Source: an uncultured Lachnospiraceae bacterium (GTDB taxonomy: Bacteria; Bacillota; Clostridia; Lachnospirales; Lachnospiraceae). Taken from it: DNA of 42,830 nt. The position numbers and the translations under genes were made by a program. The DNA lies in assembly GCA_944383605.1 (NCBI GenBank), contig CALWQE010000117.1, forward strand, positions 1 through 42,830, given 5' to 3'. Positions 1-42,830 of this stretch are shown piece by piece (within the stretch, counting starts at the first letter, position 1; every line of letters starts with the position of its first letter). The notes beneath the pieces were generated by a model. It was not told where the DNA came from, ran no database searches, and saw only the letters and a list, made by a program, of their open reading frames with translations.

Positions 1-840
1 TGCCCTTCCTGCGGGGCGGAAATGCTGACGGATGATTATACCACAGCTGCCGTGTGCAGCTTCTGCGGGGCGCCGGGACTGATGGAAGACCGGCTGACCG
101 GTGAGCTGCGGCCCAGCCGGGTTCTGCCGTTTCAGATTTCGAAGGAGAAGGCGGAAGATATATTCCGGCAGTGGACGAGGAAAGGCCTGCTGACGCCCAA
201 GGATTTCCGCTCCCGGAATACCATTGAGAAGATTTCCGGAATTTATGTTCCTTACTGGCTCTATGATTATGACGCCAGCGTGATGCTGACGGCCCACTGC
301 ACCAGAGTCAGAATCCAGAGAAGAGGGGAATGGCAGTATACATATACCGATCACTATCAGGTTCACCGGGAGGTGAACAGCGATTTTGACGGCGTGCCAG
401 AGGATGCTTCGGAGAAAATGGACGATCAGATGATGGAGAGCGCGGAGCCCTTTGATTATTGTCAGATGAAGCCCTTCGAGCTGCCTTATCTGGCAGGCTA
501 TCTGTCGGAGAAATATCATTATACCAGCGAGGAGATGGCGCAGCGGGCGAAGAAGCGGGTGGCGGACATGGCTTTTGGCGTGGCCAGAAGCACAATTAAC
601 GGCTATGATTCTGTACAGATTACCAATCAGCGGATCCATCTGAAGGAAAAAGCGGTGGAATATGTCCTCCTGCCGGTCTGGATGCTGAATTACCGGTATC
701 AGGGAAAAAATTATCAGTTTCTGATTAACGGCCAGTCAGGCAAAATGGTGGGCGTCCTGCCGGTGAGCAAGGGGAGGGCCGCGGCCTTTTTTGGCCTGGT
801 GACAGCCGCAGTGTTTACACTGCTGACAATCTTTCTGTAA
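1..840 (+). CDS. Zinc-ribbon protein with C-terminal membrane anchor (5' end probably outside window)
   Basis: Frame 1 is open from nt 1 (CPSCGAE precedes the first Met at nt 22). Two CxxC pairs (CPSC, CSFC) suggest a 4-Cys zinc ribbon. Hydrophobic C-terminal helix AAAFFGLVTAAVFTLLTIFL. No named family recognised. Confidence 0.6.
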   Translation, partial: CPSCGAEMLTDDYTTAAVCSFCGAPGLMEDRLTGELRPSRVLPFQISKEKAEDIFRQWTRKGLLTPKDFRSRNTIEKISGIYVPYWLYDYDASVMLTAHCTRVRIQRRGEWQYTYTDHYQVHREVNSDFDGVPEDASEKMDDQMMESAEPFDYCQMKPFELPYLAGYLSEKYHYTSEEMAQRAKKRVADMAFGVARSTINGYDSVQITNQRIHLKEKAVEYVLLPVWMLNYRYQGKNYQFLINGQSGKMVGVLPVSKGRAAAFFGLVTAAVFTLLTIFL

Positions 841-892
841 TCCGGCGCCGCGTAAGAATAAATGAGGAAATGAATCGGAATATGGGGGACAG

Positions 893-1738
893 ATGAGAAA
901 CAGGAAAGAAAAAATGTGGAAAAAGACAGGGATAACCGTTCTGGCGGCGTGTATTTTTGGCCTTTGCCTGTGGGGAAGAGCAGGCCAGGCCCGGGCGGCG
1001 CAGGTGAGGACGGCGGAAATGTTTGATCTGGCGGGGCTGTTTACGCCGGAAGAGGAGAAGAAGCTGCTGGAAAAAGCAGAAGCAGGGGCAGAGAAAACAG
1101 CAACGGAAATGGTTTTTCTGACCTATGATGACGCCGGGGGAAAGAGTACAGAGGCTTATACCGACGATTTCTGCGATGAGCAGGCGCTGGGCTATGACCC
1201 TGACGACCGGGAAGGGGCGTTTGTCATGCTGGCCTTTGACATGGATAACCGGGAGATCTTTGTAAAAACCGGCGGTACGGCCATTGACCGGATCGGGGAC
1301 GATGAGGTGGAGGAGATTCTGGATGCAGTGTTTGCCCGGATGCCGGAGGAAGGAGAGCGTTACTATGAAGCGGCGGCCGCCTTTCCGGACGCGGCTGTGA
1401 CAGCTCTTTCCGAAGGGTCAGGCCAGGGAAAGCCTTCTGTATGGGAGGAAAACATGGCTGTGCGGGTTCTGGTACGGCTGTCTGCGGCGGCGCTGGCAGG
1501 CGCCGGGGCGACGGCTCTGGCGCTGGCAGGCAGGAAAACCGGGAAGAGAGCGGGCGCCGCTGCCTATATGGGCTCTGAGCCGCGGGTGGTAAGGCAAAGC
1601 GACCGGTTTATCAACACGACCGTCATCAAAACCAGGATCCCGGATCAAAGCTCCGGAGGAAACCGGCCGTCGGGAGGCGGTTCCTCCCATGTCAGCAGCG
1701 GCGGCCGTTCTTATGGAGGCGGCGGGAGATCCTTCTGA
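893..1738 (+). CDS. TPM-domain (YgcG-like) secreted/membrane protein with Gly-rich tail
   Basis: N-terminal signal/TM segment, then a TPM-like region (FDLAGLFTPEEEKKL...MVFLTYDD...IDRIGDDEVEEILD), a TM helix and a GGxS/GGGG-rich C-terminus typical of YgcG-type TPM proteins. Confidence 0.7.
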   Translation: MRNRKEKMWKKTGITVLAACIFGLCLWGRAGQARAAQVRTAEMFDLAGLFTPEEEKKLLEKAEAGAEKTATEMVFLTYDDAGGKSTEAYTDDFCDEQALGYDPDDREGAFVMLAFDMDNREIFVKTGGTAIDRIGDDEVEEILDAVFARMPEEGERYYEAAAAFPDAAVTALSEGSGQGKPSVWEENMAVRVLVRLSAAALAGAGATALALAGRKTGKRAGAAAYMGSEPRVVRQSDRFINTTVIKTRIPDQSSGGNRPSGGGSSHVSSGGRSYGGGGRSF

Positions 1739-1744
1739 GCATGA

Positions 1745-1773
1745 TTGCAAAAACAGGCGGCATCGTGTACAAT
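1745..1773 (+). promoter_or_regulatory. Putative sigma-A promoter of ppiB
   Basis: TTGCAA-17 nt-TACAAT, about 50 nt upstream of the ppiB ATG. Confidence 0.5.
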
Positions 1774-1821
1774 AACAGGCAGGACTTTTAACCGACGTTT
1801 GATGAAAGAGAGGAATTTGAT

Positions 1822-2343
1822 ATGGCGCAGAATCCAGTTGTAACCATTGAAATGGAAAATGGCGATATGATAAAAGCGGAGTTATATCCGGATATCGCTC
1901 CCAACACAGTCAGCAATTTTATCAGCCTGATCCAGAAAGGCTTTTATGACGGGCTGATTTTCCACAGAGTCATTCCCGGGTTTATGATCCAGGGCGGATG
2001 CCCCCAGGGGCGGGGAACCGGCGGCCCCGGCTATCAGATCAGAGGGGAATTTTCTGCCAATGGTTTTCCGAATGAACTGAAGCACACAGAGGGCGTGCTG
2101 TCTATGGCCAGAGCTATGGCTCCTGACAGCGCGGGTTCCCAGTTTTTTATTATGCATAAAACCTCTCCCCATCTGGATGGCTCCTACGCTGCATTCGGAA
2201 AGGTAACAGAGGGGCTGGACGCAGTAGACCGGATCGCCCAGACCCGGACAGACTGGTCTGACCGTCCTCTGGAGACTCAGAGGATGAAGAAAGTAACGGT
2301 GGAAACCTTCGGCGTGGAATATCCGGAACCGGAAAAATGCTGA
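1822..2343 (+). CDS. ppiB: Cyclophilin-type peptidyl-prolyl cis-trans isomerase
   Basis: Classic cyclophilin motifs FHRVIPGFMIQGG and SQFFI...HLDG..AFGKV. RBS GAGAGGAA upstream of the ATG. Confidence 0.9.
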   Translation: MAQNPVVTIEMENGDMIKAELYPDIAPNTVSNFISLIQKGFYDGLIFHRVIPGFMIQGGCPQGRGTGGPGYQIRGEFSANGFPNELKHTEGVLSMARAMAPDSAGSQFFIMHKTSPHLDGSYAAFGKVTEGLDAVDRIAQTRTDWSDRPLETQRMKKVTVETFGVEYPEPEKC

Positions 2344-3869
2344 TGAAGCTGAAAAATATGTGGAGAAAACTGGCCGGGCGGCAGCTGAGGGAAAGTCAGG
2401 TTACGGCGCTGATGATGCTGGCATTTGCCGCCAGCCTGCTGCCCCTGCTGGCGATTTCTGTTTATAACCATCCGTCAGCTGACGATTACAACTATTCTAT
2501 TTTAACCCGGCAGGTTTGGCTGGAAACCGGATCTGTGCTCCAGGTGCTGAAAGCGGCGGCGGAAACGGCGGTTTATTATTTTAATGAATGGGAGGGGCTG
2601 TATGCGGCCCCCTTCTTCCTGGCGCTGCAGCCGGGGATTTTCGGGGAAACCGCGTATATGCTGACGCCCTGGATGACGATCGGCAGTCTGACAGCCGGCA
2701 GCCTGCTCTTTTTCCATGTGCTGGTCAGGAGGATCCTAAAAGGCACAAAGAGCCAGTGGCTTCAGCTGTCGGCCATCGGCCTGTTTCTGATGGTCAATCT
2801 TCTTCCCAGCGCTGTGGAGGGATTTTACTGGCATAACGGTGCGTTCAAATATACCGTCTTCCACGCCCTCCTTCTGGCGCTGCTCTGCCTGGCCTGGCAT
2901 CTGGAACAGCCGGAGACGAAACATAAGCCGCTGAAGCTGGCGGTTTTGGCTGCGGGAACAGCGGTTCTGGCCGGGTGCAATCATGTCACCACATTTCTGG
3001 GTATTTTGCTGTACCTGGCCTGGGGTGTGGGTTATCTGCTGGCGGGGCAGAGAAAAAAGAGCATGATCCCCTTTCTGGCCGGTTTCATTATGACGGCGGG
3101 GTTTCTTATCAATCTTACCGCTCCGGGGACTGCGGTGCGGCAGGCCACATGCCTGGACCGTCCCGGCGTGATCGGAACGATCCTGATTTCCATATCGGAC
3201 ACGCTGCGGTATTATCAGGAGTGGATGACGCCGCTGTTTGGGGTATGTCTGGCGGCGGCTGTCCCGGCAGCCTGGGGGACGGCCAGGAGATTCCGGAAGA
3301 CGTCCGGCTTTTCTTACCCCTGTCCGCTGCTGCTGGTAACTGGCATGACAGCCCTTCAGGCGGCGATGCATTGCCCTTCTGTTTATGCCCAGGGCTTCAG
3401 CGGCAATTACAGGCTGATTAACGTATCCTATTATGTTTTTGTGATACAGGCCATATTTTTCCTGATTTATATACTGGGCTGGCTGGCTGTGAAGCTGGAG
3501 AAAAGCAGGTTTGCCGGACTGGCCGATGGGCTGGACCGGCGGCTTTCCCGGATTGCCTGGAGCAGTGCGGCGGCATTTCTGCTGGTATTCGCGGCGGCGC
3601 TCTACCCCTCGTATGAAAATGTGGCCGGCATTAACGCCCTTACCTCCCTGGTGAATGGAAAGGCGGCCCAGTACGACCGGGAAGCAGACGCCAGAAACCA
3701 GGTGCTGACAGAGGCGGGGGAGGATGATACGATAGAGCTGGAGCCGTTTACGGTGACGCCGAAGGTGCTGTTCTTCGAGGATCTGGATCCGTCGCCGGAT
3801 AACTGGAAAAATCAGGCGGCGGCGGAATATTATGGCGTGAAGGCAGTGATTCTGCGGGCAGGGGAATGA
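2337..3869 (+). CDS. Polytopic integral membrane protein (possible GT-C-like/DUF-type); function unknown
   Basis: 510 aa with many hydrophobic helices, an N-terminal YNHPSADDYNY motif and a soluble C-terminal tail. Overlaps the ppiB stop by 7 nt (an alternative in-frame ATG lies at 2343). Family assignment is tentative. Confidence 0.6.
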   Translation: MLMKLKNMWRKLAGRQLRESQVTALMMLAFAASLLPLLAISVYNHPSADDYNYSILTRQVWLETGSVLQVLKAAAETAVYYFNEWEGLYAAPFFLALQPGIFGETAYMLTPWMTIGSLTAGSLLFFHVLVRRILKGTKSQWLQLSAIGLFLMVNLLPSAVEGFYWHNGAFKYTVFHALLLALLCLAWHLEQPETKHKPLKLAVLAAGTAVLAGCNHVTTFLGILLYLAWGVGYLLAGQRKKSMIPFLAGFIMTAGFLINLTAPGTAVRQATCLDRPGVIGTILISISDTLRYYQEWMTPLFGVCLAAAVPAAWGTARRFRKTSGFSYPCPLLLVTGMTALQAAMHCPSVYAQGFSGNYRLINVSYYVFVIQAIFFLIYILGWLAVKLEKSRFAGLADGLDRRLSRIAWSSAAAFLLVFAAALYPSYENVAGINALTSLVNGKAAQYDREADARNQVLTEAGEDDTIELEPFTVTPKVLFFEDLDPSPDNWKNQAAAEYYGVKAVILRAGE

Positions 3870-3909
3870 CAAAGGCAGTATCCTTTCAGGCCAAATAGCG
3901 GGGGATTTT

Positions 3910-4353
3910 ATGAAGTATTCAACAAAATTAAGCGACGCAGTCCATCTGCTGGCATTTATCTGCATCAATCCAAAGCAAAATCTGAGCAGCGCCGTCATTG
4001 CGGTCAGCATTCATACCAATCCGTCTTATGTCAGGCAGCTGATGATGGCCCTGCGCAAAAGCGGGCTGCTGTCCAGCGTACAGGGGCGGGCGAAGCCGGA
4101 GCTGACCAGAAGGCCGGAACAGATCACGCTGCTGGACGTATACCGGGCGGTAGAGGGGAACAAGCCTCTGCTTCATCTGGATACCAACATTAATCCGGAC
4201 TGTAACGTGGGTATCCACATCCAGTATACGCTGCGGGAATATTATGGTCAGGTGCAGGCTGCCGCAGAGGCGGAGATGGCGAAAATTACGCTGGAGGATA
4301 TCCTGCAGGGATTTTACAGGCGGGCAGAAGGCGAGGAGATGATATGGGACTGA
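3910..4353 (+). CDS. Rrf2-family transcriptional regulator (no 3-Cys cluster)
   Basis: N-terminus MKYSTKLSDAVHLLAFI and a winged-helix region typical of Rrf2/BadM. Only two Cys residues, so probably not an Fe-S-binding member. Confidence 0.75.
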   Translation: MKYSTKLSDAVHLLAFICINPKQNLSSAVIAVSIHTNPSYVRQLMMALRKSGLLSSVQGRAKPELTRRPEQITLLDVYRAVEGNKPLLHLDTNINPDCNVGIHIQYTLREYYGQVQAAAEAEMAKITLEDILQGFYRRAEGEEMIWD

Positions 4354-4433
4354 GATTTTTCCCCCTTTAAGTTGACCGGGGGATGAGAAACAGGTAAAAT
4401 AAATACACACAATTACTGAAGGAGGAGAAGAAA

Positions 4434-5345
4434 TTGTACCGCATTTTAAAGAAAAGACAGCTGTCTGACCAGATCTGGCTGATGGATGTCCTGGCGCCCC
4501 GGACTGCCCGTTCCTGTCTTCCCGGCCAGTTCGTGATCGTAAAGATAGATGAGACCGGGGAACGGATTCCGCTGACGATCTGTGATTATGACAGAGAGAA
4601 GGAGACCGTTACCATTGTATTCCAGACAGTCGGCGTTTCCACTGCCCGGATGGCACGTCTGAATGAGGGGGACAGCTTCCGGGACTTTGTAGGCCCTCTG
4701 GGATGTCCCTCTGAGCTGACTGGCCGGACGGCAGAGGAACTGAAGGAGAAACGGATTCTCTTTGTGGCCGGCGGCGTAGGCACCGCCCCTGTATATCCCC
4801 AGGTAAAATGGCTGCGGCAGCAGGGGGCGGCGGCGGACTGCATCATCGGCGCCAGAAGCAAAAATTTGATTATCCTGGAAGAAGAGATGAAAAAAGAGGC
4901 GGCGAATCTGTATATTGCCACTGACGACGGCAGCTATGGCTTTCAGGGCAATGTGAGCAACCTGCTCGGCGACCTGGTGCGCAATCAGGGAAAGGCCTAT
5001 GACCTGGTGATCGCCATCGGCCCGCTGATTATGATGAAATTTGTCTGTCTGCTGACAAAGGAGCTGAATATTCCCACCATTGTCAGCATGAACCCGATTA
5101 TGGTAGACGGAACCGGCATGTGCGGCGCCTGCCGTCTGAACGTGGGAGGGGAAATTAAATTTGCCTGCGTGGACGGCCCTGAGTTTGACGGACACCTGGT
5201 GAACTTTGACGAGGCCATGAAACGTCAGGCGATTTATAAAACAGAAGAGGGACGGGCAATGCTGCGGCTCCAGGAGGGAGATACCCATCATGGCGGCTGC
5301 GGCTTCTGCAGCGATGGAAAGGAGGAAGAGACAAATGGCCGGTAA
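4434..5345 (+). CDS. nfnA: NfnA-like FAD/NAD-binding, [2Fe-2S] subunit (sulfide/dihydroorotate dehydrogenase-like, GltD partner)
   Basis: TTG start 8 nt after GGAGGAG. Ferredoxin-reductase-like fold motifs (RIPLTICD, GGVGTAP). C-terminal Cys cluster GMCGACR...FACVDGP. Confidence 0.75.
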   Translation: MYRILKKRQLSDQIWLMDVLAPRTARSCLPGQFVIVKIDETGERIPLTICDYDREKETVTIVFQTVGVSTARMARLNEGDSFRDFVGPLGCPSELTGRTAEELKEKRILFVAGGVGTAPVYPQVKWLRQQGAAADCIIGARSKNLIILEEEMKKEAANLYIATDDGSYGFQGNVSNLLGDLVRNQGKAYDLVIAIGPLIMMKFVCLLTKELNIPTIVSMNPIMVDGTGMCGACRLNVGGEIKFACVDGPEFDGHLVNFDEAMKRQAIYKTEEGRAMLRLQEGDTHHGGCGFCSDGKEEETNGR

Positions 5346-6735
5346 ATTGGAGAGAGTGCCTGTCAGAGAACAGGATCCGAAGGTAAGGGCCGCGAATTTC
5401 AGCGAGGTCTGCCTGGGCTATAATCTGGAGGAGGCAGTGGAAGAGGCACAGCGCTGCCTGACATGCAAAAATGCCAAATGTATCGAGGGCTGCCCTGTTT
5501 CCATTGATATTCCCGGTTTTATCCATCAGCTGAAGGAACAGAATGTGGAAAAAGCCTATGAAGTGATCAGCCGGTATTCCTCCCTTCCCGCCATCTGCGG
5601 CCGTGTCTGCCCCCAGGAAAGCCAGTGCGAACAGAAATGTATCCGCGGCATAAAAGGGGAACCGGTTTCCATCGGAAAGCTGGAGCGGTTTACCGCGGAC
5701 TGGGCCAGAGAGCATAATATCCATCCTTCTGTATCCTGCCAGCCGAAAAATAAAAAGGTGGCGGTTATCGGTTCCGGGCCTGCCGGGCTGACCTGCGCCG
5801 GCGATCTGGCGAAAGCCGGATATGACGTAACCATTTTTGAAGCCCTCCATGAACCGGGCGGCGTGCTGGTATACGGAATCCCTGAATTTCGTCTTCCCAA
5901 GAAGGACGTGGTGGAGCCGGAAATCGAAAATGTTAAGGCGCTGGGAGTAAAAATAGAAACCAATGTCATTGTCGGAAAGTCTGTTACCATCGACCAGCTG
6001 ATGGAAGAAGAAGGCTTTTCCGCCGTATTTATCGGTTCCGGCGCAGGGCTGCCCAAATTTATGGAGATTCCCGGCGAAAATGCCAACGGCGTATTTTCCG
6101 CAAATGAATACCTGACCCGGAGCAATCTGATGAAGGCTTTTGATGAAAATTATGATACGCCTATCCATGTGGGCCGTAAGGTAGCGGTGGTAGGCGGCGG
6201 CAATGTGGCTATGGACGCGGCCAGAACCGCCCTCCGGCTGGGCTCTGAGGTGCACATTGTATACCGCAGAAGCGAGGCGGAGCTGCCTGCCCGGGCTGAG
6301 GAGGTTCATCACGCCAAGGAAGAGGGAATTATCTTTAACCTGCTGACCAATCCGAAGGAGATTCTGACGGATGAGAACGGCCAGGTAACTGGCATGGTAT
6401 GCGTGGAGATGGAGCTGGGCGAGCCTGACGCCTCCGGCAGAAGAAGACCGGTGGAAAAGAAGGGCTCCGAGTTCACCATCGAGGTGGATACGGTGATTAT
6501 GGCTTTGGGTACCAGCCCCAACCCCCTGATTTCTTCTACCACAAAAGGGCTGGATGTGAACAAATGGAAATGCATCGTAGCAGATGAAGAAAACGGCCAG
6601 ACGTCCAAGGCTGGCGTATTTGCCGGAGGCGACGCCGTAACCGGAGCCGCTACTGTAATACTGGCTATGGGAGCCGGAAAGGCTGCAGCGAAGGGAATTG
6701 ATGAATATCTGAGCAGGGAGAACGCTGATGCATGA
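5335..6735 (+). CDS. nfnB: NfnB / glutamate synthase small-chain-like NADPH-dependent oxidoreductase
   Basis: Two N-terminal Fe-S Cys motifs (CLTCKNAKCIEGCP; CGRVCPQESQCEQKC). Dinucleotide folds VAVIGSGPAGL and VAVVGGGNVAMD. I prefer the ATG at 5335 (RGGAGGAAGAG RBS, overlaps the nfnA stop) over the ORF-track start at 5290. Confidence 0.8.
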   Translation: MAGKLERVPVREQDPKVRAANFSEVCLGYNLEEAVEEAQRCLTCKNAKCIEGCPVSIDIPGFIHQLKEQNVEKAYEVISRYSSLPAICGRVCPQESQCEQKCIRGIKGEPVSIGKLERFTADWAREHNIHPSVSCQPKNKKVAVIGSGPAGLTCAGDLAKAGYDVTIFEALHEPGGVLVYGIPEFRLPKKDVVEPEIENVKALGVKIETNVIVGKSVTIDQLMEEEGFSAVFIGSGAGLPKFMEIPGENANGVFSANEYLTRSNLMKAFDENYDTPIHVGRKVAVVGGGNVAMDAARTALRLGSEVHIVYRRSEAELPARAEEVHHAKEEGIIFNLLTNPKEILTDENGQVTGMVCVEMELGEPDASGRRRPVEKKGSEFTIEVDTVIMALGTSPNPLISSTTKGLDVNKWKCIVADEENGQTSKAGVFAGGDAVTGAATVILAMGAGKAAAKGIDEYLSRENADA

Positions 6736-7012
6736 GCATTCACCGGAAGAAAATGCCCGGCTGGTGAACCGGATGGCCCGGATTATCGGCCACGCCAATT
6801 CGATTAAGACGATGATTGAAACCAACCGCAACTGCACCGAAGTCCTGATCCAGATCGCCGCCGTCCGCTCGGCGCTGAACAACCTGGGTAAAATCATACT
6901 GGCAGAGCATATTGAGGAATGTATGATGGACGCCTTCAACAGCGAGGACGAGGACGAAAAAGAAGAGGTGCTGGCTGACCTGATGGACGCGATCAATAAA
7001 TTTGTCAAATAA
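6728..7012 (+). CDS. CsoR/RcnR/FrmR-family metal- or thiol-sensing repressor (C36-H61-C65 fingerprint)
   Basis: 94-aa all-helical protein. Motif RIIGHANSIKTMIE plus Cys36, His61 and Cys65 at the canonical CsoR ligand positions. The ATG overlaps the nfnB stop (ATGcATGA). Confidence 0.75.
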   Translation: MHEHSPEENARLVNRMARIIGHANSIKTMIETNRNCTEVLIQIAAVRSALNNLGKIILAEHIEECMMDAFNSEDEDEKEEVLADLMDAINKFVK

Positions 7013-7120
7013 TGACATGAACAGGACGGTTTCGCTTTTTCAGCGGCCGGCACGCACAGCTGCCGTACAGATTTCGGAGGCCATGAAAGAGGGGAGTATC
7101 TCCCCCGCGGCTTTCCGGCT

Positions 7121-7195
7121 CTGCAGGGCAGCATTTTTGTTTCATGGGAAACTGCGTTCCCTATGAAACAAAAATGCTCCGCAGGATTCCTTTTT
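7121..7195 (+). terminator. Palindromic repeat element copy 1, probable intrinsic terminator after the CsoR-like gene
   Basis: Arms CTGCAGGGCAGCATTTTTGTTTCATGGG / CCCTATGAAACAAAAATGCTCCGCAG around the loop AAACTGCGTT, followed by GATTCC-TTTTT. The 44-nt core is nearly identical to 28423-28466. Confidence 0.65.
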
Positions 7196-7221
7196 AACTG
7201 TGGAAAAATGAAAAATAACCG

Positions 7222-7464
7222 TTACTGCATTTCTCTCATGATTTCCATTGCTTCTCTGAGCAGCTCCATATCTTCTTGCGTGATCCGGAAGTTGGAGACA
7301 TAGTCCTGCCCGTCTGACGTGGCGACGCTGATCTCGATGACAGTTCCTTCCCTGACCGCGTTCTGGGCAACTGCCTGAGCAAATCTGGGAAGCTTGGGAT
7401 GGTTGGAGATGAAACGGTCCCACAGTCCTTTTAACTGAAATATTTTCATAGGATTTACGCTCAT
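7222..7464 (-). CDS. Small hypothetical protein (80 aa)
   Basis: On the minus strand, AGGAGAA lies 6 nt upstream of the ATG at 7464 (MSVNPMKIFQLKG...). The longer ORF-track start at 7584 has no RBS. No family recognised. Confidence 0.5.
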   Translation of the reverse strand: MSVNPMKIFQLKGLWDRFISNHPKLPRFAQAVAQNAVREGTVIEISVATSDGQDYVSNFRITQEDMELLREAMEIMREMQ

Positions 7465-7631
7465 AGATTTTCTCCTTCTGTAAATGATGCAAACGGTTTG
7501 CCTTTGCCGCATGAGCCGGCTGACCTGTACATTATACAGCCGGCCCGGACAGAATACCAGTGTTTTCCCGCCTGAAAGGGCCAAGTTTATAAAACTTTTA
7601 AAAATAAGCGGAAGTTTTCATATTATGACGC

Positions 7632-7660
7632 TTGATTTATATTTTAAGAATCTCTATAAT
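7632..7660 (+). promoter_or_regulatory. Putative sigma-A promoter of ftsH
   Basis: TTGATT-17 nt-TATAAT. Implies a ~140-nt leader. Confidence 0.55.
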
Positions 7661-7806
7661 GGTTAGGTAGAATCGGGAAAATCTGTATCGATGATTCTGC
7701 ATGAAAGCAGATGCCGGAGATACGGTATGGCACATATCTGCGGCATGGCGGGTGTCGATCCCCCTGCTGGATAAAATGTGACAGATAAAAGGCAAGGAGA
7801 AATTGG

Positions 7807-9915
7807 ATGAGTTCACAGGATAATAAGAATAACGGCAATAACAAGCTTCCGAAAAACAGCCAGGGCGTGCTGATTATGGTGATTGCCGCTATTTTAACGC
7901 TGTTCAGCGTGTCGCTGCTCAGCAATATGATGGGAAGCAGCGGAACCGAGATTTCCTATACGGAATTTCTGGAAATGGTAGACGCCGGTGAGGTAAAGTC
8001 TGTCAAAATTGAGGAGACCAACTCCCGTATCGTAATCACGCCCAAAACGGAAGAAGAAATGGAGAACGAGGCGGAAGGAGAAACTGCCGGAAGCCAGGAG
8101 GCGGAAGGCAGGCCTGGGGAAGAAGAGCCGGCGTCTCCCGAGGATGAGATGGAGGATCTCTATGCCTACTATATGGGAGCCGGCGAGCGGCCTACCTATT
8201 ATGTGGTAATGGTAAACGATGACCAGCTGATTCCCCGGCTGGAGGAGGCGGGCGTGGAGATTACCGGCGTTGTGCCGGATTCCAGCTCCGCTATTTTGGA
8301 TTTCCTGCTGGTTTATGTATTTCCCATCCTGCTGGTGTGGGTTCTGCTGATGGTGTTTATGAAGCGGGCCGGCGGAGGCGGAGGCGTCATGGGCGTGGGA
8401 AAATCCAACGCAAAGGTTTATGTCCAGAAGGAAACAGGCGTTACGTTTAAGGACGTGGCAGGACAGGATGAGGCGAAGGAGTCGCTGACGGAAATCGTGG
8501 ATTTTCTGCACAATCCTGCCAGATATGTGGAAATCGGCGCCAAGCTGCCGAAGGGAGCCCTGCTGGTGGGCCCTCCCGGAACCGGCAAAACGCTGCTGGC
8601 AAAGGCGGTGGCAGGTGAGGCCAATGTGCCGTTCTTCTCCCTTTCAGGCTCCGATTTCGTGGAGATGTTTGTGGGCGTCGGCGCTTCCAGAGTGAGGGAT
8701 CTGTTTAAACAGGCCCAGCAGCACGCGCCCTGTATCGTTTTTATTGATGAGATTGACGCCATCGGAAAAAGCCGTGACAGCCGTTACGGCGGCGGAAATG
8801 ACGAGCGGGAGCAGACGCTGAACCAGCTGCTGTCAGAAATGGACGGCTTTGACCCGGCTAAGGGCGTGTTCATCCTGGCGGCTACCAACCGTCCGGAGAT
8901 TCTGGACAAGGCGCTGCTGCGTCCGGGACGGTTTGACCGGCGGATCATCGTAGACCGGCCTGACCTGAAGGGGCGAATCAACACGCTGAAGGTACATTCC
9001 AGAAATGTAGCGATGGACGACACGGTAGATCTGGAGGCGATTGCCCTGGCCACATCGGGAGCGGTGGGCTCAGATCTGGCGAATATGATTAATGAAGCTG
9101 CCATTAACGCGGTGAAGCATGGCCGGAAGGCCATTTCCCAGTCTGACCTGTTCGAGGCTGTGGAGCAGGTGCTGGTGGGCAAGGAAAAGAAGGACAGAGT
9201 GATGAATGCGGAGGAGCGGCGGATCGTATCCTATCATGAGGTGGGACACGCTCTGATCAGCGCCCTCCAGAAGGATTCCGAGCCGGTGCAGAAGATTACC
9301 ATCATTCCCAGAACCATGGGCGCGCTGGGCTATGTGCTGAATGTGCCGGAGGAAGAAAAATATCTGAATACAAAGGCAGAGCTGGAGGCGCTGCTGGTGC
9401 AGTACCTGGGAGGCCGGGCGGCGGAGGAAATTGTCTTCGACACCGTGACCACCGGCGCTTCCAATGATATCGAAAAGGCGACCCGGATCGCCCGGGCGAT
9501 GGTGACGCAGTACGGGATGTCCCAGGAGTTCGGCCTGATGGGGCTGGAGTCTATTGAGAACCGTTATCTGGACGGCCGCCCGGTGCTGAACTGTGCGGAA
9601 GCCACAGCCGCCGGCATCGATGAAGTAGTAAAGAAGATGCTGAAGGACGCTTATGAAGAGGCGAAACGTCTGCTGCTGGCAAACAGAAAGGCGCTGGATC
9701 AGATCGCAGCCTTTCTGATTGAAAAAGAAACCATTACCGGCACAGAATTTATGGATATTTTTCACCGGGTTCAGCAGGGCGAGGATGTGGCTGTCCAGGA
9801 CAGAGAAAAGGAAGAGACGGATGCCGGCATTCAGGCGGATGAACCCGGCCATAGCCCTGTGCAGCTGGAAAAAGAGGAGCCCGGCCATAGTCCGGCGCAT
9901 CCGGATCAAGAGTAA
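7807..9915 (+). CDS. ftsH: ATP-dependent zinc metalloprotease FtsH
   Basis: Two N-terminal TM helices, Walker A GPPGTGKT, Walker [31 protein letters not shown], zinc motif HEVGHA. Confidence 0.95.
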
Positions 9916-9971
9916 AACGGCGCTGCCGCTGATGGAGGCTGCAGCAGTGAGAAAGAACAGGGGCTGATAGG

Positions 9972-11906
9972 ATGGAAAGCCGTCCGGATGGATTTCAAAT
10001 CGAAGAAGAACTGAAAAAGCTGCCGGGAAAGCCGGGCGTTTATCTGATGCATGACGCCAGCGATCAGATTATTTATATCGGGAAGGCAGTCAGCCTGAAA
10101 AATCGGGTGCGGCAATATTTTCAGAGCAGCAGGAATAAATCGCCTAAGATTGTGAAAATGGTTTCCCTGATCAGCTGGTTCGAATATATTATTACTGATT
10201 CCGAGCTGGAGGCGCTGGTGCTGGAAAGCAATCTGATTAAGGAATACCGGCCCAAATATAATACCATGCTGAAGGATGACAAAAATTATCCTTATATCAG
10301 GGTGACGCTGGGAGAAGAGTATCCCCGGGTGCTTTTCGCGCATCGAATGACAAAGGACAAGTCAAAATATTACGGCCCCTACACCAGCTCGGAGGCTGTG
10401 AAGAATACGATCCGCCTGCTCCACAAGCTGTACCGGCTGCGCACCTGCAGCCGGAATCTGCCGAAGGAGCAGGGGGTGGGAAGGCCTTGCCTGAATTATT
10501 ATATGAATCAGTGCCAGGCTCCCTGCCAGGGATATATTTCAAAGGAGAAATATGGAAAATCTGTGGCTCAGGCCATGGATTTTCTTAATGGAAAAAGCTT
10601 TGACCGGATCGCAGGAGAGCTGGAGGAGAAGATGAAAAAGGCTGCGGAAGAGATGGACTTTGAGGCTGCTGCCAGCTTCCGTGATCTTCTTTTTGACGTC
10701 CGGAAAATAGCGGAAAAGCAAAAAGTGACGGACAGCGGACAGGAGGACAGAGATATCATTGCCATGGCGGCGGAAGGGCAGGACGCGGTATGCCAGGTGT
10801 TCTTTGTCCGGGAAGGGCGGCTGATCGGGAGAGACCATTTTCATCTGTCTGTGGCTCAGGGAGATTCCCAGGCTCAGGTGCTGACGGATTTTGTGAAGCA
10901 GTTTTACAGCGGCACGCCCTTTGTGCCGAAGGAGCTGTTCCTGCCCTTCGAGATAGAGGAGCAGGAGCTGATTGAGAGCTGGCTTCAGAACCGCCGGGGA
11001 CAGAAGGTGACGATCCGGATTCCAAAAAAAGGCGAGAAGCATAAACTGGTGGAGCTGGCCCAGAAGAATGCGGAAATGATCCTGGGGCAGAATAAGGAGA
11101 AGATGAAGCGGGAAGCGGCCAGAACCACCGGAGCTGTGAAGGAGATCGAAGAATTGCTGGGGCTGCCCTCTGTCATCCGGATAGAGGCGTATGATATTTC
11201 CAATATCAGCGGTTTCGAATCAGTAGGCTCCATGGTAGTGTTTGAACATGGCCGTCCGAAGCAGAATGACTACCGGAAGTTTCGGATCAAGTGGGTACAG
11301 GGGCCAAATGATTACGCTTCTATGGATGAGGTGCTGACGCGCCGGTTCTCCCATGGCCTGGAGGAACATCAGACCTGGCAGGAAAAGGGGATGGCGGCGG
11401 AGGCTTCCGATTACGGCAGCTTTACCCGGTTCCCTGACCTGATTATGATGGACGGAGGGAAGGGGCAGGTGAATATCGCCCAGGAGGCCCTGTCCAGGCT
11501 GGGACTGTCTATTCCGGTATGCGGCATGGTCAAGGATGACCGGCACAGAACCAGAGGGCTGTATTTTAACGGCGCAGAGGTGCCCATCGATGTCCATTCA
11601 GAGGGCTTCCGGCTGATCACCAGGATTCAGGATGAGGCCCACCGCTTTGCCATTGCATACCACCGCAGCCTGCGGGGCAGGGATCAGGTACATTCCCTTC
11701 TGGATGACATTAAGGGAATCGGCCCGGCCAGGCGGAAAGCGCTGATGCGGGCATACGCTTCCCTGGAGGAGATCAGGAAGGCTTCTCTGGAGGAGCTGGC
11801 AGGGATTCCGGGGATGAACGGGGCGGCGGCCAGAAATGTCTGGGAATTTTTCCACCGGCCGGCTGAGGAGGAAGCAAATCCGGCGGCAGACTTTCAAAGT
11901 AGGTAG
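9972..11906 (+). CDS. uvrC: Excinuclease ABC subunit C
   Basis: GIY-YIG N-terminus ([18 protein letters not shown]...LKNRV), a UVR domain ([15 protein letters not shown]), an endonuclease V-like domain and a C-terminal HhH ([11 protein letters not shown]). Confidence 0.93.
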
Positions 11907-12032
11907 CCGGAAAACAGAAAGAACCCCAGGGCCTGGGAAGCCTTCGGAACAGTTGCGGACAGCGGCATTATATGATAAAATCGGATTATCTTGATAATAG
12001 AGCCGGCTCAGGCCGGCGCCAGGGAAGGTTAG

Positions 12033-12980
12033 GTGCCATATATGACAGGTGTACGAGTTTCTACGCTGATCGATAAGATGAAATTAAACAATTTGCTGCC
12101 CACCATTCACACTGATGAAATTATCCTGCGCCATCCGGATATTAACAGGCCGGCGCTGCAGCTGACAGGCTATTATGACCATTTCGATCATGAACGGGTA
12201 CAGCTGATCGGTTATGTGGAGCAGGAATATCTGGGCCAGCTGTCCGAGACCCAGCGGCTGGACTGCTATGATAAGCTGCTGAGCAAAAACATTCCCTGTC
12301 TGATTTTCAGCCGGAGCTACCAGCCGGAGCAGAGCCTGCTGGATATTGCCGACCACTACGGCGTGCCGATCCTGGGCTCGGACAAGACGACCACCAATCT
12401 GATGGCGGAGATTATCCGCTGGCTTCAGGTACAGCTGGCGCCTACCATCAGCATTCACGGCGTTCTGGTGGATGTATACGGCGAGGGCGTCCTGATTACC
12501 GGCGAGAGCGGCATCGGAAAAAGCGAGGCGGCGCTGGAGCTGATTAAGCGGGGGCACCGTCTGGTGAGCGACGATGTGGTAGAGATCCGGAAGGTAAGCG
12601 ATGAAACTCTGGTAGGCAGCGCGCCGGATATTACCAGGCATTTTATTGAGCTGCGGGGCATAGGAATTATTGACGTCAAAGCGCTGTTCGGCGTCGGCAG
12701 CGTGAAGAATACCCAGTCCATCGATATGGTGATCCAGCTGGAGGACTGGAACCGGGAAAAGGAATATGACCGCCTGGGCCTGGAGGACCGGTATACCGAG
12801 TATCTGGGCAACCGGGTCGTATGCCATACTATCCCGATCCGGCCGGGCAGAAACCTGGCGGTGATCGTAGAGTCTGCCGCAATTAACTACCGGCAGAAAA
12901 AGATGGGCTATAACGCGGCCCAGGAGCTGTATAACCGAGTAGAATATAATATGAAAAAAGGCGCGGTGGATATTATTTAA
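12033..12980 (+). CDS. hprK: HPr kinase/phosphorylase
   Basis: P-loop GESGIGKSE and the HprK signature IELRGIGIIDV. The start is ambiguous (GTG 12033 or ATG 12042). Confidence 0.9.
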   Translation: MPYMTGVRVSTLIDKMKLNNLLPTIHTDEIILRHPDINRPALQLTGYYDHFDHERVQLIGYVEQEYLGQLSETQRLDCYDKLLSKNIPCLIFSRSYQPEQSLLDIADHYGVPILGSDKTTTNLMAEIIRWLQVQLAPTISIHGVLVDVYGEGVLITGESGIGKSEAALELIKRGHRLVSDDVVEIRKVSDETLVGSAPDITRHFIELRGIGIIDVKALFGVGSVKNTQSIDMVIQLEDWNREKEYDRLGLEDRYTEYLGNRVVCHTIPIRPGRNLAVIVESAAINYRQKKMGYNAAQELYNRVEYNMKKGAVDII

Positions 12981-13897
12981 TGAATCCCTTTGATGAATTT
13001 GAGCAATGGCTGAAAGAGCATTATCCGGCGGACCGGCTTCGGTTTGGAGAGCCGATGCGCCTGCATACCACGTTCCGGGCAGGAGGGCCTGCCCGGTATA
13101 TGGTGCTGCCCGCCTGTCCGGAGGAGATCGCAGATGTGATCCGCCGCTGCCGGGAAGCGGGTCTGCCCTGGTTTGTGATGGGAAACGGCAGCAATCTGCT
13201 GGTCAGCGACAGCGGCTATGACGGCGTAATCCTGAAGGTGGGACGCCAGTACAGCGAAATTTCCCGGAACGGCTGCCGGATCCGCGCCCAGGCCGGCGCA
13301 ATGCTGACCAGACTGTCCCGGATGGCGGCGGAAAACGGGCTGTCCGGCCTGGCTTTTGCGGCAGGCATTCCCGGCACTCTGGGAGGGGGGCTGATGATGA
13401 ATGCCGGCGCCTATGGAGGCGAGCTGAGCCAGGTGGTCAGACGGGTTCGCGTCCTGGACGAAGAAGGGCAGATCCGGGAACTGTCCGGTGAAGAAATGGC
13501 CTTTGGCTATCGTACCAGCCGGCTGGAGGCGGGCAGGCTGATCGCCCTTGAGGCAGAGCTGGAGCTGGAACCGGGAGAGCGGGAACCGCTTCTGGCGGAA
13601 ATGGAGGAGCTGAACCGGAGACGCCGGGAAAAGCAGCCGCTGGAATATGCCAGCGCCGGCAGCACTTTTAAGAGGCCGGAAGGGTATTTCGCCGGCCGGC
13701 TGATCGAGGAGGCGGGCCTGAAGGGCTTTTCCATCGGCGACGCTCAGGTATCAGAGAAGCACTGCGGCTTCGTGATTAACAGAGGAAATGCCGCCGCCGG
13801 GCAGATACTGGAGCTGTGCCGGACTGTCCAGGAGCGGGTTTATGAGCAGTTTCAGGTAGAGCTTCAGCTGGAAGTGAGATTATTAGGAAAATTTTGA
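12980..13897 (+). CDS. murB: UDP-N-acetylenolpyruvoylglucosamine reductase
   Basis: FAD-binding motifs TFRAGGPA and GNGSNLLV, plus C-terminal SAGSTFKRP...AG. The ATG overlaps the hprK stop (TAATG). Confidence 0.9.
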   Translation: MNPFDEFEQWLKEHYPADRLRFGEPMRLHTTFRAGGPARYMVLPACPEEIADVIRRCREAGLPWFVMGNGSNLLVSDSGYDGVILKVGRQYSEISRNGCRIRAQAGAMLTRLSRMAAENGLSGLAFAAGIPGTLGGGLMMNAGAYGGELSQVVRRVRVLDEEGQIRELSGEEMAFGYRTSRLEAGRLIALEAELELEPGEREPLLAEMEELNRRRREKQPLEYASAGSTFKRPEGYFAGRLIEEAGLKGFSIGDAQVSEKHCGFVINRGNAAAGQILELCRTVQERVYEQFQVELQLEVRLLGKF

Positions 13898-13907
13898 GGT
13901 GATGGAA

Positions 13908-14906
13908 ATGTCCTTTTCCAGCCAGGTGAAGGAAGAGCTGGTCCAGCATATGGGCAGCGCCCGGCACTGCCAGATCGCGGAGATTGCCGCTATTGTCAGC
14001 CTGTGCGGCAGGCTGGTAGAATTTCACGACAGAAAAATATTAGTTGTCCATACAGAAAATTTTTCTGTTGCAAAAAAGTACTTTACATTAATGAAAAAAA
14101 CATTTAGTATAGTATCTGATACAGCTGTCCGCAGAAACGCCTATCTGAAGAAAAGCAGGATATATACCGTGGCGGTGCAGAACCCGGCAGATGTCCTGCG
14201 GGTGACAGAGGCGCTGAAGCTGGACGGTCAGTCCGGAAATCTGAGCGAAAAGGATTTTCTGGTCAGCGGCCTGCTGGTGCAGAGTTCCTGCTGCAAGAGG
14301 GCTTTCATCCGGGGCGCGTTTCTGGCTTCCGGTTCCGTAACCGATCCCAGGAAGTCCTATCATCTGGAGATTGTTTTCACCAGTGAAAAAAAAGCCTGGG
14401 CTCTTCAGGAGATGATTGCGTCTTTTGATATTGAGGCGAAAATTGTGGTGAGAAAGAAATACTTTGTTCTCTATATCAAGGAAGGCCGTCAGATCGTGGA
14501 TATTCTGAATGTCATGGAGGCCCATCTGTCCCTGATGGATCTGGAAAATGTGCGTATCCTGAAGGAGATCAGCGGCGCGGTAAACAGGCAGGTAAACTGT
14601 GAAACTGCCAATATCAATAAAACGGTATCAGCTGCCGTTGGGCAGATCAATGATATAAAACTAATCAGAAACAGAATTGGACTGGAAAAACTGCCGGAGG
14701 AGCTGGAACAGACTGCCCTGGCCCGTCTGGAGTATCCCGATGCCACCTTAAAGGAGCTGGGCAGCGCGCTGAGTCCGCCGGTTGGAAAGTCCGGAGTGAA
14801 CCACAGGCTGAGAAAACTGAAAATGATAGCCGACAGCATTAGAGAAAACGAGGAGGAGCAATATGGTAACAAAGACGATCAAAATTGGCAAGCCGGCAGG
14901 TCTTGA
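13908..14906 (+). CDS. whiA: DNA-binding protein WhiA
   Basis: N-terminus MSFSSQVKEEL, LAGLIDADG-like central domains and a C-terminal HTH (LKELGSAL..PVGKSGVNHRLRKL). The ATG at 13908 follows GAGGTGA. The 3' end overlaps the next gene by 44 nt. Confidence 0.88.
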   Translation: MSFSSQVKEELVQHMGSARHCQIAEIAAIVSLCGRLVEFHDRKILVVHTENFSVAKKYFTLMKKTFSIVSDTAVRRNAYLKKSRIYTVAVQNPADVLRVTEALKLDGQSGNLSEKDFLVSGLLVQSSCCKRAFIRGAFLASGSVTDPRKSYHLEIVFTSEKKAWALQEMIASFDIEAKIVVRKKYFVLYIKEGRQIVDILNVMEAHLSLMDLENVRILKEISGAVNRQVNCETANINKTVSAAVGQINDIKLIRNRIGLEKLPEELEQTALARLEYPDATLKELGSALSPPVGKSGVNHRLRKLKMIADSIRENEEEQYGNKDDQNWQAGRS

Positions 14907-15117
14907 CGCGCGGCCGGTAGCATTGTTTGTACAGATTGCCAGCCAATTTGAGAGCTCGATCTACGTAGGTACTGGCAATAAGAGAGTGAATGCCAAAAGC
15001 ATCATGGGCATGATGACGCTGGATCTGGGGCCGGGAGCGCAGGTTCAGGTATCCGTGGATGGTGAGGACGAGACAGCTGCCATTGAGAAAATCGAAGAGT
15101 ATTTAAGTGCTGATTAA
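14863..15117 (+). CDS. HPr-family protein, Crh-like (Asp at position 15, Ser46 retained)
   Basis: HPr fold motifs GLDARPV (canonical GxHARPA, so His15 is replaced by Asp) and NAKSIMGMM with Ser46. RBS GAGGAGGAG. Sits immediately downstream of whiA, as crh does in Bacillus subtilis. Confidence 0.85.
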   Translation: MVTKTIKIGKPAGLDARPVALFVQIASQFESSIYVGTGNKRVNAKSIMGMMTLDLGPGAQVQVSVDGEDETAAIEKIEEYLSAD

Positions 15118-15134
15118 AAACACAGGGCTCACAG

Positions 15135-15174
15135 GGTATTGTCAAAGGCCAGACCGGAGACAATACCTTTTTTC
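15135..15174 (+). terminator. Intrinsic terminator after the crh-like gene
   Basis: GGTATTGTC-N15-GACAATACC followed by TTTTTT. Confidence 0.8.
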
Positions 15175-15211
15175 ATTTTTTGGAGATTGACGAAAAACAG
15201 GGAGGATTTCC

Positions 15212-18200
15212 ATGGCTTTTACCCATTTACATGTCCATACGGAATACAGCCTTCTGGATGGTTCCAGCAAGATTAGGGAGCTTCCCTTCCAGGCGAAAAA
15301 GCTGGGCATGGACAGCCTGGCTATTACAGATCACGGCGTGATGTACGGCGTGGTTGATTTTTACCGCGCCTGTAAGGAGGCGGGCATCAGGCCGGTGATC
15401 GGCTGTGAGATTTATGTGGCGCCCGGCTCCCGGTTTGACCGGGAGAAAAGTACAGGCGAGGAGCGCTACCATCATATGGTGCTGCTGGCAGAAAATGACA
15501 CCGGCTACCATAACCTGATGAAAATCGTATCCAGAGGGTTTACGGAAGGCTTTTATTATAAACCGCGGGTAGACGATGAGCTGCTGCAGCAATATCATGA
15601 GGGCATTATCGCCCTGAGCGCCTGTCTGGCAGGAGAGATTCCCGGCTTTCTGGCCCGGGGGATGTATGAGGAAGCAAAAAAATCAGCGGAAAAATATGAG
15701 CGGATATTCGGAAAGGGAAACTTTTTCCTGGAGCTTCAGGATCACGGCATCCCTCAGCAAAAGACCGTGAACGCCGGGCTGCTGCGGCTCCACAATGAGC
15801 TGGGCATCGAGCTGGTGGCTACCAACGATATCCATTATACTTATGCAGAGGACGCCTCCGCCCATGATATTCTGCTCTGTATCCAGACCGGGAAGAAGGT
15901 ATCCGATGAAAACCGGCTGCGGTATGAAGGGGGCCAGTATTACTGCAAATCGGAGGAGGAGATGGCCGCCCTGTTTCCCTATGCGCCGGAGGCGCTGGAA
16001 AATACCCATAAAATCGCCATGCGGTGCAATGTGGAAATTGAATTTGGCGTGACCAAGCTGCCGGAATACGATGTGCCCGGCGGCCTGACCGCCTGGGAAT
16101 ATCTGAATCAGCTCTGCTGGGAAGGCTTTCATAAACGTTATCCGGACGATCCGGGAGAGATTGCGGACCGTCTCCGGTATGAGCTGGATGTGATCCGATC
16201 GATGGGATATGTGGATTATTTCCTGATCGTCTGGGACTTTATCCATTATGCCAGATCCCATGGTATTATGGTGGGGCCGGGGCGCGGCTCTGCCGCCGGC
16301 AGCGTGGTGGCCTACTGCCTGGGCATTACCAGTATCGACCCCATCCAGTACCAGCTGCTTTTCGAGCGGTTCCTGAACCCGGAGCGGGTTTCCATGCCGG
16401 ATATTGACGTGGACTTCTGCTTCGAGCGCCGCCAGGAGGTGATCGACTATGTGGTGGAAAAGTATGGGAAGGACCGGGTGGTGCAGATCGTTACCTTCGG
16501 TACCATGGCTGCCAAGGGTGTGGTTCGGGATGTGGGCCGGGTGCTGGATTATCCCTATTCCTTCTGCGATACCATCGCCAAGCTGATTCCCCAGGAGCTG
16601 AATATGACCATCGACCGGGCTCTTCAGATGAACCCGGAGCTGCGGAAAATGTATGAAAATGATGAAAAGGTGCGCTACCTGATCGATATGTCCAAGCGTC
16701 TGGAGGGACTGCCCCGCCATACGTCCATGCACGCCGCCGGCGTGGTCATCAGCAAGGCGCCCATAGAAGAATATGTCCCTTTGTCCAGGGCGGCTGACGG
16801 TTCCATTACCACCCAGTTTACCATGACTACGCTGGAGGAACTGGGGCTGCTGAAAATGGATTTCCTGGGGCTGCGGACTCTGACCGTGATTCAGAACGCG
16901 GAGCGGCTGGTCAACCGGAACGGCCATGTGCTGTCCATCGATGAGATTCCCTATGATGATAAAAATGTGATGGACGCCATCGGCACCGGAAAGACAGAGG
17001 GCGTGTTCCAGCTGGAAAGTACAGGGATGAAAAGCTTTATGAAAGAGCTGAAGCCGCAGACGCTGGAGGACATTATCGCCGGCATCTCCCTGTACCGTCC
17101 CGGCCCCATGGACTTTATTCCCAAATATCTGAAGGGGAAAAATGATCCCTCCAGCATTACCTATGACTGCGAGGCGCTGCGGCCCATTCTGGAGCCTACC
17201 TACGGCTGTATCGTCTATCAGGAGCAGGTGATGCAGATCGTCCGCGACCTGGGCGGCTATTCCCTGGGCAGAAGCGACCTGGTGCGCCGGGCCATGTCCA
17301 AGAAAAAAGCCAGCGTCATGGAGAAAGAGCGGCATAATTTTGTGTACGGGAACCCGGAGGAAGGGGTGGAGGGCTGCATAAACCGGGGGATTCCTGAGAA
17401 AACTGCTAATACGATCTATGAAGAAATGATTGACTTCGCCAAATACGCCTTTAACAAATCCCATGCGGCGGCCTACGCGGTGGTGGCCTACCAGACGGCA
17501 TACCTGAAATACTATTATCCGGTAGAGTTTATGGCGGCGCTGATGACATCGGTCATTGACTTTTCCGCGAAGGTGTCAGAATATATCCTGGCCTGCCGCC
17601 AGATGGGCATCGGCATCCTGCCGCCGGATATCAATGAAGGAGAGTGGGATTTCTCTGTAGCGGAAGGGAAGATCCGCTACGGCCTTTCCGCCATTAAAAG
17701 TGTGGGCCGGGGAGTAGTAGACGGGATCACAGAAGAACGGGCTGCCGGAGGGCCCTTCGTCAGCCTGAAGGATTTTATTTACCGGGTGAATCACAAGGAG
17801 ATGAATAAGCGGATTCTGGAGAACCTGATTAAGGCCGGCGCCCTGGACAGCCTGCCCGGCACCAGGAAGCAGAAGCTGCTGGTGTACGCGGAGCTGCTGG
17901 AGCGGAAAAACCGGGAGCAGAAAACCGGGTTCGCCGGACAGATCAGCCTGTTTGACCTGGTGGCGCCGGAGGAGGCCGAGCAGTATGAGATGCCGATGCC
18001 GGACGTGGGGGAATATGACAAAGACGTGCTCCTGGCCTTTGAGAAGGAGGTGCTGGGCATCTATATCAGCGGCCATCCCATGGAAGCCTGTGAAGGGCTG
18101 TGGCGGAAAAACGTAACGGCGGTGGCCACAGACTTTTATCTGGATGAGGAGACAGGGCAGACAGAGGTCAGAGACGGTACTTACGCAGTGATCGGCGGCA

Positions 18201-18691
18201 TGGTTACTGGCAAAACCGTCAAGGCGACCAAGCATAACCAGATGATGGCCTTTGTTACGATAGAAGATCTGGCCGGCAGCGTGGAGGTTATCGTGTTTCC
18301 GAAGGACTACGAGCAGTACCGCCCGCTGCTGGAAATGGACCGGAAGATCTTCGTCAGAGGAAGGGTATCTGCCGATGGAGAAAACCAGGCGAAGCTGGTC
18401 TGCGGAAAGATCATTCCCTTCGAGGATGTGCCCAGGGAGGTGTGGATTCAGTTCCCGGACAAGGCGGCCTATGACCGGGAGGAGGAAGAACTGTTCCGTT
18501 TCCTTTCCTTTTCTGACGGAAACAGCCCAGTCGTGATTTATCTCTCCCGGGAGAGGGGGATGAAGCGGCTGCCTCCCTCCCGAAATATCCTGCTGGACGA
18601 GGATATTTTGGCACAATTACAAAAAAAGTATGGGCAAAGCAATGTCAAAGTAGTAGAAAAGTCCATTGAAAAGATGTGGAAAATGCATTAG
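15212..18691 (+). CDS. dnaE: DNA polymerase III alpha subunit (DnaE type)
   Basis: PHP domain start FTHLHVHTEYSLLDG, polymerase core (PDIDVDF, FNKSHAAAY) and a C-terminal OB fold. 1159 aa. Confidence 0.95.
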   Translation: MAFTHLHVHTEYSLLDGSSKIRELPFQAKKLGMDSLAITDHGVMYGVVDFYRACKEAGIRPVIGCEIYVAPGSRFDREKSTGEERYHHMVLLAENDTGYHNLMKIVSRGFTEGFYYKPRVDDELLQQYHEGIIALSACLAGEIPGFLARGMYEEAKKSAEKYERIFGKGNFFLELQDHGIPQQKTVNAGLLRLHNELGIELVATNDIHYTYAEDASAHDILLCIQTGKKVSDENRLRYEGGQYYCKSEEEMAALFPYAPEALENTHKIAMRCNVEIEFGVTKLPEYDVPGGLTAWEYLNQLCWEGFHKRYPDDPGEIADRLRYELDVIRSMGYVDYFLIVWDFIHYARSHGIMVGPGRGSAAGSVVAYCLGITSIDPIQYQLLFERFLNPERVSMPDIDVDFCFERRQEVIDYVVEKYGKDRVVQIVTFGTMAAKGVVRDVGRVLDYPYSFCDTIAKLIPQELNMTIDRALQMNPELRKMYENDEKVRYLIDMSKRLEGLPRHTSMHAAGVVISKAPIEEYVPLSRAADGSITTQFTMTTLEELGLLKMDFLGLRTLTVIQNAERLVNRNGHVLSIDEIPYDDKNVMDAIGTGKTEGVFQLESTGMKSFMKELKPQTLEDIIAGISLYRPGPMDFIPKYLKGKNDPSSITYDCEALRPILEPTYGCIVYQEQVMQIVRDLGGYSLGRSDLVRRAMSKKKASVMEKERHNFVYGNPEEGVEGCINRGIPEKTANTIYEEMIDFAKYAFNKSHAAAYAVVAYQTAYLKYYYPVEFMAALMTSVIDFSAKVSEYILACRQMGIGILPPDINEGEWDFSVAEGKIRYGLSAIKSVGRGVVDGITEERAAGGPFVSLKDFIYRVNHKEMNKRILENLIKAGALDSLPGTRKQKLLVYAELLERKNREQKTGFAGQISLFDLVAPEEAEQYEMPMPDVGEYDKDVLLAFEKEVLGIYISGHPMEACEGLWRKNVTAVATDFYLDEETGQTEVRDGTYAVIGGMVTGKTVKATKHNQMMAFVTIEDLAGSVEVIVFPKDYEQYRPLLEMDRKIFVRGRVSADGENQAKLVCGKIIPFEDVPREVWIQFPDKAAYDREEEELFRFLSFSDGNSPVVIYLSRERGMKRLPPSRNILLDEDILAQLQKKYGQSNVKVVEKSIEKMWKMH

Positions 18692-18751
18692 AATAGGGAT
18701 TGATATTATAACATGCTTTGAATAAAACTGGCGTTTGCCGGAGGTCAGAAT

Positions 18752-19726
18752 ATGGCGGAACAAGTAAAAACAATCGGAGTTTTAACCAGCGGCGGAGACG
18801 CGCCGGGCATGAATGCAGCCATCCGGGCAGTGGTCAGGACGGCCATCTCCCGGGGTTTAAAGGTAAAAGGAATCCAAAGAGGCTATGCAGGACTGCTGAA
18901 CGGAGAGATCGAGGATATGGACAGCCTGTCCGTAGCGGATATCATCCACAGGGGCGGTACGATTTTATATACAGCCCGCTGCCTGGAATTTTTGACAGAG
19001 GAAGGGCAGCAGAAGGGCGCGGCAATCTGTAAAGAGAACGGCATCGACGGCCTGGTAGTGATCGGCGGCGACGGTTCCTTCCGGGGGGCCCAGAGGCTGG
19101 CTGCGCTGGGCATTAACACAGTAGGCATACCCGGCACCATTGACCTGGATATTGCCTGTACAGAATATACCATTGGCTTTGACACTGCGGTGAACACGGC
19201 GATGGAGGCGATTGACAAGGTGCGGGACACTTCTACTTCCCATGAACGGTGCAGTATTATCGAAGTGATGGGCCGCAACGCGGGTTATATCGCCCTCTGG
19301 TGCGGTATCGCCAACGGCGCGGAGGATATCCTGCTGCCGGAGCGGTATGACTATGATGAGCAGAAGCTGATTGACCGGATTATTGAGAACCGGAAGAGAG
19401 GGAAGAAGCACCATATTATTGTGAATGCTGAGGGGATCGGCCACTCCACCAGCATGGCGAAGCGGATTGAGGCGGCTACCGGCATTGAGACCAGGGCGAC
19501 GATCCTGGGCCATATGCAGAGAGGCGGCACGCCCACCTGCAAGGACAGGGTTTACGCTTCCATTATGGGGGCCAAGGCGGTGGAATTGCTGGCAGAGGGC
19601 AAGAGCAACCGGATCGTGGCCTATAAGAACGGAGGCTATGTGGATTTTGACATCGACGAGGCGCTGGCTATGAAAAAGGATATTTCCGAAGATCAGTTTG
19701 AGATCTTCAAGCATCTGGTGCGGTAA
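18752..19726 (+). CDS. pfkA: ATP-dependent 6-phosphofructokinase
   Basis: GVLTSGGDAPGMNAAIR, VVIGGDGS, PGTIDLD, MGR and GHMQRGG motifs. Confidence 0.95.
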   Translation: MAEQVKTIGVLTSGGDAPGMNAAIRAVVRTAISRGLKVKGIQRGYAGLLNGEIEDMDSLSVADIIHRGGTILYTARCLEFLTEEGQQKGAAICKENGIDGLVVIGGDGSFRGAQRLAALGINTVGIPGTIDLDIACTEYTIGFDTAVNTAMEAIDKVRDTSTSHERCSIIEVMGRNAGYIALWCGIANGAEDILLPERYDYDEQKLIDRIIENRKRGKKHHIIVNAEGIGHSTSMAKRIEAATGIETRATILGHMQRGGTPTCKDRVYASIMGAKAVELLAEGKSNRIVAYKNGGYVDFDIDEALAMKKDISEDQFEIFKHLVR

Positions 19727-19765
19727 CAGAAGGCAGGCGCGGCGGATACTGAAGAGAGTTACGGG

Positions 19766-19803
19766 AGTGCTGCACAGCAAAAACATGTGCGGCGCTCTTT
19801 TTT
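19766..19803 (+). terminator. Intrinsic terminator after pfkA
   Basis: AGTGCTGCACA-N9-TGTGCGGCGCT (11 bp including two G:U pairs) followed by CTTTTTT. Confidence 0.75.
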
Positions 19804-19815
19804 ATACAAAATGAT

Positions 19816-19844
19816 TTGATTTTTTATATAATCACAATTATAAT
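19816..19844 (+). promoter_or_regulatory. Putative sigma-A promoter of relA
   Basis: TTGATT-17 nt-TATAAT in an AT-rich tract just after the pfkA terminator. Confidence 0.55.
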
Positions 19845-19883
19845 GTTTACCATACACATTTTCTGACAGGAGGATGATGAAAG

Positions 19884-22217
19884 ATGCCGGAACAAGATTT
19901 TTCTGAAAAAAACTGCAGTCATTTAAAAGGAACAGTAGAACCGGTAGAGCTTCCCAAGGACTGTTCCAGTCCGGAGAAGCTGTTTTCTGAGCTGATTGAC
20001 CGGATCCACAGATATCATCCTTCTGATGATACTACAATGGTGGAAAAAGCCTATCAGGTAGCCAGAGAGGCCCACAAGAATCAGCTGCGCAAATCCGGGG
20101 AGCCATATATTATCCATCCGCTGTGCGTGGCCATTATCCTGGCGGAGCTGGAGCTGGATAAGGAAAGTATTATCGCCGGGATCCTTCACGATGTGGTAGA
20201 AGATACGGAAGTGACCTCTGAGGATGTGAAGGCTGCGTTCGGCGAGGAGGTGGCCCTGCTGGTAGACGGCGTCACCAAGCTGACCCAGCTGTCCTGGTCG
20301 GCTGACAAGGTAGAGATTCAGGCGGAAAATCTGCGAAAAATGTTTCTGGCTATGGCAAAGGATATCCGGGTGATCCTGATTAAGCTGGCGGACCGTCTCC
20401 ACAATATGCGGACCCTCCAGTATATGAGGCCGGAGAAGCAGAAGGAAAAAGCCAGGGAGACCATGGACATCTACGCCCCCATTGCCCAGCGGCTGGGTAT
20501 TTCCAAAATCAAGATTGAACTGGATGATCTGTCGCTGAAATATCTGGAGCCGGAGGTATACCGGAACCTGGTGGAAAGCGTGAACCAGAAGAAGGTGGCC
20601 AGGGAACAGTTCGTCCAGCAGATTGTGGACGAAGTCAGCGAGCATATGCGCAAGGCGTCCATTAAGGCGGAGGTATCCGGGAGGGTCAAGCATTTTTTTA
20701 GCATATACCGGAAGATGGTGAATCAGGATAAAACGCTGGATCAGATTTACGATCTGTTTGCAGTCCGGATTATCGTAGATACGGTAAAGGACTGCTACGC
20801 GGCTCTGGGCGTGATCCACGAGATGTATAAGCCGATTCCGGGACGGTTTAAAGATTATATCGCCATGCCCAAGCCCAATATGTACCAGTCTCTCCATACG
20901 ACCCTGATCGGCAGCACCGGCCAGCCCTTTGAGATCCAGATCCGCACCTGGGATATGCACCGTACAGCAGAATACGGTATCGCAGCCCACTGGAAGTATA
21001 AGGAAGGGGCGTCAGGGAAAAACATTTCTGAGAGCGAGGCGGAGAAGCTGAGCTGGCTGCGCCAGATCCTGGAGTGGCAGCGGGATATGTCAGACAATAA
21101 GGAGTTTATGAGCTCCATTAAAAACGATCTGGATCTCTTCTCTGACAGCGTATATTGCTTTACGCCTTCCGGCGATGTGAAAACCCTGCCGGTGGGCTCC
21201 AGCACCATTGATTTTGCCTACAGCATTCACAGTGCGGTAGGAAACCGGATGGTAGGGGCCAGAGTCAACGGGAAGCTGGTTCCCATCGAGTACATTCTGC
21301 AGACCGGAGACCGGGTGGAGATCATCACCTCCCAAAATTCCAAAGGGCCCAGCCGGGACTGGCTGAAAATCGTAAAAAGCTCTCAGGCCAGAAATAAGAT
21401 CAACCAGTGGTTCAAGTCACAGTTCAAGGAAGAAAATATCCTGAAGGGCAAGGAGCTGGTAGACAAATACTGTAAGTCCAGAAGCATCAGCTTTTCAGAT
21501 ATTGCAAAGCCGGAGCTGATCGATAAGGTACTGCGCAAATACGGCTTCCGGGACTGGGACGCCCTCCTGGCAGCCATCGGACACGGCGGCCTGAAGGAAG
21601 GCCAGGTTATCAATAAGCTGCAGGAGGAATATGACAAGAAAAATGCCAAGCTGACAGACGCGGCAGTCCTGGAGAGCCTGGAATCGTCCACCGCTTCGCC
21701 TGCTTCCGTAGCGTCCGTATCAGCGGCAGCCGCCAGGGCGGCCAAGGGAAAGGCCCATACCGGCATTGTGGTAAAGGGACTTCACGATCTGTCTGTCCGC
21801 TGTTCCAGATGCTGCAATCCGGTGCCGGGAGATGAAATCATCGGCTTTGTGACCAGAGGCAGAGGCATTTCCATTCACCGTACCGACTGTATTAACATTC
21901 TGAACCTGCCGGAGATGGAGCGGGCCCGGCTGATCGACGCCGAGTGGGAGCAGCCGGAATCCGGGTCAGATACAGAGCTGTTTACTGCGGAAATCGTCAT
22001 CTACGCCCACAACAGAATCGGTATTTTTGTGGATGTCTCCAAGATTTTTACAGAGCGGAAGATTGACATTACTTCTATGAATGTGCGTACCAGCAAACAG
22101 GGGAAGGCCACCATTACCATGACCTTTGACACAAAAGGCGTGGAGGAGCTGAATCAGCTGATCGATAAGCTGATGAAGGTGGAGAGCGTGATTGACATTG
22201 AGCGTGCCGGCAATTAG
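19884..22217 (+). CDS. relA: Bifunctional (p)ppGpp synthetase/hydrolase, RelA/SpoT (Rel) family
   Basis: HD hydrolase domain (HPL...ILHDVVEDT), synthetase domain (DLFAVRIIV...YKPIPGRFKDYIAMPKPNMYQSLHT), then TGS and C-terminal ACT domains. Confidence 0.93.
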   Translation: MPEQDFSEKNCSHLKGTVEPVELPKDCSSPEKLFSELIDRIHRYHPSDDTTMVEKAYQVAREAHKNQLRKSGEPYIIHPLCVAIILAELELDKESIIAGILHDVVEDTEVTSEDVKAAFGEEVALLVDGVTKLTQLSWSADKVEIQAENLRKMFLAMAKDIRVILIKLADRLHNMRTLQYMRPEKQKEKARETMDIYAPIAQRLGISKIKIELDDLSLKYLEPEVYRNLVESVNQKKVAREQFVQQIVDEVSEHMRKASIKAEVSGRVKHFFSIYRKMVNQDKTLDQIYDLFAVRIIVDTVKDCYAALGVIHEMYKPIPGRFKDYIAMPKPNMYQSLHTTLIGSTGQPFEIQIRTWDMHRTAEYGIAAHWKYKEGASGKNISESEAEKLSWLRQILEWQRDMSDNKEFMSSIKNDLDLFSDSVYCFTPSGDVKTLPVGSSTIDFAYSIHSAVGNRMVGARVNGKLVPIEYILQTGDRVEIITSQNSKGPSRDWLKIVKSSQARNKINQWFKSQFKEENILKGKELVDKYCKSRSISFSDIAKPELIDKVLRKYGFRDWDALLAAIGHGGLKEGQVINKLQEEYDKKNAKLTDAAVLESLESSTASPASVASVSAAAARAAKGKAHTGIVVKGLHDLSVRCSRCCNPVPGDEIIGFVTRGRGISIHRTDCINILNLPEMERARLIDAEWEQPESGSDTELFTAEIVIYAHNRIGIFVDVSKIFTERKIDITSMNVRTSKQGKATITMTFDTKGVEELNQLIDKLMKVESVIDIERAGN

Positions 22218-22248
22218 CCGGATCAGGGAGACGGATAAGGAGGAACCA

Positions 22249-22893
22249 ATGGGAGAATTAAAAGTAATCAGGCTGCTGGTGGGGATGGTGATGACCAACT
22301 GCTACCTGGCATACAACGATGACAGCAGAGAGGCCTTTGTCGTGGACCCGGGCGACGGGGCCAGGCAGATTTCCAGTGTGATCCGGGAGCAGAAGCTGGA
22401 GCTGAAGGGTATCCTGCTGACCCACGGCCATTTTGACCATATGCTGGCTGTGCCGGAGCTGAAACAGGAATTTGCCGTTCCGATTTATGCCCATGAAAAA
22501 GAGCGGGAGCTGCTGGCGGACAGCCAGATGAATCTGTCCGGCGCCTGGATCGGCCGTCCTACCAGCATCAGAGCGGATGTGTGGTTAAAGGACGGGGAAA
22601 CCTTTGAGATGGCTGGCTTTGCGATTCAGGCTATTTTTACGCCCGGCCATACGGCAGGCGGGGTTTCCTACTACATCGAAGCGGAAAAGGCTCTGTTCTG
22701 CGGCGATACCCTGTTTTGCGAATCTTATGGGCGGACAGATCTGCCCACAGCCAGCGGACGGGAGATCGCCTGGTCGATTAATGAACAGCTGCTGCCCCTG
22801 CCGGAGGATGTGGTCGTTTATCCCGGGCATCAGGAGGAAACTACCATCGGACATGAGCGGACATATAACCCTTTGAGTAAAGGAGCCTTTTAA
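22249..22893 (+). CDS. MBL-fold metallo-hydrolase
   Basis: HxHxDH motif LTHGHFDHM and a later PGHTAG. I prefer the ATG at 22249 (AAGGAGGAA RBS) over the ORF-track start at 22192, which overlaps relA. Confidence 0.85.
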   Translation: MGELKVIRLLVGMVMTNCYLAYNDDSREAFVVDPGDGARQISSVIREQKLELKGILLTHGHFDHMLAVPELKQEFAVPIYAHEKERELLADSQMNLSGAWIGRPTSIRADVWLKDGETFEMAGFAIQAIFTPGHTAGGVSYYIEAEKALFCGDTLFCESYGRTDLPTASGREIAWSINEQLLPLPEDVVVYPGHQEETTIGHERTYNPLSKGAF

Positions 22894-24384
22894 ATGACCG
22901 GCCTGATTTTTACCAATGATGAAAATTTCGAATATGACATCCGCGGGCTGCTCACTTCCTTTTATCCGGGAGAGCCGGTTACGGTGGGAACGGAAGAGGG
23001 ATGCGACAGAAGCCTGCGGTTTCTTTATGAGGCGGATGGCATTACGGTAACTTTCCGGCGGCAGGACGGGCGGGAGGAAACCCGCCGGGCAGAAACTGCC
23101 GGGATGGACAGGAGCCGGAAGAAATCGGCGCTGAAGCGGCTGCTGTATCAGATGCTTCGCCAGGATACGGGGCGGGAGCTGCCCTGGGGAACGCTGACCG
23201 GCATCCGTCCTACGAAAATTCCCATGGCCATGCTGGAAGAGGGCTGTTCGGATGAAGAGATCCGGGCCTATATGGAAGGGGAATATTATACCAGCGAGGA
23301 GAAAACCCGGCTGAGCATCCAGATCGCCCACAGGGAGAGGGAAATTCTGAAGCAGATCGACTATGACCGGGGCTACAGCCTGTATGTGGGCATTCCCTTC
23401 TGCCCCACTACCTGTCTGTACTGTTCCTTTACCTCCTTCCCTCTGTCCCGGTGGGAAGAGAGAGTAGATGAATATCTGGACAGCCTGTTTCAGGAGATTG
23501 CCTATACGGCGGAAGCCTTCCGGGACAGGAAGCTGAACGCGATTTATATTGGCGGCGGGACGCCCACCACCCTGACTCCGGCCCAGCTGGAGCGGCTGCT
23601 GGGAAAACTGGAGGCCAGCTTTTCCCTGGGGGATCTGCGGGAGTGGACGGTAGAAGCAGGAAGGCCGGACAGCATCACAGAGGAAAAGCTGGACGCCATC
23701 CGCCGGTTCCCGGTAGACCGGATCTCCATCAATCCTCAGACGATGAAGCAGTCTACCCTGGATCTGATCGGCAGGCGGCATACAGTGGAGGAAACAGAGG
23801 AAGCCTTTCATCTGGCGCGGCGGATGGGCTTTGATAATATTAATATGGATCTGATCCTGGGGCTGCCCCAGGAGACGGCCCGGGATGTGGAGGACACTCT
23901 GAAGGCTGTCCTGGCCCTGAATCCGGATAATCTGACCGTACATTCCCTGGCGCTGAAGCGGGCTTCCCGGCTGAATCTTCAGTGGGAGCAGTATGCCGGG
24001 ATGCGGATGGAAAACAGCGCAGAGATGATGGAGCTGACAGCCCGGTATGCAGCGCAGATGGGCATGTCTCCCTACTATCTTTACCGGCAGAAAAATATGG
24101 CCGGAAACCTGGAGAACGTAGGCTATGCCCGCCCCGGAAAGGCCGGCGTCTACAATATTCTGATTATGGAGGAAAAACAGAGTATCTTGGCCTTAGGTGC
24201 AGGCGCGACTACCAAGCGGGTGTGGAGGCCCAAGGAGGGTCCCCATAAGGGAACGGTCAGAATCGAACGGGCAGATAATGTGAAAAATGTGGATGAATAT
24301 ATCCGGCGGACCGGCGAGATGATCGGGCGCAAGCAGCGGCTGTTTGGCCAGACGCCGGCAAAGGAGCTGCCGGAAAGCAGATAG
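22894..24384 (+). CDS. hemZ: Radical SAM coproporphyrinogen-dehydrogenase-like protein HemZ
   Basis: CxxxCxxC motif CPTTCLYC, GGGTP, and the HemN/HemZ-like length and architecture. Follows relA and the MBL hydrolase, as is common in Firmicutes. Confidence 0.8.
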   Translation: MTGLIFTNDENFEYDIRGLLTSFYPGEPVTVGTEEGCDRSLRFLYEADGITVTFRRQDGREETRRAETAGMDRSRKKSALKRLLYQMLRQDTGRELPWGTLTGIRPTKIPMAMLEEGCSDEEIRAYMEGEYYTSEEKTRLSIQIAHREREILKQIDYDRGYSLYVGIPFCPTTCLYCSFTSFPLSRWEERVDEYLDSLFQEIAYTAEAFRDRKLNAIYIGGGTPTTLTPAQLERLLGKLEASFSLGDLREWTVEAGRPDSITEEKLDAIRRFPVDRISINPQTMKQSTLDLIGRRHTVEETEEAFHLARRMGFDNINMDLILGLPQETARDVEDTLKAVLALNPDNLTVHSLALKRASRLNLQWEQYAGMRMENSAEMMELTARYAAQMGMSPYYLYRQKNMAGNLENVGYARPGKAGVYNILIMEEKQSILALGAGATTKRVWRPKEGPHKGTVRIERADNVKNVDEYIRRTGEMIGRKQRLFGQTPAKELPESR

Positions 24385-24392
24385 CCTGTACA

Positions 24393-24433
24393 GGGGAAGG
24401 AGTGATTCGCGGAATCATTCCTTCCCCCTTTTT
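24393..24433 (+). terminator. Intrinsic terminator after hemZ
   Basis: GGGGAAGGAgTGATTC-gcg-GAATCAtTCCTTCCCC followed by CTTTTT. Confidence 0.85.
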
Positions 24434-24441
24434 ACATACAT

Positions 24442-24469
24442 TTTACAAAAACAGCACAGACTTTACAAT
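24442..24469 (+). promoter_or_regulatory. Putative promoter of the ABC transporter operon
   Basis: TTTACA-16 nt-TACAAT immediately after the hemZ terminator. Four TTTACA boxes and a GTAAAtTTTAC palindrome (24510-24520) lie in the same 100 nt. Confidence 0.45.
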
Positions 24470-24559
24470 AGAAGGAATAAGTTAACTCAAACTTAACAAA
24501 ATGCCCACTGTAAATTTTACAATGGACGGCTATGCTTATATCAGGTGAGGTGTGTATTT

Positions 24560-25516
24560 ATGAAAATTACGATGAAGCATATCTTTAAATCTTATGATAA
24601 AGCAGAGGTGATCCGGGATCTGAACCTGGAGCTTGAGGATCAGGCGTTTACGACGCTGCTGGGCCCCTCCGGCTGCGGCAAGACAACGATCCTGCGGATG
24701 ATTGCCGGGCTGGAAAATCCCACAGGCGGCGAAATCTTTTTTGACGATGTATGCGTCTTTTCCAGCGAAAAGAAAATCAATGTTCCGCCGGAGAAAAGGA
24801 ATATCGGTTTTGTATTCCAGGATTTCGCCCTTTGGCCCCATTTAAGCGTTTTTGAAAATGTGGCCTTTGGCCTGCGGGCGAGAAAGGATACGGCGGATCT
24901 GGAAAAACGGGTGATGGAGGCGCTGGCGGCAGTCCAGCTGTCTGATTTCAGAAACCGGTATCCTTCGCAGCTGTCTGGCGGCCAGCAGCAGCGGGTGGGC
25001 TTTGCCAGAGCGATTGTGACGAAGCCGGACTGCATTCTTTTTGACGAGCCTTTGTCTGCCCTGGATGCGATTCTGCGGGATGAGATGCGGGTTGAGATCA
25101 AGCGGCTGACCGGAGAGATGGGTGTGACGGCGGTTTTTGTCACCCACGATCAGATGGAGGCCATGAGCATGAGCGACCGCATTATCGTGCTGAACCAGGG
25201 ACTGATCGAGCAGGAGGGAGCGCCGGAGGATATCTATCAGAAACCGGCTACGCCATTTACGGCGAAATTTATCGGAAAATCCAACTGGCTGGGCAATCAG
25301 GCCATGTTCCGCCCGGAAGCGGCCAGCCTGAAAAAGACGGAAGGATGCCGGACATATCCGGCGGTAGTAACCGGCGTACAGTTCTTAGGGGAAAACTATC
25401 AGCTGTTTCTTGACGCCGACGGAAAACAGTGGACGATGGAATCGCCGGAAAAATATCAGACGGGAACCAACGTATCTGTTTATATAAATGAAGACAAAAT
25501 TGTAACATTTCAGTGA
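24560..25516 (+). CDS. ABC transporter ATP-binding protein (PotA/FbpC-like with C-terminal TOBE-like domain)
   Basis: Walker A GPSGCGKTT, signature LSGGQQQR, Walker B ILFDEPLSALD, H-loop THD. The ATG at 24560 follows AGGTGAGGTG. Confidence 0.9.
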   Translation: MKITMKHIFKSYDKAEVIRDLNLELEDQAFTTLLGPSGCGKTTILRMIAGLENPTGGEIFFDDVCVFSSEKKINVPPEKRNIGFVFQDFALWPHLSVFENVAFGLRARKDTADLEKRVMEALAAVQLSDFRNRYPSQLSGGQQQRVGFARAIVTKPDCILFDEPLSALDAILRDEMRVEIKRLTGEMGVTAVFVTHDQMEAMSMSDRIIVLNQGLIEQEGAPEDIYQKPATPFTAKFIGKSNWLGNQAMFRPEAASLKKTEGCRTYPAVVTGVQFLGENYQLFLDADGKQWTMESPEKYQTGTNVSVYINEDKIVTFQ

Positions 25517-25519
25517 GAT

Positions 25520-25575
25520 GGAAATTTCCAAATCGACCTGGATGACGCAGCGGGTGCGTCAAGAAGGAGGAAAAA
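25520..25575 (+). promoter_or_regulatory. Conserved two-hairpin leader upstream of the ABC binding-protein gene (copy 1)
   Basis: GGAAATTTCC-AAATCGACCTGGA-TGACGC(agcgggt)GCGTCA-AGAAGGAGG-N5-ATG. Shares its sequence and architecture with 28772-28827. Confidence 0.6.
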
Positions 25576-26652
25576 ATGGGTAAGAAATTGCTTGTGACAT
25601 TGTTGTCTGCCGCTATGATTATGAGCCTGACCGCTTGCGGCAGCACAGAGGAAGAAACTGCCGGAGCGCAGACGGCTGCTCAGGAGGAAAACAGCGCCGG
25701 CGCCGCAGAGGGAGCGGAAGAATCCGGCGAGGGAACAGAGCTGAGCGGCAGCGTAACCGTATATATGCCCAGCCCCACTGACCTGAACACGGCTTATATC
25801 GAGGGCTTTGAGGCAAAGACAGGGGTTAAGGTGGAGCTGTTTGAAGGCACGACCGGAGAGATCCAGGCGCGTCTGGAGGCTGAGAAGGATAACCCGATTG
25901 CAGATGTAGTCGTACTGGCTTCCTGGTCTGACGGCCTGGCAATGAAGGAAACCGGACAGCTGATGAGTTATCCCGAAGCGGAAAACGCCGATAAGCTGTA
26001 TGACGGATGGGTAGACGAGGACTCGATGCTGTTCGGCACAAGTGCATCCGCTCTGGGCGTCATTTATAATACAACGCTGATTGAAAGCCTGGACGCTGAC
26101 TGGTCCGACCTGGCAGATCCTCAGTATCAGGATATGCTGGCGATTCCCGATCCGGAAAAATCCGGTTCCTGCAAGGATTTTCTGGCAGGCTATATGTGCG
26201 CCACAGATAATGACTGGACTGCCTGGGAAGGAATGGCTGCCAACGGCATGATGGTAGCAGGCGCCAACAAGGCGGCGCTGGAGACGGTTACGACCGGCGA
26301 GAAGGCGATCCTGGTAGCGGGCGTGGACTACAATGCTTATTCCAATATCGAAAAGGGCGAGCCTCTGGCGATCTACTATCCGGCTTCCGGAACAGTGATT
26401 AATCCCAGACCTGCCATGATCCTCAATACCAGCCAGAACGTAGAAAACGCCAAGGCATTTGTGGATTATCTGATGTCAGATGAAGCGCAGCAGATGGTGG
26501 CGGAGGCGTACCTGCTTCCCGGAAGAAGCGACATCACCTGTGAAAACCGTACCAACGTGGCGGATATCCCCACCTTTGAAAATCTGGACTGGAATGTGAT
26601 GATGGACAATTCCGGCGAGATTGCGGCGAAATTAAACGAACTCTGTCAGTAA
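25576..26652 (+). CDS. ABC transporter substrate-binding lipoprotein (Fbp/thiamine/polyamine-type PBP2)
   Basis: Lipobox LTAC after a signal peptide, an acidic linker, and solute-binding family features (VTVYMPSP..., LLPGRS). The ligand cannot be assigned from sequence. Confidence 0.8.
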   Translation: MGKKLLVTLLSAAMIMSLTACGSTEEETAGAQTAAQEENSAGAAEGAEESGEGTELSGSVTVYMPSPTDLNTAYIEGFEAKTGVKVELFEGTTGEIQARLEAEKDNPIADVVVLASWSDGLAMKETGQLMSYPEAENADKLYDGWVDEDSMLFGTSASALGVIYNTTLIESLDADWSDLADPQYQDMLAIPDPEKSGSCKDFLAGYMCATDNDWTAWEGMAANGMMVAGANKAALETVTTGEKAILVAGVDYNAYSNIEKGEPLAIYYPASGTVINPRPAMILNTSQNVENAKAFVDYLMSDEAQQMVAEAYLLPGRSDITCENRTNVADIPTFENLDWNVMMDNSGEIAAKLNELCQ

Positions 26653-26668
26653 AGAGAGGTAGCGGGAA

Positions 26669-28330
26669 GTGAGCAAAGCAATAAATGGAAAGCAAAGAAT
26701 CGTTTATTTTACAATCTTTGTGGTGCTGTTTGCCTTAATCATACTTCCAGTTGTTACTGTATTCGGCGAAGCGGTCATTGTAGATGGCCGCTTTGATTTT
26801 AGCAATGCCCTGCAGACAATTGGAGACAGCGAAAATATTACAACGATTACCAACTCCCTGCTTCTGGGATTTCTGGTCGTGATCGTATCGACGGTAATCT
26901 CTACCCCGCTGGCTTTTCTGCTGGCCAGGACGAAATTCGCCCGATGGAAATGGCTGGATATCGTTTTGATGATTCCCTTTATGACGCCGCCTTATATTGC
27001 GTCAATGGGCTGGATTCTTTTCATGCAGAAGCGGGGGCTGTTCCAGCAGCTATTTCCCTGGACGGGAAGCTTTTCAGAGAACTTTTTCTCTCTGGGGGGC
27101 CTGGTGCTGGCAATGACCTTTAACGTTTTTCCTTTTATGACGACGATGCTGAAAAACGCGATTCTGAATATCGGCGTCAATCTGGAAGAAAGCGCCGCTG
27201 TCAGCGGAGCAGGGTTTTTCTGCCGGCTGAGAAAGGTTATGCTTCCGCTGCTGACGGGAAATTATGCCATCGCCATGCTGCTGGTGTTCGTCAAGGTGCT
27301 GTCAGAATACGGCACGCCTTCTACTCTGGGCAACCGGATTGGCTTTTATGTCTTTACGACAGATATCCATCGGTATGCCTCCACGGCGCCCATTGATTTT
27401 GGAAAGGCCTCCAGCCTGTCCAGCGTGCTGGTGCTGATCTGTATGACGATGTGGCTTTTCCAGAGCTATATCACCTCAAAGCATACTTACAGCCTGGTAG
27501 GCGGGAAAGGAAAAAAGGAAAGCCTGTACAGCTGCAGCAGGGCGGCTGAAATCATCGGCGGCGTCTATATCGCTCTGATCATATTGGTCTCTGTGGGCGT
27601 GCCCTATTTCTCTGTGCTGGCCACCTCGCTGATTAAGCTGCGGGGCTACGGGCTGGCGGCAGGCAATTTTACCTTCCAGCATTATGTGGAGCTGTTTACC
27701 AAAAACAGCAAGGGCTGGGAAGCGCTGCTGACCAGCACCACGCTGGCGGTGGTTTCGGCTACGGTGGCCAGCGTGCTGGGAACGCTGATTGTGGTAACGA
27801 TCAAAAAGGCGGGAAAATGGAAAAAGATCATCGAGGGCGAAGGGCTGCTGCCGGAGATGCTGCCTAATATTGTCCTGGTAATCGGCCTGATGCTGTTCTG
27901 GAATAAGATTTATGATATTCTGCCGCTGTATAATACCATTGGATTTATGGTGCTGGTGTATGTGGTCATGTTTTTGCCCTATACGATTCAGTATGTCAGC
28001 TCGGCCTATATGCAGATGGGAGATTCCCTGGTGGAAGCGGGAACCATATGCGGCGGAAGCCGGTTTTATGTCATGCGGCATGTGACGCTGCCGCTGATTA
28101 TGCGGGGCGTGATGCAGGGGTGGATGATGATTTTCATCATTGTATTTCGGGAGCTGGTAGCAGCCAGCCTGATTTCCCCTCCCAATGTCCAGACGGTATC
28201 TACCTTTATCGTGAAGGAATTTGAGCAAGGAAGCGCCTCAGTCGCCATGGCCATGGCACTGATCTGCGTGGTGATCACGGCAACGCTGCTGATTATCCTG
28301 AATTATGCCGTGGGAAGAAAGAAATATTAA
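26669..28330 (+). CDS. ABC transporter permease, fused two-module (FbpB-like)
   Basis: 553 aa, about 12 TM helices, and two EAA-like loop modules (LEESAAVSGAG; LVEAGTICGGSRF). GTG start. Confidence 0.85.
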   Translation: MSKAINGKQRIVYFTIFVVLFALIILPVVTVFGEAVIVDGRFDFSNALQTIGDSENITTITNSLLLGFLVVIVSTVISTPLAFLLARTKFARWKWLDIVLMIPFMTPPYIASMGWILFMQKRGLFQQLFPWTGSFSENFFSLGGLVLAMTFNVFPFMTTMLKNAILNIGVNLEESAAVSGAGFFCRLRKVMLPLLTGNYAIAMLLVFVKVLSEYGTPSTLGNRIGFYVFTTDIHRYASTAPIDFGKASSLSSVLVLICMTMWLFQSYITSKHTYSLVGGKGKKESLYSCSRAAEIIGGVYIALIILVSVGVPYFSVLATSLIKLRGYGLAAGNFTFQHYVELFTKNSKGWEALLTSTTLAVVSATVASVLGTLIVVTIKKAGKWKKIIEGEGLLPEMLPNIVLVIGLMLFWNKIYDILPLYNTIGFMVLVYVVMFLPYTIQYVSSAYMQMGDSLVEAGTICGGSRFYVMRHVTLPLIMRGVMQGWMMIFIIVFRELVAASLISPPNVQTVSTFIVKEFEQGSASVAMAMALICVVITATLLIILNYAVGRKKY

Positions 28331-28398
28331 AACAAGCGCTGTACACGATGCCCTGTAAGGGGCAGATTGGGAAGCCCGGCAAGGCCCCATCTGTCTCT

Positions 28399-28472
28399 TG
28401 CAGGGCATTTTTGTGCTTTCACAGGAAACTGCGTTCCCTATGCAACAAAAATGCTCCGCAGGATTCTTTTTT
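28399..28472 (+). terminator. Palindromic repeat element copy 2, probable intrinsic terminator after the ABC permease gene
   Basis: TTGCAGGGCATTTTTGTGCTTTCACAGGAAACTGCGTTCCCTATGCAACAAAAATGCTCCGCAGGATTC-TTTTTT. Same core as copy 1, but the left arm is more degenerate. Confidence 0.6.
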
Positions 28473-28561
28473 ATGACACAGACAGGGCAAAGGGGGAAAA
28501 AGTAACGCAAAAAAGTGGAAAAAACTGTTCGGAAACGTTATAATATTTACAGGAGGTTACA

Positions 28562-28756
28562 ATGGACAAAAATCATGAAGAAGGCGATTTCCTGTCTCTG
28601 GGCGCAGGCGCAGTGGCGGCGCTGGCGATTCTGGCGCTGCTGCTGAAGCTGACCGGAATCGAGGTGCAGGGCTGGGTTCGGTATGCTGTTATCCCGGTTT
28701 ATGTGGGGCTGCTGATACTTTGTTCCTGGGCGGCAGACCGGATCAGAAAAAAATAA
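28562..28756 (+). CDS. Small two-TM membrane protein (64 aa), hypothetical
   Basis: Strong RBS (CAGGAGGTTACA-ATG), two hydrophobic helices and a basic C-terminus RIRKK. Confidence 0.55.
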   Translation: MDKNHEEGDFLSLGAGAVAALAILALLLKLTGIEVQGWVRYAVIPVYVGLLILCSWAADRIRKK

Positions 28757-28771
28757 GGCGTAAAATTTGGA

Positions 28772-28827
28772 GGATTCGATCCAAATCGCCTGAATGACGC
28801 GGCATATGCGTCAAGAAGGAGGGAAAT
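28772..28827 (+). promoter_or_regulatory. Conserved two-hairpin leader upstream of the GH13 gene (copy 2)
   Basis: GGATtcgATCC-AAATCGCCTGAA-TGACGC(ggcatat)GCGTCA-AGAAGGAGGG-N5-ATG. Confidence 0.6.
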
Positions 28828-30135
28828 ATGTGGTATGAAGAAAGCGTATTTTATCAGATGAATTTATTTGGCTTCTGCCAGGCGCCGGAACGCAATGACG
28901 GCGTGGTGGTTCACAGGCTTGAGAAGCTGAGCGGGTGGATTCCTCATATGGTGAAGCTGGGCGTTAACGCGGTATATTTCTGCCCGTTCTTTCAGTCGGA
29001 TGCCCATGGATACGATACTAGGGACTTTCTGACGCTGGACTGCCGGCTGGGAACCAATGAGGATTTGGAGAAGGTGTGCGCCCAGCTCCATGAAGCGGGA
29101 ATCCGGGTGGTGTTTGACGGCGTATTCCACCATGTGGGAAGAGGGTTCTGGGCATTTCAGGATGTGCTGAAAAACAGAGAGCATTCTCCCTATAAGGACT
29201 GGTTTTTTATAGACTTTAACGGCGACAGCGGATACCGGGACGGCCTCTGGTACGATGGCTGGGAAGGACATTATGAGCTGGTGAAGCTGAATCTCTATCA
29301 CCCCCAGGTAAAGGAATACCTGTTCCGCTGCATCGGGGAGTGGATGGATCGCTATCAGATCGACGGCCTCCGGCTGGACGTGGCCTATATGGTGGCGCCG
29401 GAGTTCCTGAAGGAGCTGCATCGGTACTGTCTGGAGAAAAACCCGGAATTTTTCCTGCTGGGCGAGATGATTCACGGGGATTATAACCGGCTGGTGAATG
29501 ATGAGATGCTTCACAGCGCCACCAATTATGAGTGCTATAAGGGGCTGTATTCCAGCTTTAACAGTATGAACCTGTTTGAAATCGGCCATTCTTTGCAGCG
29601 CCAGTTTGGCAGCGAGCCATGGTGCCTGTACCGGGGAAAGCATCTGCTGTCCTTTGCCGATAACCATGACGTCACCCGCGTGGCCAGCGAACTGCATAAT
29701 CCGAAGCATCTGCCGCTGCTGTACGCTCTGCTTTTTGCCATGCCCGGCATTCCCTGCGTTTATTACGGGAGCGAATGGGGCGCAAAGGGGGAAAAGAGCC
29801 AGGGAGACAGCGCCCTGCGGCCTTCCTTTGAAGAGCCGGAGTGGAACAGCCTGACAGAGATGATCAGCATGTGCGCCCATGCCCACAGGAACAGCCCGGC
29901 TCTGTGCTATGGGGATTTCCGGATTGCCATGATGACCAACCGGCAGCTGATTATCGAGCGGAAATATGGAAACCAGCAGATCCTGGTGGCAGTCAATGCG
30001 GATGAAAATGATTATATGGCCCATTTTGACGCCCAGGCAGGCCGGGCCAGAGATCTGCTCAGCGGAGAAGTTCATGATTTCGGCGGCGGAAGCCTGCTGC
30101 CCGCTTACAGCGCTTTTTATTGGGAGGTGTTTTAA
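28828..30135 (+). CDS. GH13 alpha-amylase-family glycoside hydrolase (cytoplasmic, no signal peptide)
   Basis: GH13 conserved regions: I VVFDGVFHH, II GLRLDVAYM (nucleophile Asp), III LLGEMIHGD (acid/base Glu), IV FADNHDVTR. Confidence 0.88.
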   Translation: MWYEESVFYQMNLFGFCQAPERNDGVVVHRLEKLSGWIPHMVKLGVNAVYFCPFFQSDAHGYDTRDFLTLDCRLGTNEDLEKVCAQLHEAGIRVVFDGVFHHVGRGFWAFQDVLKNREHSPYKDWFFIDFNGDSGYRDGLWYDGWEGHYELVKLNLYHPQVKEYLFRCIGEWMDRYQIDGLRLDVAYMVAPEFLKELHRYCLEKNPEFFLLGEMIHGDYNRLVNDEMLHSATNYECYKGLYSSFNSMNLFEIGHSLQRQFGSEPWCLYRGKHLLSFADNHDVTRVASELHNPKHLPLLYALLFAMPGIPCVYYGSEWGAKGEKSQGDSALRPSFEEPEWNSLTEMISMCAHAHRNSPALCYGDFRIAMMTNRQLIIERKYGNQQILVAVNADENDYMAHFDAQAGRARDLLSGEVHDFGGGSLLPAYSAFYWEVF

Positions 30136-31160
30136 TGGAGAAGAAAGAAACTTTTATTATGGGCAAGAGAAGCAGCGAGCCCTTTCCCGTGGTGAAACTG
30201 GATTATCCCATATCGCCGAAGGAAAATCTGAAGCTGGTGCTGGATAAGAAAAAACCGGTCTGGGCGCCGAATATGCTGCAGGAGAAGGGGATGACCTTCT
30301 GCCCCCATGACAATGACCGGCCGGCCTTTGGCCAGTCAGGGCTGGACTGGTTCGGAGTCAGCTGGACATATGTGGATGTGGTAGGCGGCCAGATGGTGAC
30401 GCCGGATACGTTTATTCTGAAGGATCCGCTGGAATGGGAAGAGAAAATGATCTTTCCCGACCTGGACGCTATGGATTTTTCGGTGGGCGCGGAAGAGGCA
30501 GAGAAGATGATCGATCCGGATAAGCTGACCTTTTATCTGCTTCAGGACGGCCTGTTTGAGCGGCTGCTGTCTATCTGCAATCCTACGGATGTGCTTTGCT
30601 TCCTGATTGAAGAGCCGGAATCGGCGAAACGGTATTTTAACCGGATGGCGGATTATAAGATCGCCCTGATGGATAAAGTGATCCGGGAATGGGCGCCTTT
30701 TGACGCTTTTATCAACAGCGACGACTGGGGCACCCAGATCAGCACCTTTATCTCTCCGGAAATGTACCGGGAGTATCTGTTTGAGCCAATGAAGCGGATC
30801 ACAGACTTTGCCCATTCCAGGGGAAAATATATTGATTATCATTCCTGCGGCAAAGTAGAGACGTTAGTGCCTCAGATGGTGGAGCTGGGCGCGGATATGT
30901 GGGAGGCCCAGACGATGAATGATCTGGTGAAAATCAAGGGCGAGTACGGAAACCGGCTTCCTCTTCAGATTCCGATGGATCCGATGTATGTGGCCCGGCC
31001 CGGCGTTTCCGATGAGGAAATCCTCGCTTATGTGAGAAATTACCTGGACACTTATGGGCAGGGAGGCGGCCTGATGGTATCCTATGCCGCGCAGAACGCC
31101 CATGTAAATGAAATCATTGTGAAGGAAGTCTTCCGGTACAGCATGGAGATGTACCGGTAA
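30135..31160 (+). CDS. Uroporphyrinogen-decarboxylase (URO-D)/MtaA-like family protein
   Basis: URO-D-like length and C-terminal GGGLMVS motif, and it retains an HxCG motif (YHSCG). The ATG shares one base with the GH13 stop (TAATG) and GGAGG lies upstream. The ORF-track start at 30120 is rejected. Confidence 0.6.
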   Translation: MEKKETFIMGKRSSEPFPVVKLDYPISPKENLKLVLDKKKPVWAPNMLQEKGMTFCPHDNDRPAFGQSGLDWFGVSWTYVDVVGGQMVTPDTFILKDPLEWEEKMIFPDLDAMDFSVGAEEAEKMIDPDKLTFYLLQDGLFERLLSICNPTDVLCFLIEEPESAKRYFNRMADYKIALMDKVIREWAPFDAFINSDDWGTQISTFISPEMYREYLFEPMKRITDFAHSRGKYIDYHSCGKVETLVPQMVELGADMWEAQTMNDLVKIKGEYGNRLPLQIPMDPMYVARPGVSDEEILAYVRNYLDTYGQGGGLMVSYAAQNAHVNEIIVKEVFRYSMEMYR

Positions 31161-31183
31161 TCCGTTTTCTGCTTCTTCTGCCC

Positions 31184-31218
31184 GGCTTACGGGCAAGCCC
31201 CGGTTTTGCCCGTAAGCC
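31184..31218 (+). other. Perfect 12-bp hairpin downstream of the URO-D-like gene, no U-tract
   Basis: GGCTTACGGGCA-N11-TGCCCGTAAGCC, extendable by CTGCC/GGCAG. Followed by GCGGCAGATGAGG, with no T run. Confidence 0.5.
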
Positions 31219-31279
31219 GCGGCAGATGAGGCTGGAAAAAGGCAAAAAGAAAATAACAGCAAAAAATAGGTGACAGATC

Positions 31280-31897
31280 ATGAAGGTATTAATGATTAAC
31301 GGGAGTCCTTTTAAAGAGGGGAATGTTTATATTGCTCTCCATGAGATGGAGAAAATTTTTCAGGAAGAAGGCATAGAGACAGAACTGCTGCAGATCGGCG
31401 GTCAGCCGGTCCGCAGCTGCGTAGGCTGCATGGGCTGCAGGAAAAAAGGAAAATGCGTTTTTGACGATGGCGTCAATGAGGCGGCGGAAAAATTTGAAGC
31501 CTGCGACGGCCTGGTGGTGGGCAGTCCGGTATATTACGGCGGGGCGAACGCCACCTTGACCGCGTTTCTGACCAGGCTGTTTTACAGCACCTCCTTTGAC
31601 AAAACCATGAAGGTGGGAGCGGCTGTGGCGGCGGCCCGCCGGGGCGGCCTGACAGCCACTTTTGACGAGCTGAATAAGTTTTTTACCATTTCCGGTATGC
31701 CGGTGGCGTCCGGCCAGTACTGGAACGGCATCCATGGCGCCGCGCCGGGGGAGGCTGCCCAGGACGGGGAAGGGCTTCAGATGATGCGGACGCTGGCGAG
31801 AAATATGGCCTTCTTAATGAAGAGCATCGCTTTGGGGAAAGAAAAATATGGGCTGCCGGAGAAGGAGCCGGCGGTAAAAACCAATTTCATCAGATAA
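31280..31897 (+). CDS. Flavodoxin-like / NAD(P)H-dependent FMN reductase-family protein with Cys cluster (iron-sulfur flavoprotein-like)
   Basis: MKVLMINGSP start, Cys motif CVGCMGCRKKGKC, and GSPVYYG, typical of the NADPH-dependent FMN reductase / ISF family. Confidence 0.75.
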   Translation: MKVLMINGSPFKEGNVYIALHEMEKIFQEEGIETELLQIGGQPVRSCVGCMGCRKKGKCVFDDGVNEAAEKFEACDGLVVGSPVYYGGANATLTAFLTRLFYSTSFDKTMKVGAAVAAARRGGLTATFDELNKFFTISGMPVASGQYWNGIHGAAPGEAAQDGEGLQMMRTLARNMAFLMKSIALGKEKYGLPEKEPAVKTNFIR

Positions 31898-31993
31898 GAG
31901 AAGGGCGCAGGCGGCTCCTGAATTGGTAAAGCACCGGGAAAACAAAGCGGTTTACAGGGAAGAACCATAGGAAAGAGCATATTATGAGAAAAA

Positions 31994-32101
31994 CCTGCAT
32001 GCGCCCGGCAGCGGACGCACCACCAGAGATGAAAATCCGGCGGGCGCATTTGGCATCCCTGAATTAACGCCGCCTAATCGGCGGCGGATGTTCAGAGTAA
32101 A
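31994..32101 (+). repeat. 108-nt two-hairpin repeat, unit A1
   Basis: CCTGCATGCGCCCGGCAGC...CCGGCGGGCGCATTTGGCATCCCTGAAT...GCCGCCtaatcGGCGGC...TTCAGAGTAAA. Abuts A2 head-to-tail. Confidence 0.9.
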
Positions 32102-32210
32102 CCTGCATGCGCCCGGCAGCTGACGTACCACCAGAGATGAAAATCTGGCGGGCGCATTTGGCATCCCTAAATGGACGCCGCCTATTCAGCGGCAGATTTT
32201 CAGAGTAAAC
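32102..32210 (+). repeat. 108-nt two-hairpin repeat, unit A2
   Basis: Second tandem unit, exactly 108 nt after A1. Ends 24 nt before the MATE start codon. Confidence 0.9.
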
Positions 32211-32233
32211 ACAGAGGAAGAAAAGGTGATAAA

Positions 32234-33610
32234 ATGAAAAAAACTGCGAAGGCGAGCCGGGAGGAGATTTTCAGCAGTATGCCTGTGCCTGCGGCGCTGC
32301 GGACTATGGTGGTCCCTGCGGTGATCAGCCAGCTGATTGTGCTGATTTATAACATGGCAGATACATTTTATGTGGGGCAGACTGGCAATCCTTATATGGT
32401 GGCGGGGACGTCCCTGATTCTTCCGGTATTCAATATTACGCTCTGCCTGTCGGGACTGGCAGGAATCGGCGGCGGAGCCCTGATTTCCAGGCTGCTGGGA
32501 CAGGGGAAAAAAGACGAGGCCAGACGGGTAAGCGCCTTTTCCCTGTATCTGGCGGTTCTGATCGCGGCGCTGTTTTCCGTAGGGATGGCTGTTTTTATGC
32601 GGCCTGTGCTCAGCTTGCTGGGAGCAGGGGAGAACACCTACCAGTATGCCAGGCAGTATGCGTTCTGCGTGATTGTGTTCGGCGGAGTCCCGACAGTTCT
32701 GTCTAATGTTCTGTCCAATCTGATCCGGAGTGTGGGCCGGTCGGGAGAAGCGGGAACCGGTATTGTGCTGGGAGGCGTTCTGAATATTATCCTGGATCCG
32801 ATTTTTATGTTTCTGATTATGCCGGACGGGTATGAGGTGCTGGGCGCAGGCGTGGCCACCTGTCTGTCCAACTGTATCGCCTGCCTGTATTTTGTTGTGG
32901 TGCTGATCCGGATGGGCAGCCAGTCGGTGATTACTTTCAGCGTGAAAAACGGCATGGCCAGCAAAGCCAGCATCCTGGCGGTATTTGGCGTGGGAATCCC
33001 GTCAGCGATCTCCTCGCTCCTGTTTGACCTGGATTATGTCATTATCGATAAGCTGATGGTTTCCTACCATGACCTGGCGCTGGCGGCAATCGGCATTGTG
33101 CTGAAGGTGGAACGGTTCCCGCTGAATGTGGGGATCGGTATCTGTCAGGGTATGATGCCTCTGGTGGCCTACAATTATGCCGCCGGAAAAACAAAACGGA
33201 TGAAGGATACCATACGGCTGGCCCGGGGAGTGGGCATTGGGGTGGCGGTTGTCAGCATTATTTTGTATGAGCTGTTTGCCGTTCAGTTTACCCATCTGTT
33301 TATCGCGGACGCCCAGACGGTGGAGATGGCCTCCAGCTTCCTTCGGATTCGGGTACTGGCTACGCCGCTGATGTTTCTCAGCTTTTTTACTGTGTATTTG
33401 TTCCAGGCCTTTGGAAAGGGCCATGTTTCTCTGGGACTGGGCGTGACCAGGTGGCTGGTATTTAATATCCCCATGCTGTTTATTCTGAACAGAATCTTTG
33501 GGATGTACGGCATTGTATGGTCGCAGGTAACGGCGGATACGCTGACGGTTATCATGTCCTTTATCGTATATTTCCGGTTCGGGCCGGGGAGAGAAAAAAG
33601 TAAGGCATAA
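32234..33610 (+). CDS. MATE-family efflux transporter
   Basis: About 12 TM helices with MATE-like N-terminal motifs (PVPAALRTMVVPAVISQLIVLIYNMADTFYVGQ). I prefer the ATG at 32234 (GAGGAAGAAAAGG upstream), because the ORF-track start at 32171 lies inside repeat unit A2. Confidence 0.85.
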   Translation: MKKTAKASREEIFSSMPVPAALRTMVVPAVISQLIVLIYNMADTFYVGQTGNPYMVAGTSLILPVFNITLCLSGLAGIGGGALISRLLGQGKKDEARRVSAFSLYLAVLIAALFSVGMAVFMRPVLSLLGAGENTYQYARQYAFCVIVFGGVPTVLSNVLSNLIRSVGRSGEAGTGIVLGGVLNIILDPIFMFLIMPDGYEVLGAGVATCLSNCIACLYFVVVLIRMGSQSVITFSVKNGMASKASILAVFGVGIPSAISSLLFDLDYVIIDKLMVSYHDLALAAIGIVLKVERFPLNVGIGICQGMMPLVAYNYAAGKTKRMKDTIRLARGVGIGVAVVSIILYELFAVQFTHLFIADAQTVEMASSFLRIRVLATPLMFLSFFTVYLFQAFGKGHVSLGLGVTRWLVFNIPMLFILNRIFGMYGIVWSQVTADTLTVIMSFIVYFRFGPGREKSKA

Positions 33611-33616
33611 CGGCTG

Positions 33617-34486
33617 TCATTTCTTCTGACAGCTGAAGGCGCAGCCCGCAGGCGTGGCGGCGCATCCCCCGAGGGCTGTTTCGCGCAGCTCCGGGGGCAT
33701 TTTTTTGCCTACTGCATACATGGCCGCCAGCATTTCATCGAAGGGGATGAGCTGGCGTATGCCGCTCAGCGCCATCTCGGCGGCGGTAAGAGCGTTGGCC
33801 GCGCCGGAGGCGTTGCGGGCCTGGCAGGGACATTCCACCAGTCCGCCTACCGGGTCGCAGACCAGCCCCAGTGTATTCATCATAACGATAGAAGCGGCAC
33901 ACAGGCACTGCTGGGGGCTTCCGCCCATCAGTTCTGCGGCAGCGGAGGCTGCCATGGCGGAGGCAACGCCGGTTTCAGCCTGGCAGCCGCCCACGGCGCC
34001 TGCCACGGTAGCGTTGCGCATAGCCAGATAGCCGATGGCGCCCGCGTTAAACAGCGCATTTTCGACCGCGCTGTCAGAGAAACCGTATTCCTCTTTTAAT
34101 GCCAGCAGGACGCCGGGGATAATACCGGAGGAACCGGCGGTGGGAGCGGCCACGATCAGCCCCATGGAGGTATTGACCTCCAGGACGGCGCAGGCGTAGG
34201 TGATGGCCCGGGAGAGGACGCTGCCGCAGATGGATTTTCCGGCTTCCCGCCGCCGGTTCAGCAGATGGGCCTCTCCGCCGATCAGTCCGCCGATCGATTT
34301 CCGGGGCTGGCTGATGGGGGTAAGGGCGGATTCTTTCATAATATTCCAGGCTGTTTTCATTTTTGCGCTGATTTCTTCCGGCCTGGCTTCGCTCAGCTCC
34401 CACTCCCGCTTTTTCATAATTTCGGAAATGGGGCAGTGATATTGCTGGCAGAGCTCCAGAAGCTCCGCTCCGTTTTTAAAGTCCAT
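33617..34486 (-). CDS. sdaAA: L-serine dehydratase, iron-sulfur-dependent, alpha subunit
   Basis: Typical alpha-chain motifs (APTAGSSGIIPG; GAVGGCQAETGVA; CDPVGGLVECPC). Confidence 0.9.
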   Translation of the reverse strand: MDFKNGAELLELCQQYHCPISEIMKKREWELSEARPEEISAKMKTAWNIMKESALTPISQPRKSIGGLIGGEAHLLNRRREAGKSICGSVLSRAITYACAVLEVNTSMGLIVAAPTAGSSGIIPGVLLALKEEYGFSDSAVENALFNAGAIGYLAMRNATVAGAVGGCQAETGVASAMAASAAAELMGGSPQQCLCAASIVMMNTLGLVCDPVGGLVECPCQARNASGAANALTAAEMALSGIRQLIPFDEMLAAMYAVGKKMPPELRETALGGCAATPAGCAFSCQKK

Positions 34487-34562
34487 AATCTGTCACCTCT
34501 TTGATCCGGTTTTTTTGTGACGGCTGGCCTGTCTGGGGAAGGGATGCCGGCAGCAGGGGCCT

Positions 34563-35234
34563 TCAGGCAGGCTGCACCAGCATCACGTCATTTACAAAGG
34601 CGTTTTCCCGTATGCGGCCGGCGATGTTTTCCGGCAGCCTGCCATCAGATTCAACGATACAGTATGCGGTCTGTCCCCGGGCCTCCCGGAAAAGCTTCAT
34701 GAAAGCGATATTGATATTTTGGTCGCTGAGGCATCGGGTGATATGGGCGACTACGCCGGGCCTGTCGTGATGAATGACGATCAGGGTGCTGTATTCGCCG
34801 GAAAAGTCCACGTCGACCTGGTTGATCCTGGTGATCCGCACCTTTCCGCCGCCCAGCGATTCTCCGCGGACGGTCAGGGTTTTCCCCTCCCGTGTGACCA
34901 TATGGATGTCTACTGTGTTGGGATAGATTTCTTCCTCCTCCTGGTTGACCGTAAACTGGAAAGCGAGGCCCTGTTCCCGGGCGATCCGGAAAGAATCAGG
35001 GATGCGGCGGTCATCTGTGGCAAATCCCATAATGCCGCCCAGAAGGGCCAGGTCTGTTCCATGGCCTTTATAGGTGCGGGCGAAGGAACCGTATAGTGTA
35101 AAGGCAACGGACGCCAGCGGGCCGGGAGCCATTTTCTGCGCCAGGAGGGCGATGGAACAGGCGCCGGCGGTATGAGAGCTGGAAGGCCCGATCATGTTGG
35201 GGCCGAGTACGTCAAATACGCTGATAAATGCCAT
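34563..35234 (-). CDS. sdaAB: L-serine dehydratase, iron-sulfur-dependent, beta subunit
   Basis: N-terminus MAFISVFDVLGPNMIGPSSSHTAG plus a C-terminal ACT-like domain. The ATG at 35234 follows AAAGGAG. The ORF-track start at 35258 is rejected. Confidence 0.9.
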   Translation of the reverse strand: MAFISVFDVLGPNMIGPSSSHTAGACSIALLAQKMAPGPLASVAFTLYGSFARTYKGHGTDLALLGGIMGFATDDRRIPDSFRIAREQGLAFQFTVNQEEEEIYPNTVDIHMVTREGKTLTVRGESLGGGKVRITRINQVDVDFSGEYSTLIVIHHDRPGVVAHITRCLSDQNINIAFMKLFREARGQTAYCIVESDGRLPENIAGRIRENAFVNDVMLVQPA

Positions 35235-35283
35235 ATGGCAGCTCCTTTCTTGCGGCAAAGTATGATAACATTTATTATAGCAT

Positions 35284-35292
35284 AACTGCCGG
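35284..35292 (-). promoter_or_regulatory. Putative extended -10 of the sdaAB-sdaAA operon
   Basis: The minus strand reads TGcTATAAT about 45 nt upstream of the sdaAB ATG. No good -35 box. Confidence 0.4.
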
Positions 35293-35335
35293 AGGGGCGA
35301 CAGGCCTTTGGGGCTATTTTCTTCATCCGGGGCGG

Positions 35336-35365
35336 TTGACGGGCAGTTTTGCCATGGGCTATAAT
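35336..35365 (+). promoter_or_regulatory. Putative promoter of the SAM methyltransferase gene
   Basis: TTGACG-18 nt-TATAAT, 40 nt upstream of the ATG at 35405. Confidence 0.5.
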
Positions 35366-35404
35366 AAACCTGGAAAATGTGATTTAAAGGATTGGTAGGA
35401 TTTT

Positions 35405-36268
35405 ATGTGGATTGCAGACGGATGGAAAGACTATGAAGTGATTGATACCTCCCATGGGGAGAAGCTGGAGCGGTGGGGAGATTATCTGCTGGTTCGGCCG
35501 GATCCCCAGGTGATCTGGGATACGCTCAGAGTACATAGAGGATGGAAGAAGCGGAACGCCCATTATCACCGCAGCTCCAGGGGAGGGGGCGAATGGGAAT
35601 TTTTTGACCTGCCCCAGCAGTGGGCCATTCATTACCGGGAGCTGACCTTTCAGCTGAAGCCCTTCAGTTTCAAGCATACAGGCCTTTTCCCGGAACAGGC
35701 GGCCAACTGGGACTGGTTTGGCGGCCTGATCGCCGGGGCGGGACGGCCGGTAAAGGTGCTGAACCTGTTTGCCTACACCGGCGGCGCTACGCTGGCGGCG
35801 GCAAAGGCAGGCGCAGCAGTAACCCATGTGGACGCTTCGAAGGGCATGGTGACCTGGGCCAGGGAAAACGCCCGCTCCTCCGGGCTGGAGGATGCGCCTG
35901 TCCGCTGGATCGTGGATGACTGCGTGAAGTTTGTGGAGCGGGAGATCCGCCGGGGCAATCATTATGACGGGATTATTATGGACCCGCCCTCCTATGGACG
36001 GGGGCCGAAGGGTGAGATCTGGAAGATTGAGGACTCTGTTTATCATCTGGTACAGCTGTGCGCTTCTCTTCTGTCTGAGGAGCCGCTGTTTTTCCTGATT
36101 AATTCCTATACGACAGGGCTGGCACCGTCGGTTCTGTCTTATATGATGTCTCTGGAAATTCAGAAGAAATATGGAGGGACGGTTCGGGCGGAAGAGCTGG
36201 GGCTTCCTGTGACCCAGACCGGATTGGTTTTGCCCTGCGGCTCCAGCGGGCGCTGGGAGCGAAGCTGA
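35405..36268 (+). CDS. Class I SAM-dependent methyltransferase (RlmI/RlmK-like, PF10672-type)
   Basis: SAM motif I VLNLFAYTGGATLAAA and the catalytic-loop motif IIMDPPSYGRG. Confidence 0.8.
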   Translation: MWIADGWKDYEVIDTSHGEKLERWGDYLLVRPDPQVIWDTLRVHRGWKKRNAHYHRSSRGGGEWEFFDLPQQWAIHYRELTFQLKPFSFKHTGLFPEQAANWDWFGGLIAGAGRPVKVLNLFAYTGGATLAAAKAGAAVTHVDASKGMVTWARENARSSGLEDAPVRWIVDDCVKFVEREIRRGNHYDGIIMDPPSYGRGPKGEIWKIEDSVYHLVQLCASLLSEEPLFFLINSYTTGLAPSVLSYMMSLEIQKKYGGTVRAEELGLPVTQTGLVLPCGSSGRWERS

Positions 36269-36319
36269 GGAATCAGAGAACGGGAATGGCCTGTATTGTG
36301 AAAGGTTTGAGAAAAGGAA

Positions 36320-37789
36320 ATGAAGAAACACAAAGGATTAATCGCCGGAGCGGCGGCTGTGCTGCTGCTGTCCCAGGTGCTGCTGGGCGTGTTTGCGTCC
36401 AGAACCCCATCTGAGGTGTCCGTGAAGGAGCCGGACGGGAAAAAGGAACAGGAAGGGGCCGGGGAACTGACAGATACCGCAGGCAGCATACTGGCGGGCA
36501 GGGAGTTTGACCAGCTGGCTGAGGAATATCCGCCCAGCGGCCTGGCAGGGATCTTTCCGGGAGAGGGAAACGGGCTGATTTTTGAGGAAATGGACGCGCA
36601 GACGGCGGAACGGATCGTGGAATCTGTGTTCGCGCCGGCCCGGGAAGAGCCGGAGACGGAAGCGCAGACGGAGCCGGAGACATCGGCCTATGAAAACCGC
36701 GTTGTGATTACAGCCGGGGAATATCTGAATATCCGGGAGGAAAATGATCCGGAATCCAGAGTGATCGGGAAGATTTATCACGGCACATCGGCGGATCTGC
36801 TGGAGCGGGGAGAGGCCTTCAGCAAGATTGTGTCCGGTTCTGTCACCGGCTGGGTATCCAACGATTATATTCTGACCGGAGAAGAGGCGGAAGCCTATGC
36901 CCGGGAGCAGGGTTCCGTAACGATCGCTACGGTGACGGCCACATGGCTGAATGTGCGGGAAAGCCCCAGTACAGAGGCGGATGTGATCGCCACGGTGGAA
37001 GAGGGGCAGTGGTTTATCGTCACGGATCAGGGCGGCGGCTGGGTCAGAATCGACTATACCTCTGGGATCGAGGGTTTCCTGAACGCTGAGTTTGTAACGG
37101 TTAGCCAAAATTACGGACAGGCTGTGTCTATGGATGCAGAGCGGGAACTGATCCAGCTGGCTGAGAGCAGGGCGGCTCTTCAGGAGAGCCGGGAGGAAGA
37201 GGATGAGACGGCGGCTCAGACAGAAACCGCCCGAACCACTGAGGCGGAAACGGAAACAGTACGGACAACAGCTGCTCAGACAGAAGCAGCGAAAACCACT
37301 GAGGCTGAGACAGAAGCAGCGCCGCCTTCTTCGTCCGCGGCTCCTCAGACAACGGCTGCCGCAGAAACGCCGGCAGCCACTGCAGAGCCGGAGCCTGCAG
37401 AAGAGGACGGAGTGGACACATCTGTTTATGACGATCTGAACCTGCTGGCCGCGATGGCGCAGCTGGAGGCGGGCTATCATTATGATTCCTGTCTGGCGGT
37501 GTGCAATGTGATACTGAACCGTACCCGCAGCAGCGGTTATCCCAGTTCCGTCCATGATGTGATCCATCAGTCGGGCCAGTTTGCCGGAACAGGCCCTGGC
37601 GGGACGCTGGAAAAAATTTTGCTGGCCGGGCCCGGGTCTACACCGATGCAGGCGGCGGCAGACGCGCTGGCCGGAGTCAACAATGTAGGGGATTATCTGA
37701 ATTTCTGTTCGGATTCCTATGCGTCTTCTGTGGGGTATCCTTACTCGGAATATGTCGTGATCGGCGGAAACTGCTTTTACAAAAGGTAA
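36320..37789 (+). CDS. Secreted SH3-domain cell-wall hydrolase (SleB/CwlJ Hydrolase_2 C-terminal domain)
   Basis: Signal/TM segment MKKHKGLIAGAAAVLLLSQVLLGVFA; two SH3b-like segments (YLNIREENDPESRVIGKIYHG...; WLNVRESPSTEADVIATV...); a T/E/A-rich linker; a C-terminal hydrolase motif (CNVILNRTRSSGYPSSVHDVIHQSGQF). Confidence 0.8.
   Translation: MKKHKGLIAGAAAVLLLSQVLLGVFASRTPSEVSVKEPDGKKEQEGAGELTDTAGSILAGREFDQLAEEYPPSGLAGIFPGEGNGLIFEEMDAQTAERIVESVFAPAREEPETEAQTEPETSAYENRVVITAGEYLNIREENDPESRVIGKIYHGTSADLLERGEAFSKIVSGSVTGWVSNDYILTGEEAEAYAREQGSVTIATVTATWLNVRESPSTEADVIATVEEGQWFIVTDQGGGWVRIDYTSGIEGFLNAEFVTVSQNYGQAVSMDAERELIQLAESRAALQESREEEDETAAQTETARTTEAETETVRTTAAQTEAAKTTEAETEAAPPSSSAAPQTTAAAETPAATAEPEPAEEDGVDTSVYDDLNLLAAMAQLEAGYHYDSCLAVCNVILNRTRSSGYPSSVHDVIHQSGQFAGTGPGGTLEKILLAGPGSTPMQAAADALAGVNNVGDYLNFCSDSYASSVGYPYSEYVVIGGNCFYKR
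37211..37330 (+). repeat. In-frame 60-nt tandem duplication in the linker of the cell-wall hydrolase
   Basis: AAQTETARTTEAETETVRTT / AAQTEAAKTTEAETEAAPPS. GCTCAGACAGAA recurs at 37214 and 37274. Confidence 0.7.
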
Positions 37790-37852
37790 AACCATGGAGG
37801 TTTTGTACGAATATCAGGCGGCTATTTCAGATTTTTTAGTACTCTCCTGCTG

Positions 37853-37881
37853 TAGATTCATACATCAGATTCTGTTACAAT
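37853..37881 (+). promoter_or_regulatory. Putative promoter P1 of URO-D paralogue 1
   Basis: TAGATT-17 nt-TACAAT, preceded by GTACT-N9. Same architecture as P2. Confidence 0.45.
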
Positions 37882-37932
37882 AAATTTACAGAAAAATAAT
37901 GAGATGTATGAATGCTGGAAGGGAGGGATTTT

Positions 37933-39168
37933 ATGCCAGATTATGAAAAGCTGTATGAGGAACGGAAAAACCGGGTAGAGACGGCTGTGGCCAACCAGGA
38001 GCCGGATCGGGTGCCGAATGTATTGCGGGTGGGAACCTATCCGATTCATAAGGCGGGGATTACTGCGGCGGAAAGCATGGTGGATCATGAGCGGGCCTGC
38101 CAGGCGATGCTGGATTTTTATATCCAGTATACCTGTACAGATACTGCCAGCGTTACCAATTTTACGCCGGCGGCCAAGGTACTGGAGGCACTGGACGTGA
38201 AAACCGCCAGATGGCCGGGAGACCCGAAAGGGCTGGACGTGAACAATACCTATCAGTTTGTGGAGTTTCCCACGCTGCTGGATGATGAATACGAAGAATT
38301 TTTTGCCAGCCCGGCAGGCTTTTGGCTGACCAAGCATCTGCCCAGAACCATCGGCTTGCTGGAAGGGGCGGCGGACTTGGATTATGTAGGGCTGATCTGC
38401 GGCGGCGCGCAGCGGCTGCTGGCTTCCCCGGCTTATATTCCGATTTACCGGAAGCTGCTGGAGGCGGCGGAGGAAAACCAGAGGATGTCAGAGATCGGTG
38501 CGAAATATACCCGGAAGGTACGGGAACTGGGCTATTACAGCATTTCCGGCGGCGGGTCGGCGACAGCCTTTGATATGCTGGGCGATACCCTTCGAGGAAC
38601 TTTCGGGATGATGCCGGATCTGATTCTTCAGAGAGAGAATGTAAAGCGGGCTCTGGATATGTTTGTAAAAGTACATATCCGCCAGACTCTGGACGCCTGC
38701 AAGGCTGCCGGGTTAAAATATGGCTGGGTAATGCTCCATAAGGGATTTGACAATTTCATCAGCGACCAGGATTACCGCGAGCTGTATTGGCCGTATCTGC
38801 GCCAGTGGATCGAGGCGCTGGTGGACAATGATATTACGCCTGTGGTATATACGGAGGGAGCTTATAACACCAGGCTTCCTTATCTGAAGGAAGTGCCGAA
38901 AAACAAAGTCATCTATCATTTCGAGGATGTGGATCTGCGGCTGGCGAAAAAAGAGCTGGGAGACGTAGCCTGCCTGATGGGTGGCTTCCCGGTGTATACG
39001 GTAACGTATGGGACGCCGGAGCAGATCGACCAGAAGGTGAAGGAGACCCTGGATATCGTGGCGCCGGGAGGCGGCTATCTGTTTTCTACAGGATATTCCA
39101 TGGGAGACTGCCCGAAAGAAAATATGGAGGCGCTGCTGGAGGCAGTGGAGAAGTACGGCAAATATTAA
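37933..39168 (+). CDS. URO-D (uroporphyrinogen decarboxylase/MtaA-like) family protein, paralogue 1
   Basis: N-terminal NQEPDRVPNV and C-terminal APGGGYLFSTGYS...PKENMEALLEAVEKYG, both typical of URO-D-family proteins. The ATG at 37933 follows GGGAGGG. LHKG occupies the place of the MtaA HxCG motif. Confidence 0.75.
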   Translation: MPDYEKLYEERKNRVETAVANQEPDRVPNVLRVGTYPIHKAGITAAESMVDHERACQAMLDFYIQYTCTDTASVTNFTPAAKVLEALDVKTARWPGDPKGLDVNNTYQFVEFPTLLDDEYEEFFASPAGFWLTKHLPRTIGLLEGAADLDYVGLICGGAQRLLASPAYIPIYRKLLEAAEENQRMSEIGAKYTRKVRELGYYSISGGGSATAFDMLGDTLRGTFGMMPDLILQRENVKRALDMFVKVHIRQTLDACKAAGLKYGWVMLHKGFDNFISDQDYRELYWPYLRQWIEALVDNDITPVVYTEGAYNTRLPYLKEVPKNKVIYHFEDVDLRLAKKELGDVACLMGGFPVYTVTYGTPEQIDQKVKETLDIVAPGGGYLFSTGYSMGDCPKENMEALLEAVEKYGKY

Positions 39169-39250
39169 CGAAATCAAGGAGGTTCCGCGTTTTCTGCTGC
39201 CCAGGACGGGCAGCAGAGGCCGGAACCTGCTGCCTGCGGGCAGAGGAGAA

Positions 39251-39284
39251 AAGGAGAAGAACCGGGGAGGGCTTCTCCTTTTTT
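39251..39284 (+). terminator. Intrinsic terminator after URO-D paralogue 1
   Basis: AAGGAGAAG-N12-CTTCTCCTT running into TTTTTT. Preceded by a nested GC hairpin at 39181-39227. Confidence 0.75.
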
Positions 39285-39296
39285 AACCGAATCAGA

Positions 39297-39336
39297 GAAG
39301 TCTGCCGCCGGACAGGCGGCATTCATTCAGGGATGC
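39297..39336 (-). repeat. Partial (about 40 nt) inverted copy of the 108-nt repeat (hairpin-2 half)
   Basis: GAAGTCTGCCGCCGGACAGGCGGCATTCATTCAGGGATGC is the reverse complement of the GCATCCCTGAATGAA-GCCGCCTGTCCGGCGGCAGAC part of the unit. The loop orientation (GGACA versus TGTCC) and the flanking CAGGGATGC show that it is inverted. Confidence 0.75.
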
Positions 39337-39486
39337 GGGTTTGCCTGGAAAGCGCAATCAGCAGAAGCAGGGACTTGCGCTCTTTCGGCTGAAAAAATCT
39401 GAAAGCTTGGCCGCCGGAACGGGGTTCTGTCCCGTATGCACAGGAGGAACTGGTATTTTATCTGAAATCTTTGTACTGTAATTCTA

Positions 39487-39515
39487 TAGATTCACGCATT
39501 TTGCTTTGATATAAT
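39487..39515 (+). promoter_or_regulatory. Putative promoter P2 (extended -10) upstream of repeat unit B and URO-D paralogues 2-3
   Basis: TAGATT-17 nt-TATAAT with TGa directly upstream (TGATATAAT), preceded by GTACT-N9. Confidence 0.5.
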
Positions 39516-39531
39516 ATATTTGCAGAGCAAA

Positions 39532-39634
39532 CCTGCATGCGCCTGGCAGCCAACGCATCACCAAAGCTGAAAATCTGGCGGGCGCATGGGGCGTTGAACG
39601 CTGCCTATCCGGCGGCAGACTTTCAAAATGAAAC
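39532..39634 (+). repeat. 108-nt-family repeat, unit B (single, most diverged)
   Basis: Same architecture as A1/A2. Begins about 17 nt after the TATAAT at 39510-39515 and ends 60 nt before the paralogue-2 ATG. Confidence 0.85.
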
Positions 39635-39694
39635 GCGCGGAAAAGGGAGATGAGGGCCCGGCTCCGCGTTCATGTGAAAAGGAGGGGGTTAACG

Positions 39695-40951
39695 ATGACC
39701 AATCAGGAAAAGTATCAGGAACGGTTAAAACGGATTAACGACGCCATAGCGCTGAAGGAACCGGATTCGATCCCGTTCATTCCGATCGTGCAGTGCTATC
39801 CTTTTTTGCAGGCGGGATATACCATGGCGGATATTCTGTATGATCGGGATCTGAGTAAAACAAGGAAGAGCCTGTTCCAGTATCTGGATACCTATCAGCC
39901 TGACGCCATGTTCGGCCACGGGTATGTATATGCGGGCCAGGGCCCGATCCTGGAAAAGGGAATGCCGAAAACGATGCGGTGGGCCGGTCAGCCGGGAGCG
40001 GCGATTGATAAAAATTCCATCCATCAGTTTATCGAGTTCCCGGTACTGGAAGACGATGAATTTGAACAGTTTTTCACAGACCGGAGCGGCTGGGTCATGA
40101 ATGTGGGCATGCCCAGGACAAACGGCCTGCTGGAGCCGCTGGCAGGGCTGAAGGTGCGGGATATGGGGGTTTACAACAGCTATTCTCCTGTGGCTGCGGC
40201 TGTCAGCACGCCGGAATTTAAGAAAATGATGGAAACCCTGTGGGAAATTAATGAGATGAACGAGGCGCTGACGCCCCTGCTGAGGCAGCTGGATGCGGAT
40301 ATTGAGGCTTATGGCTATCCGGTGCTGGCTACCGGCGGCGCAGGCGTTCCCTATGATGGCTACAGCGATTTTCTGAGGGGCACGCTGGATGGGCTGGCGG
40401 ATCTTTATGAGAGGCCGGATGAGGTGATGGCATATTGTAAGGAGCAGCTGGAGGGCGTCCTGGAGATGATCCGGATGCAGGGAAAGATCATGCCCGGCAA
40501 GCATGTATTTATGGCCCTTCATAAGGGCATGGACGGCTTCATGAGCGATGAGCATTACCGCACCTTCTACTGGAACCACCTTCAGAGGATTATCAACGAG
40601 ATTATTGACAATGGCATGGTGCCTTATATTTACACAGAGGGCCGGTATGACAGCCGTCTGGAATGCCTGAAGGAAGTTCCCGCCGGCAAGGTGGTATACC
40701 ACTTTGAAGAGGTGGATATGGCGCAGGCAAAGAAGATACTGGGCGACGTGGCCTGCATCTCCGGCGGATTTCCGGTATATCTGCTGGATTATGGCACGAA
40801 AGAGCAGGTGGTGGATGAGGCGAAGCGCCTGATTGATATCTGCGGCGCGGGAGGCGGCTTCATTTTTGAGACGTCCTGCGGCATGGATCTGGCAAAGCCG
40901 GAAAATGTAGAGGCGCTGATGGATACGGTGCGTACTTACGGGAAGAAATAA
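39695..40951 (+). CDS. URO-D family protein, paralogue 2 (divergent)
   Basis: Same architecture as paralogues 1 and 3 (KEPDSIPFIP ... ALHKGMDGF ... GAGGGFIFETSCGM...PENVEALMDTVRTYG). The ATG at 39695 follows AAGGAGGGGG. The ORF-track start at 39650 is rejected. Confidence 0.75.
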   Translation: MTNQEKYQERLKRINDAIALKEPDSIPFIPIVQCYPFLQAGYTMADILYDRDLSKTRKSLFQYLDTYQPDAMFGHGYVYAGQGPILEKGMPKTMRWAGQPGAAIDKNSIHQFIEFPVLEDDEFEQFFTDRSGWVMNVGMPRTNGLLEPLAGLKVRDMGVYNSYSPVAAAVSTPEFKKMMETLWEINEMNEALTPLLRQLDADIEAYGYPVLATGGAGVPYDGYSDFLRGTLDGLADLYERPDEVMAYCKEQLEGVLEMIRMQGKIMPGKHVFMALHKGMDGFMSDEHYRTFYWNHLQRIINEIIDNGMVPYIYTEGRYDSRLECLKEVPAGKVVYHFEEVDMAQAKKILGDVACISGGFPVYLLDYGTKEQVVDEAKRLIDICGAGGGFIFETSCGMDLAKPENVEALMDTVRTYGKK

Positions 40952-41039
40952 AGCGGCCTGAAAAAATGCCGGCAGCAGGCGGAAGGACGGAACGCAGAAA
41001 CACAGGGAGAAACGGGGAAAACCAGAACGAGGGAGGGAT

Positions 41040-42278
41040 ATGATGATTGATTATGGGAAAAGATATGAGGAACGGAAAAAACGGGTAGAAACAGCGGCGG
41101 CGAACCAGCAGCCGGACCGGGTGCCCAATGTGCTGATGGTAGGAACCTATCCGATTCATAAGGCTGGCATCACCGCGGCGGAAAGTATGATCGACCATGA
41201 GCGGGCATGCCAGGCGATGCTGGATTTTTATACCCAGTATTCTTACACGGATACTGCCAATATCAGTAGCTTTATTCCGCCGGCAAAGGTGCTGGAGGCG
41301 CTGGATGTGAAGACCGCCAGATGGCCGGGAGATCCGAAGGGGCTGGATGTGAACAATACCTATCAGTTTGTGGAATTTCCCACGCTGCTGGATGATGAGT
41401 ATGAGGAATTTTTCCAGAATCCGGCAGGCTTCTGGCTGACCAAGCATCTGCCCAGAACCATCGGTCTGCTGGAAGGCGCTGCAGATCTGGATTATGTGGC
41501 GCTGATATGCGGCGGCGCCCAGCAGCTGCTGTCGTCTCCCGCGAATATTCCGATCTATCGGAAGCTGCTGGAGGCTGCGGAGGAAAACCAGCGGATGATG
41601 GATATTATAGGAGAGTACAGCCAGAAGCTGAACGCCCTGGGATATTACAGCATTTCCGGCGGCGGCTCTGCCACAGCCTTCGATATGCTGGGAGATACGC
41701 TGCGGGGTACCTTCGGCATGATGCCGGATCTGGTGCTGGAGCGGGATAATGTAAAGCGGGCTCTGGATATGTTCGTGAAGATCCATATTCGCCAGACTCT
41801 GGATTTCTGCCAGTCTACCGGGTCGAAATACGGATGGGTAATGCTGCATAAAGGGTTTGACAATTTTATCAGCGACAAAGATTATGCGGAGCTGTACTGG
41901 CCGTATCTGCGCCAGTGGATCGAGGCGCTGATCGATCATAATATTACGCCGGTGGTTTATACCGAAGGTTCTTATAATACCCGTCTGCCTTACCTGAAGG
42001 AAGTACCGAAGAATAAGGTGATTTACCACTTCGAGGAAGTGGATCTCCAGCTGGCGAAGAAGGAGCTGGGGGATGTGGCCTGCCTGATGGGCGGCTTCCC
42101 GGCTTATACAGTCACCTATGGCACGCCGGAGCAGATCGATGAAAAGGTGAAGGAGACGCTGGATATTATGGCGCCGGGCGGCGGCTATCTGTTTACGACA
42201 GGATATTCTCTGGAGGACTGCCCGAAGGAAAATATGGAAGCGCTGCTGGAGGCAGTGGAGAAATACGGAAAATATTAA
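41040..42278 (+). CDS. URO-D family protein, paralogue 3 (near-duplicate of paralogue 1)
   Basis: Collinear with the 37933-39168 product, with most residues identical by eye. RBS GAGGGAGGG. No promoter is visible in the 88-nt gap after paralogue 2, so probably co-transcribed with it. Confidence 0.75.
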   Translation: MMIDYGKRYEERKKRVETAAANQQPDRVPNVLMVGTYPIHKAGITAAESMIDHERACQAMLDFYTQYSYTDTANISSFIPPAKVLEALDVKTARWPGDPKGLDVNNTYQFVEFPTLLDDEYEEFFQNPAGFWLTKHLPRTIGLLEGAADLDYVALICGGAQQLLSSPANIPIYRKLLEAAEENQRMMDIIGEYSQKLNALGYYSISGGGSATAFDMLGDTLRGTFGMMPDLVLERDNVKRALDMFVKIHIRQTLDFCQSTGSKYGWVMLHKGFDNFISDKDYAELYWPYLRQWIEALIDHNITPVVYTEGSYNTRLPYLKEVPKNKVIYHFEEVDLQLAKKELGDVACLMGGFPAYTVTYGTPEQIDEKVKETLDIMAPGGGYLFTTGYSLEDCPKENMEALLEAVEKYGKY

Positions 42279-42357
42279 CAGGCGTTTGGCCGGGGAGTGG
42301 ATTGGAAAATCTGCCAGACCTTTATAGTTCATAAGACGGGCAAAAACCGCTGAAAAC

Positions 42358-42401
42358 ATATCCCGCGGAAATCAGAGATTCTTCTGATTTCCGCGGGATA
42401 T
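42358..42401 (+). other. Perfect 18-bp hairpin downstream of URO-D paralogue 3, no U-tract
   Basis: ATATCCCGCGGAAATCAG-agattctt-CTGATTTCCGCGGGATAT, followed by ATTATG. Confidence 0.55.
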
Positions 42402-42438
42402 ATTATGTGGAAAAATGATCGGCTGTCCTTCTGCGGTG

Positions 42439-42467
42439 TAGGATGTGCAGACAGGTTTTGATATAAG
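42439..42467 (+). promoter_or_regulatory. Putative promoter P3 abutting repeat unit C1
   Basis: TAGGAT-17 nt-TATAAG with a TTTTGATATAA context shared with P2. Confidence 0.35.
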
Positions 42468-42575
42468 CCTGCATGCGCCCGGCAGCCAACGCATTACCAG
42501 AGATGAAAAACTGGCGGGCGCATTTGGCGTCCCTGAATAAATGCCGCCTGTCCGGCGGCGGAATTTCAGAGTAAG
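42468..42575 (+). repeat. 108-nt two-hairpin repeat, unit C1
   Basis: Starts immediately after the TATAAG at 42462-42467. Abuts C2 head-to-tail. Confidence 0.9.
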
Positions 42576-42683
42576 CCTGCATGCGCCCGGCAGCCAGCGC
42601 ATTGCTAGAGGTGAAAAACTGGCGGGCGCATTTGGCATCCCTGAATGAAAGCCGCCTGTCCGGCGGCAGATGTTCAGAGTAAA
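42576..42683 (+). repeat. 108-nt two-hairpin repeat, unit C2
   Basis: Second tandem unit, exactly 108 nt after C1. Confidence 0.9.
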
Positions 42684-42775
42684 TTGATTTTAGATAAATC
42701 CAAACACTATTTGATAATATTCAACAATAAAAACAGACAATTATTCAACAATAGTGCAAAAATAATATGAAAAGA

Positions 42776-42804
42776 TTGACATTTATCCTGAGATTTCATA
42801 CAAT
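42776..42804 (+). promoter_or_regulatory. Near-consensus sigma-A promoter at the window end
   Basis: TTGACA-17 nt-TACAAT in an AT-rich tract, with the direct repeat ATTCAACAATA (two copies) upstream. Confidence 0.6.
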
Positions 42805-42830
42805 GATTTCATCTGACTGAAAGTAAGCCT

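Follow-up and report, generated by a model that had tools for sequence, protein, structure and literature searches.

A 108-nt two-hairpin unit as a probable interspersed repeat of gut Lachnospiraceae

Repeat units in the window

The window, a stretch of 42,830 nucleotides from an uncultured Lachnospiraceae bacterium, contains a MatE gene, three URO-D genes and five full copies, all on the + strand, of a unit of about 108 nt. Units A1 (31994-32101, 108 nt) and A2 (32102-32210) lie head-to-tail directly upstream of MatE. Unit B (39532-39634, 101-103 nt) stands alone and has the linker between its hairpins shortened by a 7-nt deletion, while C1 (42468-42575) and C2 (42576-42683) again lie head-to-tail. 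The covariance model scored A1, A2, B, C1 and C2 at 125.5, 114.8, 85.3, 118.7 and 111 bits, respectively (85-125 bits), and nhmmer recovered the five units with E values from 1e-27 to 1e-34. The mean column identity of the five aligned copies is 89%, and the similarity among them is far above chance. Re-reading of the sequence and analysis with TRF (period 108, 2.0 copies, 90-91% matches and zero indels at both 31991-32210 and 42464-42682) bore out the first-pass annotation, which had placed five units at these positions and given a period of 108 nt for both tandem loci.

The same annotation had described all copies as lying in + orientation. This does not hold, as a 40-nt partial unit limited to the half with hairpin 2 (model positions 60-99; nhmmer E = 1e-7) is found inverted, on the - strand, at 39297-39336. 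This fragment was also recovered in four inverted-repeat pairs, and it lies directly past a terminator-like hairpin and T-run (39264-39288) downstream of the URO-D gene at 37912-39168. A solo 3'-end fragment of 24 nt, CCGGCGGCAGACTTTCAAAGTAG (11878-11901, + strand; model positions 83-106; E = 0.012), forms the last codons of the ORF at 9972-11906, and in Lacrimispora two full units occupy the intergenic site orthologous to it. The two intergenic regions have diverged too far for the exact junctions to be placed in their alignment. A further degenerate fragment had been proposed at 31903-31924 (+ strand). By eye it is similar to unit positions 49-71, but it went undetected with nhmmer at E <= 50 and with cmsearch at E <= 1 and is unconfirmed.

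The units had been thought to lie between promoter-like sequences and + strand genes. This is right for unit B, which is preceded by a good extended -10 (TGaTATAAT, 39507-39515) and begins 8-10 nt downstream of the likely transcript start from this promoter. It was not borne out for A1, upstream of which no promoter was found, or for C1-C2, which come after the third URO-D gene and a long hairpin downstream of it and precede a strong promoter (42776-42804). A1-A2 lie next to MatE and B opens a likely transcript, as one would expect of a specific cis-regulatory leader, such as a tandem riboswitch or a protein-binding attenuator, that co-regulates the MatE exporter together with the URO-D paralogues; the position of C1-C2 downstream of the URO-D operon argues against such a leader. 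Strain variants of the URO-D loci were sought with the exact proteins of the three genes, and no records were returned. We consider that A1-A2, B and C1-C2 are probably three insertions of a repeat and do not act as a shared regulator of MatE and the URO-D genes.

Structure and coding capacity of the unit

Each unit can form two stem-loops. Stem 1 (ATGCGCCCGGCAG/CTGGCGGGCGCAT; arms 31999-32011 and 32037-32049 in A1) is a G+C-rich helix of 13 bp that contains a constant G-G mismatch and closes a variable loop of 25-29 nt, which is unusually large. Hairpin 2 is GCCGCC-N5-GGCGGC (arms 32069-32074 and 32080-32085 in A1) and is followed by the tail TTTnAAAGTAAA. The first description of stem 1, its mismatch, the GC hairpin and the four exceptions to pairing in A1, A2 and B proved correct throughout. 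The units were also correctly said to have no terminal inverted repeats, since the ends CCTGCATG... and ...AGTAAA are non-complementary and the inverted repeats that were found are internal.

Across copies the stems are conserved while the loops vary. Most units fold better than their shuffled versions (z from -1.4 to -3.7), a result that would also suit a leader, and stem positions are paired in 90.5% of cases, compared with 33-45% for slid partners. In 7 copies compensatory changes affect two adjacent pairs of hairpin 2, and changes on both sides occur at seven pairs, mostly from one subfamily. The non-canonical cells overall comprise 70 A.C and 51 G.U. Within stem 1 and hairpin 2, read on the sense strand, 44 A.C mismatches were counted against 22 G.U pairs, numbers that give the sense strand no advantage. 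Terminator-like predictions were confined to the minus strand of the units.

It had been stated that the units contain no conserved ORF. The statement stands, although it overlooked a nearly invariant ATG at unit positions 6-8 that opens a frame often running to the TAA of the unit. In A2, C1 and C2, as well as in 13 of the 21 units of exactly 108 nt, this frame is intact from ATG to TAA, and each unit might accordingly be proposed to code for a functional peptide of ~33 residues (MRPAA...). However, unit lengths range from 106 to 110 nt across the family, shifting the frame even though the nucleotides stay conserved, and premature stops occur in ~20% of units. Variability at the three codon positions is 0.136, 0.147 and 0.104, so that the third position is the least variable and no codon periodicity is seen. 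The shifted frames and a substitution pattern unlike that of coding sequence contradict the peptide, to which we attach hardly any probability.

Distribution of the family

To find other copies we used an exact 19-mer scan of one genome per species followed by nhmmer, and genes at the matched loci were called with a purpose-written script that scores ORFs and codon usage. This search returned 68 nhmmer matches, 55 of them near-full units, in 52 arrays from ~14 Lachnospiraceae species genomes; a search of this kind overlooks divergent copies, and the copy numbers are lower bounds. Carriers include Bacterium D16-56 and Lacrimispora sp. 210928-DFI.3.58. Arrays hold between one and five units, the maximum being reached at locus L068, and forms with an internal deletion that leaves 35 nt were seen at five or more loci. 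Copies share ~78-83% identity on average, which gives no sign of a recent burst. Neighbours within an array are the most alike (91% for A1/A2, 90% for C1/C2 and 96-98% for units 1-3 of L068), and dispersed copies in the same genome can be up to 94-96% identical. Some sites are occupied across genera, as seen for L026 and L047 and for the Lacrimispora site (L009) compared with the fragment in the window. Viral contigs and plasmids gave zero copies.

Comparison with Rfam, a check that the first-pass annotation had proposed, gave no match at the gathering threshold in the whole window or in 15 other loci (~25 units). At E <= 10 the region 31850-32300 returned only noise (ACAT, HIV_GSL3, NPPA-AS1 and PYLIS_2, all at 17 bits or lower). 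A full-text literature search for a 15-mer of the unit found no papers, and a keyword search yielded, as its single relevant result, type III toxin-antitoxin repeats, whose features do not match those of the units.

The genes next to the units are unrelated. The 39 downstream proteins fall into 60 Pfam families, none of which is common to more than two of them, and the upstream neighbours are equally diverse (67 Pfam families), with no enrichment. Most copies are intercistronic, within housekeeping operons and outside 5' leaders, examples of host junctions being pgk>tpi, nusB>xseA and brxB>brxC. As for MatE itself, 80 loci encoding relatives (46-81% identity) contained no unit by nhmmer, 43 of them were also searched with the covariance model with the same outcome, and their upstream contexts differ. 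A leader specific to the MatE and URO-D genes is hard to reconcile with these empty loci, with unrelated neighbours over 39 arrays, with intercistronic positions after stop codons, with arrays of up to five units whose copy number changes between strains, or with the absence of an Rfam match, and the counts of non-canonical pairs lend it no support. The gene-specific leader is thus already largely refuted, and we regard it as exceedingly improbable.

Insertion site and orientation

The units start right after an AAR-TAA-A motif, which is often the stop codon TAA of the upstream gene plus one A. In the window the six bases preceding the arrays are GAAAAA (31988-31993, + strand) for A1-A2, AGCAAA (39526-39531) for B and TATAAG (42462-42467) for C1-C2. 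Over 42 arrays the 5' flank has A at positions -1 (38), -2 (42) and -3 (35), T at -4 (29), G at -5 (29) and A at -6 (32). The resulting junction consensus, A-G-T-A-A-A, is identical to the 3' end of the unit itself. The 5' flank profile reads AAGTAAA and the 3' flank is random; past the 7-12-nt junction motif the flanks of different loci have nothing in common. A locus-specific target duplication was sought with a permutation test, in which the match between flank and end was 7.12 for the own locus and 6.98 for other loci (p = 0.19), and by inspection of variant flanks, which revealed none.

Orientation is strongly biased. Between co-directional genes the units are sense in 36 of 40 cases and antisense in 4, and the upstream gene is co-oriented with the unit in 42 of the 52 arrays. 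Many copies in both orientations, with no bias towards 5' leaders and no covariation, had been named as the mark of an ordinary REP-like repeat; the copies are instead nearly all sense, and the bias that we observe is towards sites after stop codons and not towards 5' leaders. Among 42 distinct flanks, 9 have the TAA of the junction motif as their called stop codon, and in 13 arrays no more than 2 nt separate the stop codon from the unit. The typical order is stop codon, unit, ribosome-binding site and next start codon.

Comparison of strains and orthologous loci

Copy number and occupancy vary between related loci. The contig L092, from a near-identical strain, has only A1 where the window has A1-A2. 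The MFS>TM2 junction of D16-56 has five units right after the TAA-A that ends the MFS gene, and the orthologous junctions of L176 and L177 (82-85% identical) have gaps of 60 nt and 44 nt with no unit. In cobT one 108-nt unit is inserted in frame inside the coding sequence, within ~52 extra residues that, relative to the solved Salmonella CobT, fall between its residues 120 and 127.

The copy-number difference between strains and the high similarity of neighbours within an array could also be explained by a non-mobile minisatellite, whose loci would derive from ancient segment duplications and whose copy number would be altered by local slippage only. This is contradicted by the empty orthologous sites and the precise in-frame insertion in cobT. 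Moreover, flanks of different loci are alike in the junction motif only, and dispersed copies are too similar to one another (up to 94-96%), making the minisatellite very unlikely.

Search for a parent element

The search revealed no longer element that shares the ends of the unit, since all 19-mer matches in Lachnospiraceae are units or deleted units. The genes at the densest loci (an HTH regulator, a protein kinase, a GNAT acetyltransferase, an AraC regulator and a TM2 protein) include no transposase and no RAYT (Y1 transposase) gene of the sort that accompanies REPs, and no transposase or recombinase tied to the units was found in the matched loci. We also considered a parent transposon made of genes bracketed by two units and rejected it, as the bracketed genes are xseA, an alpha-glucosidase and an unannotated protein. 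Inspection by eye for a guide pairing of the IS608 type showed that the bases 5' of hairpin 2 are variable and that the CCTGC 5' of stem 1 is unpaired with TAAA.

Discussion

We propose that the units are a lineage-specific, non-autonomous interspersed repeat in a clade of gut Lachnospiraceae, a proposal that we regard as probable. A REP/BIME/BOX/RUP-like intergenic repeat was one of the two readings offered by the first-pass annotation, and it is supported by the dozens of copies, the unrelated neighbours, the copy-number change, the empty orthologous sites and the in-frame copy in cobT; the other reading, a riboswitch or leader RNA, is not supported by the evidence given above. The repeat, apparently undescribed, is probably REP/MIRU-like.

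REPs are single palindromes of 20-40 nt with GTAG or CGTC tags, commonly paired in inverted orientation (PMC3733652). Like the units, REP/BIME elements have many chromosomal copies, G+C-rich hairpins, some copies inside genes and head-to-tail clusters, and most of them follow coding regions and are flanked by genes that are unidirectional or convergent (PMC3733652). In many cases the stop codon of the ORF next to a REP is provided or overlapped by the GTAG tag, giving TAG (PMC3733652), as the GTAA of the units gives TAA. Unlike REPs, the unit measures 108 nt, has two unlike hairpins and occurs almost exclusively in direct, sense orientation; its junction is AGTAAA and its tag GTAA(A), not GTAG or CGTC, with A at position -1 in 38 of the 42 arrays.

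Mycobacterial interspersed repetitive units (MIRUs) are described in PMC12548453 and, reportedly, by Supply et al. (1997/2000). MIRUs resemble the units in measuring tens to ~100 nt, in being dispersed at many loci, and in forming direct tandem arrays of variable copy number that are intercistronic and co-oriented with the genes. They too are apparently mobile with no known enzyme, and their placement disturbs the expression of neighbours little. The corresponding values for our family are the sense orientation in 36 of 40 cases, one versus two units between strains, and zero versus five units between orthologues. MIRUs are described as inserting at start codons and as containing an ORF whose stop overlaps the start of the downstream gene (coupling at -4 nt), whereas the units abut the upstream stop codon and have no conserved ORF; there is also no sequence relationship, the phylum is different, and the units have a strong two-hairpin structure.

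PATEs, which are miniature elements derived from IS200/IS605, and other repeats mobilised by HUH/Y1 enzymes resemble the units in several ways. They lack terminal inverted repeats and target duplication, have unlike subterminal hairpins at their ends, insert in one orientation directly 3' of a fixed short target, and contain a conserved hairpin mismatch that would tell the DNA strands apart. The units are unlike PATEs in that no tnpA or parent element was found among the matched loci and no guide is evident by eye, and in their left loop of 25-29 nt. BOX elements of Streptococcus pneumoniae consist of boxA, n copies of boxB, and boxC, with only boxB reiterated. They resemble the units as intergenic repeats of a Firmicute that have a stable secondary structure and a module of variable number, but in our family the whole 108-nt unit is reiterated, and there is no sequence similarity. 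Integron attC sites have the core sites RYYYAAC and GTTRRRY and follow cassette ORFs in one array. They were rejected because these core motifs are missing from the unit consensus and the copies lie in housekeeping operons and in spacer-less tandems.

MITE-type repeats of Firmicutes and other bacteria such as RUP (107 nt), Correia, ERIC and bcr1 (reviewed in PMC3184786) are like the units ~100-150 nt long, intergenic, co-transcribed, stably folded and occasionally present in frame within genes. They have terminal inverted repeats, a short target duplication (TA, TTTAT) and both orientations, whereas the units have neither of the first two features and are sense-biased. Type III toxin-antitoxin repeats form a tandem array of ~36-45-nt repeats followed by a terminator and a toxin gene at a single locus (PMC3401426), and were rejected because the units measure 108 nt and occur at many loci with unrelated downstream genes.

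For the interspersed repeat we suggest the following scheme. New copies would land just 3' of AAR-TAA-A, nearly always in sense orientation. Since the unit ends in the junction motif, each insertion would recreate its own landing site, and this, together with local tandem duplication, would give rise to the spacer-less head-to-tail arrays of one to five units. Single-strand mobilisation by an enzyme of the HUH/Y1 type (IS200/IS605- or RAYT-like) would fit best, given that the units have subterminal hairpins and a fixed short target but neither terminal inverted repeats nor a target duplication. Once inserted, the unit would be co-transcribed in the operon mRNA, adding two stable stem-loops between cistrons, and its effect on expression, if any, is expected to be generic and not ligand-specific. 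Antisense units, on whose strand alone terminator-like predictions were found, look terminator-like and would probably be purged by selection.

The sense bias could instead stem from a role at the RNA level, and the sites occupied across genera together with the compensated pairs of hairpin 2 could mean that a function keeps the unit in place. After spreading as proposed above, copies may have been kept because the two stem-loops act in the mRNA, possibly as an exonuclease block, as a processing site, by setting the ratio of upstream to downstream product, or as a ribosome relay. In such a relay ribosomes would possibly pass from the upstream stop via the ATG at positions 6-8 to the TAA of the unit before the next ribosome-binding site. 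Besides the sense orientation and the stop-unit-ribosome-binding site-start arrangement, this would agree with conserved stems and variable loops, with the ATG found in 53 of 55 units and in frame with the preceding TAA, and with the ~80% of units that are open to within five codons of their end. On the other hand, A.C mismatches exceed G.U pairs in the two main helices of the sense strand, indels are not multiples of three and third-position variability is absent. Orthologous operons also do without the unit, strains differ in copy number and one copy lies inside a coding sequence, and we consider retention for such a role in the mRNA unlikely. A wider proposal, still doubtful, is that Lachnospiraceae possess an undescribed mobilisation system (HUH/Y1-like, a recombinase with a 7-nt core, or other) that places a sense 108-nt two-hairpin cassette right after AAR-TAA-A stop-codon contexts, with neither inverted repeats nor target duplication, and/or that the cassette is kept as a general intercistronic RNA module tuning operon expression.

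The interspersed repeat that we favour removes a false riboswitch lead, in that selfish repeats can take the form of tandem units that fold well and lie upstream of transporter genes. It also brings out a seemingly undescribed family with unusually strict rules (AAGTAAA junction, sense orientation, adjacency to stop codons, and one to five units), and the enzyme that mobilises the 108-nt units is worth finding. The arrays could be of use as VNTR markers for typing strains of these gut bacteria, as even near-identical strains have different copy numbers. The units also break short-read assemblies, which bears on the quality of metagenome-assembled genomes; the contig L175, for example, terminates inside the first unit of an array. 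Finally, the units in operons and in cobT are natural test cases for the effects of stem-loops on polycistronic expression and for the tolerance of proteins to insertion.

Units and genes in the window

The five copies of the 108-nt repeat described in the first-pass annotation were confirmed in the sequence at 31994-32101 and 32102-32210 (A1 and A2), 39532-39634 (B), and 42468-42575 and 42576-42683 (C1 and C2). Tandem Repeats Finder returned the 108-nt period at 31991-32210 and 42464-42682, each with 2.0 copies, 90-91% matches and 0 indels, and the mean column identity of the five aligned copies is 89%. The long-range stem 1 (ATGCGCCCGGCAG/CTGGCGGGCGCAT) with its constant G-G mismatch, hairpin 2 (GCCGCC-N5-GGCGGC) and the four pairing exceptions noted for them also proved correct. 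The degenerate fragment proposed at 31903-31924 matched neither the nhmmer nor the covariance model. A 40-nt inverted fragment of hairpin 2 lies at 39297-39336, just 3' of a terminator-like hairpin, and a 24-nt fragment of the unit 3' end (11878-11901) is the source of the final codons of the ORF at 9972-11906. This ORF (644 aa) takes its last eight codons and stop (...NPAADFQSR-stop; 11878-11906) from the fragment; its Lacrimispora orthologue on L009 has a different C-terminal end, then two full units.

Neighbouring genes were named by Pfam calls. On the + strand these are Alpha-amylase (28828-30135), FMN_red (31280-31897), MatE (32234-33610), an SH3/cell-wall hydrolase (36320-37789) and four URO-D-family paralogues within 12 kb (30120-31160, 37912-39168, 39650-40951 and 41040-42278); the alpha and beta chains of serine dehydratase (33617-34486 and 34563-35258) are on the - strand. 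The first 300 nt of the 37912-39168 and 41040-42278 genes are 81% identical, and the paralogues may be corrinoid-dependent methyltransferase-type enzymes, not true uroporphyrinogen decarboxylases. Of the promoters proposed before the units, only that of B stood: an extended -10 (TGaTATAAT, 39507-39515) lies 5' of B, which is therefore at the 5' end of a likely transcript. Upstream of A1-A2, between FMN_red and MatE, a search detected neither promoter nor terminator. C1-C2 are outside any leader, 3' of a roughly 20-bp hairpin that follows the last URO-D gene and 5' of an A+T-rich stretch that includes a strong promoter (42776-42804). The hairpin (42358-42402; ATATCCCGCGGAAATCAGA...TCTGATTTCCGCGGGATAT) is perfect or nearly so, with a T-run on its minus-strand side only.

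The window holds other repeats. A 75-nt sequence at 7122-7196 and 28399-28473 (87% identical), each copy a long palindrome, may represent a bidirectional terminator common to both sites or a further family of small repeats. A 42-nt segment at 25537-25578 and 28789-28830 (83% identical; CCTGRATGACGC-loop-GCGTCA, then AGAAGGAGG and ATG) forms a small hairpin; each copy lies immediately 5' of the ribosome-binding site of a different gene and begins with CCTGAATGA, which is similar to the linker in the 108-nt unit. In-frame coding tandem repeats occur at 9844-9912 (36-nt period, ORF 7807-9915) and 37208-37319 (30-nt period, the SH3/cell-wall hydrolase ORF).

Distribution of the repeat family

The exact 19-mer CCTGCATGCGCCYGGCAGC was scanned against one genome per species, which returned 91 stretches. 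Genuine matches were confined to about 14 Lachnospiraceae genomes, including mouse-gut MGBC genomes (several labelled 'Hungatella sp.'), Bacterium D16-56, Lacrimispora sp. 210928-DFI.3.58 and Candidatus Paralachnospira sangeri. Matches in high-G+C Proteobacteria and Actinobacteria were rejected as chance. With the five window copies as query, nhmmer gave 68 matches (55 near-full-length) distributed over 52 arrays, each with 1-5 units; copy counts are lower bounds because loci were located through the exact 19-mer. MGBC140257 has at least 10 loci, and scaffold 30 of D16-56 carries arrays of 3, 2 and 5 units inside 16 kb. No copy was found in the viral contigs and plasmids searched. The Rfam check proposed with the first-pass annotation matched no family to the window or to 15 other loci, and the unit sequence is absent from the searchable literature; the family appears to be undescribed.

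Neighbouring genes and the leader reading

The first-pass annotation had offered two readings, a cis-acting leader RNA co-regulating the exporter and the URO-D paralogues, and a REP-like intergenic repeat. The 39 genes 3' of arrays represent 60 Pfam families and the 39 genes 5' represent 67, with no family common to more than two flanking genes. Typically, the genes flanking an array are consecutive cistrons of a housekeeping operon: PGK > TIM, TsaE > TsaD-family (PF00814) protein, NusB > XseA > polyprenyl synthase, BrxB > BrxC, phosphate propanoyltransferase > acetate kinase, CobQ > CobT > CobU and UvrC > HPr kinase. A metagenome scan with the MatE protein gave 80 loci of relatives (46-81% identity), none with a unit by nhmmer, nor by the covariance model in the 43 searched with it. 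Their upstream regions are also unlike one another. A conserved MatE leader is ruled out by this result. Unrelated neighbours, unit-free MatE relatives and the position of C1-C2 thus speak against the co-regulating leader, and a gene-specific riboswitch or leader is very improbable.

Placement and orientation of the units

The 5' flank of arrays shows conservation between about -12 and -1, and its sequence there, TTTCAAAGTAAA, is that of the 3' end of the unit itself; the 3' flank is without any information. An A occupies -2 in 42/42 arrays, -1 in 38 and -3 in 35. Nine flanks in which TAA is the called upstream stop are true coding sequence, yet read A-A-R-T-A-A-A. Flanks agree with the end of their own unit at 7.12 of 12 positions and with the ends of other units at 6.98 (permutation p = 0.19), and variants of the flank (e.g. 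AATAAA, AGCAAA) have no counterpart at the right end. The conserved flank is therefore a preferred landing motif, not a duplicated target.

Genes were called with a codon-usage scorer, which recovers the window's Pfam-supported genes. Between co-directional genes the unit is in sense orientation in 36 arrays (two of them orthologous duplicates) and antisense in 4 (two-sided binomial p ~2e-7, our own arithmetic); four more arrays lie between divergent genes and four between convergent ones. Copies in both orientations, which the first-pass annotation expected of an ordinary REP-like repeat, are thus not the pattern here. Terminator-like matches on units fall on the minus strand only, which may be why antisense copies inside operons would be lost. 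In 13 arrays the stop codon is separated from the unit by at most 2 nt. The next start is usually 5-60 nt on, and a GGAGG-like motif often stands right behind the unit.

Insertion, copy-number change and deleted forms

Contig L092, whose FMN_red protein is identical to the window's and whose flanks are two substitutions apart, has exactly one unit, equal to A1, at the site of the window's A1-A2 pair. Assembly collapse is unlikely, because the longest run common to A1 and A2 is far below the L092 assembly k-mer of 87. On a further contig (L093:1411-1462 against window 31994-32045) A1 carries three differences in and around the loop, one of which restores an A-U pair mismatched in the window, and the flanks are identical over ~130 nt, which suggests quicker change, or gene conversion, within units than in flanks.

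In D16-56, five units are located between the stop codon of an MFS_2 permease gene (...ACG TAA A/CCTGC...) and the ribosome-binding site of a gene with a TM2 domain. L176 and L177, whose orthologues have 82% and 85% protein identity, keep the gene order, and their gaps of 60 nt and 44 nt hold no unit, also by the covariance model; the L177 empty site reads TAAAAAG at the stop. On L175, with the 100% identical protein, the contig stops within unit 1, so the family breaks short-read assemblies. That end (L175:3475-3524; ENA contig BATT21-1_SAMEA7076567_METAG-scaffold_2505) lies 50 nt into unit 1; the isolate genome has a five-unit array there.

In MGBC140257 a 108-nt unit (L002:4877-4984) lies in frame in cobT (DBI_PRT; ORF L002:4461-5681), which is still open. 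Against the solved Salmonella CobT, residues 5-121 of the encoded protein align with 3-120 and residues 180-394 with 127-341, and the unit's 36 residues are within the extra segment of ~52 residues between Salmonella equivalents 120 and 127. Mini forms of ~35 nt, with the 5' 19-mer joined to the 3' tail (CCTGCATGCGCCCGGCAGC directly followed by GGACTTTATAGTAA), occur at five or more loci (L012:~880-914, minus strand; similar forms on L029, L003 from 6653, L043, L061 and L082). A deletion between the direct repeats GGC(A/G)GCGGAC inside the unit would account for these forms. Dispersed copies, unrelated neighbours, one versus two units between strains, empty orthologous sites and the cobT insertion together support the REP-like reading.

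Structure, coding capacity and age

Single units fold on the + strand 1.4-3.7 standard deviations below shuffled controls; A1 and C2, the two folded on the - strand, do at least as well there. In the two-hairpin structure, 90.5% of cells from 52 units are paired, compared with 33-45% when partners are slid. Stems are almost invariant, the G-G mismatch is constant and loops vary. Both-sided changes occur at seven pairs, among them two adjacent hairpin 2 pairs (GC to AU, CG to UA) changed in seven copies from two genomes. On the sense strand A.C mismatches outnumber G.U pairs (70 vs 51 overall, 44 vs 22 in the two main helices), so nothing singles out the sense RNA as the selected fold, and the hairpins might just as well be recognised in single-stranded DNA. 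That units are kept as a general stem-loop module between cistrons is unlikely. Unit length is 106-110 nt with indels that are not multiples of three, and the three codon positions have variabilities of 0.136, 0.147 and 0.104, the third being lowest; the ATG...TAA frame is therefore not conserved coding sequence, in line with the first-pass annotation, which noted no conserved ORF.

Mean unit identity is 83% within and 78% between genomes, with dispersed D16-56 copies up to 94-96% identical, and the closest relative of a unit is usually its array neighbour. Some sites are occupied in different genera (e.g. L026/L047), and L009 has two units where the window retains just the 11878-11901 fragment. 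The family is thus old; it has dispersed within genomes, and arrays lengthen and shorten locally.

Relation to known elements

A non-autonomous interspersed repeat is the best-supported account. The unit would land 3' of an AAGTAAA-like motif, its end would recreate that motif and so give head-to-tail arrays, and within operons only sense copies would be tolerated. The units work like REP and MIRU, yet are neither by definition: REP is a palindrome of 20-40 nt tagged with GTAG or CGTC (PMC3733652), whereas the unit is no such palindrome and has neither tag; MIRU carries a start-codon-coupled ORF (PMC12548453), which the unit lacks. Unlike MITEs, it has no MITE inverted repeats or target duplications. 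The closest likeness is to IS200/IS605-type single-strand elements, in its asymmetry, fixed target and subterminal hairpins. Among the genes between units, the Lachnospiraceae 19-mer matches and the dense loci, we found no transposase or parent element, nor was guide pairing evident by eye, and single-strand mobilisation of the IS200/IS605 type is for that reason put forward as a hypothesis. The finding is real, and the units form a new family within an already known type of element and do not represent a new class of regulatory RNA; what is worth pursuing is their strict placement rule and the activity that mobilises them.
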